DNA from: a phage | Length of the DNA stretch: 64,000 nt | Direction: 5' to 3' (one strand) | Sequence record: PX418213.1 | Shown here: in pieces, positions 1 through 64,000 of the stretch | How positions within the stretch are numbered: the stretch's first letter is position 1 | Layout of the letters: the number at the start of each line of letters is the position of its first letter | Notes under the pieces: generated by a model | The model's database searches: none | Told to the model about the DNA's origin: nothing | What the model saw: the letters and a program-made list of their open reading frames with translations, nothing else | Position numbers and translations under genes: made by a program

Positions 1-122
1 GTCCAGTGGGTTGGGAGAGAATACTTAGTCTGCTAACCGCCACCCCCGTTACTATTACCATGCTAAATGTTTCACCCTGCAACCATTTTAATTGCAAGGT
101 GAAACAATTTCAACTTTAATTA

Positions 123-899
123 TTACGCGACTTTTAGTTTCTCAATATATTGTTGCGGGCTGCAACTATATTCTGCGCGTTCTTCTTCTGTCATACTTTC
201 CCAACATAGTTTTAAGCGATCGGCTAGGAACTGATAATCATTATCATCCTCGAGCGATTCATCAATAAAGGTTCCGCCTATCAATGCCACGCCGATTGAT
301 AGAATATCATTAACGGCTTGCGCGTCCAACGTTTTAAATCCGTATGATGCCGCCGCTGATAATACACCTTTATGATCATCAATCATTGTAAAATCAGCGT
401 TCGGGTATAGCTGTTTAAATAATCCAAAGTAGTAACTTTTATATACTGCGTCCTTGCTGTGGTATATTTCGCTAACCTTATCAGCTTCAAAATATTTGTG
501 CAGTGTATCGCGGGAAAATACACGGATATTACTATCCCCACGCCCGCGCAAGCCTTGCTTGCGTAGGAAGTAATAATCTGATTTGCTCATCAGGCGAGCG
601 GTACAAATAAGGTTTAAGGTATTTGCGTCATTCATGCATTGGCGCATATATTCAACTAATGGTAATAAGGTGTCTTGCATTATTAAATGATGCTTGCAAG
701 CCTCGTTTTTGTATTTATTTAAATCTAAATTCCCGTCGCTATCAAAGCAAGGCGCTACGCGATGGAATGAGTTAACGATAGTGCCATCAAGATCCCAAAT
801 CATGACGCGGGAAACATGAGGAAAGCTACGGGTAATATTCGTTTTAACTTGATTCATTTTGTTACGTTCTCCATTAAAGGGATGTAGTTTATCCAGCAT
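123..899 (-). CDS. dmp: HAD-family 5'-deoxyribonucleotidase-like phosphatase (T5 dmp-like)
   Basis: 258-aa ORF; HAD motif I (IWDLDGTIVNS) near N-terminus; sits beside A1-like gene as in T5 pre-early region. Confidence 0.6.
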   Translation of the reverse strand: MLDKLHPFNGERNKMNQVKTNITRSFPHVSRVMIWDLDGTIVNSFHRVAPCFDSDGNLDLNKYKNEACKHHLIMQDTLLPLVEYMRQCMNDANTLNLICTARLMSKSDYYFLRKQGLRGRGDSNIRVFSRDTLHKYFEADKVSEIYHSKDAVYKSYYFGLFKQLYPNADFTMIDDHKGVLSAAASYGFKTLDAQAVNDILSIGVALIGGTFIDESLEDDNDYQFLADRLKLCWESMTEEERAEYSCSPQQYIEKLKVA

Positions 900-937
900 T
901 GCCCGCTATCTATCAGCGGGCAATAATAAATCAACTA

Positions 938-1330
938 TTAAAGACCAAAGGCCAGCGCATCAGCGATAAAACTAATATCTTCTCCTGATACGTGGGAACG
1001 AATGCCCGCGCATGTAAATACCTTCGCGCTCATTAGTTGATCATCAAGACAAGCCGGACAAGGCGCGACAACTGCAAACGCTAGGCCGGATTTCACGGCG
1101 TCGATGATAATCGTTTCCTGCTTCACCGTATCAACATAAACGCCTGCGGCCTTGATGTGACTACTTGCGCGGCCTTGCGTATAGGCGAAAGTCGTGATCT
1201 GCAGCGCCTCGTTAAACTCGAGTAAATCATCAACAACGTGACCGGCCTCAACGTGATACCGCTCCCCATTAGAATAAACCAGAACGATTGAGGATTGAGC
1301 GCGATCGAATGGAATATTTTGCTTTTTCAT
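938..1330 (-). CDS. hypothetical pre-early protein
   Basis: 130-aa ORF co-directional between dmp-like and A1-like genes; no recognised motif. Confidence 0.5.
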   Translation of the reverse strand: MKKQNIPFDRAQSSIVLVYSNGERYHVEAGHVVDDLLEFNEALQITTFAYTQGRASSHIKAAGVYVDTVKQETIIIDAVKSGLAFAVVAPCPACLDDQLMSAKVFTCAGIRSHVSGEDISFIADALAFGL

Positions 1331-1397
1331 AGTTATAAAACTCCAATTAATTTAATAAGGGAAATAAGCGAGGTATATACCCCGCTTATAAATTTAA

Positions 1398-3083
1398 TTA
1401 TGCGAAAAACTTACCGTTTTTAAAGTCAATCAAAGTGCGCTGGCCGTTCGCATAGGTAATTAAATGCGTTTGCGTCCAGCTTGACGCGCCAACGTTATAG
1501 CCCATATCTAGGGAACCAGCAACGCCCGCCGTATATACGCCGCCGTAAATGCTGGCGGTGTGAGTGTGCCCCGTGTTTAACTTGCCCAATTTCTTAAACT
1601 GCTTAGGATTGCCACGGCTGCCGTTTATGCCGTTGTGACCGTGTACGCCGCATTCAATGCCTGCAATCTTGAAAGATTGATCAGTCGTTAGGAAAATCGC
1701 GTTAAACTCGCAACCTGCGACGGTACGCAGCGCATAATCTAGCACGTTGAAAGTATCATCCTGCCTTGCAATAGCTGCATAGATAGCGGCATTCAGGCGG
1801 TGATATAATTCCGCGTTTGCTGGATCGTCTTTAATGTTAGCATTGCGATCATCAAGCCAACGGGATAGCGCCAGATCGTGGTTTGATTCCACAATGATTG
1901 TTTGACTAAAATCACGTTCCATTGATTCCAGCACGCGCCCGGTATCGATGAGATCATCCAGAACCTTATCACGTCCGGCTGCATACTGTTTCGCTAGAAA
2001 TACACCAGAAGCGCGGTTATGGTGGTTGCGCGATGTAAAATCATGCACGTCATGCACAAATTGATATTTTGGCTTGAGAATATCCACTAGCCCATAAGTA
2101 TCACCGTGCCCCCATGACGCTGCGGCGCACTCCTCATCAAGTTTTTCGGCGTGTATGTCGCCATATTGCAAGCCTAAAACATGCCCCGACGTTTCAAAGC
2201 ATCCGGTGGGAGTAGCGCAAACGTTCAGATCGTAAAACATGCCGCTTTCGTCCATCGTTTCAAGCTGGCGCACAAAAAACTCACCGTCTTCGTCGAACTC
2301 AACAATCAGCGCACCGAAATTATGCAATGCTTCCGCTTTCTGTCCTGCTTTCTGCTGAATGTAGTTTTTAAGCGTTGCCGTTCCGGTGGAATACATGCGG
2401 CGCACTACTTCACCTTTGAGAGCTGGCACGCTTTCGGCGGTGATTTTAGCGTGACCAATTGCCAGACCTTCCAGATTAAGCGCGGTTGCAGTTTCTGCGA
2501 ATCCAGACAGCGGATAGTCTGCGGTGGGCAAAACATTAATTTCAGCCATGAAAGCGAAACGGCGGTTATTTAAAAACACGTTTTTACTGCAAATATATTT
2601 ATCAAACGCGGAATCATATTTGATTCCGTCTGCGCCTTCCCCATTCTGGAATCCGTTTTTATTATAAATATACTTGCTAACCAGCAAATCAGCGCCGATA
2701 AATTGGGCGTATTGCTCCAACGCGGCTAAAAAGTTTTTATGCGGGAAAGTATTATTTTGAATCGACGTTAGAATAAAGCGTTTACCTTGTTTTACTTCCC
2801 ACTGTTCCACCGTGCTAGAAATAATTCCAGCCGCTTCGGGGCGCTCGTCGTTTTTAATGGCTTTTGCTACTTTCGCCGCTTTTGGTTTCGCTGGTTTATT
2901 TGCTTCCAGCCAATCACAAATCGCGGTGGAGTGTTTTGCAGTATCGTAAACCGCTTTCGAAATATCGTCACAAACTTCCAGCTTGGTGGCGCGCAGACGT
3001 TTACCATAGAAATTAAAGTCAGCGGCCAGCTTCAGGATAACGGTTTGCTTTTCTGCGGAAATAATCATAGTAATAAGCTCCAT
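1398..3083 (-). CDS. A1: A1-like pre-early protein, calcineurin-like metallophosphoesterase
   Basis: 561-aa ORF; phosphoesterase motifs GDIHAE, SNHD, GHTHT; size and position match T5 A1. Confidence 0.6.
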   Translation of the reverse strand: MELITMIISAEKQTVILKLAADFNFYGKRLRATKLEVCDDISKAVYDTAKHSTAICDWLEANKPAKPKAAKVAKAIKNDERPEAAGIISSTVEQWEVKQGKRFILTSIQNNTFPHKNFLAALEQYAQFIGADLLVSKYIYNKNGFQNGEGADGIKYDSAFDKYICSKNVFLNNRRFAFMAEINVLPTADYPLSGFAETATALNLEGLAIGHAKITAESVPALKGEVVRRMYSTGTATLKNYIQQKAGQKAEALHNFGALIVEFDEDGEFFVRQLETMDESGMFYDLNVCATPTGCFETSGHVLGLQYGDIHAEKLDEECAAASWGHGDTYGLVDILKPKYQFVHDVHDFTSRNHHNRASGVFLAKQYAAGRDKVLDDLIDTGRVLESMERDFSQTIIVESNHDLALSRWLDDRNANIKDDPANAELYHRLNAAIYAAIARQDDTFNVLDYALRTVAGCEFNAIFLTTDQSFKIAGIECGVHGHNGINGSRGNPKQFKKLGKLNTGHTHTASIYGGVYTAGVAGSLDMGYNVGASSWTQTHLITYANGQRTLIDFKNGKFFA

Positions 3084-3164
3084 TAAAGGGATAAAAAACG
3101 TTTGTTATTGGCAAATGTTGCCAAATATAACGCCTCCAATAATAGGCGTTATAATTTGCAATAT

Positions 3165-3410
3165 TTAACTAATAGGCATCAGGCTAGAACTAACACCGCA
3201 AACAACGGCGGCAATAAAACAAATCAGGCCCAAACGCTTCGCTAACTTAGATTTGCGTTTAAAATAATACGAATCTAAATCATTTTGAAAATATGCGAAC
3301 AATAACGAGGCCGCCACAATAAATAGGCCTAAAATTAAGGATTCAGTAGGAAAGAAAATCATTTTAATAACTCCAATTAAAGGGAAATTATAGTGGGGAA
3401 TAATCCCCAC
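3165..3410 (-). CDS. small membrane protein
   Basis: 81-aa ORF with two hydrophobic segments. Confidence 0.5.
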   Translation of the reverse strand: MGIIPHYNFPLIGVIKMIFFPTESLILGLFIVAASLLFAYFQNDLDSYYFKRKSKLAKRLGLICFIAAVVCGVSSSLMPIS

Positions 3411-3419
3411 TAATTAAAT

Positions 3420-3827
3420 TTATTCACCTGCGGCTTGTTTTACCTCATCGGCAACGCCTAACAACTGCGCCACGGCGTCCAGCGTTTCCAGCTTCGCGCT
3501 TTCAAGGCTTGCCAGATCATCGGCGTCCTTGATAATGCCGGAATCGATAGCGTGTTTTGCAATTACTCGCACATAGTGAGCTTTACGGATTGAGCTGCCG
3601 CCGCCAACCTTGCGCGGCTTGTCGCTTTTTTGGTAGGCTTTCGCGCTGGTCAATTTCGAACGAACTGACACGGGAGAAGCCGCACCAACTGCTTTCGCGA
3701 TCTCTTTCAAGCCGTCGCTATTTGCGAATTCTAGCCCGTTTTCATTGATTAACTGCTGATACATGGAAACAGCCTGCTGGGTGTTTTCTTCGTTCCAGGA
3801 AAATTTTGCGGCTTTAACGTTAGTCAT
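3420..3827 (-). CDS. hypothetical protein
   Basis: 135-aa ORF, co-directional, tightly packed. Confidence 0.55.
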   Translation of the reverse strand: MTNVKAAKFSWNEENTQQAVSMYQQLINENGLEFANSDGLKEIAKAVGAASPVSVRSKLTSAKAYQKSDKPRKVGGGSSIRKAHYVRVIAKHAIDSGIIKDADDLASLESAKLETLDAVAQLLGVADEVKQAAGE

Positions 3828-3927
3828 GGTAAAAACTCCAATTAATTTAATTTAAGGGATTAAATGATTAACTAATGTTAATCGTTATATGCCCCGAACT
3901 ACTGGGGCATATAAAGTTAACACTAAT

Positions 3928-4179
3928 TTATAAAACGGCTTCCCATTTTTCGTTGCGTTGAACAACCTTTACAACGTCGCCGGATTTAACGCGAACGTTA
4001 TAAATCGGCTTGCCGTTGTTACTGCGCTCATTTTCAGCGTATACCGCGTCGATTGTATCGAACGGCATGAGCGCCGCGCCTTTAATACGTTCGGCTTTTC
4101 CGGTCAATTCATCCGTTTTAGTAACGAAAGGAATAAAAACGGATTGACCAACTTTCGGCGCATTAATAACGTTTTTCAT
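3928..4179 (-). CDS. hypothetical protein
   Basis: 83-aa ORF. Confidence 0.5.
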   Translation of the reverse strand: MKNVINAPKVGQSVFIPFVTKTDELTGKAERIKGAALMPFDTIDAVYAENERSNNGKPIYNVRVKSGDVVKVVQRNEKWEAVL

Positions 4180-4408
4180 GGTATAAACTCCAAGTTATTT
4201 GTGGATTGTTCCGCATTATCTGCTACTTTCTAGCAGACAATAAGAAAAAATCCGCTAGCCATTATAAAATCAATTTAAGGAACTCCACGCGGGCCGCTAT
4301 ATCCCAGTTAGGGGGCGGGATGCATTATGGTAAGCACCGACCGTCAGATTTTATCAAGTTATCGCTCTTATCGAACTGGGTACATCTTAAAGCCTATCGG
4401 CTAGGGTG

Positions 4409-4585
4409 TCAAATAGTTTTTTCGTTTTCTTTTAAGTTAGGATCTTCCCAACTGAATAGCATTTCGCAAAATATTTTCCCATCTTTATGATGGTAAGCTA
4501 TTTCACTTCCGTGGTTAGCACAAAAATTAATCACCGCTTCAGCTTGTTCTACCGTGATATTGTTAGCCGTTTCTTTGATTTTCAT
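4409..4585 (-). CDS. small hypothetical protein (58 aa)
   Basis: hand-translated MKIKETANNITVEQ...; AAGGA RBS 9 nt upstream; below ORF-track length cutoff. Confidence 0.3.
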   Translation of the reverse strand: MKIKETANNITVEQAEAVINFCANHGSEIAYHHKDGKIFCEMLFSWEDPNLKENEKTI

Positions 4586-5010
4586 ATCGTCGATTCCTTA
4601 TAATGTAATAAGTTTACCGCCGATAGGCTTTAAGATATACCCAATTTTTAAAGAGCGCGGCGGTAAACTTCCCGCCGTGTAGTTCGTCATTGCCGCCCTA
4701 CGAGATAAATAATAACAAACAACGAAAAAGGCGCAACCTTATATTTGTAAAGAAATGTAAAGACAAACGCCACCGGACACCGTGCGGCGACCTGGGCGCA
4801 GCGCATTAAAATTAAAAGAAACGGGCGCGCGAATAACACAAAACATAGCAGATAGGCAAGTAATTTTTTCACTTATATTTGCTTTGGGGGTATTGACAAA
4901 ATCTAAAAAGCTCGTGGCAGCGATAAACGACGTGGCCCCTTATGATTGGATGGCCAAAAACTTTATTGCGTTCTGGGGCGTTTTAGGCGCATTCTAGCCT
5001 TGTTGATAAC

Positions 5011-5076
5011 TTATCCACAGAAGCAAAAATGAAATTTTCCTAGTTATCCACTTGACTTTTATTTTCCAGTGGATAA
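5011..5076. promoter_or_regulatory. DnaA-box-like cluster with perfect inverted pair
   Basis: TTATCCACA at 5011-5019; AGTTATCCACT (5042-5052) and AGTGGATAACT (5068-5078) form an 11-bp inverted repeat. Confidence 0.5.
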
Positions 5077-5275
5077 CTACTTATTTTATGAAATAAATTA
5101 ATTGACTTTTATTTGCTAGTATGCATCGGAAAGATAGCAGACTAATAATTGCTAGGATGATGATCATGCTGGTGGATTGTAACGGCCTGAATTATTAGCA
5201 GACTGTTAATCAGGGAAAATCTCATTAGCCAACTAACTATTTCATGATATATAATATACTTATAAATTAATGAGA

Positions 5276-5360
5276 AATAATAACTATAAGAAATCATCAT
5301 CATTATAATAATAACTATAAGAAATCATCATCATTATAATAATAACTATAAGAAACTATC
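5276..5360. repeat. 31-bp tandem repeat, about 2.7 copies
   Basis: unit aataataactataagaaatcatcatcattat repeated head-to-tail. Confidence 0.7.
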
Positions 5361-5365
5361 GGCAT

Positions 5366-5497
5366 AAGTGAGAACCACTATCATTTAAGTTATCCACAAC
5401 GTTATCCACAGCACAAAATAATTTGACACGATAGGCGGCGATATGAGGGCTTTTACACAGACTTATCCACAGGTTATCCTACTGTATAAATATACAG
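5366..5497. repeat. left arm of ~130-bp imperfect inverted repeat with three TTATCCACA boxes
   Basis: reverse complement closely matches 8755-8886 at both ends (gtgagaac...ttatccaca...ctgtataaatatacag). Confidence 0.65.
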
Positions 5498-5786
5498 GGT
5501 AAAAAGGCAGTGTTAACGACTGCAATCAATTTTAGGCGGCCTAAAACGCTTTCTAACGAGCTAAACGCTGCGGGGTAATATTAAAGTAAAGACCCAACAC
5601 GTCGCCCTGATGGCTTCAGTGCGTCGCCCTGGTGGCTTCGCCGTGTTTTGCTCGTTACTACACCGCTGCGCGGTTAGCATAAAATTAGGCGTTAGGCAAG
5701 AAAAATAAAAAAGTAAAATAATCTTTGCCTATGCTAGAAAATTACCTTTATCATTCACTCACCGATTAACGAGAGGGGCCGAACAA

Positions 5787-6773
5787 ATGAGGCTATATAA
5801 ACCAGATAACGCAACCGTCTTAAAAGGTGCGCTGCGTAACCTGCTGGACGGTAGCAGAACAACCAGCATTAAGCATTTTGTTTTCAATATTGAAACTATT
5901 CATCAAAACTTTTTTGATGATTATGATGCTTATAATATGAATAGTTTTCTACCGTTATATAAGCAAGGGGCAACGCTTGTTTTATATAATCAGGATTATC
6001 AATTACTTACTAGTCGGGGGCCGGATACTGATTTCATAATAGTAAAAGGCAACACAGTAAAAGCCTATGATACTGGGGCGGGCCTAGAAGTTTTTTCAAT
6101 AGAAAACTATGAGGCCAATGATAATGATCTTTATGACGTAGAAAATTTTCTCGATTCATTTTGGCGTTATTTATCAGTTGGCTGGAATCGGTCGGATTCT
6201 GATGGGTATCGTTTTGCGGCTATAATGGCCTTTGATGATAACGGTAATTTTTTGCTACCGTCGGAGTTATATAATCGGGTATATGAAGGCGATATTGTTG
6301 ACGCCGGATTTTCTTTCGAAAGGGAAGAAAGTATTGGCAATATAGAAAAACATGTTGTAAATTCTAACACTAAAAACGTTCACACTCAAACTACTGAAAA
6401 CAAAGGAAAAAATACCATGACCAAGATTGCTAACATCGTTGCCGCTAATAAATCCGCCGTTGTAAACGCTGCAAAACTGGAAGCGGGTAAAATTGCACTA
6501 ACTCAAATCACGAAAGTAGCGGCTAAAAAAGCACCGTTCATGATCAGAGGCTATATTGATACGCCGATTGGTCGCGTAGTGATCGCTAACCTGCTGAGTG
6601 TAGCGGTTGACCAGTACGCCCCGAGTAACCAGAAAGCGAAAGCGGTAGCAAGCGCGGCAATGGAAGCGGCTATGTTAGAAATGGTGCAATCTTTTAACAT
6701 CGCTGAGATGATCGATGAAATGGTAAAAGGTATCGATATTTCTACTTTTACCAATAACACCGAAAACGAGTAA
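5787..6773 (+). CDS. hypothetical protein (328 aa)
   Basis: long plus-strand ORF with GAGAGGGG RBS; first gene of inverted-repeat-bounded block. Confidence 0.6.
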   Translation: MRLYKPDNATVLKGALRNLLDGSRTTSIKHFVFNIETIHQNFFDDYDAYNMNSFLPLYKQGATLVLYNQDYQLLTSRGPDTDFIIVKGNTVKAYDTGAGLEVFSIENYEANDNDLYDVENFLDSFWRYLSVGWNRSDSDGYRFAAIMAFDDNGNFLLPSELYNRVYEGDIVDAGFSFEREESIGNIEKHVVNSNTKNVHTQTTENKGKNTMTKIANIVAANKSAVVNAAKLEAGKIALTQITKVAAKKAPFMIRGYIDTPIGRVVIANLLSVAVDQYAPSNQKAKAVASAAMEAAMLEMVQSFNIAEMIDEMVKGIDISTFTNNTENE

Positions 6774-6890
6774 TAAATAATCTAATGTAAAGTTTTGTAA
6801 AGGTCGCCTTTTATGGTGGCCTTTTTTGTTATAATGCCTTTACACCGTTCGAGGACGGTTGAAATTTTCCCAAAATTTTGGAGGCTTAAA

Positions 6891-7121
6891 ATGGTTGCTT
6901 TTTCTTCTGCTAGTCATCTTTTCACTGGAAAAGGCTGGGTATCAAATCGCTGGATCATTCAAGAAATGGTGCAAGAGTACGGCATCGCTAAAACTTATAC
7001 TACCATACAGGCGCTTTATGATAATGATCAGATTGATCAGCAAACGGCGGGCTTTTTACTGGATACCCTGAAGGCGGAGCACTGTACCAAAAAACAAGCG
7101 GCCAAAATTATTTTAATGTAA
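6891..7121 (+). CDS. hypothetical protein
   Basis: ORF 6813..7121 with start moved to ATG 6891 behind GGAGG RBS. Confidence 0.5.
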   Translation: MVAFSSASHLFTGKGWVSNRWIIQEMVQEYGIAKTYTTIQALYDNDQIDQQTAGFLLDTLKAEHCTKKQAAKIILM

Positions 7122-7170
7122 TCAATAACGGGGGATATAATATCCCCCACTAACTAGGGGAGTATTACAA

Positions 7171-7350
7171 ATGGTTATTTTTCGAGCTTTTTTAGCGGGT
7201 ATCTTGGGCGCTATTCTTACTCTTTTTGCTACCGCTTACGGTATCCAAGATTATTGCGGCTTAGTAGTCACAAAACCTATGGTTACTATTGGCGCGGGTA
7301 TCGCTGTATTTTCTTATCTGCTGGGCTGCATGACTAGTAAAGGAGAATAA
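7171..7350 (+). CDS. small membrane protein (59 aa)
   Basis: hand-translated MVIFRAFLAGILGAILTLF...; GGGGAG RBS; hydrophobic. Confidence 0.45.
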   Translation: MVIFRAFLAGILGAILTLFATAYGIQDYCGLVVTKPMVTIGAGIAVFSYLLGCMTSKGE

Positions 7351-7352
7351 AA

Positions 7353-7565
7353 ATGATCCGCAACGTTTCTCTTGCACGTTCGAAAGGCTTTGCGCTGGTG
7401 GATGCTAACACGTTCGAGCGTCCTGATTGTAAAATTGAATATGTAGCACGTAATAAAAATGCCTTTCGTGTTACTGAAAAGAAATTCGACAAGCGCGGCA
7501 ACGTGATCCTTGAAACGGTCAGGCACTTTGCCACCTTTTACGCTGCGTTTCGTGGGGTACTATGA
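7353..7565 (+). CDS. hypothetical protein
   Basis: 70-aa ORF with AAAGGAGAA RBS. Confidence 0.55.
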   Translation: MIRNVSLARSKGFALVDANTFERPDCKIEYVARNKNAFRVTEKKFDKRGNVILETVRHFATFYAAFRGVL

Positions 7566-7693
7566 AAAGCGTTATTGTTGTTCTCCTTGCAATGGCTGGC
7601 GGTTTTATCGCCACCTTATTTAGGAATGACCCCGTTTCGCTGGGGATCTTTATGCTTTTATCTGGATACCTGATCGGGAGGTTATGCAAATGA
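7562..7693 (+). CDS. small membrane protein (43 aa)
   Basis: ATGA start/stop overlap with upstream gene; hydrophobic MKSVIVVLLAMAGGFIATLF. Confidence 0.35.
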   Translation: MKSVIVVLLAMAGGFIATLFRNDPVSLGIFMLLSGYLIGRLCK

Positions 7694-8034
7694 TCATTTA
7701 CGAGGGCAATCGTTTTGTTGCTAACTGCCGCCCGGCATTGTTAGCAAACTATTTAAACCAGCTTTCGCCAGCTTATAAGGGCGTTATTAATATTTATGAG
7801 GGCAAGGCGCATTATAAAATCAATGCGGTCGTTGCCCGTGAACTAGCGTTTCAATTTTTAACCTTCGCATCTTGCGACGTTCAGGTAATGGGTGAGGCAT
7901 TAATCGCAGAAAATGAGGATGATTTTATTAATATTTTTCGCAAGATATGCACCGAGCGCCTGATAATGAAAGGCGCGTATATTCAATCCACGGCTGATAG
8001 TATTGAAACAGCGTTTCGAAAGGTGGCGCAATGA
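7684..8034 (+). CDS. hypothetical protein
   Basis: 116-aa ORF, overlapping-coupled with neighbours. Confidence 0.55.
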   Translation: MQMIIYEGNRFVANCRPALLANYLNQLSPAYKGVINIYEGKAHYKINAVVARELAFQFLTFASCDVQVMGEALIAENEDDFINIFRKICTERLIMKGAYIQSTADSIETAFRKVAQ

Positions 8035-8246
8035 GTGAAATTACTTGGAATATGTTGCTGAAGGTTAAACGGGTAAAATTAACGCAGGATTTATGGGGAG
8101 TAGGTAAAACTGGGGATGTATTCACTGTGTTTAAAGACGCCCATCATAGGTTTATAAGAAGGAATAACAATACCGGTACAGCGTTTTATTTAATTGATTT
8201 AATCAAATTACATGGTGAGGATATTTTCAAACTAGAATATGAGTAA
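8031..8246 (+). CDS. hypothetical protein
   Basis: 71-aa ORF, ATGA overlap with upstream gene. Confidence 0.5.
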   Translation: MSEITWNMLLKVKRVKLTQDLWGVGKTGDVFTVFKDAHHRFIRRNNNTGTAFYLIDLIKLHGEDIFKLEYE

Positions 8247-8301
8247 CTATATAATTTTGGCGTATTGCAATGAGATAGCCAACTAATAACGGAGCGTTAT
8301 T

Positions 8302-8496
8302 ATGAGCAATAAAATTGTTGTAACCAAAACTACTACGATGGTAGACGTTTTTTACGTGCCCAATACGCCGGAGAATCGACAAGCGGTTGAGCGTGGGGAA
8401 TATGATAAAGTGATCTATGATCACGATGGTTATTATCAGTATTTGGTGGATTCATACGGGGAGGAGGAAAAGATCACGCATCAACTACCTGACTAA
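8302..8496 (+). CDS. hypothetical protein
   Basis: 64-aa ORF, last gene of plus-strand block. Confidence 0.5.
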   Translation: MSNKIVVTKTTTMVDVFYVPNTPENRQAVERGEYDKVIYDHDGYYQYLVDSYGEEEKITHQLPD

Positions 8497-8754
8497 TAAT
8501 CACGGGGCGCAACTATCCGGGAGTGCCCCCAATTTTCAAACGATAATCATTCTCATTTGACCGCGCTCGCGATGGTTAGCCTGCTAATGGTTCGGGTGTT
8601 ACGTGTCGCCTTGTGTGATCGTTAGCGTGCTAACTAATTTTCAAGCCTCCTCCAATTTTGCCCTTGTTTTAGTATCTCCACCAAAATAAAACGCGTTAGA
8701 ATGCGTTTGAGAGCGTTTTAGCGGTATATTAGAATTATTCACTACATAGGAATA

Positions 8755-8886
8755 CTGTATATTTATACAGTAGGATAAGCTGTGGATAAGTCTGTTAATA
8801 ACGCCTCAAAATGGCTAGGATTCTGTCAAGTCAAATCGTGCTGTTAATAAGTCTGTGGATAACTTAAATAACAGTGTTTCTCACTT
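8755..8886. repeat. right arm of ~130-bp imperfect inverted repeat with TGTGGATAA boxes
   Basis: ctgtatatttatacagtaggataagctgtggataag ... tgtggataacttaaataacagtgtttctcac mirrors 5366-5497. Confidence 0.65.
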
Positions 8887-8889
8887 CCG

Positions 8890-9125
8890 TTCTTAAATGA
8901 GAATCATTATCATTTGCATTTCACTATCTAACTAATAATCATTCCACTTTTTAAATGAGAATCGTTCCACTTCCTGAATAATTTTCGTTCCACTTTCTAA
9001 ATGATAATCGTTATCATTTGCATTCCTCTTTCTAAATGCGAATCATTCCACTTCTTAAATGAGAATCGTTTCACTTTTTAAATGAGAATTATTATCATTC
9101 TCATTCCGCTTTTTAAATGAGAATG
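8890..9125. repeat. array of about 7 TAAATGAGAAT-type motifs
   Basis: taaatgagaat and variants (taaatgataat, taaatgcgaat) at irregular 23-60 bp spacing in AT-rich DNA. Confidence 0.6.
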
Positions 9126-9148
9126 ATTCTTATTATCATTCGTATTTA

Positions 9149-9170
9149 GCGCAGGGCAATTGCCCTGCGC
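9149..9170. promoter_or_regulatory. perfect 22-bp palindrome GCGCAGGGCAATTGCCCTGCGC
   Basis: exact palindrome between the two repeat arrays. Confidence 0.6.
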
Positions 9171-9174
9171 TTTT

Positions 9175-9397
9175 GTGCAAATCCGACATTGCTCCACGGG
9201 TGTTACGTGCGGGCGTGTATGTGCGAATCCGACAATTTTTGGTAGTGTGCAAATCCGACTCGAAAAATTTTTATAGTGTGCAAATCCGACAATGAATTTT
9301 TCTAGAAACTCCAGCAATCTCGAACTGCGCATCAATCCTGTGGAGTATGTGCAAATCCGACATGGTTTTTCTAGGATTAAGATGTGCGAATCCGACA
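9175..9397. repeat. six direct copies of GTGC(A/G)AATCCGAC, each followed by a T-run
   Basis: copies at 9175, 9221, 9247, 9278, 9349, 9384. Confidence 0.7.
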
Positions 9398-9725
9398 AGA
9401 TTTTTGTGACTTCGATGAGAGGGTGTGTGATTGTGTGAGTTTGAGGAGAAGTTGAGAGAGCGAGTGAAACTTGGGGGAACTGCGAGAGGGGCGCATGTTT
9501 GGTGCAGGGCACCTGATTTGCGGGGATTTTGGGGAAGAGTTGAGAAGATTTGGGTTAATTTGAGATTAGGGGAGATAAAGTAAAATTTTATTAGCAAAAT
9601 GGGGCAAAATAGCTTGACAAGTGAAAATTTCTGTGGCTCTAAAAACTCAGGCAATCATGGGCCTTCGGCCCGAAATAATGCTGCTATTTTCAGGAGATTA
9701 TATGTTCCTAAAAACTTAGGCAATT

Positions 9726-9774
9726 GTGCAAATCCGACCATAAATTTCTAGAAACACAATGTGCGAATCCGACA
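9726..9774. repeat. two further GTGC(A/G)AATCCGAC copies
   Basis: gtgcaaatccgacc at 9726 and gtgcgaatccgaca at 9761. Confidence 0.65.
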
Positions 9775-10284
9775 GTAATTTCTGGAAATGTGTTTTCAAA
9801 AAATGTCCCCTAGAAATAACCGCCCTCCTCATAACCGCCCTGTATTAAACCGCCTAGTATATGTTCCTAGAAACTTAGGAGAACCGCCCACTAGAAGTGT
9901 AGTATCTCGTGAGTATTTCGTGAGAACTCTGGAGTTTCTAGGAAAGTGTTGTGCCACCCTAGCAGATGAGCGGCAACAGGTGTATCATCTTGAATGTAAA
10001 TTATGTGGTCAAAAGTTTTACTTTTATTTTAAATATAAGATCCCCCAGGGTTCTCATATAGAGCTTTGCCCCCGCCAGAAGGTCTCGTGGTGTTTCTAGC
10101 AATTTATATTAAATTACTTATTAACTTGTCCTGTCGCTCCGTATCCTCCGCTACAAGTTAGTAATTTTAAATTACTGAACCACCACACCTTCTGTGTGGC
10201 AACTCTAAATGGTTAATTCTATTAACTCATAGAGTTATGATAACATACATTTAGCTATCTGTCAACGAGAGTTTGTATTTGAGT

Positions 10285-10309
10285 CTCGGTACAGATATTG
10301 TGCACCGAG
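10285..10309. other. stem-loop at boundary of repeat region and early genes
   Basis: CTCGGT (10285-10290) pairs with ACCGAG (10304-10309), 13-nt loop. Confidence 0.4.
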
Positions 10310-10321
10310 ACATGCAGGATC

Positions 10322-11206
10322 TTACAGTAACTCTTGGTATGCTTTTTGATACGCCTCAGTGTCAGTAGGTGTATCTTTTGCTAGTGCAATTAGTTCATCT
10401 GTTATCTGAATATTCGTATTATAACGTGAGTGGAACTCGTTAGGAATTTCTAGGTATCTATTGATGAATGCTGCAGCAAGCGGTGTGACTAAACCAATCT
10501 CTAGAGATAGCTTAACTTGTTTTTCGTAGATTAAATATTGAGAATCAGATGGGGTTGGTGGGGTTACATCAGTTTTCTCCGGTTCTTTTTCTGGAAGCAA
10601 GGGATTATTATATAATGCTTCATCTGGAAGCACAGATTTACGCTCTTTAAATATATAAGTTTCTAGATCCGATGCTTTAGATCCTGAGTATACCGCAAAG
10701 ACGCTAGCTTTACCCTGGGATGCCCTAACTGGTAAATAACTAGTAGGATAGCTTCTTAATGCATCATGGAATGGACTTCCTGAGTACTTGTACGTATCCC
10801 CATAGAGATCATCAATATTCATTCGTTCATCTTCAAAAATGTGAAAAGAGCTAAATGATGGGATAGTAAAGTATTCCATCTGTAATCCATAAACTAAGAA
10901 ACGATGTGCATATGCGCTAATCTTTAAGACTGTGAATGCTTTTTCACCTTCTTTATGGGCGTTGCCTTTTGAAGTAACTTGATAACGTTTACAAAACATC
11001 TCTACTAGACGTTTCTCATTAATACTAAGGGTGGAGTATAGTCGTCCACTTAATCCTATAAGTGCATCGAACATAAATGCTAGTTTATCTTTTTCTTCCT
11101 GAGATAGTTCTGGAAACGGTAATACTTTCGCATTAGGAACATTATTGTTCTCTTTAGGTTTTGTTTTACCAGCATTTTGTCTTAGTTTATCTTTAAAGTT
11201 ATACAT
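10322..11206 (-). CDS. hypothetical protein
   Basis: 294-aa ORF. Confidence 0.6.
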   Translation of the reverse strand: MYNFKDKLRQNAGKTKPKENNNVPNAKVLPFPELSQEEKDKLAFMFDALIGLSGRLYSTLSINEKRLVEMFCKRYQVTSKGNAHKEGEKAFTVLKISAYAHRFLVYGLQMEYFTIPSFSSFHIFEDERMNIDDLYGDTYKYSGSPFHDALRSYPTSYLPVRASQGKASVFAVYSGSKASDLETYIFKERKSVLPDEALYNNPLLPEKEPEKTDVTPPTPSDSQYLIYEKQVKLSLEIGLVTPLAAAFINRYLEIPNEFHSRYNTNIQITDELIALAKDTPTDTEAYQKAYQELL

Positions 11207-11285
11207 TATTATCTCCCATTTTTAAGGTCTGGATGACCTTCTTTTTATTTTAGAGCCTCCGTAGAGGCTCATGTATTAGGAATTA

Positions 11286-11888
11286 TTAATCCTTTTTACT
11301 CTCATTAATAGCAGCTCCCAACGCCTCCATAATAGCATCTTCTAAACTTCCATGTTGACTAGGATTATTAAAATGAATAGTACAAACAGAACTCCTAGAA
11401 ACTCCAGCATCCGCAGGTGCTACGCTTCGCATATCAGATTCAAAAGCTTCTTGAGTATGTTTCAACTGTACAGAAGGGCCGTAATCTTCCCCAAATTTAT
11501 ATGACTGCGTACTACTTACCACACCCCCACAAGGAACATTGTGCATATCCGATGATTTATTCAGCATTGCGATTGTCCCCGACTGCCACGGATCCCGAAT
11601 AGTTACTGGAGTACTAGGGCGGTTCACCTCAGCCTTCACAAGTTTGTACCCTGCATCGATTAATGCGTTAATTAGATTATCAGCTGGGATGCGAGCCTTA
11701 CCAAAAATCTTGCGAGCGTCTTCGAGCTTATCCTCAAGACCTTTACATGCTCTAAGGTCAGTGTGTGCAAAGGTTAGCTTCATAGATTTGAATTGTACAG
11801 TAGCAGTTAAATCTTTAAAGCTATAATCCCATGTATTCAGTTCATGATCTGGTACTACTTGAATAGATTGTTGCGCATTAAAAGTCAT
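11286..11888 (-). CDS. hypothetical protein
   Basis: 200-aa ORF. Confidence 0.6.
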   Translation of the reverse strand: MTFNAQQSIQVVPDHELNTWDYSFKDLTATVQFKSMKLTFAHTDLRACKGLEDKLEDARKIFGKARIPADNLINALIDAGYKLVKAEVNRPSTPVTIRDPWQSGTIAMLNKSSDMHNVPCGGVVSSTQSYKFGEDYGPSVQLKHTQEAFESDMRSVAPADAGVSRSSVCTIHFNNPSQHGSLEDAIMEALGAAINESKKD

Positions 11889-12073
11889 TATTTATTCTCC
11901 AGTTTGTCTAACAGTTTATGGGCTGCGATGTTATATTGTTTAAGTTCACGATTAAGGATTTGGTTCTCACACTTTAGCTCTAGATTCTTATTATTAAGAA
12001 TGTTGCAGATTAGTAGAAGTGCTAGTATTAGTAACAGAGAACCTATGAGCATTAAAAGAAAAAGAGTTTCCAT
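11888..12073 (-). CDS. small membrane / coiled-coil protein
   Basis: 61 aa; N-terminal hydrophobic LMLIGSLLLILALLLI then charged helix. Confidence 0.45.
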   Translation of the reverse strand: METLFLLMLIGSLLLILALLLICNILNNKNLELKCENQILNRELKQYNIAAHKLLDKLENK

Positions 12074-12513
12074 TATTTGATCTCCATTCTTAACTTTGAA
12101 AACTTATTATACCAAACTATATGATTATCGTCAATTACAAATTTATGATAACATGCTGGTACGGTATAAGTTCCATAATCCGTGACACGCTGCACAACCT
12201 TGTGTGCACACAGTCGACAACCATGCCCTTCTAAATGAGATCTAGCAGTTTGCCAATAATACCCTTCATGATCTGGACAATAGATCTCGACTTGCTGTTG
12301 CATTGTTTTGTAATTTACTCGCTCATACCCAAAGAAAGCTCCATGAACTGCAACAGCTTTCTTGATAAATATAAGGTTTAGTGCTTCTTGTTGAAAGTCG
12401 GGATGTAGCTGTTTAATCTTAGTTCTATTAATAGATCCATCCGATTTGATAAACCTGTTTATTGGAAAGTTGTTAGCTTCCTCGATTAGTAATTCATTTA
12501 CTTTTTCTCTCAT
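12073..12513 (-). CDS. hypothetical protein with Cys/His cluster
   Basis: ORF 12073..12615 trimmed to internal Met to avoid overlap; motif CPDHEGYYWQTARSHLEGHGCRLCAH. Confidence 0.45.
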   Translation of the reverse strand: MREKVNELLIEEANNFPINRFIKSDGSINRTKIKQLHPDFQQEALNLIFIKKAVAVHGAFFGYERVNYKTMQQQVEIYCPDHEGYYWQTARSHLEGHGCRLCAHKVVQRVTDYGTYTVPACYHKFVIDDNHIVWYNKFSKLRMEIK

Positions 12514-12514
12514 A

Positions 12515-12739
12515 TTAGATATTCTCACAGCTAAGGTAGAAACATTCGTAAGCATCACCAGTAAACTCTTTATCTTGTAGTATACACTTAGCCTGGTCTT
12601 CTGGTACTCCAGCATCTAATAATTGTTGTTTACTTGGCTTTTCAGCGAATACCTTTACAAAATATTCACCATCCTGATTATACTCATTTATATCTCTAGT
12701 AAGGACATATACTTGCATCTGAAGTTCCTTGAAACACAA
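12515..12739 (-). CDS. hypothetical protein
   Basis: 74-aa ORF. Confidence 0.5.
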   Translation of the reverse strand: MCFKELQMQVYVLTRDINEYNQDGEYFVKVFAEKPSKQQLLDAGVPEDQAKCILQDKEFTGDAYECFYLSCENI

Positions 12740-12772
12740 AAGGCCAGAACAATCAAGTCCTGGCCTCTAGAA

Positions 12773-13144
12773 TTAATGAAGTTGTTTACCACTTCTTAAA
12801 ATAGTGGCCGTTTCCATAAGACCTAGCGTAGCATCACGCTTATTGATCTGTTTACCAAGTTCATCAGTACGTTTACCGATATAAGCATTAATAGCCATAT
12901 TCATAGCTGTAGCGAGATCTTCTTTGGTTATCTCTTCATCATCTAAAGCTAATTTAGCCAAAGAATCGAAAGTACTAGAAAGCCCTATAAGATCAGAAGC
13001 TTCCCCAGCCAAAATAGGATTTATATTATCTATTGTTATTTCTAACATGGAGTTAACAATATTTTCTCCGTCTACTAGACCAGATTCAATATTACTCTCC
13101 CATTCCTTCATCTGCTCCAGCAATGGATTTTTCTTTTCTGTCAT
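12773..13144 (-). CDS. hypothetical protein
   Basis: ORF 12773..13210, start assigned to internal Met (MTEKK); true start ambiguous. Confidence 0.45.
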   Translation of the reverse strand: MTEKKNPLLEQMKEWESNIESGLVDGENIVNSMLEITIDNINPILAGEASDLIGLSSTFDSLAKLALDDEEITKEDLATAMNMAINAYIGKRTDELGKQINKRDATLGLMETATILRSGKQLH

Positions 13145-13553
13145 GGTAGAGGTTTCCTGTGTCAGTTGGTAAGAAGGACGATTGAGCTTTAGGTGGATGT
13201 TGTTTAGCAATCCAGTTAAGAATCAGTACACGACTAGGAACAATATCAGTGTTGTACCAAAAATCATGAACCCATTGACGAGCATCCTCAAACTTACCAA
13301 ATTTATATGCTTTCTTAAATAATTCAAACCCAAAACAATCTGGTGTGAAGTCTACTTCACGATACTGAACTACTTTGGAACCGGTTAGGTCTTGGATCGC
13401 TGCATTAATTTCTGTATGCGAGAATTTTGTTTCGTGAAACTTGTTAAAGAATCGGTAGTTGAAGCGTCCGTTCGTTTCGACAAACAACTGGATGAAGAGA
13501 TCGTTAAATTGGTTATCAAACCAGTAATTCTGTAGTTGTTGTAGTGCTGTCAT
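13092..13553 (-). CDS. hypothetical protein
   Basis: 153-aa ORF. Confidence 0.5.
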   Translation of the reverse strand: MTALQQLQNYWFDNQFNDLFIQLFVETNGRFNYRFFNKFHETKFSHTEINAAIQDLTGSKVVQYREVDFTPDCFGFELFKKAYKFGKFEDARQWVHDFWYNTDIVPSRVLILNWIAKQHPPKAQSSFLPTDTGNLYHDRKEKSIAGADEGMGE

Positions 13554-13750
13554 TTACGAACTCCGTTAATTGCCACGATGATGCCTTCGTACATAAAAGG
13601 AAGTAGTCCAGAAGTGTAGAAGATATTTTCTGTTATTCCTAGATGTCGAAAAAGTATATTAAATAATGCTGTTAGAAATACAATCTGAGGCAGTAATACA
13701 AAATACTCAGTTACAATCTTTGGTGCCTGATAAACAAGACGTTTTATCAT
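13550..13750 (-). CDS. small membrane protein
   Basis: 66 aa, hydrophobic. Confidence 0.45.
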   Translation of the reverse strand: MIKRLVYQAPKIVTEYFVLLPQIVFLTALFNILFRHLGITENIFYTSGLLPFMYEGIIVAINGVRK

Positions 13751-13849
13751 TGTTTTTAAGTCTCCTTATTACTTTGGCCTGCTCCACAATAATAAAAACT
13801 GCAAGCACTAATAGTGCTATTAGCCCAGCAGTAATTGGTACTAAATCAA

Positions 13850-14182
13850 TCATGGGAGACGCCATACGTAATTAGCTGTCTGTAGGATCTTAGGAGTATC
13901 GCCTTGATGCATTACTACAGACTCTGGTGAATAACTGTTAGCTAGTTCTTTACGAATCATCTTACATTCTTTACCAGTATCAATATTTTTAACAATCACT
14001 TTCATATTAAGTGGTGTTAATACAGAAAGTGGTTTCCAGGAATCTTCAATTTCAACTGCTACCTTTTTCTCAATTACTGTGAGAACTTCTAGTGTATCGT
14101 CTGGCATAGTGATATAGTCATTAGTATTCACAAACTGTAATAGATCAAGTAAGGTATTTAATTCATTAAAATTAAGCTTCAT
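13850..14182 (-). CDS. hypothetical protein
   Basis: 110-aa ORF. Confidence 0.5.
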   Translation of the reverse strand: MKLNFNELNTLLDLLQFVNTNDYITMPDDTLEVLTVIEKKVAVEIEDSWKPLSVLTPLNMKVIVKNIDTGKECKMIRKELANSYSPESVVMHQGDTPKILQTANYVWRLP

Positions 14183-14417
14183 CTTTAAGAATATCCTCTA
14201 CCATATCACAAGACTGCTGCAATTCATCAGCAATACGCTTAATATCGGTTTTTGTTACTTTACCAGCTAACATCACTAGTAGCATAGAAAAGATAATAAG
14301 TGGAACTGGAATAACAAATAAAGCTACCTTAACAACATTCTTTGGTGCCCATGTGTGGTATTTAGTAATCAGTACACCAACCACAATTAGATAAAACGCT
14401 AGAATAAACATCATCAT
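14172..14417 (-). CDS. small membrane protein
   Basis: 81 aa, two hydrophobic segments. Confidence 0.5.
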   Translation of the reverse strand: MMMFILAFYLIVVGVLITKYHTWAPKNVVKVALFVIPVPLIIFSMLLVMLAGKVTKTDIKRIADELQQSCDMVEDILKDEA

Positions 14418-14695
14418 CTTTTAATCTCCGTAATTATCTGTGCACGCATTACTTTATTAGGTAATTTTGTATTCCCAGCTATTGCTTCAATATTGTTTAA
14501 TTTTTCTTTTAGAATATCCGAGCGTCTCTGTGCTAGTTCAATATCTTGTTCTTGTTCTACTAGGCGGCAGTGAAGTCCGCTATTAGTAGTAAGCATACTC
14601 TCTATATTTTTTCGCATGCTTACAATACCAATAATCCCACCTATAGCTACTAGTGTCATAAGCACTAGCAATCCAATGAGAATTTCAGTTAACAT
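14414..14695 (-). CDS. membrane-anchored coiled-coil protein
   Basis: 93 aa; N-terminal TM (ILIGLLVLMTLVAIGGIIGIV) then charged helix. Confidence 0.5.
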   Translation of the reverse strand: MLTEILIGLLVLMTLVAIGGIIGIVSMRKNIESMLTTNSGLHCRLVEQEQDIELAQRRSDILKEKLNNIEAIAGNTKLPNKVMRAQIITEIKR

Positions 14696-14717
14696 TAATT
14701 ATATACTCCCTTAGTCC

Positions 14718-15014
14718 TTATTTCTTACCTTTCAGTTGCTTAACTTCACGCTCAAAGCTAGCTGCTCGGCGTTCTGCCACTGCTTGATGCTCCTTAGCAA
14801 AGCGTGCCTCTTGTTTTGCTAAGTTAAAGGCCATAGCGTTCTTGTTAAGAGAATCATACATCTTCTTCATCGCCGGAATAGACATCTTCATGAGCTGACC
14901 CTCAAAACCCTGCATGTCGAGGAGAATTGCTAATACATTGGCCATTTCAGTCTTGGTAAGGTTAGAGGCGTCGAAGTCTTTAGTCATGTTTTTCATTAGA
15001 ATTTCCTCTCTCAT
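14718..15014 (-). CDS. hypothetical protein
   Basis: 98-aa ORF directly downstream of promoter 15029-15057. Confidence 0.55.
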   Translation of the reverse strand: MREEILMKNMTKDFDASNLTKTEMANVLAILLDMQGFEGQLMKMSIPAMKKMYDSLNKNAMAFNLAKQEARFAKEHQAVAERRAASFEREVKQLKGKK

Positions 15015-15028
15015 TAATTTATGAACTT

Positions 15029-15057
15029 ATTATACAGAATTTTAAGGCTTAAAGCAA
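15029..15057 (-). promoter_or_regulatory. T5-type strong sigma70 promoter
   Basis: minus-strand TTGCTT, 17 bp, TATAAT in A/T-rich context. Confidence 0.6.
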
Positions 15058-15074
15058 CTGAATTTTTTAATTAC

Positions 15075-15503
15075 TTACCAATCGTTAACAACGCCGGAGA
15101 ACTCAGAAGCAAAAACTTTTTCAAATTTCTCTGCAATTTCAGGATGATCTTTGCAGATCAGCTCAATACAGGCTTCTGGAGTCATTCCTTCATCTTCAGG
15201 ATCACCGTAGTATTTATTCCAAAGATCATTAGGAATGATGCGTTCAGCTAGGTCTTGGAAATAAACTGCCTGATAACGTGGAGCCTCTTCAGTAAAAAGT
15301 TCTTCGATCTCTTCGTCTGCCTCACCCCTGTAATATGCCATTAATAGGGCATCAGTTGCGTAACATTCCCAAACCATCAAACGTTCAGAGATAGGATTAG
15401 ACTTATCTTGAACGTAAGACTGGAACAAGGTTCGGAAAGTTGCCTTAACTTGTTCAAACTTATCTGCTGCTGCGAAAACTAGAGCTTTGTCAACTTTGTT
15501 CAT
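15075..15503 (-). CDS. hypothetical protein
   Basis: 142-aa ORF downstream of promoter 15534-15562. Confidence 0.55.
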   Translation of the reverse strand: MNKVDKALVFAAADKFEQVKATFRTLFQSYVQDKSNPISERLMVWECYATDALLMAYYRGEADEEIEELFTEEAPRYQAVYFQDLAERIIPNDLWNKYYGDPEDEGMTPEACIELICKDHPEIAEKFEKVFASEFSGVVNDW

Positions 15504-15533
15504 TTTGATTCCTTCTCATCAATTTATAAAGTA

Positions 15534-15562
15534 ATTATACAGAAACTTAAGCATTTTAGCAA
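15534..15562 (-). promoter_or_regulatory. T5-type strong sigma70 promoter
   Basis: TTGCTA, 17 bp, TATAAT. Confidence 0.6.
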
Positions 15563-15670
15563 ATAAAACTTTTAATTAAAATGCCTAATCCCGTGCCAAT
15601 AGCAATACAAATGAGTATAAGTATTGCTATCGCTTGTATGATTCGTTTAATAATAGCCTCAGCTATATAC

Positions 15671-16192
15671 TTAGACATTTAACATCCAGCTAGTTTTATC
15701 ATGCGAAGTGTACTTACCACTCATGATGTCTTCCAGGCGTACTGGTGATTTTGCATACTCGACACAAACGTTAATATAACGAGGATCCCCCATTAGCTCA
15801 AAGTGAGTATGCCCATGTAAGTTCTTCTTACCTCTCAGCTCCCCATGGTGTATTGGGGCATGGGAAAGCCAGAAGTTTTTATACTTAACTAGTGATTGTA
15901 CGTTATCTACAACCCCTATTAAGTCTTTGAAAGATAATCCTTCTCGTTCTAAGTCGTGGTTTCCCAAAACTAACGTAGTTCTAACATTGCCAAAGAGTTT
16001 TTCGAACTTCTCCAAACCATTTCTAGATACAAATGCGTCTCCTAAAATATAGAATAATGTACGCTTATTCTTCACGGATGTAATAGTATCCATAATAAAT
16101 TCGTCATGCTCTTCCATAGTAGAGAAGATTGGTCTGAATTTAGTAATATTTGCATGTCCCAAGTGGAGATCACTCCAAAAGCTAACTTTCAT
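15671..16192 (-). CDS. calcineurin-like metallophosphoesterase
   Basis: motifs DLHLGH, GDAFVSRN, GNHDLE, HGHTHF. Confidence 0.65.
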   Translation of the reverse strand: MKVSFWSDLHLGHANITKFRPIFSTMEEHDEFIMDTITSVKNKRTLFYILGDAFVSRNGLEKFEKLFGNVRTTLVLGNHDLEREGLSFKDLIGVVDNVQSLVKYKNFWLSHAPIHHGELRGKKNLHGHTHFELMGDPRYINVCVEYAKSPVRLEDIMSGKYTSHDKTSWMLNV

Positions 16193-17067
16193 TAAAGAAT
16201 CCTCTGTACACCGCAGCTATTATTTTTATCAGTGGTAAATGTGGTGATTTTGCCAGTTTCATCGTTAACTTGCGCAACCGTCAACTGCCCGTTGAAAACA
16301 CCGCCAGTATCCAGATAAACACGGTTCTGATATAAAACCGGGTAGGGTACTCCAGTATGCCCATGAAATACAAAGTCTACTCCATTAACTGGGGGTACTT
16401 CTACCATGTATTTTTCTTTAAATCCTGCATAACGCTGGAAATATGGGTGTTCCTCACCATTTTTGGATAAGTAGAAGCCTATTTCTTGGATTACATCTCG
16501 ATCCCATAAATATGGTTCAACATGATATTCAGGATGGTCATGGGGGTCTTCCTTAGCTGCTTCTACTTGCGCAATAAGATTATCCCATACTGGGGTTTCT
16601 ACTTCATTACCACATTCTTTGTACGTAAAAGGTACACCACCATGAACAACACCAAATTTCTTACCACGATGTCTAACAGTTAGGAATACTGGCATTTTTT
16701 CAGCCATATCTTCGGCAATACTTTTAATGGTGTCTGCATCCAATTCATTCATGGCCCACATACCACCATTATACATCCAATTAGCCCAATCTCCTGCAAT
16801 CATAAATTGGTCATGATTACCACGGACACTGATAAAACGTGGATTATACAGGAATTTGGCTAAAACTTGTAGATTTTGCGTGCCTCGATCAATTAAGTCA
16901 CCAACACATACTACGCAATCTTTTTTGCTATTATACCCAGCCAATTTCAACGCATCTTCTAGCAAATCATTGCATCCATGAATATCACCGACGAAAAACA
17001 AGTTGGCGTCATCCGGCACTACTAGAGTTTTATGTACATTGAATTCTTTTTTCATAATTATTCCCAA
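16192..17067 (-). CDS. serine/threonine protein phosphatase (PPP family)
   Basis: motifs GDIHGC, GDLIDRG, GNHD. Confidence 0.75.
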   Translation of the reverse strand: MGIIMKKEFNVHKTLVVPDDANLFFVGDIHGCNDLLEDALKLAGYNSKKDCVVCVGDLIDRGTQNLQVLAKFLYNPRFISVRGNHDQFMIAGDWANWMYNGGMWAMNELDADTIKSIAEDMAEKMPVFLTVRHRGKKFGVVHGGVPFTYKECGNEVETPVWDNLIAQVEAAKEDPHDHPEYHVEPYLWDRDVIQEIGFYLSKNGEEHPYFQRYAGFKEKYMVEVPPVNGVDFVFHGHTGVPYPVLYQNRVYLDTGGVFNGQLTVAQVNDETGKITTFTTDKNNSCGVQRIL

Positions 17068-17303
17068 ATAACGGTTAAAATAGTTGTGCCATAATCATTA
17101 GATAGTTGGAGAGTATAACCCTCTTTATAGAGGGCTTTTATAGCTTCATAACTAATTTCATCACGATTAAACTGCACAAAAGAACCCCCAATCCCCACAG
17201 AAGAAACTATTCTCTTTTTAACATACTTATATGGTTTCTTCCTGCTATTAAGGAGTGCAGCTCTATTTATCCTGGCTAAACGTTTTGCTTGTTCCGCTAA
17301 CAT
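17058..17303 (-). CDS. hypothetical protein
   Basis: 81-aa ORF. Confidence 0.45.
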   Translation of the reverse strand: MLAEQAKRLARINRAALLNSRKKPYKYVKKRIVSSVGIGGSFVQFNRDEISYEAIKALYKEGYTLQLSNDYGTTILTVIWE

Positions 17304-17330
17304 TTAATCCTCCAATCAATTTATATAACT

Positions 17331-17359
17331 ATTATACCAAAATTTTTAGCAAAAAGCAA
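17331..17359 (-). promoter_or_regulatory. T5-type strong sigma70 promoter
   Basis: TTGCTT, 17 bp, TATAAT. Confidence 0.55.
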
Positions 17360-17360
17360 G

Positions 17361-17392
17361 TAAAATAAAAGCCTGATCAGCTAAGATCAGGC
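17361..17392 (-). terminator. rho-independent terminator
   Basis: GCCTGATC...GATCAGGC hairpin with U-run on minus strand, after thioredoxin-like gene. Confidence 0.6.
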
Positions 17393-17400
17393 TTTGTTTA

Positions 17401-17691
17401 TTAGTCCTCCGGATTATCATCCAGGAAATTTTTAATAGCTTCGTGCATAGTTTCTTTACGAAGCTGACGTCCAATCAGAATATGATTAGCTTCTACTCGA
17501 CCATTAGGTAAGCGATCCGCCAGAACTACTACGGGAACTTGGCGCACACCAAATTTCTGCATTAATTCTGTATTATCAGTCTCTTTATGGATTTCCAAAT
17601 TATAGTCACTGACTACTTTATCAAATACTGGCTCGAAAAGTTTGCAAGGGTTGCAAGTGGAACCTTTTAATAGATATACTAATTTACTCAT
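17401..17691 (-). CDS. thioredoxin/glutaredoxin-like protein
   Basis: 96 aa; CxxC motif (CNPC) near N-terminus; terminator downstream. Confidence 0.6.
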   Translation of the reverse strand: MSKLVYLLKGSTCNPCKLFEPVFDKVVSDYNLEIHKETDNTELMQKFGVRQVPVVVLADRLPNGRVEANHILIGRQLRKETMHEAIKNFLDDNPED

Positions 17692-18115
17692 AGTTATTAA
17701 TGGCCTCTAAGAAGTTTCTCATGGTTTTTACGGTTGCGGTGCTTAGATCAAGATTTACACCCAAACACTCGGTTAATGCTTCCTGATAAGGAGCCTTCAA
17801 TCTGCCTTCTGGGACTTCTACCTTTTTATACTCTTTATTTTTGACCTTTTTAATCATAGTCTCTAGTACAAGAAGCGGTAATTTAGCACCTTCAATATCA
17901 GTACCCAAAAGTTCAGTTAAAATTTTATTAAGATCAAGACGAGTTAACTTTTTGCCCTTAGACATAGATGCACCTACCTTTGTATCAATAGATTTTTCCG
18001 CTTTCTTTTCGAGCTTTTTGTACTCAGGAGAGTCATGATCACGGAGTGCAATGTTTAGCTCGTAATGTGGTATACGAAAATGTTCCGCCATTTGAGTATA
18101 GAAACGATCAGACAT
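17684..18115 (-). CDS. hypothetical protein
   Basis: 143-aa ORF. Confidence 0.5.
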   Translation of the reverse strand: MSDRFYTQMAEHFRIPHYELNIALRDHDSPEYKKLEKKAEKSIDTKVGASMSKGKKLTRLDLNKILTELLGTDIEGAKLPLLVLETMIKKVKNKEYKKVEVPEGRLKAPYQEALTECLGVNLDLSTATVKTMRNFLEAINNYE

Positions 18116-18190
18116 AATATATACCTCTCTTAACTAATTTATGTATATATTATATAATAACTAGGGCTAAAAGTCAAATACTTTTTTATC

Positions 18191-18607
18191 TTAATCCACT
18201 GCATGTATAAATCTTTTCCTAACTAGATACATAGTTATTGGGTAAATTGAGTACATAAGTATCGGGGAGAAAAGGGTGAAATACGCTGTAACTCCCCCAG
18301 CTAACATCAAAGGTATTAATGCTAGAGTAAGGGCCATAAGAATCATGCCGAATGAAACAGCCAAAGCTATGGATATAGGATTCTCTAGTTCCATCCATAA
18401 CCAACAATATTTCGTATCTCTATGGCAATTGCATTTACAAACGCCGAATGAACCCATAATTATATACTCTAGTCCGTGAATAACCTTTATTAATAAGCTA
18501 TTTCGGGTAGTTAATGCAAGGATAGTAAAGACTATCATTAAAACGAATACTACTAGACTTATTTTCCAGATACCTAGCAGCATCATAGTGAATAGTTCTG
18601 CAAACAT
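18191..18607 (-). CDS. polytopic membrane protein
   Basis: 138 aa, about 4 hydrophobic helices. Confidence 0.5.
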   Translation of the reverse strand: MFAELFTMMLLGIWKISLVVFVLMIVFTILALTTRNSLLIKVIHGLEYIIMGSFGVCKCNCHRDTKYCWLWMELENPISIALAVSFGMILMALTLALIPLMLAGGVTAYFTLFSPILMYSIYPITMYLVRKRFIHAVD

Positions 18608-18684
18608 GGCTTTCTCCTATCTTCAAAAATTATTAAAGCCCCCTTTGCCTAAAAAGGCGGGAATATTCCCGCCTAAGTTATTAA

Positions 18685-19098
18685 TTAAACTAGTTCGACA
18701 TGACCGCCATCATAGGTACCACGTTTTATTTCATCGTGATAATCTCCCGAAGCATTCCAATCAGCACCAAAACGAAGTTTAATGCCTAGTTCTTTACCAG
18801 CTTGTTCAAAAGCCTTTTTAACTGCCCAAAATGCTTCTAAATCATTCCAATCAATTTTGCCATTAATGTATGGAGCAAAATCAAGGGCATCCCCAGTAAT
18901 ATGCTTGCTTTTACTAGGATCTTTTAAAAATGAAGTACCATTAGCAATATTCTGGGCACTTTGTGCTACTGTACGAATACCCTGTACGATCGTGAAATCA
19001 TATGGAGATAATTCTAAAGCTCTACGAGCTACTTTTTGTAGCTCTGGCTTAACGGTAGCTAATTGTTTTTCGCTATTTTTACCAAATTTAAAACTCAT
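18685..19098 (-). CDS. lys: endolysin, L-alanyl-D-glutamate peptidase type (T5 Lys-like)
   Basis: 137-aa ORF matching T5 endolysin in size and sequence character; immediately downstream of holin-like gene. Confidence 0.7.
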   Translation of the reverse strand: MSFKFGKNSEKQLATVKPELQKVARRALELSPYDFTIVQGIRTVAQSAQNIANGTSFLKDPSKSKHITGDALDFAPYINGKIDWNDLEAFWAVKKAFEQAGKELGIKLRFGADWNASGDYHDEIKRGTYDGGHVELV

Positions 19099-19751
19099 AT
19101 TGATCTACCTAAAGATCTCTGTTGTGGGGAACAGAGCTTTGTTAAATACTCGTTAAATTTCTCAGAATCGGCTGCATCTACAGGATTATCTTTCCAAGCA
19201 ATACCAATATATCCAGCATAGATATTGTTTAGATTGAAATACGGACAAGTGTATATATAATTAAAAGTAACGTTCTTAAACGCAGGTATATTTAACCCCA
19301 TGTATTTATTTACTTTTACACTTAAATCCGACGCGTAGTTAAAGCCGTCTAAGTGACGTCTATATAGCTCAGACGTCTTATTTACCGCTTTATCGGCCAA
19401 GTCAGCCCTATCTAATTGCGCATTGCTTTCCCATGCAATAATGTTAGAATAATCATTAATGGCATCGGGTTTATACTTGACTACAAAAACAGCATCCGCA
19501 CCCGTTTGGGAAAAAAGCACCATGCTCTTTTCTCTAGCTACGTTAGGAAAATTACTTATCCTTTGAGTTTGAACATCCTGTAGAACTGCAGACGTGGAGA
19601 AAGTCTTTAAGAACGACATCACCTCACTAGTATTACTAACAAATAAGAAAATAATGACAGCAACTAAGATAGTTAGCAGACGTTTAAGAAGCGATGCTGG
19701 ATCTTTCGCTTCTTGGAGCAGTACCGTTAATAATTGTAAGAACTTTTCCAA
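19095..19751 (-). CDS. holin (T5-type, 218 aa, single TM)
   Basis: N-terminal TM LLTILVAVIIFLFV; ATGA-coupled to endolysin gene. Confidence 0.6.
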   Translation of the reverse strand: MEKFLQLLTVLLQEAKDPASLLKRLLTILVAVIIFLFVSNTSEVMSFLKTFSTSAVLQDVQTQRISNFPNVAREKSMVLFSQTGADAVFVVKYKPDAINDYSNIIAWESNAQLDRADLADKAVNKTSELYRRHLDGFNYASDLSVKVNKYMGLNIPAFKNVTFNYIYTCPYFNLNNIYAGYIGIAWKDNPVDAADSEKFNEYLTKLCSPQQRSLGRSI

Positions 19752-19922
19752 TTGTAACCTCCTCTAACCAGTACCATTATACTAATTTTGGAGGAAAATT
19801 ACAATGTGTTTTTAAAGATCACTTCTGGAGCATAAAATTTTGTCGTTGTCAAGAAGAATTTTACATAAAAGAAAAGCCAGGGTCGTTAAACCCTGGCTTA
19901 AAACTACTTACTCTTCGTTATG

Positions 19923-20507
19923 CTACTCTGACTGAGGTAACTGGGCTTTATTATATTGCTCAGATCGATATTTTGCCAAGATTTCAATACGCTTATGGAT
20001 TTCTTTGCTATCTAGATAGATATTTTTGTTGTCTTTTACCATCTCGTCGATTTCGTCTATTGAGAAGAACGGATAGTAGACATCTAGCATCATATCTTCT
20101 ACGAACTTGTTGTAAGATTCATAGGCTTTCTTGATTTCTTGACCCTTCTCACAGAATCCGCCAGAGAACGTGTGTCCCATTAGCGTAGCATGTGGATGTA
20201 CTACCCACCCATGGCAGGATAAGAAAATTGTGCAGTAAGCAGAAGCACTAGGACCAACCAGATGTCCTATAACTGTTCCACGGCAATTAGCAATTAAGTT
20301 AGATAACTGTGCAGCAGTATCAACATAACCACCAGGGCCATTAATCATCAGATTAATTTCGTCGTCCTCATTTGCTTGCATAAGTACCATTGATAAATCA
20401 CGGTATTCATCCGGCGGACCTAATTCTTCATCAAAGAAAAAGGTATACTCATTAGATTGGCGAATGGAGTGAAACAGGTTAGTCTTTTCTTCTTTTTTAT
20501 TAGTCAT
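19923..20507 (-). CDS. ClpP-like serine protease
   Basis: INGPGGYV and GPSASAYC motifs resembling ClpP oxyanion and Ser regions. Confidence 0.5.
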   Translation of the reverse strand: MTNKKEEKTNLFHSIRQSNEYTFFFDEELGPPDEYRDLSMVLMQANEDDEINLMINGPGGYVDTAAQLSNLIANCRGTVIGHLVGPSASAYCTIFLSCHGWVVHPHATLMGHTFSGGFCEKGQEIKKAYESYNKFVEDMMLDVYYPFFSIDEIDEMVKDNKNIYLDSKEIHKRIEILAKYRSEQYNKAQLPQSE

Positions 20508-20519
20508 AGCGATCCTTGA

Positions 20520-21272
20520 TTATCCAACTAGTGGTTCTAGCTCTAAGTCACAGAAGTTATAAACTTCTAGTTTAAGGTTATTGATACCATCGAATTTATT
20601 AACTAATTCGTGAGTAATATATTTTGCAGGAATACCACTTTCAGATGGATGATCTGATTTAATAGTAAACTTCTGCTCAGCGGGTACTACATTTACTATC
20701 AAAGAATCCATATCTAAATGGTTTGTTTCTCTGAGTAGCTCTCCTTCATTGGGGAATCTAACATCTGTTATTACGGCGACGTCTGGGTCGTCTTTAGCGA
20801 TGGATTGCTCCAGAATTATGAGCCAAATGCGTTCGTGCACCAGCTGTCTTCCTAGCTCTGTCCCTACGAGCTGTAACATTTTTCTCGGAGAAATAAATAA
20901 ACTGTAAAGTCCGTCTTCTTTATTCTCTGAGATAAGTTGTTGAGGATTAAGATATTTTTCCTCAAAAATAGGCCAAACGTACGAGAAGTCTTCAAACTTA
21001 TCGATACCGTACTTAAACCACACATCTCTGGCTCGCTCCAATTGAGATTGTGTGACCGTAAACCATTGGTCAATCTCTTTCCCCCTGCGCTCTCCTAGAA
21101 ACTCTGGAGTTACACCGAGGATTACGGATGCAAGTTCATAAACGGGCTTAGCAAAACTATAACGATGAGAAAAACACGTTGGATACGTGTCATTACACCA
21201 ATCGATAATTAATTTTGCAACGGTATCTTTTCCCGAACCAGCTTCACCATGTAAACCGACTAATACTGACAT
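20520..21272 (-). CDS. dnk: deoxynucleoside monophosphate kinase
   Basis: 250 aa; P-loop GEAGSGKDT at N-terminus. Confidence 0.65.
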   Translation of the reverse strand: MSVLVGLHGEAGSGKDTVAKLIIDWCNDTYPTCFSHRYSFAKPVYELASVILGVTPEFLGERRGKEIDQWFTVTQSQLERARDVWFKYGIDKFEDFSYVWPIFEEKYLNPQQLISENKEDGLYSLFISPRKMLQLVGTELGRQLVHERIWLIILEQSIAKDDPDVAVITDVRFPNEGELLRETNHLDMDSLIVNVVPAEQKFTIKSDHPSESGIPAKYITHELVNKFDGINNLKLEVYNFCDLELEPLVG

Positions 21273-21625
21273 TAATCTTTCCTATTGTTAATTGGTGGAT
21301 AATATACTAAACAACGTTTTTCTTGCAAATCTTGGCGATAGAAGCAAACCATACTTGTCAGTCGTGAAATATACGAATATTCTGCCTCACGGCATTTTGC
21401 CAACATATTCCAATCTTTATATGGTACAACAACTACTACGCCATCTTCCCCATTTGTAGCTAATTTCTTTTCAAACCTAAAGTTAAAGCTACAAGGTTGA
21501 AGTCCTTTAGGCCAGTCTACATGAGCTTGCTTTAACTCATGAGATGGCTCTGGTTTTATTTCTTCTGCACAGCCTGTGATTGTGATTGTGGCTGCGAGCA
21601 GTACTCCAAGTTTCCAGTTAAACAT
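21272..21625 (-). CDS. o-spanin-like outer-membrane lipoprotein
   Basis: signal peptide with lipobox (ITGC); 70-bp overlap with upstream i-spanin-like gene. Confidence 0.55.
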   Translation of the reverse strand: MFNWKLGVLLAATITITGCAEEIKPEPSHELKQAHVDWPKGLQPCSFNFRFEKKLATNGEDGVVVVVPYKDWNMLAKCREAEYSYISRLTSMVCFYRQDLQEKRCLVYYPPINNRKD

Positions 21626-22005
21626 GCTAATCTTTCCTCGAACTCTTTATTCTGCTTTTTAGCAATTAATGTTACCAATCCAGGCTTTGCAGCGATAACA
21701 TCTTGACGACTAAGAGCTTTATCTAGCTGCTTAATCTTTTTGTCTAGATCTGCTTGCGAAATATTATTCATTGTGAAATACTGATTCATTCTAGTCTCAC
21801 GAAGTTCGCTTTCAGCTTTCACCTTATTAAGGGAAGTCTCTAGAGAAGAGATCTTTTTAGTAGCTACTGCAAGATCTCCCGCTAAAGTCTCCACTTTATC
21901 TACTAAGTGATAAGCACCGAACCCGATGCCTATCGCTAGACCTGCTCCCAGGATGTACCACTTACCGTGCCATATTCCTGAAAGAAGTTTTTGTATCAAA
22001 TCCAT
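21556..22005 (-). CDS. i-spanin-like protein
   Basis: N-terminal TM (YILGAGLAIGIGFGAY) followed by coiled-coil-like periplasmic region. Confidence 0.55.
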   Translation of the reverse strand: MDLIQKLLSGIWHGKWYILGAGLAIGIGFGAYHLVDKVETLAGDLAVATKKISSLETSLNKVKAESELRETRMNQYFTMNNISQADLDKKIKQLDKALSRQDVIAAKPGLVTLIAKKQNKEFEERLACLTGNLEYCSQPQSQSQAVQKK

Positions 22006-22660
22006 GCGCTGCTAACCTGTCTTTATCTGATACTTTAATCATATCAGGCTCACCAGTTCCTAGTACACCGAAGATATACTGTTCGAGAACTTGGTGTAAA
22101 CGGTATAAGTTACTTTCAATTTCCTGCCACGGAATACCTGACTGATGGAAACGAATGTTAGTCTGAATCACGAAGTTACGAACATCATCGTTATCGTTCT
22201 TTTTAATACCTTTCACATATGCAATCGGTACACGCAGTTCGGATAAGATACGTTCTGCTTTAGGTTTTGCTTCAGCGAGCAAATCACGCATTGTTTCACG
22301 AACATCTCCACGACTCTTATCCATTAAGTAAGAGCGAGCATGCAATCCCATCTCTTCCATTTTATCGAACATAGTGTCGAGATTAAACGTTTTGAAGCTA
22401 AATGCTGGATGCCAGCAGTACAGCTCGTGTAACCAGTAAACTTCACCTGCAACAAATAGTGGGTTTACAAAGTATTCGAAATCACCACGGAAAGATAGCG
22501 AACCATCACGAAATACCTGGCGAGTATGCACAATGTTCTTTTCTGCATCATCGGTTACTTTAACCAGCAACTCCTCAGTTTTACGTTCCCACACACGATC
22601 TGGGTCGAACAAACTGTTCTGCAAATCATACACATCGGCGAACTTAGAAATAATCCTCAT
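21962..22660 (-). CDS. hypothetical protein
   Basis: 232-aa ORF downstream of promoter 22692-22720. Confidence 0.55.
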   Translation of the reverse strand: MRIISKFADVYDLQNSLFDPDRVWERKTEELLVKVTDDAEKNIVHTRQVFRDGSLSFRGDFEYFVNPLFVAGEVYWLHELYCWHPAFSFKTFNLDTMFDKMEEMGLHARSYLMDKSRGDVRETMRDLLAEAKPKAERILSELRVPIAYVKGIKKNDNDDVRNFVIQTNIRFHQSGIPWQEIESNLYRLHQVLEQYIFGVLGTGEPDMIKVSDKDRLAAHGFDTKTSFRNMAR

Positions 22661-22691
22661 ATTTAATCCTCTTGCCTCAATCTATAAACAT

Positions 22692-22720
22692 ATTATACAA
22701 AAGTTTGGGCATTTAAGCAA
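22692..22720 (-). promoter_or_regulatory. T5-type strong sigma70 promoter
   Basis: TTGCTT, 17 bp, TATAAT. Confidence 0.6.
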
Positions 22721-22730
22721 CTAAAATTTT

Positions 22731-22770
22731 ATTATAAAAATAGCCCAGTCGCAAAAGTGCGGGCTGGGCT
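22731..22770 (-). terminator. rho-independent terminator
   Basis: AGCCCAG...CTGGGCT hairpin with U-run on minus strand. Confidence 0.55.
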
Positions 22771-22814
22771 TTGTCATTATTTGCTTTTGCTAGTAAGTTG
22801 ATTTAGCATCAATC

Positions 22815-23195
22815 TTATGTAATATTAGTTTCTCTAGCTTTACGTAGTACCCCTGCATTTCTCCACAATTTGATGTCAGCAACTGTTTCTTTATACGGGG
22901 CAATGGTAGAACCAATTGGGCCAGCAACTAATAGCCCAAAGAACCCTACAATACGCATATAGAACAAACATTCTTTGGCTGTCATACTACTTACTGCTTT
23001 TTTCTGTCTTTCATCTCTAAACTCATGCTCTTGATTATCAATACGTAGATACTTAACAAACCATTCAGCAGAGTATTCGTCCAAATGTCTAATAATAGCT
23101 ATAGCATATCCAGCACCGATTAAAAACCAAGTTGTAACAAGAATTAGTAATATAGTCATATTATCTCCAGTTAGGGCTAGCAGCCACCTCACCAC
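22815..23195 (-). CDS. membrane protein
   Basis: 126 aa with TM segments. Confidence 0.5.
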   Translation of the reverse strand: MVRWLLALTGDNMTILLILVTTWFLIGAGYAIAIIRHLDEYSAEWFVKYLRIDNQEHEFRDERQKKAVSSMTAKECLFYMRIVGFFGLLVAGPIGSTIAPYKETVADIKLWRNAGVLRKARETNIT

Positions 23196-23269
23196 TTACC
23201 GCACTAAGGGGCACGACTCCCTTATCCGTAACAGTTGCAGGTGACGCAACTCGGTCCTACGCGAGTTCT

Positions 23270-23554
23270 TTAGGTATTCTGCATTTCAGCTTTAAATTTT
23301 TTCATATTACGAGTTTTTCTATAAAAGAAGAATACAGATGCTGGGCCTAGCAGAATATCCACAATAAATATCATAGATCTAGCACATCTGAGTAATGTTT
23401 TATCATCAAGAGGTGGCAGATCTAACGGTCGAGTTTTATGTATAACGTATAATATTACATCTTTATTCTTAGAAATATACAGATCATCAACCAAGCTGTA
23501 AATAGCAACTACAGATCCAATGACGAACCAAAGAGCAAATGGAGAGATAATCAT
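23270..23554 (-). CDS. membrane protein
   Basis: 94 aa hydrophobic. Confidence 0.5.
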   Translation of the reverse strand: MIISPFALWFVIGSVVAIYSLVDDLYISKNKDVILYVIHKTRPLDLPPLDDKTLLRCARSMIFIVDILLGPASVFFFYRKTRNMKKFKAEMQNT

Positions 23555-23847
23555 TTCAGATCCTTTTCATTAATTAGAATATTAGTAAACAGTGGAGTAA
23601 ATCCTAGACTCATAGTGGGTCCAAAGGTTTTCATAGCTATCCATAGCTGCATAGTAATCATCCCATCTTTAATCTCTGGATCTTTATATTCACCAATACG
23701 TTTCTTGGCAAAAGCAACTATGTCTGGGTTATTTTTATTTTCCTGAATATAGTCATGCCAAAATTGGGTATTCTCACTACGTAGGAATGTTAAAACATCC
23801 TTAGTTGCGGGAATCTGCACTGTGCTGTTGATGTTTAGTCTTTTCAC
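23551..23847 (-). CDS. hypothetical protein
   Basis: 98-aa ORF. Confidence 0.5.
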   Translation of the reverse strand: MKRLNINSTVQIPATKDVLTFLRSENTQFWHDYIQENKNNPDIVAFAKKRIGEYKDPEIKDGMITMQLWIAMKTFGPTMSLGFTPLFTNILINEKDLK

Positions 23848-24244
23848 GTTCTTCTCTCCTACGTTTACTTTCTTTCATCATATGAGCTGCTACAACTTCA
23901 TGGTAGTAGTCATTAATGTTACCTTCTGGCAAGAAATGCTTAATAGTCTCTAGCTGACAGATAACTCGATGAAGATGGTTATTTGGTAGACACAATTTTA
24001 TACCTGCAACAAATCCAGAGAAGCCTGGAACACTGAACATGGGTTGGGCCTCTACTCTACCTTCAGAGTTGATATTAAGCTCAATTGAGATACCCATTTT
24101 CATACTATAAAGCTGGCAATATTCTCCGTTACCAGACCTTGACCAAATAGTGAAGTCCTCATCAATTTGATCTTGGATTTCTGTAATTGCAAATTTAATT
24201 CTAGGGTCTAAATTATTCATCTTCACCTTCAAAGTCGCAATCAT
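23801..24244 (-). CDS. hypothetical protein
   Basis: 147-aa ORF. Confidence 0.5.
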   Translation of the reverse strand: MIATLKVKMNNLDPRIKFAITEIQDQIDEDFTIWSRSGNGEYCQLYSMKMGISIELNINSEGRVEAQPMFSVPGFSGFVAGIKLCLPNNHLHRVICQLETIKHFLPEGNINDYYHEVVAAHMMKESKRRREEREKTKHQQHSADSRN

Positions 24245-24578
24245 AACGACAAGTAAAAGAACTGGAGCTATTAGTACGTTGAGTGGTTATTTCACCGCGT
24301 TTGCTAATAGTAACGGCTGGAGTAGAGAAGTTTTTATTAGTATATATTTCTACTTTACCATTACGTTCCTTAATATCACGAACTTTACCATACTCGGTAA
24401 TAATGCCGTTCTGTTGGACTTTAACATTACCATTTTTCATAGAAACTTTGGTAGATGCCAGAGAACCGAAACTAACTGCGGAGATCATCAGTGCAATAAT
24501 AAACTTATTCATCTTCATCCTCCCCACTACAATCACGACATACATCATAATCGTTGAAAGAACGTTCGTGGGCTTCAC
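24213..24578 (-). CDS. secreted protein
   Basis: signal peptide MKMNKFIIALMISAVSFGSLAS; acidic C-terminal tail. Confidence 0.5.
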   Translation of the reverse strand: MKPTNVLSTIMMYVVIVVGRMKMNKFIIALMISAVSFGSLASTKVSMKNGNVKVQQNGIITEYGKVRDIKERNGKVEIYTNKNFSTPAVTISKRGEITTQRTNSSSSFTCRYDCDFEGEDE

Positions 24579-24786
24579 ACCACCAAGAACAAGAATCGCA
24601 GAGAAACATTTCGGTTTTCTCCAGTGCTTGACCTAAAAGATCATCAGCTTCCTCAGCAGTAATCTTCAATCCGCACACATCTGCCACACGTTCTTTAATT
24701 AAACGACCTGCTTCGTGGTAAGACATACAGGTTCCTGCAACATCATGTTCAAGAACATGAACAGCACAGTCTAGACGAGTTTTCAT
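24505..24786 (-). CDS. Cys-rich protein with acidic tail
   Basis: CDSCSWWC...CRDCSGEDEDE. Confidence 0.5.
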   Translation of the reverse strand: MKTRLDCAVHVLEHDVAGTCMSYHEAGRLIKERVADVCGLKITAEEADDLLGQALEKTEMFLCDSCSWWCEAHERSFNDYDVCRDCSGEDEDE

Positions 24787-24816
24787 TTCAAACCTCTCTC
24801 ATCAATTTATAAACAT

Positions 24817-24845
24817 ATTATAGCAAGAAAAGAGAGGTTTAGCAA
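24817..24845 (-). promoter_or_regulatory. T5-type strong sigma70 promoter
   Basis: TTGCTA, 17 bp, TATAAT. Confidence 0.6.
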
Positions 24846-24862
24846 ATGAATTATTTCAGAAT

Positions 24863-25210
24863 TTAGTCATAGCACCACCATAACCCGCGTTTACGCATGT
24901 CATGATCGCGATTATAATCATAATTTTCTGGATCTTTCATCACGCGGTGGAGTTCTTGACGATTCCCTTGACGAACCATTTTATTAGAATGCCACTTAAC
25001 ATTCTTACTAATAGAATTCCAGTTATAACCATCCTTTTTCTCATTACGAATGGTTGCTTCCTTCATTTCTTTTTTGATGTCGTCCCAGGATTTGGCATAA
25101 ATAACACGAATCCAGTAGCCATTTTCTTTGAGGAAAGAAAATTCTTGAGAGAATTGTTCTTTAGACTTCCACCACTGATCACCAGATTGTCTACGATAAG
25201 TACGGCTCAT
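24863..25210 (-). CDS. hypothetical protein
   Basis: 115-aa ORF. Confidence 0.5.
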   Translation of the reverse strand: MSRTYRRQSGDQWWKSKEQFSQEFSFLKENGYWIRVIYAKSWDDIKKEMKEATIRNEKKDGYNWNSISKNVKWHSNKMVRQGNRQELHRVMKDPENYDYNRDHDMRKRGLWWCYD

Positions 25211-25331
25211 ATTACCTCCATTAAGTCTTTTAAATTAACCTAATGTGGATGAATTTTATTATACATATATTATGTACCTTTATACAGAAAAACCCCAGAC
25301 TACTTATTCAATAGCTGGGGTTTGTTATTAA

Positions 25332-25637
25332 TTACAGATCGGGGCGTTCATCTTCGAACGCTACGAAGCCATCAAATTCATCGTTTGAAATACCACCAGT
25401 ATAGGTGGTGTCCGCAATCATCGCTTCCATTTTCCGGATCTCCGAGGTTTTCATGCCTGCTTTACTATTCTTATAATACTTGCGAGGGTTCCCACACATC
25501 CAACAAGAACAGATGCAAGGAGTAGTAGTGATAATACCTAACCGCTTAGGGCTTTCTTCATGTGGAAAGACTGTCCAATACTTCTTGCGGTTGTTCTTCA
25601 CACGTTGCCGGTGATGGCGTCTTAATGCTCGATCCAC
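25332..25637 (-). CDS. basic protein with Cys cluster
   Basis: N-terminal RRHHRQRVKNNRKKY and CICSCWMC; not a canonical CxxxCxxC radical-SAM motif. Confidence 0.5.
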   Translation of the reverse strand: MDRALRRHHRQRVKNNRKKYWTVFPHEESPKRLGIITTTPCICSCWMCGNPRKYYKNSKAGMKTSEIRKMEAMIADTTYTGGISNDEFDGFVAFEDERPDL

Positions 25638-25718
25638 ACATTTCTCCTAAAACTTGGGAGATAAACGGAGTTTGCTCGACTACCTTGCGTAGCTGGGAGA
25701 AATCGTATCCAAACCCCA

Positions 25719-26087
25719 TTACATCGCCTGAGTAAATGTACGACTAATAACGTCGTTCTGTTGTTCACGAGTCAATGCGTTAAATCGAACAGCATAGCCA
25801 GAGACACGGATAGTCAATTGAGGATATTTTTCAGGATGTTTCTGTGCATCCAAAAGCTGATCACGGCTTAACACATTGACATTTAGGTGCTGTCCACCTT
25901 CGATTTGAGGGGCGACTTCCACTTTGACTTCACGGAAGGCTTCGGGATCGAATTGTGGCGTGATACCTTCTAGATCTTCAACTAGAACTTTCTGTTTAAG
26001 TTCACCATTGTCGGAGTATAGCTGAATAATCTGATTTTCATGAACAAGGTTAATTACGCCAGATTTAAGATTTTGATATGCTTTCAT
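25719..26087 (-). CDS. grcA: autonomous glycyl radical cofactor (GrcA/YfiD-like)
   Basis: C-terminal ...[10 protein letters not shown]...[28 protein letters not shown] matches the GrcA/PFL glycyl-radical signature (RVSGY). Confidence 0.75.
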
Positions 26088-26129
26088 TAGATCTCCCCGA
26101 TGTTAGAATTTGGCTCAGCTCTTTATTCT

Positions 26130-26324
26130 TTATACTTTTCCATAGTATACGGAAACTGTCTTACCAGTTTGGTTCATGACATATGCTACTTCATCTTCTT
26201 TTAAAAAGATGGCTTGGTCTACTCCAACTATAGCCAATCTTTTATTTCTAGGATTAAAGCTTACACTTCTGCCTGTATGAATCTGTTCCCCATTCTTGGC
26301 TGACATTATTTTAATTGTTAACAT
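26130..26324 (-). CDS. hypothetical protein
   Basis: 64-aa ORF. Confidence 0.45.
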   Translation of the reverse strand: MLTIKIMSAKNGEQIHTGRSVSFNPRNKRLAIVGVDQAIFLKEDEVAYVMNQTGKTVSVYYGKV

Positions 26325-26361
26325 AGCTGCTCCTAAATTTAGCTATCTCTAGCTCTTTTAA

Positions 26362-26437
26362 TGGTAGTTAGTAGTGGATTTGAACCACTGTAGTCACTCC
26401 GTATGAAGGAGGTGCATAACCGCTCTGCCAACTAACT
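26362..26437 (-). tRNA. tRNA, anticodon CAT (Met or Ile2)
   Basis: T-arm GGTTCAAATCC, acceptor AGTTAGT/ACTAACT, CCA encoded. Confidence 0.6.
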
Positions 26438-26533
26438 GTTATGTTTTACTAGACTAAGTAAGTATTCTTTATACTCTTTAGACCAATTAGCTTTTTTAAA
26501 CTTTCCTGGACGCATAGTCTTAATTCCTAAATT

Positions 26534-26610
26534 TGGTACTCCGGGAGGGATTTAAACCCCCGATCTCTCGGTTATCAGCCGAGTGCTTTAGATCGCTAAG
26601 CTACCGAAGC
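26534..26610 (-). tRNA. tRNA-Ile (GAT)
   Basis: acceptor stem pairs; anticodon arm CTCGG-CTGATAA-CCGAG; CCA encoded. Confidence 0.65.
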
Positions 26611-26611
26611 A

Positions 26612-26839
26612 TTAACATTTTACAGTAGAACGTTTGCCATTTCTAGGTGCACCTGGAAGTCGTGCACGTTCTGCCATTCTTCGCTTAATCTTTGAGATAT
26701 TTTCTAGTGTTTGTTTTTCAAGCTTAATACCTGAAACACTACACCACTGATTACCATCCCATGCGGTAATGATCATAACACCATTACTCATAATCTTTTC
26801 TGTGAAAGTAATTCTCATTATAGCAACTCGTCTAAGCAA
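26612..26839 (-). CDS. hypothetical protein
   Basis: 75-aa ORF abutting tRNA; uncertain. Confidence 0.3.
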   Translation of the reverse strand: MLRRVAIMRITFTEKIMSNGVMIITAWDGNQWCSVSGIKLEKQTLENISKIKRRMAERARLPGAPRNGKRSTVKC

Positions 26840-27111
26840 GAGGTATATTTAAGTTTACCATCTTTATCTACTTTAATTTCGACTTCCGCTCGTGGTACTT
26901 GACGAACTACACCATGAATCATCTTATAGCGAATGCCTTTAGCTGGTTCACGATCTTTTGGAAATACTTGCTTAACCGTTACTACCTTGAAACCCTCACG
27001 CGGTGTTAACACTACTACTTGATCACCTTCTTTGATCTTCCAAGAGCTAGGAAATTCATAGGTATAGCGTTGACCACCAGTTTGGAACACAACAGAAAGA
27101 TAACGTTTCAT
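26818..27111 (-). CDS. hypothetical protein
   Basis: 97-aa ORF downstream of promoter 27142-27170. Confidence 0.5.
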   Translation of the reverse strand: MKRYLSVVFQTGGQRYTYEFPSSWKIKEGDQVVVLTPREGFKVVTVKQVFPKDREPAKGIRYKMIHGVVRQVPRAEVEIKVDKDGKLKYTSCLDELL

Positions 27112-27141
27112 TTGGTTTCCCTCTCATTAATTTATATAAAT

Positions 27142-27170
27142 ATTATAACAATAAATAAGAGAGAAAGCAA
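27142..27170 (-). promoter_or_regulatory. T5-type strong sigma70 promoter
   Basis: TTGCTT, 17 bp, TATAAT. Confidence 0.6.
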
Positions 27171-27178
27171 ATGAATTT

Positions 27179-27346
27179 TTAATAAAGTTTAGTCACTTCA
27201 TAAACTATACTACGAGATTCTTTATTACGTTGTATTAAATTAGCATATGCTTCTTCAGCTTCATTTTTAGTATTAAAGTCTATAACGTGGGAGGTATTAG
27301 CTCTGTTTGATTGGCTATACCAGATAACTACTAGGAGTTTAAACAT
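27179..27346 (-). CDS. small hypothetical protein
   Basis: ORF 27179..27373 trimmed to internal Met with AAGGA RBS so it no longer overlaps the tRNA. Confidence 0.4.
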   Translation of the reverse strand: MFKLLVVIWYSQSNRANTSHVIDFNTKNEAEEAYANLIQRNKESRSIVYEVTKLY

Positions 27347-27360
27347 ACTAATCCTTAAAT

Positions 27361-27447
27361 TGGTGCTGGGCACAGGATTCGAACCTGCAATGGGATTACT
27401 CCTCCTGATTACAAATCAGGTGCATTCAACCATTCTGCCAACCCAGC
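27361..27447 (-). tRNA. tRNA with long extra arm, anticodon TGT (Thr-type) in arm CCTGA-TTTGTAA-TCAGG
   Basis: 87 nt; acceptor GCTGGGT/GCCCAGC; T-arm GCAGG-TTCGAAT-CCTGT; class-II-like length unusual for Thr. Confidence 0.5.
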
Positions 27448-27612
27448 AGAACCCGTTATTTCAACGGGATTTCTTTTTCAATAACAAGAGACTTGTCAGT
27501 CATAACTATCATTGCCATTTGTTGTAGAAATTCAAAGGTGAAGGCTACACGTTCTTCACCAATCTCTACTTCTACACGTTTCTTTTGTTTATCGATCTTG
27601 ACTTTTATGTTA

Positions 27613-27864
27613 TCAGCCATTAGAGAGTACAGTACTGGTAGTTGGCAATACTACAGATGAAGCAACAGTGTTTAAATGCTTTCTCCAGTCTAGGTTAAAT
27701 TGTTTTCGAAACTCTTCATAAGGTTCTTCTGGATAAAAGCTAAAACCCCCTTTCTCATCATTCAGGATAACAGATCCGTCAGTTTGTTCGTATGCTCGGT
27801 ATGTTTCTCCAATAACAATAACTCGTTTATCGGTACTTTTATTACGAAACTCAAAAACGTGCAT
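27613..27864 (-). CDS. hypothetical protein
   Basis: 83-aa ORF. Confidence 0.5.
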   Translation of the reverse strand: MHVFEFRNKSTDKRVIVIGETYRAYEQTDGSVILNDEKGGFSFYPEEPYEEFRKQFNLDWRKHLNTVASSVVLPTTSTVLSNG

Positions 27865-27880
27865 AATGTTTCCTTAAAGT

Positions 27881-27956
27881 TGGAGCGGCTAGAGGGAATC
27901 GAACCCTACTCAGCGAGGCTTGGAAGGCCTGCGACACAACCCATGTGCTTAACCGC
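27881..27956 (-). tRNA. tRNA-Gly (TCC), tentative
   Basis: acceptor GCGGTTA/TAGCCGC; loop CTTCCAA; one mismatch in anticodon stem. Confidence 0.5.
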
Positions 27957-27964
27957 TTATTATT

Positions 27965-28040
27965 TGGCTGGAGAAGGAGGAATCGAACCTACCATTAACG
28001 GAGTCAAAGGCCGTTGTGCTAACCGTTACACTACTCTCCA
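27965..28040 (-). tRNA. tRNA-Gln (TTG)
   Basis: U1-A72 acceptor (TGGAGAG/CTTCTCCA) as in bacterial tRNA-Gln; loop CTTTGAC. Confidence 0.55.
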
Positions 28041-28046
28041 ATTATT

Positions 28047-28122
28047 TGGCTGGAGTGCCTGGGATCGAACCAGGAACCTTCGGAGTCAGAGGCCGACGAT
28101 CTGCCAATTGATCTACACTCCA
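28047..28122 (-). tRNA. tRNA, anticodon CTG (Gln-type), tentative
   Basis: acceptor TGGAGTG/CACTCCA; T-arm CTGGG-TTCGATC-CCAGG; loop CTCTGAC. Confidence 0.5.
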
Positions 28123-28131
28123 AAAATGCTA

Positions 28132-28368
28132 TTAACTAGATGCTGTTTCTACTGGCTGAGACACAGCAGGCTGTTCTAACGTATCTGGTGCTGATACAGA
28201 GAAAAGAGCTTGTAATGCTGCAATATCACGCTCGTAAGTATCAATACGAGTAGTAAGAGTATCTACCATCTGTTTATGGTAGGCTAAGTTATTCTGAGAT
28301 TCATCTCGAAGAGTTTGCAGTTCTGCAAGACGTGTTAACATAATTTCACTAATTAAAGCATTACTCAT
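28132..28368 (-). CDS. coiled-coil protein
   Basis: 78-aa ORF. Confidence 0.5.
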   Translation of the reverse strand: MSNALISEIMLTRLAELQTLRDESQNNLAYHKQMVDTLTTRIDTYERDIAALQALFSVSAPDTLEQPAVSQPVETASS

Positions 28369-28558
28369 TTGTTTCTCCTAAGTTTTCCGGTTCTTCTAAA
28401 CGTTTGCCTTCATGATCTACTCGAATAACTCCGCACCCTTCGCAAATCACAACTGCACCATAACCTTCTTTGACCTCAGCTTCTGTAATCAAACCAGAAA
28501 GATCACCAGTATCTCTGCCCCACATATCAATGGAGCATTGTTTGCAGAAATCAGCCAT
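28361..28558 (-). CDS. hypothetical protein
   Basis: 65-aa ORF. Confidence 0.45.
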   Translation of the reverse strand: MADFCKQCSIDMWGRDTGDLSGLITEAEVKEGYGAVVICEGCGVIRVDHEGKRLEEPENLGETNE

Positions 28559-28583
28559 ATTTTATTTCCTATTTAAGTTAATT

Positions 28584-28660
28584 TGGGGTGGCTAGTGGAA
28601 TTCGAATCCACATAGGCCTGATTCACAATCAGGATCATTAACCAATTATGATATAGCCAC
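28584..28660 (-). tRNA. tRNA-His (GTG)
   Basis: extra 5' G typical of tRNA-His; anticodon arm CTGAT-TGTGAAT-ATCAG. Confidence 0.7.
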
Positions 28661-29029
28661 AATTGAAAACTCGCAGGGTTAGCGAAACCATCCTCAATTA
28701 GCATGTTCTAGAATACTAATCAAGTTATCTCCTATTGCACGCAGCTCAAGACGAGTACGAATTTTCAATTGTGGCGGCTCTCCGAAACTCTTCTACTCTA
28801 GCCTTAGCAGCTTACTCCCGAACGCATGTCGGGAAAGTCTTACTAAGAGTATCAAATAGCACCGTTACACTTTGAGCCATAGGTGTATCAAGAAGCAGAA
28901 GGACTTGAACCTTCACGAGATAGACCATTTATCTCAGCCGCTTTATGAGGTATGTTGCGGGGAGTGGATGTTCCCCATAAACCTTTTAGGCAGCCCCGTC
29001 TACCGATTCCGGCATACTTCAAGATTTTT
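28661..29029 (-). ncRNA. non-coding stretch with isolated T-arm-like hairpin
   Basis: GAAGG-TTCAAGT-CCTTC hairpin near 28898-28914 with no matching acceptor stem; GGGGA..TCCCC hairpin at 28958-28975. Confidence 0.3.
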
Positions 29030-29203
29030 TTATAAACCAGCAGAAGCCTCATTTAGAGCATCAACAATAGCTTCACGTTGGGTCATTCCATACCCGGTGG
29101 AATCTAGGTGTGGCAAATAAGCCATCCATCCCTTATCTGTTTCATGAAGACATGCTTTAAATTTTGTACCATCCTTCATTGTTACAGTAACTGTTTTGCT
29201 CAT
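29030..29203 (-). CDS. small hypothetical protein (57 aa)
   Basis: hand-translated MSKTVTVTMKDGTKFKACLHE...; AAGGAAA RBS. Confidence 0.4.
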   Translation of the reverse strand: MSKTVTVTMKDGTKFKACLHETDKGWMAYLPHLDSTGYGMTQREAIVDALNEASAGL

Positions 29204-29223
29204 AAGATTTCCTTATAGTTAAT

Positions 29224-29313
29224 TGGCAGAAGATAATGGAGTCGAACCATCACCGTATCGCTACAGCGGGCTGGTTTTCAAGACCAGTTACGTACCACTA
29301 CGTCCTATCTTCT
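29224..29313 (-). tRNA. tRNA-Ser (TGA)
   Basis: 90 nt with long variable arm; anticodon arm CTGGT-CTTGAAA-ACCAG. Confidence 0.7.
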
Positions 29314-29326
29314 AGTATTTATTATA

Positions 29327-29674
29327 CTAATAGTCACTCGTACTAGTGAAGTTTTCTACTTTTCCACAAATTTTACAAGTCCTACGATGGTAGTAGGTAA
29401 TTTTTACTTTAGACCAGCCATCGTGATCATTACCTAGGTTTTCTGTTACTCCCCAAGTATGAGAACACTCATTTTCAATTTGCTTAGTAAGAGCGTTATA
29501 GCGAGTATAAAACTCCTCCTGAGCAATAGCAAACTCTTTCTGTAGTTTATCACGAGCAATAATAGCACGTTCCAGATATGTTAAATCTGGCATTCCAGCT
29601 TTTTCAGCAGCATCTATAATCTTATCTTCATCTAAAGATGCTAAAAACTCTAGAGCTTTATCTTTTGCTAACAT
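29327..29674 (-). CDS. hypothetical protein with C-terminal Cys pairs
   Basis: 115-aa ORF; ...CSHTWG...RRTCKICGK. Confidence 0.5.
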   Translation of the reverse strand: MLAKDKALEFLASLDEDKIIDAAEKAGMPDLTYLERAIIARDKLQKEFAIAQEEFYTRYNALTKQIENECSHTWGVTENLGNDHDGWSKVKITYYHRRTCKICGKVENFTSTSDY

Positions 29675-29693
29675 TATTATTACCTCAAGTGTT

Positions 29694-29784
29694 TGGCGGA
29701 AGAGGAGAGATTTGAACTCTCAAGCCGTTTTACCAGTCAGCCACTTTCCAAGCGGTTTTCGTCGCCAATTCGATTTGCTCTTCC
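29694..29784 (-). tRNA. tRNA-Ser (GGA), tentative
   Basis: 91 nt; acceptor GGAAGAG/CTCTTCC; T-arm GAGAG-TTCAAAT-CTCTC; long variable arm. Confidence 0.55.
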
Positions 29785-29804
29785 AATAATAAGATGATGC
29801 CTCT

Positions 29805-29893
29805 ATCACACCAGGCTGTTATGCCTCGCTGGGATTCGAACCCATTAAAACAGCTCAACCGAGATAGTAGGTTTAATTTACTCTGACCATCAA
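29805..29893 (-). ncRNA. degenerate tRNA-like element
   Basis: T-loop GGGTTCGAATCCC at 29831-29843 but no complementary acceptor strand or encoded CCA. Confidence 0.3.
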
Positions 29894-29896
29894 ATT

Positions 29897-29973
29897 TGGT
29901 GCGTGACAAGGGATTCGAACCCTCAAAACCCGACTTCTAAGGACGGTATGTATGCCAATTCCATCAATCACGC
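29897..29973 (-). tRNA. atypical tRNA, anticodon TAG (Leu codon) but class-I length
   Basis: 77 nt; acceptor GCGTGAT/GTCACGC; D-loop GAATTGG (Leu-like); loop CTTAGAA; no long variable arm. Confidence 0.45.
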
Positions 29974-29978
29974 GTATT

Positions 29979-30057
29979 TGGTGGAGAATAACGGAATCGA
30001 ACCGTTCTGATGTCCTCGGTGCAAGCGAGGTGTCCACTCCATGCAGACCCATTCCCC
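29979..30057 (-). tRNA. tRNA-Ala (TGC)
   Basis: G3:U70 pair in acceptor (GGGGAAT/ATTCTCC); anticodon arm CCTCG-CTTGCAC-CGAGG. Confidence 0.7.
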
Positions 30058-30295
30058 AAATTCTTTAGTTTACTAAGGCTATTAGCTCGGCGCAACTACA
30101 GCACCTTCGCTTCGAGCGGAAGGAACTGCGTCATCTCGCAAACCCAATACACTATTCAGTTGCCGCTGAATCTAGTGGACTAATCTAGAACTTCTCCCGA
30201 ATCGTAGGGATCGTGCTTTTTGGCAGCCAGTCCTAGGTCGAGCTAATACCTTAGTGAACTATGATGAGGATTTCTCCTCATCAATTTATATAAAT
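30058..30295 (-). ncRNA. structured leader / candidate ncRNA at 5' end of tRNA transcript
   Basis: no ORF; long-range complement AGGCTATTAGCTCG (30076-30089) with CGAGCTAATACCT (30239-30251); local hairpins. Confidence 0.35.
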
Positions 30296-30324
30296 ATTAT
30301 AACAAGAAATTAAGCATCAAGCAA
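30296..30324 (-). promoter_or_regulatory. T5-type promoter driving tRNA cluster segment
   Basis: TTGCTT, 17 bp, TATAAT; overlaps 3' end of CDS 30317-30685. Confidence 0.55.
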
Positions 30325-30685
30325 GTACATTTTTAGCGATTTCTTGCAGTTCCTTTACATCACGAACGTAAAGGTAATCAGAGCTTCCAGAGTGCATACT
30401 TTGCATAACTACACCTTCATCTGGTGCATTATCCTTCAGAGTAATTCCTAACCAGAACTCGGCAAAACTAGGTGTTATCTCACCTTGACTTGCCTTGAAT
30501 ACATCATATTCTGTAAGTTCTTGACCAGTAGATAATCCCAAATAGACAGAACTAAGATCTATCTCTTTATGAGACTCATAAAACTCCGTTAGATCTTTCT
30601 CCATATCCCAACCATGCTGTAACGCGAACTCCATTGCCACATGACTGAAATAACCTTGAATCTTGCTTGATAATTGCATTTGCAA
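30317..30685 (-). CDS. hypothetical protein
   Basis: 122-aa ORF starting with TTG. Confidence 0.5.
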   Translation of the reverse strand: MQMQLSSKIQGYFSHVAMEFALQHGWDMEKDLTEFYESHKEIDLSSVYLGLSTGQELTEYDVFKASQGEITPSFAEFWLGITLKDNAPDEGVVMQSMHSGSSDYLYVRDVKELQEIAKNVLA

Positions 30686-30704
30686 TTCCTTATTTTGAGT
30701 TAAT

Positions 30705-30778
30705 TGGTACTCGGTGATAGAATCGAACTATCGCAATCGCCGTGTAAAGACGGGGTTCTCCCATTAAACTAACCGAGC
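30705..30778 (-). tRNA. tRNA-Val (TAC), tentative
   Basis: acceptor GCTCGGT/ACCGAGT; T-arm GATAG-TTCGATT-CTATC; loop TTTACAC. Confidence 0.5.
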
Positions 30779-30782
30779 AATT

Positions 30783-30861
30783 TGGTAGATCGCCTGGGAC
30801 TCGAACCCAGAACCTTCCGATTAAAAGTCGGATGCTACTAAACCTATTGAGCTAGCGATCT
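30783..30861 (-). tRNA. tRNA-Lys (TTT)
   Basis: anticodon arm TCCGA-CTTTTAA-TCGGA; acceptor AGATCGC/GCGATCT. Confidence 0.7.
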
Positions 30862-30862
30862 A

Positions 30863-31030
30863 TTAGTAACCATTGTATACTTCTTTAATAGAGTGAATTT
30901 TCAAGTAAGGGTGATTAGTATTAAACTCTGCCATTACTTCATCCCAATTTTTACCGTAATGAGCGAGTAAGGATTTTGATGTATTCTTACCTAAACGTTT
31001 GTCACTTACTACTAATCGAAATACTTTCAT
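30863..31030 (-). CDS. small hypothetical protein (55 aa)
   Basis: hand-translated MKVFRLVVSDKRLGKN...; AGAGGA RBS. Confidence 0.4.
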   Translation of the reverse strand: MKVFRLVVSDKRLGKNTSKSLLAHYGKNWDEVMAEFNTNHPYLKIHSIKEVYNGY

Positions 31031-31050
31031 TTCGAAATCCTCTATTAAAA

Positions 31051-31128
31051 TGGAAGCGGGTGCAGGAATCGAACCTACCTCTTTCTAGCTTATGAGACTA
31101 GTGATCTCTACCAGAGATCTAACCCGCA
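31051..31128 (-). tRNA. tRNA, anticodon CAT (Met/fMet/Ile2)
   Basis: anticodon arm CTAGT-CTCATAA-GCTAG; T-arm GTAGG-TTCGATT-CCTGC; irregular acceptor end. Confidence 0.55.
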
Positions 31129-31134
31129 ATTGTT

Positions 31135-31212
31135 TGGTCTCCGTGGGAGGATTTGAACCCCCGACCCTATCGCCCCAAACGAAACGCTCTGGCCAAACTG
31201 AGCTACACGGAG
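31135..31212 (-). tRNA. tRNA-Pro (TGG)
   Basis: acceptor CTCCGTG/CACGGAG; D-arm GCTCAGTTTGGCCAGAGC; loop TTTGGGG. Confidence 0.6.
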
Positions 31213-31216
31213 AATA

Positions 31217-31375
31217 TTATTTCTTCAACCACAACAAAGATAAGCCCAACATACTAAAGCCGCTAACTAATCCGATACATTTTTCTTCTATAGTAAAAGT
31301 ATCTAGATTAAATGCTGTTATAGCTATTGGCATACACCATAATGCCATAAAAACTTGAGCTATCTTGTGTTTCAT
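31217..31375 (-). CDS. small membrane protein (52 aa)
   Basis: hand-translated MKHKIAQVFMALWCMPIAITAF...; GAAGGAAAG RBS; promoter directly upstream. Confidence 0.4.
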   Translation of the reverse strand: MKHKIAQVFMALWCMPIAITAFNLDTFTIEEKCIGLVSGFSMLGLSLLWLKK

Positions 31376-31407
31376 TTTGCTTTCCTTCTCTTCACTTTAT
31401 AAGATAT

Positions 31408-31436
31408 ATTATACAGAGAATTAAGCAGAATAGCAA
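31408..31436 (-). promoter_or_regulatory. T5-type strong sigma70 promoter
   Basis: TTGCTA, 17 bp, TATAAT. Confidence 0.6.
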
Positions 31437-31439
31437 ATG

Positions 31440-31828
31440 AATTTTTAATAAATTTACTTATTGTGTAGGCCACCTGGAGGCTACCAACCCCACGGCTGAC
31501 AAAGAAGTTTGCGAGACCTCTCTTAAATGCCAGAATAGACCCGCCGATCTATCGGAACCTACATAATAAGTAAACTTTATAGTGTCATTCTAGACAGGAC
31601 TCGAACCTGTTATCACTTGTGCGGACTTACGAGAACCATTCTTTCACTCGAATCGAACGAGCTTCTGCCCTAGCCAAGCTGGTTTCCCCATCAACCACGC
31701 TAGAATGTTTGATTGTTTTCAGTGCAAGAGTCCGAGTCTTGGACACGACCGCTTCGCAAGTACATAGGCAGCTTATCATGAGTCAGCACTTCCGAATTGC
31801 TAGCTCCGTGTTCTGCACTGAAATTTTG
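31440..31828 (-). ncRNA. structured non-coding region with tRNA-like elements
   Basis: no ORF; D-arm-like TGGTT-GATGGGGA-AACCA; two T-arm-like hairpins (CTCG-TTCGATT-CGAG and ACAGG-TTCGAGT-CCTGT); ATTCTAG/CTAGAAT complement about 120 nt apart; separate stem TTCAGTGCA/TGCACTGAA (31719-31727 with 31812-31820). Confidence 0.35.
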
Positions 31829-32176
31829 TTAATTTAATAGTAAAGTACGATCTACTTCACCATTAATTGTTCGGCACTCTTCTGGGATTGCTGGTGTAGC
31901 CTTATATTCCCACCATTCAGAACCGTCGTATTCACCACGTTCTAACCAAGTTCCGTCAGTAAACCATACATTACCATAAAGCAATTGCCCACCGAAACCC
32001 GAGTCATATTTAAAGTCTAGATTATTTAGAAAATCTTCAATATCTTTTTCTGTATAACCTACGGGCAATACCCAAACTTCTTTGTCTCCATAATAACCGA
32101 ATTCTATCTTAATACACTTAACTTCAGAATTAGTATTCTTTAGGGCAAGTAACAACTCTTCTTTAGCATTAATCAT
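31829..32176 (-). CDS. hypothetical protein
   Basis: 115-aa ORF. Confidence 0.5.
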   Translation of the reverse strand: MINAKEELLLALKNTNSEVKCIKIEFGYYGDKEVWVLPVGYTEKDIEDFLNNLDFKYDSGFGGQLLYGNVWFTDGTWLERGEYDGSEWWEYKATPAIPEECRTINGEVDRTLLLN

Positions 32177-32202
32177 AGCATATTTCTCGTGCTAGTTTAA
32201 TT

Positions 32203-32278
32203 TGGTACACCCACTAGGACTTGAACCTAGAACCCTCCGCTTAAGAGGCGGTAGCTCTAACCATTGAGCTATGGATGT
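32203..32278 (-). tRNA. tRNA, anticodon CTT (Lys-type), tentative
   Basis: acceptor ACATCCA/TGGGTGT; D-arm GCTCAATGGTTAGAGC; loop CTCTTAA. Confidence 0.5.
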
Positions 32279-32279
32279 A

Positions 32280-32438
32280 TTAAATTACTTTTTCCAGTTC
32301 ATCAGCTATGGCTTTGATTTTTTCAAAGTTTACATCACTTATAATGATACCTTCCAGTGACAGAGATATTCTAGCATTTTTCATAGCAGATTCTTTTATC
32401 TGCTCTATCTCTTCTGGAGTAAACTCCCTACGTTCCAT
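32280..32438 (-). CDS. small hypothetical protein (52 aa)
   Basis: hand-translated MERREFTPEEIEQIKESAMKNARISL...; AAGGTAGG RBS. Confidence 0.4.
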   Translation of the reverse strand: MERREFTPEEIEQIKESAMKNARISLSLEGIIISDVNFEKIKAIADELEKVI

Positions 32439-32455
32439 AGCTAACCTACCTTATT

Positions 32456-32532
32456 TGGCGCGACCGATGGGATTCGAACCCACATTCCCTCCCGTGACAG
32501 GGGAGTACCATTACCAAGCCAGCCCCGGTCGC
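32456..32532 (-). tRNA. tRNA-Asp (GTC)
   Basis: acceptor GCGACCG/CGGTCGC; anticodon arm CTCCC-CTGTCAC-GGGAG. Confidence 0.75.
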
Positions 32533-32541
32533 ATAATTCAT

Positions 32542-32727
32542 TTACTCAGCTTTGAGTTTTTCAATAGCTGCATTAAGTTCCTTAAGAAACTCTTTTCGTA
32601 CATTAAGACGATTAAGACTTACTAGTATATCATGTTTAAGTTCTTCGATGTATTTCTTCTCAACTTCAATATTGTTGAGAGTGCTATCACGATGAACCTC
32701 TAGCTGCGCAATTACATTCTTGGACAT
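32542..32727 (-). CDS. small coiled-coil protein
   Basis: 61-aa ORF. Confidence 0.4.
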   Translation of the reverse strand: MSKNVIAQLEVHRDSTLNNIEVEKKYIEELKHDILVSLNRLNVRKEFLKELNAAIEKLKAE

Positions 32728-32829
32728 GCTTGTTTCCTCAGTTATTAATGAAAATGGTATCTGTGGCTGAATTCGATGTCAGCAATGATAGCTGGTTGGC
32801 TACCGGTTTACTTAACTCTACACAGAATT

Positions 32830-32912
32830 TGGCGGGCCGTGTAGGATTCGAACCTACGTTGTCTTTCGACATGGATTAACAGTCCACCGCCAAACCGCTT
32901 GGCTAACGACCC
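32830..32912 (-). tRNA. tRNA, anticodon GTT (Asn-type) with 13-nt extra arm
   Basis: 83 nt; acceptor GGGTCGT/ACGGCCC; anticodon arm GTGGA-CTGTTAA-TCCAT; variable GTCGAAAGACAAC. Confidence 0.55.
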
Positions 32913-33064
32913 TAAATTTATATTGCTGACTAGGATTTTCACCTAGACGGAGTTAGCACCGTAGCGTGTAGCGGCATACCTCTCCAAACCGTGCCTCATC
33001 TTTCAATTACGGAGACAGTGTTCCTACGCGTGCCTGAATTGATTTAACAATTCTTTCAGCAAAT

Positions 33065-33140
33065 TGGACGACCGCATGAGATTTGAACTCACATAAAAAG
33101 GATTTGCAATCCTTCGCCTAAGCCATTCAGCCAACGGTCG
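33065..33140 (-). tRNA. tRNA-Cys (GCA)
   Basis: anticodon arm AAGGA-TTGCAAA-TCCTT; acceptor CGACCGT/GCGGTCG. Confidence 0.7.
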
Positions 33141-33188
33141 ATTTATCTTGTTCTGTCATGTTGCTTCTCCAGTTCAATTTATGTAATT

Positions 33189-33217
33189 ATTATACAGAAC
33201 TTTTGGAAACTAAGCAA
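33189..33217 (-). promoter_or_regulatory. T5-type promoter upstream of tRNA-Cys
   Basis: TTGCTT, 17 bp, TATAAT. Confidence 0.6.
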
Positions 33218-33497
33218 CTACATTTTTTAAGAATTTGATGCCTTTCTTTTTCTTCTTATATTTCCACGTTAATGGATTCTGTCGATTATGAACGCTTGAG
33301 ATCTTCGTCTCGTCAAAGTTCTTCAATATCATGTAATCACAAGATAATTGTTCTAGTGGAATGTGATCACCGTCAAAAGCGTATACATAGGGCTGTTGAC
33401 TAGCACGATAATGATAGACTTTGTTAATTCTACGTTTCAGCGACTTATCCGCGCAGTAAATAAAGAAGTTTTCAGGATGCATCAGCAGCTCCTTCAA
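33210..33497 (-). CDS. hypothetical protein
   Basis: 95-aa ORF. Confidence 0.5.
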   Translation of the reverse strand: MKELLMHPENFFIYCADKSLKRRINKVYHYRASQQPYVYAFDGDHIPLEQLSCDYMILKNFDETKISSVHNRQNPLTWKYKKKKKGIKFLKNVVA

Positions 33498-33499
33498 TT

Positions 33500-33574
33500 T
33501 GGTGCACCCTGTTCGTATCGAACGAACCTCTCAAGCTCTTCAGGCAAGCGCTAATCCATCTCAGCTAAAGGTGC
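33500..33574 (-). tRNA. tRNA, anticodon ambiguous (GAA-Phe or CTG)
   Basis: acceptor GCACCTT/AGGGTGC; T-arm GTTCG-TTCGATA-CGAAC; anticodon stem irregular. Confidence 0.45.
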
Positions 33575-33580
33575 AAATTT

Positions 33581-33660
33581 TGGCAAACCTACTAGGACTC
33601 GAACCTAGACCGTACGGTTTTGGAGACCGACATGCTGTCCAGTAACACTCTAGGAATGCA
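33581..33660 (-). ncRNA. tRNA-like element with mismatched acceptor
   Basis: T-arm CTAGG-TTCGAGT-CCTAG, variable hairpin ACCGTACGGT, 3' TAGGTTT-G-CCA; 5' strand pairs at only 5 of 7 positions. Confidence 0.35.
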
Positions 33661-33665
33661 GGAAT

Positions 33666-33742
33666 TGGCGTCCTGTGCGGGGGTCGAACCCGCAAATCCT
33701 ACCTTGAAAGGGTAGTGACTTTACCAGTTTGTCTAACAGGAC
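33666..33742 (-). tRNA. tRNA-Glu (TTC)
   Basis: acceptor GTCCTGT/ACAGGAC; anticodon arm CTACC-CTTTCAA-GGTAG. Confidence 0.75.
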
Positions 33743-33748
33743 TTAAAT

Positions 33749-33835
33749 TGGTGGGGAAAGATGGAGTCGAACCACCCGAGTCGCAATGACAACTGATTTA
33801 CAGTCAGCTCTGCTACCACTTACAGAATATTTCCC
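33749..33835 (-). tRNA. tRNA-Tyr (GTA)
   Basis: long-arm tRNA; acceptor GGGGAAA/TTTCCCC; anticodon arm GCTGA-CTGTAAA-TCAGT. Confidence 0.7.
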
Positions 33836-33967
33836 CATATTTAGAAGTATTCAAAAAATTCTAATTTAAACACTTTTAAATATGTTTCCAAATTAGGTAA
33901 CTATTATACCAAGTTTTAAGGCACTGAGCAAGTCAAATTTTAAAGAACTTGCTCAGTGCTGTATTGG

Positions 33968-34243
33968 TTAGTCGAACTTAGGAGTGACAGTTAAGGAGAA
34001 TGGAAGTTCGAAAACTTCTTCACCCTCATTACTAACAGTAATTACACGACCTTTAAGTTCAGACATTGAAATATCAATATCAGCTTTTGCATCCGGAGCC
34101 ATGCCAGCTTCAACACATTTAGCTTTAATTTCCGGCAGAAGTTCTACATCATAGAAATAAAGCCATTCAATCTCACCTTCCCAGCCTTCCCAGGATTTAC
34201 AGATTGCACTTTCAATACCAGCTGCTATAACACGATTTTGCAT
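33968..34243 (-). CDS. hypothetical protein
   Basis: 91-aa ORF. Confidence 0.5.
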   Translation of the reverse strand: MQNRVIAAGIESAICKSWEGWEGEIEWLYFYDVELLPEIKAKCVEAGMAPDAKADIDISMSELKGRVITVSNEGEEVFELPFSLTVTPKFD

Positions 34244-34273
34244 TCATTAACTCCTTCATCAATTTATATAACT

Positions 34274-34303
34274 ATTATATCAGAAATTTAAAGCAAAAGG
34301 CAA
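34274..34303 (-). promoter_or_regulatory. T5-type sigma70 promoter
   Basis: TTGCCT, 18 bp, TATAAT. Confidence 0.5.
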
Positions 34304-34333
34304 GTACATTTTTAAAAATTCTGTTTGGAGGAG

Positions 34334-34540
34334 CTAAACTCCAGATTCTTCAGCCAAGTCTAGGCTAATAAGAGATATAGCCATAATTGCCGCTCCATGT
34401 TCTTTTTCTCCAGTCTCTTTAGCTAGAGTTATAATGTCAAGAAATTGCTTATGAAAATCTGCAACCTCTTGAGTTATACCTGCCTCAGCAATCATGCCTT
34501 TAAGCATAAAACGTTGTGCAGTAATTTCAGGATTAGCCAT
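34334..34540 (-). CDS. hypothetical protein
   Basis: 68-aa ORF. Confidence 0.45.
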   Translation of the reverse strand: MANPEITAQRFMLKGMIAEAGITQEVADFHKQFLDIITLAKETGEKEHGAAIMAISLISLDLAEESGV

Positions 34541-34700
34541 GTTGTTTCTCCAGTTTCATCTTTAATAGTCTACAAATAAAATCAATGTCTTCATCCGTGC
34601 CTAGATCTCTGTCTTCAAGAGTTGCCTTGAAGTTTTTAGTCAATTCCATGAGGATAACTTCCCTAGAACGACGTGTTGGCGGAGGTGGATGTCTATACAT
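34533..34700 (-). CDS. small hypothetical protein (55 aa)
   Basis: hand-translated MYRHPPPPTRRSREV...; AAGGAAA RBS; stop overlaps next start. Confidence 0.4.
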   Translation of the reverse strand: MYRHPPPPTRRSREVILMELTKNFKATLEDRDLGTDEDIDFICRLLKMKLEKQHG

Positions 34701-34715
34701 CTTATTTCCTTAATT

Positions 34716-34792
34716 TGGTAGGGGTGGTGGGATTCGAACCCACAAAACCTGAATTTTAAGTCCAGTACCTATGCCAATTCGATTACACCCCC
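34716..34792 (-). tRNA. atypical tRNA, anticodon TAA (Leu codon) but class-I length
   Basis: 77 nt; acceptor GGGGGTG/CACCCCT; D-loop GAATTGG; anticodon arm CTGGA-CTTAAAA-TTCAG; no long variable arm. Confidence 0.5.
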
Positions 34793-34893
34793 ATGTAATC
34801 AGTTTATTAGTTGATACATATTATAGCCTAGTGAAAATCCTACTACTAGTCCCACAAACCAACCAATATAATAATCTTTTAGTTTCACAGGTA

Positions 34894-35079
34894 TTATCCT
34901 CTTTCAATATCTAGAGAAATACCACAGTTAGGATTAATACCTGTACCCTTGCAATTTGGGCAAATCCATATATTGCAAAAAGTATCTCCTGCTTCTGCAT
35001 CAGAACTTTCACCAATTCCCCTACACTCAGGGCAGGCGCATTCTTCTAGCTCTTGCTTGAGTTCTTGAAACTTGGACAT
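34894..35079 (-). CDS. small zinc-ribbon-like protein
   Basis: 61 aa; CPECRG...CPNCKG. Confidence 0.5.
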   Translation of the reverse strand: MSKFQELKQELEECACPECRGIGESSDAEAGDTFCNIWICPNCKGTGINPNCGISLDIERG

Positions 35080-35088
35080 ATAGTCTCC

Positions 35089-35277
35089 TTAGTTAATTAC
35101 TTTTGAGGCTTCTAAAGCATTAACGTAGTAAACATCTTCTACATTATACATATAGTCTACTACTTTGTCCATAGCATGGAGTTCGGATGTAGCCTTTACT
35201 AGTCTGTACCCTTGTTTAAACTCGTCCGAACGTTCTCTATCTTGTGCAAATTTAACAGAAACTATGAATAATTCCAT
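35089..35277 (-). CDS. hypothetical protein
   Basis: 62-aa ORF. Confidence 0.45.
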   Translation of the reverse strand: MELFIVSVKFAQDRERSDEFKQGYRLVKATSELHAMDKVVDYMYNVEDVYYVNALEASKVIN

Positions 35278-35296
35278 TAATTGTCCTTATTTAATT

Positions 35297-35374
35297 TGGT
35301 GGCTCCCCGAGGATTCGAACCTACGTACCTTCCGGTTATGAGCCGGGTGCTCATACCATATGAGCTTGAGAACC
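35297..35374 (-). tRNA. tRNA, anticodon CAT (Met/Ile2)
   Basis: acceptor GGTTCTC/GGGAGCC with G-U pairs; loop CTCATAA; T-stem has mismatches. Confidence 0.5.
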
Positions 35375-35380
35375 AAAATC

Positions 35381-35469
35381 TGGCGGAAGAAGTGGGAATC
35401 GAACCCACAAGGCTATATTTCAAACCGACAGATTAGCAATCTGCTGCAATACCGTTATGCTATTCTTCC
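35381..35469 (-). tRNA. tRNA-Ser (GCT)
   Basis: 89 nt long-arm tRNA; acceptor GGAAGAA/TTCTTCC; anticodon arm GCAGA-TTGCTAA-TCTGT. Confidence 0.65.
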
Positions 35470-35484
35470 GAATTTATAAGATAT

Positions 35485-35513
35485 ATTATATTAGAAATTT
35501 AGCTTCATAGCAA
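35485..35513 (-). promoter_or_regulatory. T5-type promoter upstream of tRNA-Ser(GCT)
   Basis: TTGCTA, 17 bp, TATAAT. Confidence 0.6.
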
Positions 35514-36060
35514 GAAAATTTTTCAAGTTTTCGGTAGACATCTCATCCATATCTACGGGAGAAACAAAGCCGTTTAATTTTCTAGCAAATTTTTCACCTG
35601 CAGGGTCATTATCCCCAACAGCTACCAATTTAAAAGGTAGTAATTTCAGTTGCTTTAATAATGCTTTTCCTGGAGAAGAACCCAACATTGCCAGGGCTGG
35701 ATAACCAGCGTTATGTAGCGCCACTGCCTTAAATACAGACTCAGCAATCAATACTACTTTTTCATCTCCATTGAGAGTTTCTAGTCCCCATACACACTGG
35801 GTAGTAGAATAAGTAAAATATTTAGCTTCAAAGGGGCACTTACCATGACCTTTTGGAGCAGAAGGATTATAAGTTTGATAGCCCCTCAACATCCCAGAGA
35901 AGTCATACAACGGGACTGTTAGCCATCCTTCCGGACTTAACCAGCAATGATATTTATCTGTATCAAATCCTCTAGATAAGAGGTGCTGTGTTAGCTCATC
36001 AACATTCATATTTGGTTCCTCTCTCAAATTTATAGATATATTATACTGAGAATTTAGCAT
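35491..36060 (-). CDS. Toprim-domain protein (primase-like fragment)
   Basis: VLIAESVFKAVAL...VAVGDNDPAGEKF resembles DnaG-type Toprim E...DxD motifs; only 189 aa. Confidence 0.55.
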   Translation of the reverse strand: MLNSQYNISINLREEPNMNVDELTQHLLSRGFDTDKYHCWLSPEGWLTVPLYDFSGMLRGYQTYNPSAPKGHGKCPFEAKYFTYSTTQCVWGLETLNGDEKVVLIAESVFKAVALHNAGYPALAMLGSSPGKALLKQLKLLPFKLVAVGDNDPAGEKFARKLNGFVSPVDMDEMSTENLKNFLAMKLNF

Positions 36061-36068
36061 TCAAGCAA
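36040..36068 (-). promoter_or_regulatory. T5-type strong sigma70 promoter
   Basis: TTGCTT, 17 bp, TATAAT. Confidence 0.6.
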
Positions 36069-36184
36069 TCAAATTTTTTAACTTTTTAGAGGAAAATCAT
36101 AGGGCACTTAAGGGTAGCAGATAAGTGGTGAGGACCAAAATTTGTGACCCCACTAAAAATTCAGGGGCAATTTTTAAAGACCCC

Positions 36185-36213
36185 TTGACATTTTCGCTGG
36201 GGTAGTGTAAAGT
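36185..36213 (+). promoter_or_regulatory. sigma70-type promoter for plus-strand three-gene module
   Basis: TTGACA (36185-36190), 17-bp spacer, TAAAGT; AGGAGG RBS before 36266. Confidence 0.4.
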
Positions 36214-36265
36214 ATATGTTATGGATGAGTGATCAAAGAGACACACATTTTCTATATACTAGGAG

Positions 36266-37261
36266 GTGTCAAAAATGACAGAAGAAGTAGCTAAGAGTCC
36301 TGAGACCGTCGCTAGCGTTGCAGCAGAACTGCACCGTCACGAGGAATCAGATAAGAAAAAGTGGGAGAAGGTCAGAGCCTACGAAGAAAAACATCGTGAA
36401 CACGATGATGAAGAAGATGACGATGATGAACATTGTCATAAATATGGAAAACATAAAATGCAAGAACCAGTAAACGTATTTACTAGTGGCTTCCCTGGCC
36501 TACTGGGTGGTTACCCAGCAAACGCAGGTGCTTTCGGTGGTGAAGGTATGGGACTATTCGGAGCTATCCTAATCGGTGCTCTATTAACAGGCGGATTCGG
36601 TGGATTCGGTGGATTCGGTGGACGTGGTATAGTTGGTGAAGGTACCGCAGTTGATGCAGTACTTCAGAACCAAGATACCGCTAGTATTCTAGCAGCTATT
36701 AACACTACTCGTACAGAAGCTAATCAGGGTACTGGGGCTGTTTTAAGCGCAGTTAACAATGGTTTTAGCCAGACATCCCAAAACCAGAGCCGTGATACTC
36801 AGTCTGTACTAACTACGATCTATGGTACAGGTGCTAATCTGTCTAATCAGATCTGCCAGGAAACTCGCAATGTTATTCAGGGTCAGTTCGATCTTTCTCG
36901 CCAGATTGATCAATCTTTCGCAGCTAATCAGATAGCTCGTGCACAAGATAAGTTTGATTCTGCACAGATCGCTTTCCAGCAGACTTTACAAACTAATAAC
37001 CAGTTTGCCGCTGTTCAGGCTCAGATGTGTGCTAACCAGAACTCTCTGGAACGTCAGATCGCTGAATGTTGCTGTGAACTTCAGACTGCGATCGCTGGTG
37101 TAACTACTGCGCGTATCCAGGATGAGTTAGACGCATGTCGCCTACGTGAAGCAATCGCTGCGGGTAGCGGTGCTAACGGTCAGGTAATTAATCAAATCGC
37201 TTTAAGTCTTGGTGCTATCACTCAGACTCTGGCTGGTCTGCAGGCTAAACTGCCGGCTTAA
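36266..37261 (+). CDS. glycine-zipper membrane protein with Q/N-rich coiled-coil-like tail
   Basis: 331 aa; His/acid-rich N-terminus (HREHDDEEDDDDEHCH); GLFGAILIGALLTGGFGGFGGFGG; long Q/N/S/T-rich region with ECCCE. Confidence 0.6.
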   Translation: MSKMTEEVAKSPETVASVAAELHRHEESDKKKWEKVRAYEEKHREHDDEEDDDDEHCHKYGKHKMQEPVNVFTSGFPGLLGGYPANAGAFGGEGMGLFGAILIGALLTGGFGGFGGFGGRGIVGEGTAVDAVLQNQDTASILAAINTTRTEANQGTGAVLSAVNNGFSQTSQNQSRDTQSVLTTIYGTGANLSNQICQETRNVIQGQFDLSRQIDQSFAANQIARAQDKFDSAQIAFQQTLQTNNQFAAVQAQMCANQNSLERQIAECCCELQTAIAGVTTARIQDELDACRLREAIAAGSGANGQVINQIALSLGAITQTLAGLQAKLPA

Positions 37262-37282
37262 TATTAAGGGGAGGAGCCCATT

Positions 37283-37699
37283 ATGAGTAAATATGGTTTT
37301 GTAAATAACGGACTTAATCAAAGTATGGGCTCCCAGCAGCCCGTTCCGGGTCTGGATAACCCCTACTTACAACAGTTGCAACAGCGTTTAGCAGAAGCGC
37401 AACAGATGCAGCAACAACTCCAGCAAAACCCTGGAAGTGTAAGTCCTATGCAAATGATGCAGCAAATGAGCGGGCAGTCGCAAATGTCTCAACAAATGCA
37501 GCAACAGATGCCGCAGCAGCAAGTTCAACAACAAACCCAACAACCGCAGGTTTCTGCGGAAGGACAGGCAGTACTAGCCCTTTTCGAAGACTTCGCAAAG
37601 ACAGAGGATGGGAAACAGCTTGTATCACTTATGGGTAAGTTTAATAGCTTCTGCCAAAGCCAAGTTGCAAAAGCTCAAAATGGTGGTAATAACTCCTAA
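37283..37699 (+). CDS. Gln/Met-rich low-complexity protein
   Basis: 138 aa; central QQLQQRLAEAQQMQQQLQQ...QQMQQQMPQQQVQQQTQQPQ; GGAGG RBS. Confidence 0.55.
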   Translation: MSKYGFVNNGLNQSMGSQQPVPGLDNPYLQQLQQRLAEAQQMQQQLQQNPGSVSPMQMMQQMSGQSQMSQQMQQQMPQQQVQQQTQQPQVSAEGQAVLALFEDFAKTEDGKQLVSLMGKFNSFCQSQVAKAQNGGNNS

Positions 37700-37708
37700 G
37701 GAGAAATT

Positions 37709-37903
37709 ATGTGTTGCAGAAAATCTGTTTCGTGCTGCCCAATGCCTGTAGCACGTTGTTGCTCTCCAGCAATGTTTACGCAAATACCGGCGTTCAATCC
37801 GTTTGCCTTTAAGCCTACTCTTATCCTGCCCCCTAGAGTGGATTTTCAGTCAAGATTGGCCTCCCGTATGGGTGGTTGCTGTACACCGAGAGTGTGGTTC
37901 TAA
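37709..37903 (+). CDS. small Cys-doublet-rich peptide
   Basis: 64 aa with four CC doublets (MCCRKSVSCCPMPVARCC...GGCC); AGGAGA RBS; followed by terminator. Confidence 0.45.
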   Translation: MCCRKSVSCCPMPVARCCSPAMFTQIPAFNPFAFKPTLILPPRVDFQSRLASRMGGCCTPRVWF

Positions 37904-37913
37904 ACCAAAAACA

Positions 37914-37950
37914 AAAGCCCCTGCCGAAAGGTAAGGGGCTTTTTCTTTTG
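37914..37950 (+). terminator. rho-independent terminator
   Basis: AGCCCCT...AGGGGCT hairpin followed by TTTTTCTTTT. Confidence 0.65.
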
Positions 37951-37959
37951 CCTTAAATA

Positions 37960-37994
37960 CAGAAAAGCCCGCGCTCTCGGAGGAAACGCGGGCT
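37960..37994 (-). terminator. rho-independent terminator for SPFH gene
   Basis: GCCCGCG...CGCGGGC hairpin with U-run on minus strand. Confidence 0.6.
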
Positions 37995-38018
37995 TGGTTC
38001 GAAGATTACGTGTAACTA

Positions 38019-38966
38019 TTACTTGTTACGCATATCCATGATCATTTGACCATCGTAGCCAGTACCTACCACAGTCTGAGGTACACCACCTTGATATTTC
38101 TGAGCACGAATCATCTCAACTTCCAGTTGTTTCCAACGAATCATCTCAGGAGTAATAGTACGTTGCAATGCGGCGTTAGCTTCAGCTTCTTTCTTAGCTG
38201 CGTACAGTTTAGCATCTGCGTCACGTTCATTAGCAATAGCTTGGTTGTTGCGAGCTTCACGATCTGCTTCTGCTTGTTTAACCTTCTGCTGTGCTTCTTG
38301 TTCAACACGAGCCAGTTCAGCTTTTGCAGCATTAACTTGCTCTTCACGAACTTTGGTATTCTGTACCTGCTCCATGATTACCGGTGGCAAAGTAATATCC
38401 TGAAGGAACACCTGCTTAACTGTGTAACCATATGGGCGTGCATACTCTTCAACTTCCTGTTGAATTGCAGTTTGCAATTGAGCCTGAATTTTAGCATCAA
38501 ACAAATCTTGTGCTTTAGGTACAGACTTACCAAACTCACGAATAGTAGACAGTAATTTTTCAGTTACATATTTGTCTAACGCTTGATCCTGAGTACCTGC
38601 ATTAATACGGTTAATCGGTGCCTTAGAACCATCAAACTGCAACATAACAGTCAGGTCAACAGTGGATTTAAACTTATCCTGACTAGGAACCTGAAGTTTA
38701 TCTAATTTTAGAGCAATATCTTTTGTACTAAAAGTATCGAAAGAAGCAAAAGGATTTACAATATGAAAGCCGGGTAATACTGGATTAGGGTCTACTTTAC
38801 CCAGGAAAGTCTGGGTTTTAACAGTACCGTCTTGAACAACAGTATAGGAGTTAAGGGCCAGAACTAAACCTACCAAACCAACTGCAGCACCAATACCCCA
38901 ACGTTTGATATTACGCATCAATTTTTGCTCATAAGTCAGTTCTTTAGTGTTTTTAGTAGCAAACAT
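38019..38966 (-). CDS. SPFH/band-7 (prohibitin/HflKC-like) membrane protein
   Basis: 315 aa; N-terminal TM (WGIGAAVGLVGLVLAL); band-7-like core; C-terminal coiled coil. Confidence 0.65.
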   Translation of the reverse strand: MFATKNTKELTYEQKLMRNIKRWGIGAAVGLVGLVLALNSYTVVQDGTVKTQTFLGKVDPNPVLPGFHIVNPFASFDTFSTKDIALKLDKLQVPSQDKFKSTVDLTVMLQFDGSKAPINRINAGTQDQALDKYVTEKLLSTIREFGKSVPKAQDLFDAKIQAQLQTAIQQEVEEYARPYGYTVKQVFLQDITLPPVIMEQVQNTKVREEQVNAAKAELARVEQEAQQKVKQAEADREARNNQAIANERDADAKLYAAKKEAEANAALQRTITPEMIRWKQLEVEMIRAQKYQGGVPQTVVGTGYDGQMIMDMRNK

Positions 38967-39000
38967 ATATTTCCTTTGTTTTAGTTACAGTTAATAAAAT

Positions 39001-39075
39001 TGGCCGAGGTGACAGGATTCGAACCTGCATAAAGGAATTTAGAAGACTCCTGCCTCTCCCTTAGACTACACCCCG
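39001..39075 (-). tRNA. tRNA-Arg (TCT)
   Basis: acceptor CGGGGTG/CACCTCG; anticodon arm GGAGT-CTTCTAA-ATTCC. Confidence 0.7.
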
Positions 39076-39083
39076 AAATTTAG

Positions 39084-39584
39084 TTATTTAATCAGATTAG
39101 CTTGACTTTCCACTGCTTCTGTAGCAGCTTTCTCAGCAATTCTAGCAGCTCGATTTGTCCTAGCTTTAGCAATTATCTTTTTATATTGTTCATCTATTAG
39201 ATCTTCTATCTCGTCATAGAATCTACATTGGTCTAGATAATTTATTGCATCAACATTATAAAGTTTTATATGTAATGCAGAGCTACGACCACCTTTCAAT
39301 GTGCTTTCTAAGATCTGTGGACGATAACGTCTAAGAGTATCTTTTGCCTTTTTAACTTCACCAGTTTCTTCTCCTAATTGGATTAGGTGATAAAGTCGGG
39401 TGTTATCAACGTAGTGCAGTTCAACACTGTGATATTCACCTTCACGAAGATTAAATCCGGTGAGTTTACTCATCTTTTCCTGTGCTTGTTCCAGTGTAAG
39501 CCGCTCCGTAAAATGAACTACGTACAGGATATGAGGACAACACATCTCTTGATGATCAAATATACAAGTAGTTCCTAGATTCAT
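39084..39584 (-). CDS. hypothetical protein
   Basis: 166-aa ORF. Confidence 0.5.
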   Translation of the reverse strand: MNLGTTCIFDHQEMCCPHILYVVHFTERLTLEQAQEKMSKLTGFNLREGEYHSVELHYVDNTRLYHLIQLGEETGEVKKAKDTLRRYRPQILESTLKGGRSSALHIKLYNVDAINYLDQCRFYDEIEDLIDEQYKKIIAKARTNRAARIAEKAATEAVESQANLIK

Positions 39585-39599
39585 AGATATATTTCCTAT

Positions 39600-40396
39600 T
39601 CTAAGTATTTTTAAGAATTCTCATAAAAACTCTTAAAAATACAGACGATACCGGGAGAGTCATAAGTCTCACTCATTAAGTATTTCAAGACAAAATACGG
39701 TAACGTCTATTATTTTCCAGTTTAAGTCAGGGTGACTTAGTGGTTATGTCCTGCGGTATATTGAGGACTCGGTTAGGCTTGGGGTCATGACTTCCCACCT
39801 TTTGCTGCTACTCAACAGGAGTTATCGCGAATTACCTGTGCTATTGTGCACCATTAGTGACATCTCTCATGTCAGCATTTCCCACTTTGTGGATAGCTTG
39901 AAAAACTACTCCGATATGGAGAAAGAACTTCACTATCCTAGAATACCTTCTAAAGTTCTTCTTTAGCCTGGACATAGTTAAATCGTAATAAAACTATTCA
40001 GCAGACTGGTTGGTTAGTCTGGAACCAACTACCGCGTGGTTTAGGCAGTGCGCAACTAACCTCGGAAGCTTTTACGTTAAAAGCACCAGTTATCCAGTTC
40101 TTACCGACCGTAGGATTCGAACCTACATCTTCCACCAGTTACGACTTGATAATACCAATTATACTAGGACGGCAGTGTTACTACATAAGTGATTTCCACA
40201 CCCCACTATTTATAAATTAGAGAAGAGTTTAGGGGAGAGGTTTCAGACGCCTCATTTTACACGTTCTAGCCACTAACCGGGATTGCCGCCCCCTGTGTAC
40301 TAGTTTTACAACTAACCCACCGACTCTATTCAATGCGCTCCGCTTGGGATTCTGCACTCAGCGTAATCGGCTCGCTGTTCCCTAATTTATGAATAT
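39600..40396 (-). ncRNA. about 800-nt non-coding transcribed region with degenerate tRNA-like element
   Basis: no ORF of 60 aa or more; lies between promoter 40397-40425 and gene 39084-39584; T-loop GGTTCGAATCC at 40113-40123 with imperfect acceptor. Confidence 0.3.
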
Positions 40397-40425
40397 ATTA
40401 TACAGAATTTATAAGCATTTAGCAA
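40397..40425 (-). promoter_or_regulatory. T5-type strong sigma70 promoter
   Basis: TTGCTA, 17 bp, TATAAT. Confidence 0.6.
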
Positions 40426-40433
40426 ATAAATTT

Positions 40434-40877
40434 TTAATTAAATTCTCCAGCAATCTGAGCAGCAGTACCACCATCATAACGCCCAGGAAATTCTTCCTTA
40501 ATCGCTTTCATCAGCATACCCTTTGTAATTCCAGGGTTTAGCTTAACTAATTCTGCAAAGTATTTACGAATCTCAGTATCAGATAACTGAGGAGGCAGAT
40601 ACTCCTGCAACCATTTATTTAGAATGTACTCATACTGAGCAGACTGCAAGCTATAACTATCAAGATCTTGACCATGAAGTTTAGCTTTCATCTGGTTAAT
40701 GCTTTTTAGTTGAGCTTTGAGATAAGACACAAATTGTTCAGAAGTGATGAAATCTTTATCAATACGCTGAAGATCCCCAATTATGGTCTGATAGCTTTTA
40801 GCGACTTCTTTATCAGAACCATTAAACTTAGAATCCTGCAAAGCTCTACGCAAAACATCTAAAATATTCTCTTCCAT
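40434..40877 (-). CDS. GatB/YqeY-domain protein
   Basis: 147 aa; C-terminal ...ITKGMLMKAIKEEFPGRYDGGTAAQIAGEF resembles YqeY family. Confidence 0.55.
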   Translation of the reverse strand: MEENILDVLRRALQDSKFNGSDKEVAKSYQTIIGDLQRIDKDFITSEQFVSYLKAQLKSINQMKAKLHGQDLDSYSLQSAQYEYILNKWLQEYLPPQLSDTEIRKYFAELVKLNPGITKGMLMKAIKEEFPGRYDGGTAAQIAGEFN

Positions 40878-41047
40878 TATTTCATTCCTAACGCTTGGTT
40901 AAAAGATTGTTCTGTCATAACTGCTGAGACTTTGGCGAAATCAAACTTTTTAGGGTTCGTAGTGATTTCAGCAACGTTAGAAGTTTTAACAGTTTTCGTA
41001 GTACGAATACCGCGAGTGTTAACACCAATAATTACAACTGATTTCAT
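40877..41047 (-). CDS. small hypothetical protein (56 aa)
   Basis: hand-translated MKSVVIIGVNTRGIRTTK...; GAGGAAG RBS; TAATG overlap with YqeY-like gene. Confidence 0.4.
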   Translation of the reverse strand: MKSVVIIGVNTRGIRTTKTVKTSNVAEITTNPKKFDFAKVSAVMTEQSFNQALGMK

Positions 41048-41078
41048 ATTTCGCTTCCTCTCATTAATTTATGAAAGT

Positions 41079-41107
41079 ATTATACAGAAATTTAAGTAGT
41101 TGAGCAA
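41079..41107 (-). promoter_or_regulatory. T5-type sigma70 promoter
   Basis: TTGCTC, 17 bp, TATAAT. Confidence 0.55.
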
Positions 41108-41115
41108 GTAAATTT

Positions 41116-41565
41116 TTAAGTTTTAGTGACAACAGGTTTATAGAATGTATGTCCCTTAATCTTAGTTGTTTTCTTAAATTTCTTTGTCCAGTAAGGTTTA
41201 TCTTTACCACTATGGAAGTATAGTGCTCCATGTGTAGGATCTTGTGGTAAATCAACGTAGTATATCACTCTAGCTAAATTCTTAGCGGTTTGCCAAGCCT
41301 CATCAGTTTTATCAACTTTTGGTCTCTTAGATACCCAAGAGAACTGGTTAGACTGATATACTACTTTACAGTAGGAATCTGGGAATTTACCGGAGTTTAC
41401 ACGGTTTTTAGTAACATGTGCAATCGCCGTCATTCCCTTTATGCCCTCACCACGACTTTCGAAATAGATATTTTTAGCAATGCAATCTATTTCTTTTGCA
41501 TCGTGCGATGCCTGACTACTAAAGCTGAAGGTAAGGGCAGCTACTAAAAGCAAAGCTGCCTTCAT
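41116..41565 (-). CDS. secreted SleB-like cell-wall hydrolase
   Basis: start moved to Met with AGGAG RBS; signal peptide MKAALLLVAALTFSFSSQA; core ...NIYFESRGE...AIAHVTKNR... Confidence 0.6.
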   Translation of the reverse strand: MKAALLLVAALTFSFSSQASHDAKEIDCIAKNIYFESRGEGIKGMTAIAHVTKNRVNSGKFPDSYCKVVYQSNQFSWVSKRPKVDKTDEAWQTAKNLARVIYYVDLPQDPTHGALYFHSGKDKPYWTKKFKKTTKIKGHTFYKPVVTKT

Positions 41566-41569
41566 TCTT

Positions 41570-41887
41570 TTACTCCTGCCAATCATATTCAACACGATTG
41601 GGATTTTCTTTATACCCTAAGTCAAGCAAATCATTACGCATATTTTGCTTAGCTACTGGGTTCGAGGTTACTAGTACCACTTTCTTTGGTCTCTGCCCAA
41701 ATTCTAAGAGTAAACGAAGAATTTGATAACCTTCCATACCATCTACAGCCAAGTCATTATCCATATAAACGAAATGGCCTGTGGTATCAGTTTTATTCAG
41801 AAACTCTACAGCGGCTTCTGGGGTTCGAATGATAATGTCCATTCCGTGAAGATTACGCACATCATCAATCAAAATATGAAAAGTCAT
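41570..41887 (-). CDS. hypothetical protein, possible receiver-like fold
   Basis: 105-aa ORF; domain call is weak. Confidence 0.45.
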   Translation of the reverse strand: MTFHILIDDVRNLHGMDIIIRTPEAAVEFLNKTDTTGHFVYMDNDLAVDGMEGYQILRLLLEFGQRPKKVVLVTSNPVAKQNMRNDLLDLGYKENPNRVEYDWQE

Positions 41888-41917
41888 AATAGCCTCGTTT
41901 CATCAATTTAAAAATAT

Positions 41918-41946
41918 ATTATACATATAATTTAGTAGATTAGCAA
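41918..41946 (-). promoter_or_regulatory. T5-type strong sigma70 promoter
   Basis: TTGCTA, 17 bp, TATAAT. Confidence 0.6.
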
Positions 41947-42329
41947 ATACATTTTTAAATTGTGAAACTAGTAAACCGATAAACAGCCTAGAGGCGCCAC
42001 AGGCCATATCTTATGAGCCATGTACCTTTGATCTAGGGTTTGAATCATCAACGAATACTTTGCATCTTTTAGCTTTAGAAGTTTAGAAGTTTGAGTTCTT
42101 TAAACTTTTCAGCTTTCATACTTAAATGTTGATCTTTGAAGTTGTGTCGGTAATATCAACGACGCTTTGTTCTTACGTGTCAGCTTAAAAGGCTGGTGTA
42201 ATAAACATAATCTCCAATAGATTATACTTTATAGTATGGTCAGCGGTCCTATTTAACCTCGTATTTCAACCGCTGCTGCGAGGTAAGATGCTTGGGCTTT
42301 CGTCTACCGATTTACTAGCTTTTAAATTA

Positions 42330-42968
42330 TTACTCTACTTCAATGAAGGTAGAGGCGTTAGACTCGGACAGAACAAAGTCAACATTTGTTGCAAAGTCCT
42401 GATATTCCTCGTCATGCTGCTTAATCAGCTTTTCCAGTTCCAGCGGATCAATCAAGAATGGAGTATTCTTGAGTTCCAGCAGGTTGAGCTGCATTTTAAC
42501 TTCATCTTCGGAAGTTTTCTTATCGCGGGTAGCCATGCTATCCTGCAAACGCTCATATTTAGCATCAAACTGTGCTTTCTGCGTATTAAACTTAACCGTA
42601 GCGGCATGGAACTGCTTACGCATATTAGCCAGCAGTTGGGCTTTAAGTTCCATAGAACGCTTAGCTTCAATTGCTTCCGCAACAGTCATCTTACGAGAGC
42701 CAATCTCAACGATTGTTTCCGCATTGCTTTTAATCAGAGCAGATTTGATACGATCACGCTGGGACATCATATCCAGGAGAGATTGGAAATCTGCCTTAAT
42801 ACGAGTAGACAAATCAGCTACTTCGATTGCAGCGCCAACTACAACCTGGTTTTTATCCTTACCTTCGCCAACAGCGATCAGAAGCTGCTGTTCAGTAGCT
42901 TTACGGATTTTAGCTTCCAGAGATTTGATAGTTGCCAGAGCGCGAGTTTTAGAGATACGAGTAGTCAT
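42330..42968 (-). CDS. hypothetical coiled-coil protein
   Basis: 212-aa ORF; overlapping plus-strand ORFs judged spurious. Confidence 0.55.
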   Translation of the reverse strand: MTTRISKTRALATIKSLEAKIRKATEQQLLIAVGEGKDKNQVVVGAAIEVADLSTRIKADFQSLLDMMSQRDRIKSALIKSNAETIVEIGSRKMTVAEAIEAKRSMELKAQLLANMRKQFHAATVKFNTQKAQFDAKYERLQDSMATRDKKTSEDEVKMQLNLLELKNTPFLIDPLELEKLIKQHDEEYQDFATNVDFVLSESNASTFIEVE

Positions 42969-43021
42969 TATTTGCTTCCTTATATGAAGTTTGAGATTTG
43001 AATTTGTTTAAATTTGGTCTA

Positions 43022-43204
43022 TTACAGACCAATTGCCAGCAGAGTGCGCAGAACAGTATCATTACTGTTATCAATTTTAGGATTAGCACGATTTAGCAGA
43101 TCAAAGATCTTCTGGATACCTGATTGACGTTCAGCCATACGACGGATGCCCAGATTACGAGTAGCTTTCTTACCATTTTTACGAACATTTTTAGATACTG
43201 GCAT
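43022..43204 (-). CDS. small basic protein
   Basis: 60-aa ORF downstream of promoter 43245-43273. Confidence 0.4.
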   Translation of the reverse strand: MPVSKNVRKNGKKATRNLGIRRMAERQSGIQKIFDLLNRANPKIDNSNDTVLRTLLAIGL

Positions 43205-43244
43205 ATTTGTTTTCCTTTTATTGTTTTCTCAAATTTATGAGTAT

Positions 43245-43273
43245 ATTATACAGAATTTTGGGGCCGGAAGCAA
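43245..43273 (-). promoter_or_regulatory. T5-type strong sigma70 promoter
   Basis: TTGCTT, 17 bp, TATAAT. Confidence 0.6.
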
Positions 43274-43274
43274 A

Positions 43275-43976
43275 TCAAATTTTCATTTTTTCGATCATAG
43301 CTGCAACACAATAGCTCTCAACTAAGGCATCAAATGCAGGAGCATGCTTAACCGGATAGATCCCATAACGAATGGTGTCCATCTTTTCCATTTTAGCTAT
43401 TGCCCAGCTAATACCTTCGGTCTCTAGAGCTTTATAACTGTATCCAGCTTGCATCCAGAGATTACGAAGAGATCGAACATTGCCCAAATTCCAGAATTTC
43501 CACGGAACTACCTCTTCATTGGTTCCAGCATGGAACGTATTTGCAGAGTAGATAGTCATATCAAACTCTGGGCCATTGCCATAATACAAAGCATTTTCGC
43601 CTAGAGCCAACTCCATAATATTTTGAGCCATAGAGAAGGCAGCATAGTTTGAGCCTAATTTATTAGTGCAATGATGTTTACCATTTTGGAAGGCAATCAG
43701 TTTTGGATTACGTTCCTTCATAGCTTCCATAATGTGGATAGCAGACGGACTATTTTTAGCTTGATCCATCCAGAATGCTAGAGTAGATGCTGTAACTTTG
43801 GCACCAGAATTAAGTTGATCTTGCACATCCAAAGTAACAAATACTAGATCAGGGTCTTTATCAATTCCATGCATAGCCACAAAAGCGAAAGAAGGCATTG
43901 CGATATGAGTAGTACCACAATCTCCTGGAGTTCCTAGAGATTCAATATCTAGCATACCAAATGGTTTTACTTTCAT
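43275..43976 (-). CDS. DEDD-family 3'-5' exonuclease-like protein
   Basis: 233 aa; N-terminal FGMLDIESLG resembles DnaQ-like Exo I motif. Confidence 0.5.
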   Translation of the reverse strand: MKVKPFGMLDIESLGTPGDCGTTHIAMPSFAFVAMHGIDKDPDLVFVTLDVQDQLNSGAKVTASTLAFWMDQAKNSPSAIHIMEAMKERNPKLIAFQNGKHHCTNKLGSNYAAFSMAQNIMELALGENALYYGNGPEFDMTIYSANTFHAGTNEEVVPWKFWNLGNVRSLRNLWMQAGYSYKALETEGISWAIAKMEKMDTIRYGIYPVKHAPAFDALVESYCVAAMIEKMKI

Positions 43977-44004
43977 AACTTATCCTTTATTGTGTAGAAA
44001 ACTA

Positions 44005-44226
44005 TTAAAGAGCTGTCTCTTTAATAGACTCCCACTTCTTGGGGTCTTTAAAACCAGGAAGCATATCCTCACTGACATCCCAGTTCTCTTCCATATAGGG
44101 GTCATCTAAGTCTAACTCATCCACTGCTAAATCCATTACCTCATGACTAGAAAGTCGTGTATAATCCCTAGCTGACTTATGGGTGCTAGCACGGTTAAAA
44201 TCATTCTTTGCTACAAAATTACGCAT
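44005..44226 (-). CDS. hypothetical protein
   Basis: 73-aa ORF. Confidence 0.45.
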   Translation of the reverse strand: MRNFVAKNDFNRASTHKSARDYTRLSSHEVMDLAVDELDLDDPYMEENWDVSEDMLPGFKDPKKWESIKETAL

Positions 44227-44267
44227 AGTTTCTCCAAATAAGAGGGGCTTTCGCCCCCTGATTTAAA

Positions 44268-44483
44268 TCACTTGCCCAGCAGTTTAAGGATATTTTCCAT
44301 AATAGTTTGGGCGGATTTTTCACTCTTGTTGGTTTCAGCCAACTTTAAAGCGAGTTCTTCCTGCTGTTTCTGAATATCAGCTGCGATTTTTTGATCAGCC
44401 TCAATACGAGCTTGAAGCTCATCAGTGATAGTGGTAAAGGAAGCAACGATTTCAGTAACAGAACGTGGTTTCTTAGAGAACAT
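44268..44483 (-). CDS. hypothetical coiled-coil protein
   Basis: 71-aa ORF. Confidence 0.45.
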   Translation of the reverse strand: MFSKKPRSVTEIVASFTTITDELQARIEADQKIAADIQKQQEELALKLAETNKSEKSAQTIMENILKLLGK

Positions 44484-44547
44484 AAAAAATATCCTTGATT
44501 AGTTAGAGAATTAGTCGATTGTAGGGGCTTTCGCCCCTATTTATCTA

Positions 44548-45063
44548 TTACTTCGCTTTACGCTTGCGAGCTGGTTTAGCAGATTTACGAGCAGAATCAC
44601 CCGTGAACTTAATGCCTACACCGTAACACAGAGCACGAACATTATCTTTACTATACTCTACGCCAAAGATATTTGGCTTAACAGAACCAAACTGTCCACG
44701 AGTATCACGCAATACATCTGCTGTTGGTTTACGCTTCTGGTTAACTGCCTTCTCATAGTCTTTCATAGACATACCATTACGAGAGAACAATTCAGCCCCA
44801 GCGTTGAAGCTCAAGGAAACCGGGACAGATTTGTGGCCGTAATTTTCTACATACATAACCATTTTGTAGGATTTACGGGTGGCATTTTTAGCTTTAGGCT
44901 TTTGACGAATCGGAGCCGGGTTATTCAGTGCTTGTGCAGCCTGAGCATCGGTAGGATGCTTACGCAGGTGACGTTCCAGGCGAGCTTTGCGATTAGCCTC
45001 GGTCTGCGGGAAAGTTTTAACTGCCGGAGCTGCTTGAGTTTTTGCGTTTTTCTGCTTAGCCAT
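44548..45063 (-). CDS. basic, probably nucleic-acid-binding protein
   Basis: 171 aa; K/R-rich termini. Confidence 0.5.
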   Translation of the reverse strand: MAKQKNAKTQAAPAVKTFPQTEANRKARLERHLRKHPTDAQAAQALNNPAPIRQKPKAKNATRKSYKMVMYVENYGHKSVPVSLSFNAGAELFSRNGMSMKDYEKAVNQKRKPTADVLRDTRGQFGSVKPNIFGVEYSKDNVRALCYGVGIKFTGDSARKSAKPARKRKAK

Positions 45064-45101
45064 TATTTGTTTTCCTTTTTGTTTATCAATTTATGAAGTA
45101 T

Positions 45102-45130
45102 ATTATACGAGAATTTGAAGCGTTTAGCAA
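45102..45130 (-). promoter_or_regulatory. T5-type strong sigma70 promoter
   Basis: TTGCTA, 17 bp, TATAAT. Confidence 0.6.
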
Positions 45131-45138
45131 ATGAATTT

Positions 45139-45588
45139 TTAATTTATTAACTGTAAGCTTCTTTTAATTTCAGACCTTACCTGCATCAAAAGAACTCCTA
45201 AAGTATTATCCCCGATGCCTCGGCAAACACCCCAATATGTATCTCCCCAGGTATTTCCTTCGATCAAAGTTGCATTTTTTGTTGCTAACAGTTTGTCTCT
45301 CAAATCAGGGATTGCAAACTTTAACCGTAAAAGCTCTAGCATTACATCATCTTTTACCTTATCCCAGTCAGAGCGCAGAGTTAATTTACGTCCTCTACGT
45401 TTGGCAACTCCTGCATTTAGGGAGCGCAGTACATGAGCTACATCATCTTTTTGGTCGGATTTCATAGCCTGAAAAGCATGTTCTACAGTATCAGCATGCC
45501 ATATCTCATTTAGGTATTCGAAAGTAATTGGTGATAAATAAAAGTTAGATAAGAAACTATAAGCACCTTTAAATTCAGTAATCTTCAT
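45139..45588 (-). CDS. NADAR-domain (YbiA-like) protein
   Basis: 149 aa; ...EGNTWGDTYWGVC...GDNTLGVLLMQVR resembles NADAR/DUF1768. Confidence 0.6.
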   Translation of the reverse strand: MKITEFKGAYSFLSNFYLSPITFEYLNEIWHADTVEHAFQAMKSDQKDDVAHVLRSLNAGVAKRRGRKLTLRSDWDKVKDDVMLELLRLKFAIPDLRDKLLATKNATLIEGNTWGDTYWGVCRGIGDNTLGVLLMQVRSEIKRSLQLIN

Positions 45589-45869
45589 TTTTTACGCCCC
45601 GCATCTTTAGCCTCTTCGGCTGTATAGATATACTGATAAGCCCCTTTGGAGTAGGCTGGAGCAGTACACATTTTCTTACGCTCAATCTCTTCTTGGGCTT
45701 TTCTTTCGCGTTCAGCTAATTCTTCATCCAGATAAACTAAACGTTGTTCTGGAGGGGGTGGAAGACGTGTTTCTGGCTCACCAATATTAGCCTTTCTTAT
45801 TTGACGAGGTGATTGTGCACGTTTTCTCAATGGTTTAAATCCTAATGAATTTGAGTTATAAATCCGCAT
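45585..45869 (-). CDS. hypothetical protein
   Basis: 94-aa ORF. Confidence 0.5.
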   Translation of the reverse strand: MRIYNSNSLGFKPLRKRAQSPRQIRKANIGEPETRLPPPPEQRLVYLDEELAERERKAQEEIERKKMCTAPAYSKGAYQYIYTAEEAKDAGRKK

Positions 45870-45896
45870 AAAGCCCTCCTCACTTTCAATACGAAT

Positions 45897-45925
45897 ATTA
45901 TACTAAATTAGAGGGCTTTAAGCAA
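45897..45925 (-). promoter_or_regulatory. T5-type strong sigma70 promoter
   Basis: TTGCTT, 17 bp, TATAAT. Confidence 0.6.
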
Positions 45926-45946
45926 GAGAATTTTTTAATTTATTTA

Positions 45947-46435
45947 TCACATCTCAGCCATTTCAGCTTCAGTAATAACTGTGTTACATAAGGCATCTAC
46001 AGCTTCATTACCACTAATACCAGAATGTCCTTTAACCTTAATAAAGGTAGGGTTAGTATTATGAAAGTTGATATACTGCTGTGTTAATTTAAATGCTTCC
46101 TGCCAAAGTTCTAGATTAAGAGGAACTTCACCATCTGCTTTCTTCCAGCCTTTCCTTTGCCAAGAAAACATCCAACTTTCCATACCATTTTTGCAATAAG
46201 CAGAGTCAGTATAGATAGCAATTGGTCTATTATCTTTTTTAACAGACCAACGTAGAGCTTCTACAATAGCTGTGAGTTCCATCTCATTATTTGTAGTTTT
46301 AGGATTATAACCAGATTTAGAACCTAAACGATCGTCGTTATCATCATAGACAATAAAACCCCAAGCACCTGGACCTGGATTAGACTTACAAGCACCATCT
46401 GTGTAAATGTGGAAAACCGACATTATACCTCCCAA
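45947..46435 (-). CDS. rnhA: ribonuclease H
   Basis: 162 aa; RNase HI motifs YTDGAC, NNEMEL, YTDS, GHSGI.GNE.VD. Confidence 0.8.
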   Translation of the reverse strand: MGGIMSVFHIYTDGACKSNPGPGAWGFIVYDDNDDRLGSKSGYNPKTTNNEMELTAIVEALRWSVKKDNRPIAIYTDSAYCKNGMESWMFSWQRKGWKKADGEVPLNLELWQEAFKLTQQYINFHNTNPTFIKVKGHSGISGNEAVDALCNTVITEAEMAEM

Positions 46436-46704
46436 CTAATTTTAAGACCCATGTCTACAAAGGCGGCTTCTCGGTAGTATTGTGAGAGATGATACCCCTT
46501 ATCCGATAAGGCTTTTAGTACCGATTTAGCCGCTCCTGGCATTTCTCTAGGGTTATATAGCCACCTAGCGTAAGGATTATCTCTAATAATTACTTCTGTA
46601 TTTCCAGACTTAGCAGCTTCTACAATCTTTTCTTCTATAAATTTTAGAAATGCGGGTACTTCTGTTAATCCTGCAAGTTCTTGGGCTTCTTTGGCTGAAA
46701 TCAT
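46423..46704 (-). CDS. hypothetical protein
   Basis: 93-aa ORF. Confidence 0.5.
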   Translation of the reverse strand: MISAKEAQELAGLTEVPAFLKFIEEKIVEAAKSGNTEVIIRDNPYARWLYNPREMPGAAKSVLKALSDKGYHLSQYYREAAFVDMGLKISWEV

Positions 46705-46729
46705 TATATACCTCCAATTTATAAAATAT

Positions 46730-46758
46730 ATTATATTTAAATTTCACTAAATAAGCAA
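46730..46758 (-). promoter_or_regulatory. T5-type strong sigma70 promoter
   Basis: TTGCTT, 17 bp, TATAAT. Confidence 0.6.
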
Positions 46759-46797
46759 ATGAAATTTAAATATAATAGCCCCGAAGGGCTATTTAAA

Positions 46798-47652
46798 TTA
46801 CACAGTGAATGGATATGCAATAGCAGGATGGTGTTTGTAACCACGAACAGTAAAATCATCCTTATTTACCCAGGTCAATACGTCCTCCAGAGTTCGGATA
46901 TTTGGATTGATTTCTAGAGTAGGAGGTGCAAAAGGTTCACGATCGAATTGCTTATGCTCCATCAAAACGTTATACTGATCCTCATAAATATGAAGATTGA
47001 TAATCTTCTGGCGTGCAATTCCTGGTTTAAGGCCTGTAATCTGTGCCATTAATGCTAGAAGCGTATAGCACTGAACCATGTTAAATACTTGGCCTAACAG
47101 GAAGTCATTAGATCTCTGGAAAGAGTTCAGATATAATGTATCTCCCAAAATAGAGAACTGATGAGTGTGCATACATGGACGTAAGCAACCCTTTGAGAAC
47201 TCTCCCGGATTCCAAAATGTTAGAATTTCCCCACGATCATCAATGCCCTTCTTCAGGTTATGATAAATCTTGGCTAGTTGGTCAAACATAAGACCATCGG
47301 AATTAGTCCACTGACGTCCTTGAACACCATAGACTCGTCCCATATCATCCTCACCTTTACGGTATGGATTGTCTAACCAAGCTAAGTTTTCATTTGCATT
47401 AGCATTCCATGTGTTAACACCAATAGCGCGGAATTGTGCTGCTGAATCATACCCGCGTAGATACCCAATCATTTCCATTATTGCTTGTTTTGCAAACGCC
47501 TTACGGGTAGTAATAAGTGGAAATTCACCTGCACCTACGTTAAAAGTAAAGTCTGCGTCAATAATAGTGAGGCAACGAACCCCCGTTCTAGGATTCGTTA
47601 CCCACTGACCTTCTGATAGAATACGTTTTCCAACTTCGATATACTGATCCAT
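46798..47652 (-). CDS. thyA: thymidylate synthase
   Basis: 284 aa; ThyA-like sequence; ATGA-coupled to DHFR gene. Confidence 0.8.
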
Positions 47653-48185
47653 TAATAAGTAACCAATTCCTGTACAAATCGCAGGCTGTTATCACTGTTT
47701 GCGCCAGTTGCGTAAACTAAACGAGTAGATTCATAGTTGTAATCTAGAATCGTATTATCCAGATGTACATCTGCCTCTAGTTTTTGATTACTAAAGATTG
47801 TGGATACGAAAGCACTTTCAATATGTCCATGAATATACATTTCGTACAGTAATGTTGCACCACCTAAAACCACTGTCTGTTGATCTTTTAAGAATGTAGG
47901 TAATGTATCTCCAATCTTTGAAATTGGGGTATAGATACCATGCTTAATATCATCAGGCAGAGGACGATCCGCACGAATAAAGAGGTCAGATTCTCCAATC
48001 ATACGTTGCCGAACAACTTCTGGAAGTGCTAAATAAGTACCCGCACCAATGATGATGTTATCTGGATTCAACACGTCTAGTTGAGAATAGAAAGCATCTA
48101 GTTCTTCTTTGAAGGAACCCCATGGGAGTTTACCTCGGAGGCCGAACTCCCCATTCGGCCCAACTGCATATATTGCTGTAATCAT
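47652..48185 (-). CDS. frd: dihydrofolate reductase
   Basis: 177 aa; N-terminal [25 protein letters not shown] motif. Confidence 0.75.
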
Positions 48186-49327
48186 AAGAAATCTCCAAAT
48201 TCATTACCCAGATCTTTCAAAGTATCCGTAGAGGTCTCAGTTACCTGACCTACACGGTAGGCTGCACCAATCTGGATTTCTTGTGGAGCAGGCTGTAAAG
48301 AGGTGGTATCCAACCAGTTCATGATCCACGGAATAGGGTTTTTGGTGATTACTGGTAAATGACTAGGCCATTCTACACCAATGTGCATAAACGCATTACG
48401 CCCTACAAAATATAGGTACTCTTCTAGAAGTTCTGCATTCAAGCCAATCAGACTACGACCTTTGAAAATGAAGTGGCCCCATTCAATTTCAGTTTTCAGA
48501 GTTTTCAGGAGCTGTGCTGGTGCTTTAGTCACTGCTTCATCTACCAGATCTTTGTCAAATTGCTGAAACATAATCTGGATGATTGCTTTAGACATCTGAG
48601 TGTGTAGAGCTTCATCTTTAGCAATTAATTGTAGGTTTTTAGCAATACCTTGTAGAATATCGTTCTCTGCTAATGCAAAGGTACATGCAAAGGATGCGTA
48701 AAACTGCATTGCTTCCAGACCATAGATCGCAAAATAAGCGTCTAATAGTTTAGCCTGAGTTTCACGTTTAACTTCAGGGAACTCAGTTTCTGGATATGTA
48801 TTGTCTCCACGATGATCGCGTACTGCGATGAAATACTGACCTAACTGGTACAGTTCATCGAATAGTTCAACAGAATCAGCGATGCGTGCGAATGCTTCTT
48901 GGTTTTTGGTTACAGAATCAATAAATTCTGCTGGATCAGTTAGCACATTACGAATAATATTGCTATAAGCACGACTATGCAGATCTTCGAAGTAGCTCCA
49001 CTGCTTGAGCATACCTTCCAATTCTGGACGACTTACAAGCGGCATAATAGCTGCTTCAGGAGCACGACTGATAAAGGAATCAGTTTGAGTCTGCCATGCT
49101 AAGTTCAGGAGTGTAATTTCCTGAATTTCACGTGGGAGATTAGGCCATTGTTTCTTATCTGCTTCCAGACTGATTTCAGTTTCAGTCCAAAATTGAGAGC
49201 GTTGCAGAAGTGCCAGGCGTTCTAGTTCTGGATGTGCTACACGTACATAATCTGCGATACCGAGAGAATCTCCCAGGAAAAGGTCAGCGTTAGTATGATC
49301 CCAATTCAGGTTTAGTAAAGTAGTCAT
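48182..49327 (-). CDS. nrdB: ribonucleotide reductase class Ia small subunit
   Basis: 381 aa with di-iron/tyrosyl-radical motif pattern. Confidence 0.8.
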   Translation of the reverse strand: MTTLLNLNWDHTNADLFLGDSLGIADYVRVAHPELERLALLQRSQFWTETEISLEADKKQWPNLPREIQEITLLNLAWQTQTDSFISRAPEAAIMPLVSRPELEGMLKQWSYFEDLHSRAYSNIIRNVLTDPAEFIDSVTKNQEAFARIADSVELFDELYQLGQYFIAVRDHRGDNTYPETEFPEVKRETQAKLLDAYFAIYGLEAMQFYASFACTFALAENDILQGIAKNLQLIAKDEALHTQMSKAIIQIMFQQFDKDLVDEAVTKAPAQLLKTLKTEIEWGHFIFKGRSLIGLNAELLEEYLYFVGRNAFMHIGVEWPSHLPVITKNPIPWIMNWLDTTSLQPAPQEIQIGAAYRVGQVTETSTDTLKDLGNEFGDFL

Positions 49328-49358
49328 TGATTTTCCTCTTTCTCACTATTTCAGGAAT

Positions 49359-49387
49359 ATTATAGCAAATCTGGTAGCGATTAGCAA
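49359..49387 (-). promoter_or_regulatory. T5-type promoter for nrdB-DHFR-thyA operon
   Basis: TTGCTA, 17 bp, TATAAT upstream of nrdB. Confidence 0.6.
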
Positions 49388-49400
49388 GTAAAATTTCAAA

Positions 49401-49425
49401 GAAAAAGGAGACCCGAAGATCTCCT
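49401..49425 (-). terminator. rho-independent terminator after nrdA
   Basis: GGAGA...TCTCC hairpin with U-run on minus strand. Confidence 0.55.
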
Positions 49426-49433
49426 TGTTTTTA

Positions 49434-51764
49434 TTAAATAGTACAACCACCGGATGCACAACCGGCTGCTTCTTCTCCAGCACCTCCACCATTTGCGGTA
49501 TTGAAGTTAGCATAATACCAAGTTTTCCACCCATACTTAACAGCAGTCATGAAATCACGAACTACTACTGGGCCAGGAATGATTTCATTCTCAAACTTGG
49601 TGTAGTCATAGTACATATTCGTACTGATAGACTGACTGAAGAATTTCTGCATAGTTGCTACCCATTTGATCCACTCGATACGATCTACATCATAAGCCAG
49701 TTTATAGCTCATTAATGTTTCCCAATCGGTTGCACCTGGAGCAATTGCAATTACTTTATTTACTGCACTACCTTTAATAGATACAATCTTACGAGGCGGT
49801 TCGATAGAGTTAGTAACTCCTAGCAGAACAGAAGAACTTTCTCCCGGCATCTGAGCAGTCAGAACAGAGTTACGCATACCATATTTCAGAATATCTGCAC
49901 GTAGAGACTCCCAATCCATTTCTAGACCTACGGATACCAGTTCATCAACAGTTTTCTTGTACGTATCGATTACCAGAATTCCTTTAGATGGTTTAGTACG
50001 ATCAAACCACTCACATGCACCCTGTTCCTTAGCCAGGCGTACAGAGGCTTTATGCAGGAAGTAAGACAGTTTTTCAGCCTCACGGTGAATCCAGTTACGG
50101 GCTTCAATACCTTCGTAAGCCAGACCTTCTGCTGCCATTGCACCTGCTGCATTCATCAGGCCAATACCAACATTACGACGTTTCTTAGCCGTATATTCCA
50201 TAGTTGGGAACGGATAATCCTGAATTTCAATAATTGTATCAACGAATTTCAGGAGGATGTAGCAAGTTTTTTCCCACTCAGCCAGAGACTCCATGCGCCC
50301 AAGTACAACACCACCTAAGTTACACAGAGATACTTCACCAATATCCTCCGGCTTCATTTGATCAAGCTGCTCTTTTGTCTTGTACAGCTCTGTAATGTGA
50401 TGGAACGGGCGCGTAGGCTGAGTAATTTCAACACAAAGGTTTGTCATACGGATCGGATCAAGGAAGTTACCGTGACGATTAGATTCCCCGATGTGATGAG
50501 CATACATACGTCCTGTTTCCATTCGGATACGTAGCCAAGTATCTAGGATTTCTTTTGCAGAGACTTTAGGAGCTGCTGGAACTGTTTTTCCTTCGTGGTC
50601 GATCTTTGTAAGAGATGCCACACGTTTCTCCGCTGCCACGTAGATTTCTTCAAAATTAGCCTCGTCATCACTATAAAACGCTTCATGAACTTCTGGAGCA
50701 TAGAAGTATGACATTAGCGTAATATCTTCGTTTTTAAGATAACGTTTTAACAAAAGATTGTTAAAGCTCAGAGAATAATCCATCTTATCGATTTTATTCT
50801 CATCTGTAGCACGTTGTTGCTTAACCTGCATCAATTGAATGATTTCAGGATCGAAGTATGGATAAGACACTGTAGCAGAACCACCACGAGTTTGCTGAGT
50901 ATTGGCCTTTACTGAGCGGTCAATGTGTCGATAATATGGCAGTTTTCCGGAATGCGGGAATGCCCCATTTCGCACCGGATCAGCAATTGATCGGCTTTCA
51001 AGATGATACCCGATTCCCGCTCTGGCTGCGACCATTTTGAAGACGATGTGCTCGGCGGTGTCGATTGAATCCAACGTGTCAGTGGAATCCACGAGGCAGC
51101 AACTAGCAAATCCACGGTCACTAGAGCGCAGACCAACCAGTGGCGGCGTAGGAACGTTGATTTTGTGGAGTGACATTGCGTTGTAGAGATCGATTGCATC
51201 TAGAATTGTCCAGTTAGGTTGAGATAACATAGCCATTGCCATACCCATGTAGGCAAACTGCGGGGTTTCATAAATTTCACCAGTGGCTATATTACGACGG
51301 GAATACTTATCAAAGAACTGCTTCAGCCCACCACTAGTAAAAAGACGGTCACGATCATGGTCGATAACCTGATTCAGAGCTTCAAATTGCTCATCGGTAA
51401 TCCATGCACTCATGTCTTCCCATGCACCTACGCTAACCATGTGGTCATGGAAGAAGCGTAGAGAAGGTGGTTCGAAGGAATCATAAAGGCGTTTACGCAT
51501 TTGCGCAAGACGTAATTCCTTTGCTGGCACATCATATGCTGGATTATCTTTAATAAGACTTTCAGCAGCTTTAATTAATGCATCCATCAGAGTGTCGGAA
51601 TCTACAACCCCTTTAGGCAGAGTTTTTTGAGCAGCCATAGTAATGGCTGACCAACTTACATCAACTGTTTTGCAACCATACTCTGCCCAACCATTGATTT
51701 TTTCAGGAGCAAAGTCTTCTACAGTACCGTCACGTTTAATTACTTTTTCAATGCGATGGCTCAT
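49434..51764 (-). CDS. nrdA: ribonucleotide reductase class Ia large subunit
   Basis: start moved to ATG 51764 (MSHRIEKVIKRDG, ATP-cone) behind AAGGAAAG RBS; terminator downstream. Confidence 0.8.
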   Translation of the reverse strand: MSHRIEKVIKRDGTVEDFAPEKINGWAEYGCKTVDVSWSAITMAAQKTLPKGVVDSDTLMDALIKAAESLIKDNPAYDVPAKELRLAQMRKRLYDSFEPPSLRFFHDHMVSVGAWEDMSAWITDEQFEALNQVIDHDRDRLFTSGGLKQFFDKYSRRNIATGEIYETPQFAYMGMAMAMLSQPNWTILDAIDLYNAMSLHKINVPTPPLVGLRSSDRGFASCCLVDSTDTLDSIDTAEHIVFKMVAARAGIGYHLESRSIADPVRNGAFPHSGKLPYYRHIDRSVKANTQQTRGGSATVSYPYFDPEIIQLMQVKQQRATDENKIDKMDYSLSFNNLLLKRYLKNEDITLMSYFYAPEVHEAFYSDDEANFEEIYVAAEKRVASLTKIDHEGKTVPAAPKVSAKEILDTWLRIRMETGRMYAHHIGESNRHGNFLDPIRMTNLCVEITQPTRPFHHITELYKTKEQLDQMKPEDIGEVSLCNLGGVVLGRMESLAEWEKTCYILLKFVDTIIEIQDYPFPTMEYTAKKRRNVGIGLMNAAGAMAAEGLAYEGIEARNWIHREAEKLSYFLHKASVRLAKEQGACEWFDRTKPSKGILVIDTYKKTVDELVSVGLEMDWESLRADILKYGMRNSVLTAQMPGESSSVLLGVTNSIEPPRKIVSIKGSAVNKVIAIAPGATDWETLMSYKLAYDVDRIEWIKWVATMQKFFSQSISTNMYYDYTKFENEIIPGPVVVRDFMTAVKYGWKTWYYANFNTANGGGAGEEAAGCASGGCTI

Positions 51765-51906
51765 TTGGCTTTCCTTTTTATAGTTATCAGGATTTAAGGA
51801 ATATTCTACTTTATTATCGGTCATTAGGCAAATAAAATTTTCTGATAGAAAAGGCCCGAGTATTTTCATACCCAGGCCCTGTATATTACCAGTCTAGCTT
51901 TTTAGC

Positions 51907-52128
51907 TTATTCAATTACTTTAGCTCTAGCTACTTCTTTTAATAGAATATCTATGGAGGTGCTCAGCTCATTATAATTGAATGGTTTATTTGGATTTGAG
52001 GTTACAATTTTCCACGCTAGGGTTGTCTTAGGACTTTCTTCCCCTTCCTTACGTGTAATCATATTAGCAGCACTCAGTGAAGTACGATGTATTTTAGTTT
52101 TACGGCTCATATGAACGACGTTTCCCAT
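51907..52128 (-). CDS. hypothetical protein
   Basis: ORF 51907..52197 trimmed to Met with GGAAGG RBS. Confidence 0.45.
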   Translation of the reverse strand: MGNVVHMSRKTKIHRTSLSAANMITRKEGEESPKTTLAWKIVTSNPNKPFNYNELSTSIDILLKEVARAKVIE

Positions 52129-52129
52129 A

Positions 52130-52891
52130 TTACACCTTCCCCATGTCTTTAAAAATATCATAGAATGCTTTAGACTCAACAGAACGAACGTTATCAATCA
52201 ATTCGATCATTGAGAATGGGGCATTTTCGTATTTCTCATAGACTTCCATAAGGAGTGCTAGACCTGAGTCACCTTTAATGTCTTTCTGAGCTATATCTCC
52301 GCAGATAATTAAACGGCAGTCTTGTCCTACACGAGTTAGGAGACAAATCATTGCCTCAACGGAAATATTCTGAGCTTCATCGACAATTACATAGGAGTTG
52401 TTGAAAGTTCTGCCACGAGCATGTTCGATAGCCAAAAATTTAATTTTCTGACGTTCGACATATCCTTTATATGCATGATCGCCAATGGCCCATTTCATAC
52501 CATCAGCTATTGGCTCCAACCAAGGCTCTAGCTTTTCTGCTAGATCACCAGGAAGCATACCAAGAGACTTACCTAGAGGTTCATTAGGACGTACGAGAAT
52601 CACTTGCTCAATATCTGAGTGAATGTCTACGAGTTCCTGAGCTGCAAGAACGGACGGAATAAAGGTTTTACCAGTACCTGGCTCACCGATACCCACAGTC
52701 ACTGTGTTGTTCTTGATCATATTGATATATGATTTTTGCTCGCGGTTTTTACCTACTAGGGATTTAGCAACTGGGTTAGCGTAATCATTAGAAAAATCAG
52801 CCTGAATTACGTTATTCTCATATTTGTTGCCACGCTTTCTTGAACCATTGCGGTTCTCTCTTTTTTGACGTGCTTTTCCCATAAATAACAC
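52130..52891 (-). CDS. phoH: PhoH-like ATPase
   Basis: 253 aa; Walker A GEPGTGKT, Walker B VIVDEAQN. Confidence 0.8.
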   Translation of the reverse strand: MLFMGKARQKRENRNGSRKRGNKYENNVIQADFSNDYANPVAKSLVGKNREQKSYINMIKNNTVTVGIGEPGTGKTFIPSVLAAQELVDIHSDIEQVILVRPNEPLGKSLGMLPGDLAEKLEPWLEPIADGMKWAIGDHAYKGYVERQKIKFLAIEHARGRTFNNSYVIVDEAQNISVEAMICLLTRVGQDCRLIICGDIAQKDIKGDSGLALLMEVYEKYENAPFSMIELIDNVRSVESKAFYDIFKDMGKV

Positions 52892-52955
52892 TCCTATAGT
52901 GTACTTCGCTAACAGAGGATCAACAAAAAGATCTTGTTTATCAACTTACAAATAT

Positions 52956-52984
52956 ATTATACCAATATATACAGTAAAAAGCAA
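52956..52984 (-). promoter_or_regulatory. T5-type promoter for phoH, divergent from nrdD promoter
   Basis: TTGCTT, 17 bp, TATAAT. Confidence 0.6.
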
Positions 52985-53176
52985 CTACAATTTTAAATAA
53001 GCCTATGATATTGCATTTAAATAAAAAATTTGCTTGCTTTTAACGTGAGATGTGTGATAATAGATAATCATTTTATATCGCGTACACGAGTGCGTGATTA
53101 TACAATTTTTAATAGAGATTGACAAATAAAATTTTTTGACTCAGATCATGTTACAGAACTTTATAGTAAAATATTG

Positions 53177-53205
53177 TTGACATCCGCCCTCGAATGAGTT
53201 ATAAT
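53177..53205 (+). promoter_or_regulatory. sigma70-type promoter for nrdD
   Basis: TTGACA, 17-bp spacer, TATAAT; further TTGACA/TTGCTT elements upstream. Confidence 0.6.
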
Positions 53206-53234
53206 AGTAGTCTTAGTTAGAAAAGGAGAGTATA

Positions 53235-55109
53235 ATGAATCGCAATGAAGAACTAAAGTATAAAGAAATGCAGGCGTTAATTAGAAACTGCAAAGAGATT
53301 ATCGAAGGGTCAGCAGATGAAGAGCTGCTGTTTAATAATGCCAATAAACCCTCAGAACGTTTCCCTACACAAAGGGATATGCTTGCAGGTGAATTGAGTA
53401 AGTATCTAATTCTAGAAGAAATGCCAATTCAGATTCGAAATGCTCATATGATTGGGGATATTCATTTCCATGATGCCGATTATGCTGCATTAGGCATGAC
53501 TAACTGTTGTCTGGTAGCTCTGGAAGATATGTTGAAGAATGGTATGAAGGTTGGTAATGCTGAAATTAGCACTCCAAACTCTATCACTACTGCGGCGGCT
53601 ATTACTGCTCAGATTATCACTCAGGTTAGCTCCCATCAGTATGGTGGTACTTCTGTAGATCGCCTTGATGAAGTATTAGCCCCTTATGTTCGTAAATCCT
53701 ATGATAAAAATCATGCGTTTGCAAAACGTTGGACTAAGGATGAAGCCAAAGCATCCGTAATGGCTACGGAGATGACTGAAAAAGAAGTCTATGACGCTTG
53801 TCAGGGTTTAGAATATGAAATCAATACCATGTTCAACTCTAATGGTCAGAGTCCATTTATTACCTTTGGTTTTGGTCTAGGAACTTCTTGGGAAGCACGT
53901 CTAGTACAGAAAGCAATACTGAAAGTACGCATGGATGGTTTAGGTATCAATAAACGTACAGCTATCTTCCCGAAACTGGTATTTGTACTTCGTGATGGTG
54001 TTAACATGAAACCAGGAGATGTTAATTATGACATCAAGAAGTTAGCTATGAAATGTACTGCTGAACGTATGTATCCAGATTATATTAGCTATGACAAGGT
54101 TGTAGAAGTTACTGGAGACTATAAAGTTTCTATGGGCTGCCGTTCATTCCTAGCTGCTACAGAAGATGGTGAAACTGCCGGTCGTAATAACTTAGGTGTT
54201 GTTTCTGTAAACTTGCCTAGAATTGCTATCGAAGCTGAAGGAAATATTGACCTATTCTTTGATTTGCTTGAGCTACGTGTGGATACAGCATTAAAAGCGT
54301 TGGAGTGGAGAGTTGATCGCTTAAAATACATTCAAGCTAAAGCTGCACCCATCCTCTATATGTCAGGAGCCTTTGGGTTACGCTTGGGGCCTGATGAATA
54401 TGTATTCGATCATTTCTATAACCGTGCTTCTGTATCTCTAGGGTATATTGGCTGCCATGAAATGCTACAGTTCATGTTTGGCAAAGATGTAGACACAATG
54501 TCCGAGACCTGCATCAAGTTTGTTCAGCGTGTATTGCAGTACATGCGAGATAGAGTCGATCAGAAGAAGGAAGAGACTAAGTTAGGTTATAGCCTGTATG
54601 CTACACCGTCAGAGTCCCTATGCGATCGTTTTTGTCGTCTAGACCGTGAGTATTTCCCGGAGCATGAAGATATTCTGTCCAAAGGATACTACACTAACTC
54701 TCACCACCTTGATGTGGAACGTAAAGTTGCTCCCAATGTGAAATTTGATTATGAATCTAACTTTACGCCTATTGCCTCTGGTGGGTGTATTTCCTATGTA
54801 GAACTACCGGATATGAAACGATTCCCAGATGCGCTGGAATGGGTTATTAATTATGCTGCTAGTAAGGTTCATTACTTCGGTATTAATACTCCAGTGGATT
54901 CTTGTGGTAAATGTGGATTCTTAGGTGAAACAATAGCATCCGAAGATGGATTTAAGTGCCCTATCTGTGGTAATCATGACCCCGAAACTCTTGAAGTAAC
55001 TCGTCGAGTTTGTGGGTATCTTGGAAATCCGGGTGCTCGTCCATTTAACCCTGGCAAACAGCACGAGGTTATGGGCAGAGTGAAGCATCAGGATATTCGA
55101 GCTAAATAA
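53235..55109 (+). CDS. nrdD: anaerobic ribonucleoside-triphosphate reductase (class III)
   Basis: 624 aa; C-terminal Zn ribbon (CGKCG...CPICG) and glycyl-radical motif RVCGYLG. Confidence 0.85.
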   Translation: MNRNEELKYKEMQALIRNCKEIIEGSADEELLFNNANKPSERFPTQRDMLAGELSKYLILEEMPIQIRNAHMIGDIHFHDADYAALGMTNCCLVALEDMLKNGMKVGNAEISTPNSITTAAAITAQIITQVSSHQYGGTSVDRLDEVLAPYVRKSYDKNHAFAKRWTKDEAKASVMATEMTEKEVYDACQGLEYEINTMFNSNGQSPFITFGFGLGTSWEARLVQKAILKVRMDGLGINKRTAIFPKLVFVLRDGVNMKPGDVNYDIKKLAMKCTAERMYPDYISYDKVVEVTGDYKVSMGCRSFLAATEDGETAGRNNLGVVSVNLPRIAIEAEGNIDLFFDLLELRVDTALKALEWRVDRLKYIQAKAAPILYMSGAFGLRLGPDEYVFDHFYNRASVSLGYIGCHEMLQFMFGKDVDTMSETCIKFVQRVLQYMRDRVDQKKEETKLGYSLYATPSESLCDRFCRLDREYFPEHEDILSKGYYTNSHHLDVERKVAPNVKFDYESNFTPIASGGCISYVELPDMKRFPDALEWVINYAASKVHYFGINTPVDSCGKCGFLGETIASEDGFKCPICGNHDPETLEVTRRVCGYLGNPGARPFNPGKQHEVMGRVKHQDIRAK

Positions 55110-55151
55110 GCTAATCAGCCGGGTTGCTAGTCGACCTGGCTTTTATTTTAT

Positions 55152-55180
55152 TTGCTTTCAGCCAAAAATTTATATATAAT
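55152..55180 (+). promoter_or_regulatory. sigma70-type promoter
   Basis: TTGCTT, 17-bp spacer, TATAAT; near-duplicate of cassette at 62772-62800. Confidence 0.6.
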
Positions 55181-55208
55181 AGATTTATAAATTTGAGAGG
55201 AGAAAGAT

Positions 55209-55589
55209 ATGGAATTAAAGCCCTATATAGTTGAATCTACATGTGGTGGTTTCCATCTGGGTGTGGATGATATTGCTGAGGCTGTCTTTGCTGCCACAGG
55301 TGATTACTCGCACATAGAGGGTGTTGCATACCCTACCATTATTGGCGATTGGGTAGGAACAAATCTAGATGTATCTCCTTATAACCCATATTGCTTGTTT
55401 GATGAAGACAGAGATGAAGTAAAATGTAATCTTGAATTTGTGTATAATAGAGTGTTAAAAGTATACCAACGTAGCCCCAATGGGTACGAAGATATTACTT
55501 GGAGCATTAAACAGTATCTTAAAGATATATACTCTAGTTTTTCTGACGAAGACCTAGAAACAGTTGCAGTGGAGTTTAATAATGACTAA
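55209..55589 (+). CDS. hypothetical protein
   Basis: 126-aa ORF with GAGGAGAAAG RBS. Confidence 0.5.
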   Translation: MELKPYIVESTCGGFHLGVDDIAEAVFAATGDYSHIEGVAYPTIIGDWVGTNLDVSPYNPYCLFDEDRDEVKCNLEFVYNRVLKVYQRSPNGYEDITWSIKQYLKDIYSSFSDEDLETVAVEFNND

Positions 55590-55788
55590 GAATGTGAAAC
55601 ACCTTAAATATCGCTTAATTTACAATGGACGTATGGAAACAGAAGACCTAGCCCAATTAGCTATTAATTCTAATGAGGTTACAGTGCGTGCGCTGGCAAT
55701 TGAAAAGTTGCGTGCCTCTTATGAAAATCGTGTTATGGAACTAGAGGAGAAACTTTATGGCATTCTCGAAGCCGATGCTACCAGATAA
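55564..55788 (+). CDS. hypothetical protein
   Basis: 74-aa ORF. Confidence 0.45.
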   Translation: MQWSLIMTKNVKHLKYRLIYNGRMETEDLAQLAINSNEVTVRALAIEKLRASYENRVMELEEKLYGILEADATR

Positions 55789-55978
55789 TGGTTTAAATGC
55801 CGCTTTGGAAAATGCATTAATGCAGCAGTGGGAAACTGGCTATAAGGATGGTGTTGAATCCTGTGCTACTATGCTAGAAGTTATTGCTAATACCTTAATG
55901 GAGAAAGGCAATAAAGAATTAGCTGAGCTATTAGACAGTATTGGGCAAAACTTCAGAGAACAGGTGAAAAATGCGTAG
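55757..55978 (+). CDS. hypothetical protein
   Basis: 73-aa ORF. Confidence 0.45.
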   Translation: MAFSKPMLPDNGLNAALENALMQQWETGYKDGVESCATMLEVIANTLMEKGNKELAELLDSIGQNFREQVKNA

Positions 55979-56789
55979 ATTAATTATTATTAGCGGTGCA
56001 GGTTTGAGTGTTGAAAGTGGTGTACGAGCTTTTCGTACTGATACTACTAGTGGTAAAGCACTGTGGGATGACTATGATCTAGAAGAAGTATGTAATATTC
56101 ATGCCTTTCGTGGTAATTTTTATCATAAAACCCATATGTTTTACAACAAGCGTCGTGAAGAGCTAAAAACTGTTGAACCCAATCTTGCGCATTTGCGTAT
56201 TGGTGAATGGTATAAACAATATCCAGGTCAAGTAGTAAACTTGACTACCAACGTTGATGACCTTATTGAGCGTGCTGGAGTTCCACATAGTGACATTCTG
56301 CACATTCACGGATATTTAAAAGAGGTTGTTGTAGCTGATAGCTACAATAGTAGCAATAAACGGATTATTGATGTAGGATACAATTCTGTTGATCCAGATG
56401 ATTATAAATGGGTTAAACCTAATGTAATCTTCTTTGGAGAGCATGCTCCTGCATACGCAGAAATGTATAATGTTTTTGATGGTATTACCAGTCAAGATAT
56501 GATCATTGTGGTTGGTTGCTCTAACCAAGTAATTAACTTCTACTGGGAATTATTTCCTGTTCTTAATTTGACTGCTGCGAAACTTATGGTTGTTAACTAT
56601 TATGATAGTGCCCTAGCGGCGGAACCGGGCTATCAAGGTATGACTCGTAGTGAGATGTACCAGCTGGAAGAACGTGGTATCCCTTACTGGAGTAAAGGTG
56701 CAGTAGATGCTTTCAGTGATCCTGATTTTATTGCTCGTGTAGAAGCTCATTTAGAGGGTAGACCTTATGTGTCGAGAAGCAAGAAATAA
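55971..56789 (+). CDS. Sir2-family NAD-binding protein lacking Zn-ribbon cysteines
   Basis: 272 aa; ISGAGLSVESGVRAFR, PNLAHLRIGEW, TTNVDDLIERAG, HIHGYL, KPNVIFFGE match Sir2/CobB blocks; no CxxC pairs. Confidence 0.7.
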   Translation: MRRLIIISGAGLSVESGVRAFRTDTTSGKALWDDYDLEEVCNIHAFRGNFYHKTHMFYNKRREELKTVEPNLAHLRIGEWYKQYPGQVVNLTTNVDDLIERAGVPHSDILHIHGYLKEVVVADSYNSSNKRIIDVGYNSVDPDDYKWVKPNVIFFGEHAPAYAEMYNVFDGITSQDMIIVVGCSNQVINFYWELFPVLNLTAAKLMVVNYYDSALAAEPGYQGMTRSEMYQLEERGIPYWSKGAVDAFSDPDFIARVEAHLEGRPYVSRSKK

Positions 56790-56964
56790 TGAATGGGATA
56801 TTTTTATAACTGAGTCTGGCACTTGGTGTTATAGGTTTGCCTACAGGTTTGCCTACAGGTTTCCTAGTGTAAGAAAACGGTTGGGATACGCATATAAAAT
56901 TATCTATACTATGGATAATATATGGTTATCCTCTGGAGATGAGGAGAAACAGGTATGTCCATAG
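56767..56964 (+). CDS. hypothetical protein
   Basis: 65-aa ORF. Confidence 0.35.
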   Translation: MCREARNNEWDIFITESGTWCYRFAYRFAYRFPSVRKRLGYAYKIIYTMDNIWLSSGDEEKQVCP

Positions 56965-57137
56965 TTAAATCTGTGTATACACATCCAGATGATATATTTG
57001 TATGGGCGGATGGTAGTTGGTGCTATCGCTGTGAGCTGTGGGAAATGGATTATAAATCCGATGACTATGGTGTTATATATGTTGATACGGTTGAGTATGA
57101 TACGTTCTTAGAAAGGAACAGAAATGGAAATAAGTAA
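56955..57137 (+). CDS. hypothetical protein
   Basis: 60-aa ORF. Confidence 0.4.
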   Translation: MSIVKSVYTHPDDIFVWADGSWCYRCELWEMDYKSDDYGVIYVDTVEYDTFLERNRNGNK

Positions 57138-57630
57138 TACTCCAATTATTTTTCTAGACATTGATGGGGTGCTCAATTCGAGCATCTCCCACCATCATGC
57201 ACCTGACGATGAGAAGATTTTCTTTGGAAGTGATTGGGTTTTCAAACCGCTTCTCAAGGCTTTTCAGGACTTTATTCGTCCTTCTCCAATAATGATTGTT
57301 GGAGTATCATCTTGGTTCTCTGTCAGAAATGAGATGGAGAACGTTCGGATTATGACCGGATTAGGTCTTATCGATCGTTTTCTTGGTACAACGGATTTTA
57401 CTGGTGGTGGATTATCTAGGGGTAATTCTGTTCTTCGTTTCGTCGAAAAGCATAAGCTCAAACATTGGTGTGTACTTGATGATGCGGGTGCTATGATGTA
57501 TCAGTATCCAACGGTTATAGTCAACGGTAGAACTGGGATAAATCTTCAAGATTTAAAAGCTGTTAGCTATATGCTAGAATTTAGCCCAGATCTTGAAATG
57601 TGTAAATCCTTACAACAATTTAAGGTGTAA
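57124..57630 (+). CDS. HAD-like hydrolase
   Basis: 168 aa; N-terminal IIFLDIDGVLN (DxDG) and downstream VLDDAG acidic motif. Confidence 0.55.
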   Translation: MEISNTPIIFLDIDGVLNSSISHHHAPDDEKIFFGSDWVFKPLLKAFQDFIRPSPIMIVGVSSWFSVRNEMENVRIMTGLGLIDRFLGTTDFTGGGLSRGNSVLRFVEKHKLKHWCVLDDAGAMMYQYPTVIVNGRTGINLQDLKAVSYMLEFSPDLEMCKSLQQFKV

Positions 57631-57632
57631 AT

Positions 57633-58061
57633 ATGTTCAATAATGTATTCTCTAAAGAAGCTAACCCAATTTTGGTTAACTTTTGGCGTACTCTCCCGGC
57701 TAGCCTGTATAATGAGGCTATTAACTCCTTGAAAATATGGTGTGAGAATAATGAAATCTCCTTTGCTTTTAAAGATGATATTGATGAGGGCCCCTGTATT
57801 GGTTTAACTGTGCAGGTAGAGGATGGTCTTGAAGAGATTGTCGGCTGGAAAGAGTTGGATGAAATGGGCTTAGTTTTTGCGTTAAACTATAAGCTGTTTA
57901 TGCCTAACAAACACCGTATTGCTATTAATTATAAAACCGGTGAATCTCCTGGTTTTCAGGTTAATGAACGTTATGGTTGGTCTTACTCACCAGAAGAAGT
58001 AAATGAGGGGATTCAGAAACTTCGACGTTTCGGGTATATAATCCCAGGTTTAACTGCTTAA
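57633..58061 (+). CDS. hypothetical protein, paralog A
   Basis: 142 aa; shares PCIG, MGL..ALN and IPGL/VPGL blocks with next gene. Confidence 0.5.
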   Translation: MFNNVFSKEANPILVNFWRTLPASLYNEAINSLKIWCENNEISFAFKDDIDEGPCIGLTVQVEDGLEEIVGWKELDEMGLVFALNYKLFMPNKHRIAINYKTGESPGFQVNERYGWSYSPEEVNEGIQKLRRFGYIIPGLTA

Positions 58062-58070
58062 GGAGGCAGA

Positions 58071-58463
58071 ATGGAACAAGTATATTGGCGTCAGATTGAC
58101 CCTAGTTTGGTGAAACGTGCGGAGAAGCTGCTACAACGTTGGTTGGGGGTAAGACAAGCCTCCTTCACTTTTCCGGAACAGCAAATAGATGACCCCTGCA
58201 TTGGTGTTTTCCTGTCTGGATATGCCGGGGAATGGGAATTGGATTGGAATGAATTGTCTGCTATGGGCTTGATTGTTGCCCTAAACTTCTCTATATTCCA
58301 TCCACGTGGTTTGGCCATATGTCGTGTGCCTGATGACGGTTGTTCGCCCCATCTTTTACAGGTGGAAGATGATATTTGGGAGTACACTCCAGATATTCTC
58401 AAAGAGGCTAAAGAACAATTAAACCGTGTTGGGATATATGTTCCGGGATTAAATGATGAATAA
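58071..58463 (+). CDS. hypothetical protein, paralog B
   Basis: 130 aa; same motif blocks as 57633-58061. Confidence 0.5.
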   Translation: MEQVYWRQIDPSLVKRAEKLLQRWLGVRQASFTFPEQQIDDPCIGVFLSGYAGEWELDWNELSAMGLIVALNFSIFHPRGLAICRVPDDGCSPHLLQVEDDIWEYTPDILKEAKEQLNRVGIYVPGLNDE

Positions 58464-58650
58464 GGAATTTTGGAAAATAAAAGGTAAGATTTCTAAGTGG
58501 AATACTACAGGGAAAATTAGTAAGTCTCTAGAGATAGAGATAGCTAGAATGTTTACTGATCCTGATTTTGATATAGGAAAGCTAAGTAAAGTAGATGCTA
58601 AAAAAGTAGATAAGTATATGGAAGAGATTAGAAGTATTTTAAGTGTCTAA
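58453..58650 (+). CDS. hypothetical protein
   Basis: 65-aa ORF. Confidence 0.4.
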   Translation: MMNKEFWKIKGKISKWNTTGKISKSLEIEIARMFTDPDFDIGKLSKVDAKKVDKYMEEIRSILSV

Positions 58651-58657
58651 TCCACAT

Positions 58658-58684
58658 AACCGAGTCATTTTGGCTCGGTTTTAC
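58658..58684 (+). terminator. rho-independent terminator
   Basis: AACCGAG...CTCGGTT hairpin followed by TT. Confidence 0.5.
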
Positions 58685-58726
58685 CCGTACTCAAGACCAA
58701 TGATAGCACCATCCGGAAAATTTTAC

Positions 58727-58755
58727 TTGCAGGATGCCCAAAATCTTGATATAAT
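58727..58755 (+). promoter_or_regulatory. sigma70-type promoter
   Basis: TTGCAG, 17-bp spacer, TATAAT. Confidence 0.5.
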
Positions 58756-58764
58756 ATTTATATT

Positions 58765-59250
58765 GAATTGAGAGACATTAGTAAAAATTGATTTTGCTAA
58801 TTTTTCTTGTTTACAATCCGCGATACGGAACAGTTAGGCTGCCCCATTAAGGGTTGTTTTAACTGTTACGTGTTAGTTTTTAAACAAATAATTAATAGAA
58901 TACTTAGCGATCTACATCCCGTAGGAACCCTGGTAAGGCCTCGAAGCAACCTAGTGTGAGGTGGTTGTGAAGTGAGACGGGAAGAGTGAAAAACTCTGAG
59001 AAGTGATGACGTAAGGTATACTACATCTAGTATGAGCTAGTACATGAAGCATTAGGTGAGCAAATCTGGCTTAGCGGCCATCCTCAAGGATTTGTGCGGT
59101 ATAGTGAAGCGGCAGTGTAGCGTGAAAGGGGAAGTTGCCACCCCCCTTCAGTATTTGCGATTAATTTGTTGAGAAATTGACAGTAACAGTTGTTCTATTC
59201 TTTCTGAATAGTCCTAAAGAAAACTTATTTCATTTCCAACACAGGAGTAT
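58765..59250 (+). ncRNA. candidate purine-rich non-coding RNA / long leader
   Basis: no ORF; downstream of promoter; recurring GTGA(A/G)G units; GGGG..CCCC hairpin near 59128-59148. Confidence 0.3.
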
Positions 59251-59254
59251 TGTT

Positions 59255-62041
59255 GTGTTCTCAATCCTACAAGGTCATGCAGGATTTCATCGCGATTTAG
59301 CCACAGGCAATTGGCGAGAAGTTAAAGCAGAAGACTATCTTTTTGCTAAAAGATTTTCCTCAAAGCATCCTGAAGGTAAACCAGCTTCAATGCCCTTCAA
59401 GTTTGATGTAATTGATGAAGTTGATCCTCAAACCCTAGTAGAAATGCTTCCTCTTATGAGACGTTTAACGTCTGACCCTCATATCGTTGCGGTACGAGGT
59501 CGATGTCTTGCACCTAAAAATAATGTGCGACGTAAGAAGGGCAACTTTAATATATCTAACCCAAGTCATATAATTGCAATGGACGTGGATGGTATTGTAG
59601 ATACAGGTGGTTGTAACAAGTTTGATCTTGTTGGCATGGCTCGACATATTATTAGAATGTTAAATAGTATTAGTGAGGATATGTTTCCTCTTGATGCAGG
59701 GTTTATTGCTCATGCATCGTCTTCGGCTGGACTAAAACCAGGTATCCGAATGCACTTAATACTAGAATCTAATGTTAAAGTAACTCAGGGTCAAATCAAA
59801 TTCTTATTTACATCTATCAACGAAAGTAGTAGACAAAAGTATGGCTTTGATATTGCCGACTTAGCCTATTACTCTTCCGTACAGCTCCATTACTTTGCAG
59901 ATCCGTTATTTATCGATGGTATAGTAGATCCGTTTAAAGCGGAGGGTGCTTCACGTCTGGTATTTGTTAAGGGTTCTAAAGTAAATTTACCCAATAATCT
60001 GGTTGACTATGAAACAACTAGGGGTGAGTTTAAAGAGGAGTTTTACTCTTTACTCGATCAAATTAAAGGTAAAAAAGCTGCCTCTGATAAAGTAGAGGAA
60101 ACTATCAGCGAACTAGAAGAAGCTGAGGATGGAGTGTATCTACGTATCATACCTAAACTCTATCACAGAGCTTTAGAGGATGGTGTTGACTTTGCATGGC
60201 TAGAAAAAGAAATCCGTCCAGCCTTATCAGAGTATATTGCAACTAAAGATAATAGTCGTAATATTCAAGATTACTTTAATAACGGTCGTAAACAGGCTCT
60301 GAAAGCATTTGTTAATAATTCTAAACGTGATATACCGGATGTTTTAAAAGGTATTCCACTTAAAAAACTAGAAACTAATTCTCTAGAAACTGATAACTTC
60401 TTGAAATTAAATACTGTACCACCAGAAGGTTATATGACTTTTGTAAAAGCAAGTCTAGGTACAGGTAAAACTACAGCGGTTGTGCGTTGGTTAGACTCAG
60501 GAGTTATTAAAGGTAATTTCTTAGCAATTACCAATACTAGAGCGCTAGTATCTTCAAATGCTAAGAAATTTAGTGCAGGACAATATGATAAGTCTGTAGA
60601 TATGCTTAATTTTAAGCGTGGTGCTATTGACCGTATGTCCACAACTATTCACTCTTTGCATAAGTTCAAGAGTTTTATTGGTCAAATTGATGCAATCTTT
60701 ATCGATGAATGTGATGCTGTAATGAATGACCTATTATTCGCCCCGGTTGTTAAACAACGTCGTGAATGTATTCAGGTTCTTCGAGACATTCTTGCAACTG
60801 CAAAAATCATTATATTATCTGATGGGGATATTAGTGCAGAAACAATTGAAGCATATGGTTCTTTGATTGAGTTTGATAAACCGGTTGCATTTTATAATCA
60901 TCACCGTAAAATGCTATCAAAAGCTCATGCTTATGAGTTCCCGGATGAATCCAGTATTTGGGTTGCACTTCAGACTTCTCTAGAGATGGGTGAGAAATCT
61001 ATCCTAGTATCTGACTGTGGGCCGGATGAACTGAATGAGAAGGGCATGGCATTACGTCGTAATACGGGTGCGTTAGTTAAGGAAATCCACTCAAACTCTA
61101 CGTCTGATGTAGATATTCGACGTATTCTGGATTACACAACTAATGAGCTAATTGATCAACAAATTGATTGCTTATTATGTAGTCCATCGGTAACAAGTGG
61201 TGTTGACTTTAACTACTTTGATAACGTATTCGTTATTACTAGAACCTCAAACCAAGCGCCAAACATGCGTTTCCAAGCAATCAGGCGCGACCGTGGTGCT
61301 CAGAACATTTATTATTTTATTGATAAATCTACGAGTGGGTTCTCCGCAGGTTCTGAGCAATATAACATTGATGAAGGTTGGCTGGAGTTAGCACAGCAAT
61401 TATACGCACGTCGCAGGGAGCTGGAATCTAGAAACTATACTAGTACTCTACGTTATTACTTGCTTGATCAGGGTGCAACTATTGATATTTTCAGTGAAAG
61501 CTGGGGAAATATCGAAGGTGCAGGAAAAGAGTATACGGAAGAGCGAATCAAAGCTATTTTGTATTCAACTCCTGATTATTGTGCTCCACGCCATGCAGAT
61601 GCGTATGAAGCTAAACTACTTCTTGTTCGCTATTACCATCTTGAGTCTATTAAAGATGTAACAGTTGAGCATGTTGAACAATATATCAAAGATAAACCGA
61701 ATGATCGAGCTGCATTCTTCCATAAGATGCACGAGATGTTCTGGGAAGATATTAAGAAGTGTTCAAATGTCACTATCAAACCCTTTATAGAAGCTCTGAA
61801 AGGTAAGAAGAAAGATTTCTTCCTTAAAACAGGTCAGAGTGCTAACCCAAAATATGCGAGAATGTATCTTGGTATGATGGGTATTGGCAAGGATATGAAC
61901 ACGGAGAATATTGTAGACTGGTACAGAACCTATTGTAAAATCGAGTGTATGCCAATCCCCCTAAAATTCATGACAGAGGAAGAGAAGGCCATGGCAGAAG
62001 AAGTAATGTCCGAACTTGGAGCAACCAATGAAGATACATAA
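59255..62041 (+). CDS. primase-polymerase / helicase-like fusion protein
   Basis: ORF called from TTG 59177; GTG 59255 behind AGGAG RBS preferred; N-terminal IIAMDVDG and IRMHLIL (AEP-like), C-terminal Walker A LGTGKTT and Walker B FIDECD. Confidence 0.55.
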   Translation: MFSILQGHAGFHRDLATGNWREVKAEDYLFAKRFSSKHPEGKPASMPFKFDVIDEVDPQTLVEMLPLMRRLTSDPHIVAVRGRCLAPKNNVRRKKGNFNISNPSHIIAMDVDGIVDTGGCNKFDLVGMARHIIRMLNSISEDMFPLDAGFIAHASSSAGLKPGIRMHLILESNVKVTQGQIKFLFTSINESSRQKYGFDIADLAYYSSVQLHYFADPLFIDGIVDPFKAEGASRLVFVKGSKVNLPNNLVDYETTRGEFKEEFYSLLDQIKGKKAASDKVEETISELEEAEDGVYLRIIPKLYHRALEDGVDFAWLEKEIRPALSEYIATKDNSRNIQDYFNNGRKQALKAFVNNSKRDIPDVLKGIPLKKLETNSLETDNFLKLNTVPPEGYMTFVKASLGTGKTTAVVRWLDSGVIKGNFLAITNTRALVSSNAKKFSAGQYDKSVDMLNFKRGAIDRMSTTIHSLHKFKSFIGQIDAIFIDECDAVMNDLLFAPVVKQRRECIQVLRDILATAKIIILSDGDISAETIEAYGSLIEFDKPVAFYNHHRKMLSKAHAYEFPDESSIWVALQTSLEMGEKSILVSDCGPDELNEKGMALRRNTGALVKEIHSNSTSDVDIRRILDYTTNELIDQQIDCLLCSPSVTSGVDFNYFDNVFVITRTSNQAPNMRFQAIRRDRGAQNIYYFIDKSTSGFSAGSEQYNIDEGWLELAQQLYARRRELESRNYTSTLRYYLLDQGATIDIFSESWGNIEGAGKEYTEERIKAILYSTPDYCAPRHADAYEAKLLLVRYYHLESIKDVTVEHVEQYIKDKPNDRAAFFHKMHEMFWEDIKKCSNVTIKPFIEALKGKKKDFFLKTGQSANPKYARMYLGMMGIGKDMNTENIVDWYRTYCKIECMPIPLKFMTEEEKAMAEEVMSELGATNEDT

Positions 62042-62546
62042 ACCAATGCCTCCTATGGCATTTATCCTGAAAAAGCTTAAGTATGATGAAAGTACTGGGG
62101 ACTTAATTTGGTTATCTGGCCCAAGGAAGGGAAGGGTAGCGGGCTCCAAAATGAAAACTGGGAGACAGTTAGAGTTTACTATAAAGGGAGAGCGGACAGC
62201 TTACTTAGCCCATAGAATAATCTGGTTTATAAAAACAGGCGAAGATCCTGGGGATAAAACTATCGACCACAAAGACGGGGATAACTTAAACAACTTGTGG
62301 GATAATTTACGTAAGGCTACCTACTCCGAAAATGGAAAGAATAAGAAGTGTTCTACTAATTCTACCGGATTCACTGGAGTTGTAAAACGAGGTAATAGGT
62401 ATATGGCCTACGCTTACTGTGATGGAAAGCAGCATATTTTTGGTAGACGAGATACCCCGGAAGAAGCCCATCAGCTATACCTTATGGGAGTTAAAGAACT
62501 GTTTGGTGAATTTAATCCCTCGGAGAGATATGACAGTGAAGAATAA
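62016..62546 (+). CDS. HNH homing endonuclease with AP2-like DNA-binding domain
   Basis: HNH core AHRIIWFIKTGEDPGDKTIDHKDGDNLNNLWDNL; AP2-like GFTGVVKRGNRYMAYAY; overlaps 3' end of upstream gene. Confidence 0.7.
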   Translation: MEQPMKIHKPMPPMAFILKKLKYDESTGDLIWLSGPRKGRVAGSKMKTGRQLEFTIKGERTAYLAHRIIWFIKTGEDPGDKTIDHKDGDNLNNLWDNLRKATYSENGKNKKCSTNSTGFTGVVKRGNRYMAYAYCDGKQHIFGRRDTPEEAHQLYLMGVKELFGEFNPSERYDSEE

Positions 62547-62771
62547 AAAATGGGAAACAAGGAAGTTCCCAGTAAAAGAACGTAAAGTTCCTGCTTACAA
62601 CACTTCGGAAAAGCTATGTAGGGTGGTTCCTGCTAGACTAGCTGGCATCCCTAACATATCCGAGTGGTTACTTAAACAACGGAAAACAAACGTGTCTCTT
62701 CGCATCGGCTTTGAGTTAGATAAAGTCTATGCTGAACTTGCTTCTTTGCTCAAGGAATCGTAAAAATTTAT

Positions 62772-62800
62772 TTGCTTTCAGGAAAATTTTTCTGTATAAT
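62772..62800 (+). promoter_or_regulatory. sigma70-type promoter (duplicate cassette)
   Basis: TTGCTT, 17-bp spacer, TATAAT. Confidence 0.6.
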
Positions 62801-62831
62801 AGATTCATAAATTTGAGAGAGGAGTTTAAAT

Positions 62832-63536
62832 ATGGCTGGTTCTCGCAGAAAGAAACATATCCATGAAATCCCTGATGAAGTCTTTAAAAAGGTTATAGAG
62901 CATCTGGAGAACGGTGGTACTAAGAAAGCAGCATGTGAAATGCTCGGCGTATCATCCAATCCAACTATGGAAAGGATGATTGAGGAGTGGCAAGACCGCC
63001 AGATCCAAGTTGCCGAAATGAAGAAAAAGAAACGCGGCACACTTATTGAAGGCATTGAGTTAGCTAACGTTATTGAGCAGTATTTATCTGGTGATTCTTT
63101 CGAAGAAATTGCCGATCGTAATTACCGCTCTGTAGCAATGGTTAAATCTGTTCTGGAACGATATGGTGCTCTACTTCGTTTGAACGATATTGTAGATCCA
63201 TTGAATCCTCCAATTATTCCTGATGATGCTGTAGCAGAAGAATTTGCAGTTGGTGAGCTTGTTTGGGTTCCTGGATACCAGTGTATTGGTGAAATCAAAA
63301 AAGCAATGGATAATCCTGTTGGTTGCTATCGTGTATGGCTTCTATCAGAAGGCAAACAACAGAACGTCCATTATATGAATTACGAGCTGGCTTCTGTTAA
63401 ACATCTGGAAAAATTAGGGGTTGACGTAAAATCTCTAGGGTACAAGTGGACTCGTGAAGAAGTAATTTCATTAATTAATGAAGCTGTTAAGGCTGCCTTG
63501 AAACTTGATAAAGAAAAAGGAAAACGCCGTGAGTAA
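62832..63536 (+). CDS. hypothetical protein with HTH-like segment
   Basis: 234 aa; GGTKKAACEMLGVSSNPTMERMIEEW. Confidence 0.55.
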   Translation: MAGSRRKKHIHEIPDEVFKKVIEHLENGGTKKAACEMLGVSSNPTMERMIEEWQDRQIQVAEMKKKKRGTLIEGIELANVIEQYLSGDSFEEIADRNYRSVAMVKSVLERYGALLRLNDIVDPLNPPIIPDDAVAEEFAVGELVWVPGYQCIGEIKKAMDNPVGCYRVWLLSEGKQQNVHYMNYELASVKHLEKLGVDVKSLGYKWTREEVISLINEAVKAALKLDKEKGKRRE

Positions 63537-63780
63537 GCTAACAGATTTGCTTAAAGATGGGGAAGTAAAAACTCTGTATCGTAGAAGCTGGGATAATGAT
63601 AATAATGGCTTAGTATTACTAACTCTAGATGCTGACTCAGATGTAGTTACCCAACATACCTGGGTAGCTGGTAATTATCCCTATAGTGAGGTTGTTACGT
63701 TAACAGTATGCGAAGCTATTGCCGACGATTGGGAGGTTGCCAGCATCGATGATATGCTCGCTGTTGGCCTGGTGGAGTAA
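63505..63780 (+). CDS. hypothetical protein
   Basis: 91-aa ORF. Confidence 0.45.
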   Translation: MIKKKENAVSKLTDLLKDGEVKTLYRRSWDNDNNGLVLLTLDADSDVVTQHTWVAGNYPYSEVVTLTVCEAIADDWEVASIDDMLAVGLVE

Positions 63781-63797
63781 CTACAGAAAAATTTCAG

Positions 63798-63826
63798 TTG
63801 CTTAATCCTATAATTCTTGATATAAT
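63798..63826 (+). promoter_or_regulatory. sigma70-type promoter
   Basis: TTGCTT, 17-bp spacer, TATAAT. Confidence 0.55.
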
Positions 63827-63883
63827 ATTCTCATAGTTTGAAAGAACTATTCTGTTTAATTCTTAATTAAGGAAATATAAAAT

Positions 63884-64000
63884 ATGACTACTCCAACTCA
63901 GTGGACTGATGAACTGTTCGAAAAAATGTCTTCCGAATACGTTGCTCGTATGGAGCAATTCCCAGAGGATGAACGTCCGGGTGTTAGCATGGAAATTGTT
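63884..64000 (+). CDS. hypothetical protein (5' partial, runs off window)
   Basis: ATG 63884 behind AAGGAAA RBS; MTTPTQWTDELFEKMSSEYVARMEQ... Confidence 0.4.
   Translation, partial: MTTPTQWTDELFEKMSSEYVARMEQFPEDERPGVSMEIV

What the first reader, a model, noticed from the sequence alone, without database searches (positions are those of the whole stretch)
25719..26087. Phage-encoded GrcA-like glycyl-radical cofactor in the same genome as class III RNR NrdD
The 122-aa product ends with the GrcA/PFL glycyl-radical signature (...[16 protein letters not shown]...). In E. coli, GrcA is a spare-part protein for oxygen-damaged pyruvate formate-lyase. Here it co-occurs with a phage NrdD (53235-55109, motif RVCGYLG) while no NrdG-like activase with a CxxxCxxC motif is seen in this window. 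The phage GrcA may rescue host PFL, or it may be a radical-domain donor for the phage NrdD.
Basis: partly seen in the sequence, partly recalled or inferred. Interest (0 to 1): 0.7.

Follow-up and report, generated by a model that had tools for sequence, protein, structure and literature searches.

The report
T5-type phage copy of GrcA
This is a real but already catalogued small phage gene, the T5.056 ortholog and a relative of T4 Y06I and bacterial GrcA, which most likely repairs the host's oxygen-damaged pyruvate formate-lyase rather than the phage's own anaerobic ribonucleotide reductase.

Summary
Window 25719-26087 (minus strand) encodes a 122-aa protein with an invariant RVSG97YAV glycyl-radical loop (Pfam PF01228, E=3.7e-18).

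- **What the window is:** a T5-like phage (Tequintavirus). The gene is the ortholog of T5.056 (116/122 aa identical). Identical proteins are already annotated in GenBank as "autonomous glycyl radical cofactor" or "pyruvate formate-lyase".
- **Homology:** it matches T4 vs.6/Y06I over its full length (52% identity). Published work showed that Y06I rescues O2-cleaved PFL. The last 62 aa are 79% identical to E. coli PflB and 77% to GrcA.
- **No fit to NrdD:** there is no detectable similarity to the NrdD C-terminus, and the protein has no cysteines or zinc ribbon.
- **Selection:** both halves are under purifying selection (dN/dS about 0.0-0.3).
- **No activase:** no NrdG or PflA homolog exists in the window or in a complete close relative. 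The lack of nrdG in T5-type phages was already published.

Best reading: a PFL spare part that host PflA activates. It keeps acetyl-CoA and formate production going during microaerobic infection, and formate is the reductant of the phage's formate-type NrdD. The "radical donor for NrdD" idea has no sequence support.

One suggestive extra: in several other phage lineages the homolog sits inside or next to nrdD-nrdG or nrdAB clusters.

Known kind; low interest.

The parts
25719..26087 (-). CDS of the GrcA-like protein (122 aa plus stop); ortholog of T5.056
   Evidence: ORF list. Pfam PF01228, E=3.7e-18. NCBIfam GrcA, GrcA3, GrcA2 and PflB C-terminus. phrog_1209 over the full length, E=8e-48. 90% nt and 116/122 aa identity to T5.056.
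25722..25922 (-). C-terminal glycyl-radical domain, residues 56-122. It corresponds to YfiD 61-127 and PFL 693-759, and contains RVSG97YAV (Gly codon 25799-25797).
   Evidence: PDB alignments to 6OWR and 1H16. Last 62 aa: 79% identity to PflB and 77% to GrcA, with only three conservative changes (D76, A104, A121) at positions where GrcA and PflB agree. AF2 model matches 6OWR and 2PFL. dN/dS 0-0.13.
25923..26087 (-). Divergent N-terminal half, residues 1-55 (MKAYQ... start shared with T4 vs.6)
   Evidence: Not matched by the GrcA HMM before residue 50. HHalign of the first 46 aa: T5-type vs T4-type is weak (prob 24%, E=8e-4), T5-type vs bacterial gives nothing, T4-type vs bacterial GrcA gives prob 90%. 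dN/dS 0.05-0.33, so under purifying selection. AF2 predicts a small beta sheet, as it also does for bacterial GrcA.
26093..26098 (-). Shine-Dalgarno GGGGAG, 5 nt upstream of the ATG
   Evidence: Read directly from the sequence.
27116..27182 (-). Homolog of the promoter annotated as P11 in T5; likely start of the transcription unit that contains the gene
   Evidence: 97% identical to the T5 feature annotated as promoter P11. Promoter function is taken from the T5 record, not tested here.
25288..25320 (-). Rho-independent terminator closing the unit (CCCCAG...CTGGGGTTTTT)
   Evidence: 100% identical to the terminator annotated in T5 at 27219-27251.
25332..25637 (-). Co-transcribed downstream ORF (101 aa, ortholog of T5.055), basic, with CxCxCxxC. 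Not an activase.
   Evidence: No Pfam hit. phrog_4499, unknown function.
26130..26324 (-). Upstream 64-aa ORF in the same unit. At the corresponding position T5 has tRNA-Met directly followed by T5.056.
   Evidence: phrog_3909, unknown function.
26362..26610 (-). tRNA-Met and tRNA-Ile, just upstream in the same leftward unit
   Evidence: ARAGORN. Same arrangement as in T5.
53235..55109 (+). Phage class III ribonucleotide reductase NrdD (624 aa, no ATP-cone). Formate-type active site; G594 in RVCGYLG. Functionally linked only by inference, through formate.
   Evidence: PF13597, E=4e-172; NF006732, 843 bits. 53% identity to E. coli NrdD, with C91, M300-G-C302, the four zinc Cys and G594 conserved. 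GRNNLGV has Asn at the position where the thioredoxin-type enzymes have a third Cys.
48182..51869 (-). Class Ia RNR genes nrdB (48182-49327) and nrdA (49434-51869). Context only.
   Evidence: Pfam Ribonuc_red_sm for nrdB. nrdA and nrdB are assigned from the fp01 annotation at the colinear positions.

Best explanation

**Proposed mechanism.** Every step is inferred by homology; none was tested for this protein.
1. During infection of an enterobacterium in low oxygen, host pyruvate formate-lyase is cleaved by O2 at its radical glycine (G734) and inactivated.
2. The phage protein binds the cleaved enzyme. Its C-terminal domain (residues 56-122) takes the place of the lost beta-strand, glycine loop and C-terminal helix.
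3. The host radical-SAM activase PflA abstracts a hydrogen from G97 in RVSGYAV. The phage encodes no activase of its own.
4. The glycyl radical passes to PFL Cys419, and pyruvate + CoA -> acetyl-CoA + formate resumes.

**Benefit to the phage.** ATP production through acetyl-CoA continues. Formate supply also continues, and formate is the reductant of the phage's own formate-type NrdD.

**Why the phage carries its own copy.** This is an inference from textbook T5 biology: T5 degrades host DNA and shuts off host expression, so the stress-induced host grcA could not be induced after infection.
For: **Homology and fit to PFL**
- Full-length homology to the biochemically validated T4 Y06I: 52% identity over 122 aa, E=1e-37. 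The T4 function is described in PMC8683613.
- Full-length match to phrog_1209.
- The C-terminal 62 aa are 79% identical to E. coli PflB and 77% to GrcA, while third codon positions are only 45-50% identical. This indicates long-standing purifying selection for a PFL-shaped domain.
- Only three conservative substitutions fall at positions where GrcA and PflB agree.
- RVSGYAV and G97 are invariant across 29 homologs.
- The AF2 model's C-terminal half superposes on YfiD 6OWR and PFL 2PFL.

**The gene is functional**
- dN/dS is well below 1 in both halves among Tequintavirus and Epseptimavirus orthologs.
- A good Shine-Dalgarno precedes the ATG, and the gene sits in a transcription unit conserved with T5.

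**Dependence on host activases**
- No phage NrdG or PflA.

**The formate link**
- The window NrdD has the formate-type active site.
- In other phage lineages the homolog lies in or beside nrd clusters while keeping the PFL-type loop.
Against: - No experiment exists for the T5-type protein.
- Its first ~46 residues have diverged beyond profile-profile recognition from bacterial GrcA, and the protein scores below NCBIfam's GrcA cutoff (121 vs 170 bits). In YfiD that half matters for binding cleaved PFL (PMC8683613), so the binding mode or partner could differ.
- In this window the gene is 27 kb from nrdD, on the other strand, and in a different transcription unit. The formate link therefore has no local support here.
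- Synteny with nrdAB in two lineages may simply reflect clustering of nucleotide-metabolism genes.
Confidence: 0.75

Rival explanations
1. Spare radical domain or radical donor for the phage NrdD. The protein would replace the O2-cleaved C-terminus of NrdD, or let host PflA activate NrdD in a phage that lacks NrdG.
For: - T5-type phages carry nrdD without nrdG.
- In jumbo Salmonella and Klebsiella phages, an Aeromonas phage and two metagenomic contigs, the homolog lies within or beside nrdD-nrdG. In two cases it overlaps nrdG by 4 nt.
- PMC8683613 speculates that some GrcA-like proteins might repair other glycyl-radical enzymes.
Against: - No detectable similarity to the NrdD C-terminus (E>20).
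- An alignment shows NrdD has a 22-residue 4-Cys zinc-ribbon insertion and a 5-residue insertion after GY that the protein lacks; the protein has zero Cys.
- The domain is kept about 80% identical to PFL, not to NrdD, even in the nrdD-adjacent copies.
- The window NrdD glycine-loop segment is 25/32 identical to E. coli NrdD, against 18/32 for T4, which brings its own NrdG. This fits activation by host NrdG.
- The synteny is equally well explained by the formate dependence of NrdD.
Confidence: 0.05
2. Spare part or partner for a different host glycyl-radical enzyme (TdcE, or another PFL-family enzyme), or for a different host protein recognised by the divergent N-terminal half.
For: - The N-terminal 46 aa are lineage-specific yet under purifying selection.
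- Some GenBank records label the protein '2-ketobutyrate formate-lyase'.
- Weaker matches exist to other PFL-family C-termini.
Against: - Similarity to PflB (97 bits) far exceeds that to YbiW, PflD, CutC and others (50 bits or less).
- AF2 predicts the same kind of small beta N-domain for the phage protein and for bacterial GrcA.
- The T4 homolog acts on PFL.
Confidence: 0.1
3. Decoy that titrates PflA or blocks PFL, shutting down host fermentation.
For: Phages often encode mimics that inhibit host enzymes. In vitro, YfiD is activated only in complex with cleaved PFL, so a mimic could in principle compete.
Against: - The radical glycine and the whole loop are invariant. A pure inhibitor would not need them.
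- T4 Y06I restores PFL activity rather than inhibiting it.
- The phage's own formate-type NrdD would suffer from loss of PFL.
Confidence: 0.05
4. Decaying fragment of a captured pflB or grcA gene with no function.
For: The gene is often annotated as 'pyruvate formate-lyase', although it is only 122 aa long.
Against: - Intact ORF with a Shine-Dalgarno.
- About 430 T5-type records carry a copy at least 90% identical in protein.
- dN/dS is 0-0.33, with dS up to 0.8.
Confidence: 0.02

Closest known systems
Bacteriophage T4 Y06I (gene vs.6), autonomous glycyl radical cofactor
   Same: - Stand-alone phage protein of similar size (120 vs 122 aa).
- Alignable over the full length (52% identity), including the MKAYQ N-terminus.
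- Identical RVSGYAVRF loop, and presumably the same PHROG family.
- Carried by a virulent enterobacterial phage that also carries NrdD.
- Shown in vitro to be activated by PFL-AE and to restore O2-cleaved PFL.
   Different: - The last 186 nt of T4 vs.6 are 95.7% nt-identical to E. coli grcA, a sign of recent exchange with the host. The window copy is an old, independent lineage (about 70% nt identity).
- The N-terminal 46 aa are only marginally similar (HHalign prob 24%).
- T4 also encodes NrdG; the T5-type phage does not.
E. coli GrcA (YfiD), PDB 6OWR
   Same: - C-terminal domain 77% identical.
- Same length class, same loop, and the same predicted fold of the C-terminal half.
- AF2 predicts a similar small beta N-domain for both.
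   Different: - The window protein scores below the NCBIfam GrcA cutoff (121 vs 170 bits), and only residues 50-122 align.
- The N-terminal half is not recognisably similar.
- It is phage-borne and sits in an early-gene/tRNA transcription unit.
T5.056 of bacteriophage T5 and its orthologs in Tequintavirus and Epseptimavirus
   Same: It is the same gene: 116/122 aa identical, same position next to tRNA-Met/tRNA-Ile, same promoter and terminator. Proteins 100% identical to the window's occur in phages Th1, fp01 and HASG4.
   Different: Only the annotation wording differs between records: 'putative acetyltransferase-related protein', 'pyruvate formate-lyase', 'autonomous glycyl radical cofactor', 'ribonucleotide reductase subunit' or 'hypothetical'. 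None has been characterised experimentally as far as the held literature shows.
C-terminal domain of pyruvate formate-lyase PflB (residues 693-759)
   Same: 79% identity over 62 aa, including the beta-strand, the glycine loop and the C-terminal helix.
   Different: The protein lacks the roughly 690-residue barrel and the catalytic Cys418/Cys419, so it cannot be a formate-lyase on its own. The GenBank label 'pyruvate formate-lyase' is misleading.

Membership tests
Autonomous glycyl radical cofactor (GrcA/YfiD/Y06I; TIGR04365, IPR011140) | Stand-alone protein of about 120-130 aa consisting of an N-terminal half plus a C-terminal glycyl-radical domain | tested here: met
   122-aa ORF. PF01228 at residues 62-103. 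GrcA HMM aligned at residues 50-122.
Autonomous glycyl radical cofactor (GrcA/YfiD/Y06I; TIGR04365, IPR011140) | Conserved radical glycine in the PFL-type loop RVSGYAV | tested here: met
   G97 in [11 protein letters not shown]. Invariant in the 29-sequence alignment.
Autonomous glycyl radical cofactor (GrcA/YfiD/Y06I; TIGR04365, IPR011140) | C-terminal domain nearly identical to the C-terminus of PFL, so that it can replace it | tested here: met
   49/62 (79%) identical to E. coli PflB. Only three conservative changes at positions where GrcA and PflB agree. The model matches 2PFL and 6OWR.
Autonomous glycyl radical cofactor (GrcA/YfiD/Y06I; TIGR04365, IPR011140) | Whole-protein score above NCBIfam's curated equivalog cutoff | tested here: not met
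   TIGR04365: 121 bits vs cutoff 170. GrcA3: 117 vs 158. GrcA2: 91 vs 145. The shortfall comes from the divergent N-terminal half. The models are built for bacterial proteins.
Autonomous glycyl radical cofactor (GrcA/YfiD/Y06I; TIGR04365, IPR011140) | N-terminal half homologous to that of GrcA (in YfiD this half is important for binding cleaved PFL) | tested here: inconclusive
   HHalign: T5-type vs bacterial gives nothing; T5-type vs T4-type gives prob 24%; T4-type vs bacterial gives prob 90%. AF2 predicts similar beta-rich N-domains for both.
Autonomous glycyl radical cofactor (GrcA/YfiD/Y06I; TIGR04365, IPR011140) | Full-length homology to an experimentally validated member | tested here: met
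   T4 vs.6/Y06I: 52% identity over 100% of the length, E=1e-37. phrog_1209 positions 1-121 of 121.
Autonomous glycyl radical cofactor (GrcA/YfiD/Y06I; TIGR04365, IPR011140) | Radical installed by PFL activase (PflA), and activity restored to O2-cleaved PFL | not testable with these tools
   Biochemical property. Shown only for YfiD and Y06I.
NrdD C-terminal glycyl-radical domain (needed for the 'NrdD spare part' reading) | Four-Cys zinc ribbon immediately before the glycine loop | tested here: not met
   The protein has zero Cys. In the alignment the 22-residue ribbon of NrdD is a gap in the phage protein.
NrdD C-terminal glycyl-radical domain (needed for the 'NrdD spare part' reading) | NrdD-type loop RRVCGYLGxP, and overall similarity to the NrdD C-terminus comparable to GrcA vs PFL | tested here: not met
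   The loop is [16 protein letters not shown] against the window NrdD and E. coli NrdD gives E=23 and E=30.
Pyruvate formate-lyase / 2-ketobutyrate formate-lyase (the label in many GenBank records) | Barrel of about 760 aa with catalytic Cys418/Cys419 | tested here: not met
   122 aa, no Cys. Only PflB residues 699-760 are matched.
Phage-encoded glycyl-radical activase (NrdG/PflA radical-SAM) | CxxxCxxC protein homologous to NrdG or PflA in the phage genome | tested here: not met
   Nothing in the window or in complete fp01: tblastn E>=2.1, and the only motif hit is an unrelated 101-aa ORF. Consistent with PMC3653736. The part of this phage's own genome outside the window could not be read.

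The most novel reading that the evidence does not exclude
The phage GrcA-like protein acts directly on the phage class III reductase. For example, it could be a PflA-activatable glycyl-radical carrier that lets an NrdG-less T5-type phage activate or re-activate NrdD. That would make it the first spare-part protein for a glycyl-radical enzyme other than PFL. The only support is the recurrent nrdD-grcA-nrdG gene order in other phage lineages and the lack of a phage NrdG here. A milder version, a dedicated 'keep formate flowing for NrdD' accessory of a phage anaerobic dNTP module, is much more likely (roughly 0.3-0.4) but less novel.
Probability: 0.04. Interest if true: 0.85.

Novelty: already known. 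Interest (0 to 1): 0.22.

Why it matters
As it stands, this is a correct re-identification of a known gene family. T4 Y06I was characterised in 2001, T5.056 carries the glycine-radical InterPro domain in the T5 reference record, and many current records already call the protein GrcA.

Its modest value lies in three points:
- It shows that large virulent enterobacterial phages carry a repair part for a host oxygen-sensitive fermentation enzyme.
- About a third of the listed GenBank records mislabel the protein as 'pyruvate formate-lyase', 'acetyltransferase' or 'ribonucleotide reductase subunit'.
- The gene's repeated placement inside phage nrdD-nrdG clusters suggests a testable link between PFL repair and formate-dependent anaerobic dNTP synthesis during infection in the gut.

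Tried and rejected
- **+ strand translation of the given coordinates:** full of stops; the gene is on the minus strand.
- **Search for a phage activase:** a CxxxCxxC scan of all six frames, plus tblastn with E. coli NrdG, E. coli PflA, Aeromonas-phage NrdG and T4 NrdG, against the window and the whole fp01 genome. Nothing found. The single motif hit (CICSCWMC, ORF 25332-25637) has no Pfam match and is too short and too basic for a radical-SAM enzyme.
- **Direct comparison with the NrdD C-terminus:** no similarity beyond RVxGY...FN.
- **Literature on the T5-type protein:** searches for 'T5-like' + formate-lyase, Tequintavirus + formate, and GrcA + phage + auxiliary metabolic gave no paper on the T5-type protein.
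- **An ordered N-terminal domain as a phage-specific feature:** AF2 predicts one. I rejected it as a distinguishing feature because the control model of bacterial GrcA gives the same kind of confident beta N-domain, although NMR finds that half disordered in free YfiD.
- **Generic promoter/terminator scan:** uninformative, with counts equal to shuffled expectation. I used homology to T5's annotated features instead.
- **Assigning the C-terminal domain to a GrcA or a PflB origin:** diagnostic positions are mixed, and the nearest relatives are other phage copies (82-85% identity).

Full report
**1. The observation**

The coordinates 25719-26087 delimit an ATG-started ORF of 122 aa on the minus strand. 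The plus-strand translation is full of stops. A GGGGAG Shine-Dalgarno lies 5 nt upstream of the ATG.

The product is [122 protein letters not shown]. The quoted signature is residues 88-103, the radical glycine is G97, and 19 residues follow it, as in PFL and GrcA.

The match is far beyond chance:
- Pfam Gly_radical: E=3.7e-18.
- NCBIfam: GrcA 121 bits, GrcA3 117, GrcA2 91, PflB C-terminus 86. No NrdD model is hit.
- PDB: YfiD/GrcA 6OWR E=1.4e-30, and PFL E=5e-27.

**2. What the window is**

The region is 96-98% identical to many T5-like phages. The whole window is colinear at 89-98% identity with Escherichia phage fp01, a Tequintavirus of the Demerecviridae.

The gene is the ortholog of T5.056 (116/122 aa identical). 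The T5 RefSeq record annotates T5.056 as 'putative acetyltransferase-related protein, match to IPR001150'.

By homology to features annotated in T5, the gene lies in a leftward transcription unit, in this order:
1. Promoter P11 homolog (window 27182-27116, 97% identical to T5).
2. ORF 26818-27111.
3. tRNA-Ile.
4. tRNA-Met.
5. ORF 26130-26324.
6. The GrcA-like gene.
7. ORF 25332-25637.
8. A rho-independent terminator (25320-25288, 100% identical to T5).

Proteins 100% identical to the window's are present in phages Th1, fp01 and HASG4. GenBank labels vary: 'pyruvate formate-lyase', '2-ketobutyrate formate-lyase', 'acetyltransferase-related', 'glycyl radical cofactor', 'autonomous glycyl radical cofactor', 'ribonucleotide reductase subunit' and 'hypothetical'.

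**3. Anatomy**

*C-terminal half.* Residues 56-122 correspond to YfiD 61-127 and PFL 693-759. According to PMC8683613, this is the structured domain that carries the radical and inserts into PFL.
- The last 62 aa are 79% identical to E. coli PflB, 77% to E. coli GrcA and 77% to T4 vs.6.
- The window protein differs at only three positions where GrcA and PflB agree, and all three changes are conservative: D76, A104, A121.
- Nucleotide identity to grcA and pflB is only 70-73%, with 45-50% at third codon positions. The protein similarity is therefore maintained by selection, not by recent capture.
- The nearest C-terminal relatives are other phage copies (82-85%).

*N-terminal half.* This half is different.
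- The GrcA HMM aligns only from residue 50.
- Profile-profile comparison of the first ~46 residues links the T4/jumbo-phage type to bacterial GrcA (prob 90%, E=1.7e-6).
- It links the T5 type only weakly to the T4 type (prob 24%) and not at all to bacterial GrcA.
- Even so, the whole protein matches phrog_1209 end to end (E=8e-48) and aligns over its full length with T4 vs.6 (52% identity).

*Selection.* Among seven Tequintavirus and Epseptimavirus orthologs, dN/dS is 0.05-0.33 in the N-half and 0-0.13 in the C-half, with dS up to 0.8. Both halves are functional.

*Structure models.* AlphaFold2 (pLDDT 74) gives a C-terminal half that matches 6OWR and 2PFL, and a small four-stranded beta N-domain. 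A control model of bacterial GrcA gives the same kind of N-domain. This is not a phage peculiarity, and it conflicts with the NMR finding of disorder in free YfiD.

**4. The NrdD question**

The protein shows no detectable similarity to the window NrdD or to E. coli NrdD (E=23 and 30). A five-way alignment shows the shared ancestry of the two domain types (RVxGY...FN...V..R). It also shows a 22-residue four-Cys zinc ribbon and a five-residue insertion that are specific to NrdD. The phage protein has no cysteine. It is therefore built to fit PFL, not NrdD.

The window NrdD lacks the ATP-cone. It keeps C91, M300-G-C302, the four zinc cysteines and G594, and is 53% identical to E. coli NrdD. It shares GRNNLGV with the E. 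coli enzyme, with Asn at the position where thioredoxin-type enzymes carry a third Cys. That is the criterion PMC11226230 uses for formate-dependent enzymes.

Its 32-residue glycine-loop segment is 25/32 identical to E. coli NrdD. T4 NrdD, which comes with its own NrdG, is 18/32 identical. This fits activation by host NrdG.

**5. No phage activase**

No ORF of at least 50 aa in the window carries CxxxCxxC, except an unrelated 101-aa basic protein. tblastn with four activase queries finds nothing in the window or in the complete fp01 genome.

Across the phage collection, NrdD is found in 2924 records, NrdG in 2273 and the GrcA-like protein in 1586. About 390 records hold an NrdD at least 90% identical to the window's, and about 430 hold a GrcA-like protein at least 90% identical. 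No T5-type record appeared in the NrdG sample.

Dwivedi et al. 2013 already noted that many phages carry nrdD with nrdAB but no nrdG, and they name T5, SPC35 and EPS7 for the phoH gene lying between the two RNR classes.

**6. Mechanism**

By homology with YfiD and T4 Y06I (and the mechanistic model), the proposed steps are:
1. O2 cleaves host PFL at G734.
2. The phage protein binds the cleaved enzyme, and its C-terminal domain replaces the lost elements.
3. Host PflA installs the radical on G97.
4. The radical passes to PFL Cys419 and catalysis resumes.

What is shown here is the sequence and structure fit to PFL, the selection, the absence of a phage activase and the formate-type NrdD.

What is inferred is every biochemical step for this particular protein, the use of host PflA and NrdG, and the benefit to the phage. 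That benefit would be ATP through acetyl-CoA, and formate as the NrdD reductant. It rests on Mulliez et al. 1995 as cited in PMC11226230 and on the known shut-off of host expression by T5.

**7. A context signal worth recording**

Outside the T4-like and T5-like groups, the homolog is repeatedly placed with RNR genes:

| Source | Gene order |
|---|---|
| Aeromonas phage AsFcp_4 | nrdD-nrdG-vs.6-nrdC-nrdH |
| Klebsiella jumbo phage Muenster | nrdD-grcA-x-nrdG |
| 350-kb phage genome MK268344 | nrdD-grcA-nrdG |
| Metagenomic contig | split nrdD-x-grcA-nrdG |
| 330-kb contig | nrdD...nrdG...grcA |
| Vibrio phage D479 | nrdA-nrdB-grcA |
| 73-kb contig | nrdBA next to grcA |

In all of these the loop remains the PFL type. 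I read this as a metabolic link, PFL repair sustaining formate for NrdD, or as general clustering of nucleotide-metabolism genes. I do not read it as evidence that the protein acts on NrdD. It does keep that idea from being excluded outright.

In this window the two genes are 27 kb apart, on opposite strands.

**8. Verdict**

- Identification as a GrcA-like protein is correct.
- The PFL-rescue reading is well supported by homology (confidence about 0.75).
- The NrdD-donor reading is not supported (about 0.05).
- The feature is already known. T4 Y06I is characterised, T5.056 and its orthologs are annotated, and the lack of nrdG is published.
- Interest is low. The one modest, testable angle is the link between PFL repair and anaerobic dNTP synthesis.

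Noticed in passing
L001 5558-5920 (T4 vs.6) vs L004 1067-1450 (E. coli grcA): The last 186 nt of T4 vs.6 are 95.7% identical to E. coli K-12 grcA, with 95% identity at third codon positions. The N-terminal half is unrelated at that level. This looks like a recent recombination or gene conversion between T4 and the host gene. The T5-type copy shows no such trace (about 70% nt identity).
   Followed up: partly
L002, L009, L011, L013, L015, L017, L018: GrcA-like genes of several other phage lineages lie inside or beside nrdD-nrdG or nrdA-nrdB clusters. In two cases they overlap nrdG by 4 nt. All keep the PFL-type RVSGYAVRF loop. No statistics were possible with the tools available.
   Followed up: partly
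window 25332-25637 (-): A 101-aa basic protein (T5.055 ortholog) is co-transcribed directly downstream of the GrcA-like gene. It carries TTTPCICSCWMCGNPRK, a CxCxCxxC cluster and the only CxxxCxxC in the window. It has no Pfam match and falls in phrog_4499, of unknown function.
   Followed up: partly
window 26130-26324 (-): A 64-aa ORF (phrog_3909) sits between tRNA-Met and the GrcA-like gene. In T5 the tRNA-Met gene is immediately followed by T5.056.
   Followed up: no
window 26362-39075 (-): A cluster of 24 tRNA genes, all on the minus strand, begins right upstream of the gene. This is the typical T5 tRNA region.
   Followed up: no
window 53235-55109 (+): The phage NrdD lacks the N-terminal ATP-cone (about 85 residues) of E. 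coli NrdD. It would therefore escape dATP inhibition mediated by that domain.
   Followed up: no
window 52130-52891 (-), 55971-56789 (+), 57124-57630 (+): A PhoH-like ATPase lies between nrdA and nrdD. A Sir2-family protein and a HAD domain of the 'Swiss Army Knife RNA repair' type lie downstream of nrdD.
   Followed up: no
protein P0107: A protein cluster of 900 member sequences has an E. coli-type GrcA body but a tail identical to PflB (LTKEQQQDVITRTFTQSM). It could reflect grcA/pflB gene conversion or an assembly chimera.
   Followed up: no
models m4f8b966c4a28 and mff36049d606d: AlphaFold2 predicts a confident (pLDDT about 85) small beta-sheet for the N-terminal half of both the phage protein and bacterial GrcA. 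NMR of free YfiD reports residues 1-60 as disordered. The prediction may reflect a fold adopted on binding.
   Followed up: partly
phage records MG065692.1 and MG065659.1: Two records named 'Campylobacter phage' C13 and C5 carry, respectively, a T5-type GrcA-like protein 96.7% identical to the window's and an enterobacterial-phage-type NrdG. The records have no annotation, and their host labels may be wrong.
   Followed up: no

What the first reader, a model, noticed from the sequence alone, without database searches (positions are those of the whole stretch)
27361..32912. Long-extra-arm tRNAs carrying Thr-type (TGT) and Asn-type (GTT) anticodons
The tRNAs at 27361-27447 (87 nt) and 32830-32912 (83 nt) fold with perfect 5-bp anticodon stems presenting TGT and GTT, yet they have 13-15-nt extra arms normally restricted to Ser/Leu/Tyr tRNAs. 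Either the phage carries structurally unusual isoacceptors or the anticodon assignment is off.
Basis: seen in the sequence. Interest (0 to 1): 0.5.

Follow-up and report, generated by a model that had tools for sequence, protein, structure and literature searches.

The report
Phage Thr and Asn tRNAs with extra arms
Two real tRNA genes of a T5-like phage read threonine and asparagine codons but carry an extra hairpin arm normally found only on Leu/Ser/Tyr tRNAs; this shape is common in phages, almost absent from cells, and occurs on tRNAs that bacterial defence nucleases are known to cut.

Summary
ARAGORN and Rfam call tRNA-Thr(UGU) at 27361-27447 (87 nt) and tRNA-Asn(GUU) at 32830-32912 (83 nt). 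The 15-nt and 13-nt surplus lies in the variable region and forms 3-bp hairpins capped by GUAA and GAAA. The anticodon register is not off. Both carry the cognate identity elements: G1-C72, C2-G71, G35 and U36 for Thr; GUU and G73 for Asn. Neither carries a complete Leu, Ser or Tyr set.

They are alleles. T5 has short versions (75 and 78 nt) at the same cluster positions. The long-arm form is a large phage class. I found 100 unique long-arm Asn(GUU) sequences with strong covariation in the arm, including phiKZ and T4-like phages. Only 38 pattern hits occur in 185,579 cellular genomes, mostly in tRNA arrays.

Thr(UGU) and Asn(GUU) are, with Lys(UUU), the targets of the defence nucleases PARIS-AriB and P2-OLD. 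The long alleles keep host-like anticodon arms where T5's short alleles are mutated. Bas33, which carries both long alleles, escapes PARIS once Lys(UUU) is supplied.

My best reading is functional decoders whose arm shields them from such nucleases. The shielding role is inferred, not shown.

The parts
27361..27447 (-). tRNA-Thr(UGU), 87 nt, long-arm allele. Acceptor GCUGGGU/GCCCAGC, discriminator A73, CCA encoded. 3-bp D stem GCA/UGC with an 11-nt loop. T arm GCAGG-UUCGAAU-CCUGU.
   Evidence: ARAGORN. Rfam RF00005 58.9 bits. 98.9-100% identical to genes annotated tRNA-Thr in about 100 T5-like phages and to tRNAT of AJ604531.
27411..27413 (-). Thr anticodon UGU (plus strand reads ACA). Nucleotides 36-41 read UAAUCA, identical to the AriB cleavage motif of E. 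coli tRNA-Thr(UGU). The stem keeps both CNG motifs (CUG and CAG) recognised by P2-OLD.
   Evidence: comparison with E. coli thrU: 4 of 5 stem pairs and 6 of 7 loop bases identical. Motif definitions from PMC12409363 and PMC12445682.
27389..27403 (-). Thr variable region, 15 nt: A-GGA-GUAA-UCC-CAUU. A 3-bp helix, a GNRA tetraloop and a 4-nt tail. The final U can form an A15-U48 Levitt pair.
   Evidence: ARAGORN cloverleaf and Rfam insertion position. Relatives covary: CC-GAAA-GG in Aeromonas phage PX29, where the Levitt pair switches to G15-C48; UCC-GCAA-GGA, GAC-UUUU-GUC and AGA-GAAA-UCU in IMG/VR contigs.
32830..32912 (-). tRNA-Asn(GUU), 83 nt, long-arm allele. Acceptor GGGUCGU/ACGGCCC, discriminator G73, CCA encoded. 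4-bp D stem GCCA/UGGC. T arm GUAGG-UUCGAAU-CCUAC.
   Evidence: ARAGORN. Rfam 59.0 bits. 100% identical to tRNAN of AJ604531. 535 cultured-phage records hold a full-length relative.
32878..32880 (-). Asn anticodon GUU (plus strand reads AAC). The anticodon arm GUGGA-CUGUUAA-UCCAU differs from E. coli asnT only by one compensated pair (C28-G42 to U-A). Nucleotides 36-41 read UAAUCC, as in E. coli.
   Evidence: Motif from PMC12409363.
32858..32870 (-). Asn variable region, 13 nt: GUC-GAAA-GAC-AAC. A 3-bp helix, a GNRA tetraloop and a 3-nt tail.
   Evidence: Family covariation: 47 distinct stems among 85 unique sequences, with GAAA x37, GUAA x6, GCAA x4, UUCG x3. In the 27 unique 15-nt variable regions, column pairs 2-11, 3-10 and 4-9 pair in 96%, 100% and 93% of sequences, against a median of 33%.
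30783..30861 (-). Context: tRNA-Lys(UUU), 79 nt, the third isoacceptor targeted by AriB. It has no extra arm but an enlarged D loop. Nucleotides 36-41 read UAAUCG (A41 replaced by G).

Best explanation
Both loci are genuine, expressed tRNA genes of a T5-like phage. They decode ACA (Thr) and AAC/AAU (Asn) and are charged by the host ThrRS and AsnRS. They belong to a phage-specific structural class in which a class-I identity is combined with a short, GNRA-capped extra arm. Together with the phage tRNA-Lys(UUU), they replace the host isoacceptors that Toprim defence nucleases (PARIS AriB, P2-OLD) cut in the 3' strand of the anticodon stem, at 40|41. T5's short alleles escape by mutating the cleavage motif (U39 to G). 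The long alleles keep a host-like anticodon stem-loop, which preserves synthetase recognition, modification and decoding. They differ instead in the extra arm, which starts 3-4 nt from the cut site, and in the D loop. I infer that the arm hinders docking of the nuclease. Shown: gene reality, anticodon register, the arm as a conserved helix, identity elements, phage restriction, allelic alternation. From the literature: which host tRNAs are targeted, and the rescue of Bas33. Inferred: charging specificity and the shielding role.
For: Gene and register. Compensatory change in the Asn anticodon stem. Identity: Thr-87 and all 14 unique long-arm Thr(UGU) have G1-C72 and C2-G71 plus G35 and U36. Long-arm Asn has GUU and G73 in 82 of 85. 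Rules are taken from PMC9976931. Arm is a selected helix. Mean best stem is 3.39 against 2.67 in shuffles, and the maximum of 200 shuffles is 2.87. Only 38 hits occur in 596 Gb of cellular genomes, about half of them real and mostly in arrays of 7-36 tRNAs. None is found in 5,426 E. coli genomes. Functional scaffold: depositor notes in AJ604531 say that CUA-anticodon versions of both are amber suppressors. Nuclease link: AriB targets are Lys(UUU), Thr(UGU) and Asn(GUU), cut at 40|41 within U36AAUC|A/C41, and AriB also reads the D loop and distal features. P2-OLD prefers Thr(UGU) and also cuts Lys and Asn. In 30 T5-like loci every short Thr or Asn allele has lost U39, and every long allele keeps UAAUC. 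Bas33 (HildyBeyeler) carries Thr-87 and an 86-nt long Asn and lacks Lys(UUU). It is rescued from PARIS by T5 tRNA-Lys alone, whereas T7 needs Lys plus Thr. Long arms are enriched in Thr(UGU): 11 of 63, OR 4.3, p=3e-4.
Against: No cleavage or charging data exist for these alleles. The T5-like dichotomy rests on about two lineages per gene. In the wider sample the link between a long arm and UAAUC is not significant for Thr (7 of 11 against 12 of 33). Long-arm Asn with C39 also exist (L177, L242). Lys(UUU), AriB's best substrate, has no long-arm form in 66 unique viral sequences. The same kind of arm occurs on Cys and Trp tRNAs, which are not known AriB or OLD targets. Long Thr and long Asn do not co-occur significantly (8/39 vs 3/27, p=0.5). 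The family spans hosts far from E. coli, so any one nuclease cannot explain it. From my own knowledge, class II synthetases approach tRNA from the variable-loop side, so the arm must be tolerated by ThrRS and AsnRS. The Bas33 inference is indirect, and phages differ in how sensitive they are to tRNA depletion.
Confidence: 0.4

Rival explanations
1. Functional Thr and Asn decoders whose extra arm is a tolerated structural variant with no specific role. It could be an inherited or inserted stable hairpin that phage tRNA arrays, free of host constraints, carry neutrally. The tRNAs would serve ordinary supply or codon-compensation functions.
For: Long arms occur at 3-7% across many class-I anticodons in phage arrays, including Cys, Trp, Met and Glu. 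Phage tRNA-Leu often lose their long arm (67 of 156 unique), which suggests the variable region is generally plastic in phages. There is no significant association with the nuclease motif outside T5-like phages.
Against: The helix is kept through extensive covariation, with 47 distinct stems and 93-100% pairing. It is capped almost always by thermostable GNRA or UUCG tetraloops with a constant 3-4-nt tail. That pattern indicates purifying selection on the arm's structure. Enrichment is specific to a few anticodons: Asn, Thr(UGU), Ile(UAU) and Cys.
Confidence: 0.3
2. The arm is a handle or self-marker for a phage-encoded or host factor. It would let phage tRNAs be processed, modified, repaired or spared separately from host isoacceptors, for example spared by a phage nuclease that degrades host tRNA.
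For: There is a uniform module (3-4 bp, GNRA loop, 3-4-nt tail) on several different tRNA identities in unrelated phages. GNRA loops are common protein and RNA docking elements (my own knowledge). T5-like clusters also encode unexplained tRNA-like stable RNAs, such as RNA3 next to Asn.
Against: No conserved partner gene was identified, and I did not search for one. The phages that carry the arm are too diverse (Demerecviridae, Straboviridae, Vequintavirinae, phiKZ) to share an obvious common factor.
Confidence: 0.15
3. Identity switch: the class-II-like body makes LeuRS (for Thr-87) or SerRS (for Asn-83) charge these tRNAs irrespective of anticodon. ACA or AAY codons would then be partly recoded, as with allo-tRNAs or nematode nev-tRNAs.
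For: Thr-87 has A73, A14-A15, U48 and G18G19, which are part of the E. coli Leu set. Asn-83 has G73, G1-C72 and G2-C71, which are part of the Ser set. AJ604531 notes say the CUA versions suppress amber ('effective' for Thr-87), whereas T5's short Thr and Asn do not.
Against: Thr-87 lacks A20a and U17 of the Leu set, and its C2-G71 is an antideterminant for SerRS. Only 7 of 14 long-arm Thr have A73, while all keep the ThrRS pairs. PX29 has G15-C48 instead of A15-U48. In long-arm Asn the acceptor stems are highly diverse, often U1-A72, so the Ser acceptor elements are not conserved, whereas GUU and G73 are. G73 blocks LeuRS and TyrRS. The 3-bp arm is shorter than my recollection of E. coli tRNA-Ser arms. 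CUA suppressors are often charged by GlnRS or LysRS through the anticodon, so suppression does not show class-II identity. Bas33's rescue implies correct ACA decoding.
Confidence: 0.07
4. Mis-annotation or pseudogene: the anticodon register is wrong, or the genes are decayed tRNAs.
For: Unusual lengths for these anticodons. The minimum-free-energy fold of Thr-87 alone does not give a cloverleaf.
Against: Two independent detectors agree. All helices are intact and the T loop and GG are invariant. The genes are conserved at 93-100% in about 100 (Thr) and more than 250 (Asn) phage genomes. There is covariation in the anticodon stem and in the arm. The depositor reports suppressor activity.
Confidence: 0.02

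Closest known systems
[quoted passage not shown]
   Same: Same phage family, same positions in the tRNA cluster, same three anticodons. Presumed same job: replacing host tRNAs cut by AriB at 40|41.
   Different: T5's alleles are class-I sized (78, 75 and 78 nt) and carry substitutions in the cleavage motif (UAAACC, UAAGCA, UAAGUU). The window's Thr and Asn alleles are unrelated in sequence, keep the host motif (UAAUCA, UAAUCC), and add a 13-15-nt arm. Their resistance has not been measured.
Phage tRNA-Thr(UGU) that rescue P2-OLD toxicity (PMC12445682)
   Same: Phage-encoded UGU decoders that replace E. coli thrU.
   Different: Those resist through altered CNG motifs and a shortened anticodon stem. 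Thr-87 keeps both CNG motifs and a full 5-bp stem. Whether it was in that 245-tRNA library is unknown, because the supplements are not held.
Bacterial class II tRNAs, especially tRNA-Tyr (E. coli tyrU: 13-nt variable region, GUC/GAC stem)
   Same: Size and shape of the extra arm: a 3-bp stem, a small loop and an unpaired tail. Thr-87 also has a 3-bp D stem and a long D loop like class II tRNAs.
   Different: The anticodons and identity elements are those of Thr and Asn. There is no sign of recent descent from a class II tRNA of the same genome.
Allo-tRNAs (Mukai 2017, PMC5389517) and nematode nev-tRNAs: long-arm tRNAs whose anticodon does not match their Ser or Leu identity
   Same: A long variable arm combined with a class-I-type anticodon.
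   Different: Allo-tRNAs have 8/4 or 9/3 acceptor/T-stem geometry and Ser or Ala identity elements. Here the geometry is the canonical 7/5, and the identity elements match the anticodon.

Membership tests
tRNA (Rfam RF00005) | Cloverleaf of four helices with a conserved T loop and D-loop GG, scoring above the gathering threshold | tested here: met
   58.9 and 59.0 bits against a threshold of 29. Full model 1-71 matched with no non-canonical pairs flagged. ARAGORN agrees.
tRNA-Thr (E. coli-type ThrRS substrate) | G1-C72 and C2-G71 in the acceptor stem, plus G35 and U36 | tested here: met
   Thr-87 is GCUGGGU/GCCCAGC with anticodon UGU. All 14 unique long-arm Thr(UGU) have G1-C72 and C2-G71. The rule that identity lies in acceptor pairs and the anticodon is from PMC9976931. 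The specific pairs are from my own knowledge (Hasegawa 1992).
tRNA-Thr (E. coli-type ThrRS substrate) | Aminoacylation with threonine | not testable with these tools
   Only indirect support: Bas33, which carries this allele as its only UGU decoder, needs just tRNA-Lys to escape PARIS.
tRNA-Asn (AsnRS substrate) | Anticodon G34 U35 U36 and discriminator G73 | tested here: met
   Asn-83 has GUU and G73. 82 of 85 unique long-arm relatives have G73. Rule.
tRNA-Asn (AsnRS substrate) | Aminoacylation with asparagine | not testable with these tools
   No charging data are available.
Class II tRNA (structural class) | Variable region of at least 10 nt forming a helix | tested here: met
   15 and 13 nt, each with a 3-bp stem and a GNRA loop. 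The helix is supported by covariation.
tRNA-Leu (E. coli LeuRS identity) | A73, A15-U48, G18G19 and A20a | tested here: not met
   Thr-87 has A73, A15, U48 and G18G19 but U at 20a and no U17. Asn-83 has G73, an antideterminant. The set is not conserved among relatives: A73 in 7 of 14, and G15-C48 in PX29.
tRNA-Ser (E. coli SerRS identity) | Long variable arm, G73, G1-C72 and G2-C71 | tested here: inconclusive
   Asn-83 has G73, G1-C72, G2-C71 and C11-G24, but only a 3-bp arm. The acceptor pairs are not conserved in the family, where many have U1-A72. Thr-87 has A73 and C2-G71, which counts against SerRS.
tRNA-Tyr (bacterial TyrRS identity) | A73 and U35 | tested here: not met
   Thr-87 has A73 but G35. 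Asn-83 has U35 but G73.
Phage tRNAs that evade anticodon-arm nucleases by site mutation (T5 type) | Substitution at or next to the cleavage motif relative to the host tRNA | tested here: not met
   Nucleotides 36-41 are identical to the E. coli targets: UAAUCA and UAAUCC. The Thr stem keeps both CNG motifs. The window's Asn-83 has lost the CNG pair (C28-G42 to U-A), but the L007-type variant keeps it.
Phage tRNAs that evade anticodon-arm nucleases | Resistance to cleavage by AriB or P2-OLD | not testable with these tools
   Needs biochemistry. The only indirect evidence is the Bas33 rescue.
Allo-tRNA | 8/4 or 9/3 acceptor/T-stem geometry | tested here: not met
   Canonical 7-bp acceptor and 5-bp T stems.

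The most novel reading that the evidence does not exclude
A short GNRA-capped extra arm is a phage-specific countermeasure. It lets phage tRNA-Asn(GUU), tRNA-Thr(UGU) and some others keep a host-identical anticodon stem-loop while becoming non-substrates for defence nucleases that cut or grip the anticodon stem (PARIS AriB, P2-OLD and relatives). This would be a second, structural route of tRNA-based immune evasion, alongside the known cleavage-site mutations. It would explain why about one in eight phage tRNA-Asn genes with this anticodon arm is class-II shaped while cellular ones almost never are.
Probability: 0.3. Interest if true: 0.8.

Novelty: new variant of a known kind. Interest (0 to 1): 0.6.

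Why it matters
Textbooks restrict long variable arms in bacteria to Leu, Ser, Tyr and Sec tRNAs. Here a covariation-supported extra arm sits on Asn and Thr tRNAs in hundreds of phages, including T5 relatives, T4-like phages and phiKZ, yet it is nearly absent from 185,579 cellular genomes. I found no discussion of it in the searchable literature. Thr(UGU) and Asn(GUU) are now known targets of the PARIS and P2-OLD nucleases, so these natural alleles give a direct test of what those nucleases recognise beyond the cut site. They also test whether tRNA architecture itself is an arena of the phage-host arms race. In addition they are ready-made scaffolds for tRNA engineering, because the arm must be tolerated by ThrRS, AsnRS, EF-Tu and the ribosome.

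Tried and rejected
1. Wrong anticodon or alternative fold: rejected. The single-sequence minimum-free-energy fold of Thr-87 is not a cloverleaf, but that is common for tRNAs.

2. Recent capture from the host: rejected. Thr-87 has no BLAST hit in 5,426 E. coli genomes, and Asn-83 has only weak ones.

3. T5 allele plus an insertion: rejected. T5's Thr and Asn differ across the whole sequence.

4. A general rule that a long arm goes with retained UAAUC and a short arm with mutated U39. It is perfect in T5-like phages but not significant in the wider sample. It could not be tested for Asn, because my search pattern fixed the motif.

5. Co-occurrence of long Thr with long Asn: not significant.

6. 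Descent from a class II tRNA of the same genome (Tyr GUA to GUU, Ser UGA to UGU): no signal.

7. Bas34 as a counter-example: not informative. It has a short Asn and no Thr.

8. Looking for these alleles in the P2-OLD and AriB tRNA-library screen and in the PARIS supplements: the files are not held.

9. MAFFT could not align the variable region structurally. I replaced it with a length-stratified column-pair test.

10. Literature searches for an earlier description of long-arm Asn or Thr phage tRNAs found none. Older Ksenzenko-lab papers are not in the library.

Full report
WHAT IS THERE. The window is a T5-like phage (Demerecviridae). Its closest public records are Salmonella and Escherichia Tequintavirus-type phages. 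It carries a cluster of about 25 tRNA genes on the minus strand between 26.3 and 39.1 kb. The Rfam tRNA model scores them at 58.9 and 59.0 bits against a threshold of 29. It matches the whole model and places the surplus nucleotides as one insertion between the anticodon stem and the T stem.

Read by hand, Thr-87 is GCUGGGU-UG-GCAG/AAUGGUUGA/AUGC-A-CCUGA-UUUGUAA-UCAGG-[AGGAGUAAUCCCAUU]-GCAGG-UUCGAAU-CCUGU-GCCCAGC-A-CCA. Asn-83 is GGGUCGU-UA-GCCA/AGCGGUU/UGGC-G-GUGGA-CUGUUAA-UCCAU-[GUCGAAAGACAAC]-GUAGG-UUCGAAU-CCUAC-ACGGCCC-G-CCA. Each variable region contains a 3-bp helix closed by a GNRA tetraloop (GGA-GUAA-UCC and GUC-GAAA-GAC) and followed by 3-4 unpaired bases. The only quibble is that the Asn anticodon stem has a G.U pair at 27-43, as E. 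coli asnT does.

THE ANTICODON ASSIGNMENT IS NOT OFF. Two independent programs give the same register. An 83-nt Asn variant in three relatives carries a compensatory U28-A42 to C-G change in the anticodon stem. The extra hairpins, with 3 bp and 4-nt loops, cannot serve as anticodon arms. Both tRNAs carry the identity elements of the amino acid their anticodon specifies. Thr-87 has G1-C72, C2-G71, G35 and U36. Asn-83 has GUU and G73 (rules).

I tested the class-II identities explicitly. Thr-87 has part of the E. coli Leu set (A73, A15-U48, G18G19) but lacks A20a. Across the 14 unique long-arm Thr(UGU) I collected, only 7 have A73, while all 14 keep G1-C72 and C2-G71. Asn-83 has G73, G1-C72 and G2-C71, as tRNA-Ser does. 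Across 85 relatives, however, the acceptor stem is extremely diverse and often starts U1-A72, whereas GUU and G73 are kept in 82 of 85. Tyr identity (A73 plus U35) fits neither. So these are structurally unusual Thr and Asn isoacceptors, not mislabelled Leu, Ser or Tyr tRNAs. Charging itself could not be tested.

THEY ARE ALLELES. GenBank AJ604531 ('Bacteriophage 5 tRNA gene region', Ksenzenko laboratory) is identical around Asn. It annotates tRNAT at 87 nt and tRNAN at 83 nt, with depositor notes that replacing the anticodon by CUA gives an 'effective' amber suppressor (Thr) or an amber suppressor (Asn). T5 itself has a 75-nt Thr and a 78-nt Asn at the same positions in the cluster. These are unrelated in sequence and are noted as not convertible to suppressors. 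In 28 T5-like loci from IMG/VR plus public records, Thr is either 75 nt (17 loci) or 87 nt (7 loci). Asn is either 78 nt (8 loci) or 83 nt (16 loci), with a third long allele of 86 nt in phage HildyBeyeler. The alleles assort semi-independently. About 100 cultured phages carry Thr-87 at 93% identity or more.

THE EXTRA ARM DEFINES A LARGE, PHAGE-RESTRICTED CLASS. Distant relatives appear in other families. Aeromonas T4-like phage PX29 has an 85-nt Thr(UGU), 78% identical, with arm CC-GAAA-GG. Its Levitt pair is switched from A15-U48 to G15-C48. PX29 also has an 82-nt Asn. Erwinia phage Hena1 (Vequintavirinae) has an 86-nt Asn, and an 87-nt Trp(CCA) that shares the D arm and T arm of Thr-87. 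The tRNA-Asn genes of phiKZ (87 nt) and Klebsiella phage KP1 (85 nt) are long-arm too. In all, 535 cultured-phage records hold a full-length relative of Asn-83, each annotated simply 'tRNA-Asn'.

I scanned IMG/VR for an Asn anticodon arm followed by an extended spacer before the T loop. In a scan that allowed both spacer lengths, 15 of 120 hits (about 12%) were long. The same long pattern found only 38 places in 185,579 bacterial and archaeal species genomes (596 Gb, complete scan). About half of those are real long-arm Asn tRNAs, and most sit in arrays of 7-36 tRNA genes per 8 kb, as phages and mobile elements have.

The arm is a real helix. Among 85 unique viral sequences there are 47 different stems, mostly 3-4 bp. 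They are capped by GAAA (37), GUAA (6), GCAA (4) or UUCG (3) and followed by 3-4 unpaired bases. The mean best stem is 3.39 bp against 2.67 in shuffles. I then grouped sequences by variable-region length alone, with no reference to pairing. The 27 unique 15-nt regions pair at columns 2-11, 3-10 and 4-9 in 96%, 100% and 93% of cases, with 3-5 pair types each, against a median of 33% for all column pairs.

Across the IMG/VR loci, long arms are a 3-7% background in class-I anticodons. They are enriched in Thr(UGU) (11/63, OR 4.3, p=3e-4), Ile(UAU) (11/21, but of a different and longer type) and Cys(GCA) (7/57). They are absent from Lys(UUU) (0/66).

HOW IT MOST LIKELY WORKS. [quoted passage not shown] The cut is between nucleotides 40 and 41 within U36-A-A-U-C|A/C41. 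AriB also reads the D loop (U16) and further distal features. T5's own Lys, Thr and Asn tRNAs, which are mutated at the site, together neutralise PARIS (PMC12409363). P2-OLD, another Toprim nuclease, preferentially severs the anticodon stem of tRNA-Thr(UGU) at paired CNG motifs and also cuts Lys and Asn. Phage Thr(UGU) tRNAs rescue the cell (PMC12445682).

The window's two long-arm tRNAs therefore carry two of the three anticodons these nucleases target. They differ from T5's alleles in a telling way. T5 has UAAGCA (Thr) and UAAGUU (Asn) at positions 36-41. The long alleles read UAAUCA and UAAUCC, identical to the E. coli targets. Thr-87 shares 4 of 5 stem pairs and 6 of 7 loop bases with thrU, including both CNG motifs. 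Asn-83 differs from asnT by one compensated pair.

A published experiment bears on function. Bas33 is HildyBeyeler. I find that it carries Thr-87 and a long Asn but no Lys(UUU). The paper reports that T5 tRNA-Lys alone rescues Bas33 from PARIS, whereas T7, which has no tRNAs, needs Lys plus Thr. The simplest reading is that Thr-87 decodes ACA and survives active AriB despite its host-like cleavage site.

My proposal is that the extra arm emerges 3-4 nt from the cut site, between the two AriB contact regions in the published model. Together with the altered D loop, it would prevent productive docking. It would leave intact the anticodon stem-loop that ThrRS, AsnRS, the modification enzymes and the ribosome need.

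This last step is inference, and several results weaken it:
- The dichotomy in T5-like phages rests on about two lineages per gene.
- Outside them the association is not significant.
- Long-arm Asn with C39 exist.
- Lys(UUU) never has the arm in the viral sample.
- Cys and Trp tRNAs sometimes do.
- The class spans hosts far from E. coli.

I therefore give the full explanation 0.4. Within that, I am about 0.9 confident that these are functional Thr and Asn decoders. Rivals: a tolerated neutral variant (0.3), a handle or self-marker for another factor (0.15), an identity switch to Leu or Ser (0.07), and an artefact (0.02).

COMPARISON WITH WHAT IS KNOWN. The genes themselves are not new. They have been in GenBank since 2004 and are routinely annotated as tRNA-Thr and tRNA-Asn. 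They work like the nuclease-resistant T5 tRNAs but fail that group's defining sequence feature, a mutated cleavage site. They look like class II tRNAs, most like bacterial tRNA-Tyr in arm size, but fail the Leu and Tyr identity tests, and the Ser test is inconclusive. They are not allo-tRNAs, because the geometry is 7/5 and identity matches the anticodon.

I found no paper in the searchable library that describes long-arm Asn or Thr phage tRNAs, their phage restriction, or any link between variable-arm architecture and nuclease evasion. Older subscription papers from the depositing laboratory could not be checked. I rate this a new variant of a known kind.

VERDICT. This is a real and conserved structural class of phage tRNA with a plausible, directly testable role in the tRNA-centred arms race. 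Interest 0.6.

Noticed in passing
window 29897-29973 and 34716-34792 (minus strand): The mirror-image anomaly. tRNA-Leu(UAG) and tRNA-Leu(UAA) are only 77 nt with a 5-nt variable loop (class-I shape), yet keep A73, A14-A15 and U48. T5's Leu(UAG) is 85 nt. In the IMG/VR sample 67 of 156 unique phage tRNA-Leu lack the long arm. Of 80 short ones overall, 76 have A73 and 76 have U48. This fits E. coli LeuRS not needing the arm.
   Followed up: partly
window 30783-30861 (minus strand): tRNA-Lys(UUU) is a 79-nt allele with an enlarged D loop and UAAUCG at positions 36-41. T5 has a 78-nt allele with UAAACC. The 79-nt form is the commonest in T5-like phages: 19 of the 24 Lys(UUU) genes in the first 29 sequences scanned.
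   Followed up: partly
window about 32755-32827 (minus strand), directly 3' of tRNA-Asn: A homologue of T5 'RNA3', a 73-nt tRNA-like stable RNA of unknown function that ends in ACCA. It has no Rfam match at E<=1.
   Followed up: no
window 35300-35374; 29979-30057; 29224-29313 (all minus strand): The detectors disagree. Rfam finds a tRNA at 35300-35374 (the Ile2-type CAU tRNA of T5) that ARAGORN misses. ARAGORN alone calls a 79-nt tRNA-Ala(UGC) with a 7-nt variable loop and the 90-nt tRNA-Ser(UGA).
   Followed up: no
L031:2992-3078 (Erwinia phage Hena1): An 87-nt long-arm tRNA-Trp(CCA) shares the D arm, the variable-region tail CAUU and the T arm GCAGG/CCUGU with the T5-like Thr-87, but has a different acceptor stem and anticodon arm. 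This suggests modular re-use of a long-arm tRNA body.
   Followed up: partly
IMG/VR loci such as L053, L054, L081, L167 and L218; MAG locus L272: Half of phage tRNA-Ile(UAU) genes (11 of 21 unique) have a much longer variable region of 15-26 nt. It contains a conserved CAGAUUA or CAGAUAA loop-like motif and is a different type from the GNRA hairpin of Asn and Thr.
   Followed up: no
L300:1472-1558 (phiKZ); L301:2501-2585 (Klebsiella phage KP1): Model phages also carry long-arm tRNA-Asn(GUU): 87 nt with arm GGC-GAAA-GCC, and 85 nt with arm GUCA-GAAA-UGAC.
   Followed up: yes
L263, L264, L268, L293 (Micromonospora and Verrucosispora chromosomes); L262, L272 (MAGs): Dense chromosomal arrays of 23-36 tRNA genes in 8 kb include an 89-90-nt Asn(GUU). 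Two MAG arrays also have long-arm Lys(UUU) of 88-90 nt, a form not seen in the viral sample.
   Followed up: no
T5-like loci, for example L029:3695-3768: ARAGORN calls a 74-nt 'tRNA-Ser(ACU)' without a CCA end in several T5-like phages. It also calls a tRNA with a CUA (amber-reading) anticodon in one of them. Neither was examined.
   Followed up: no
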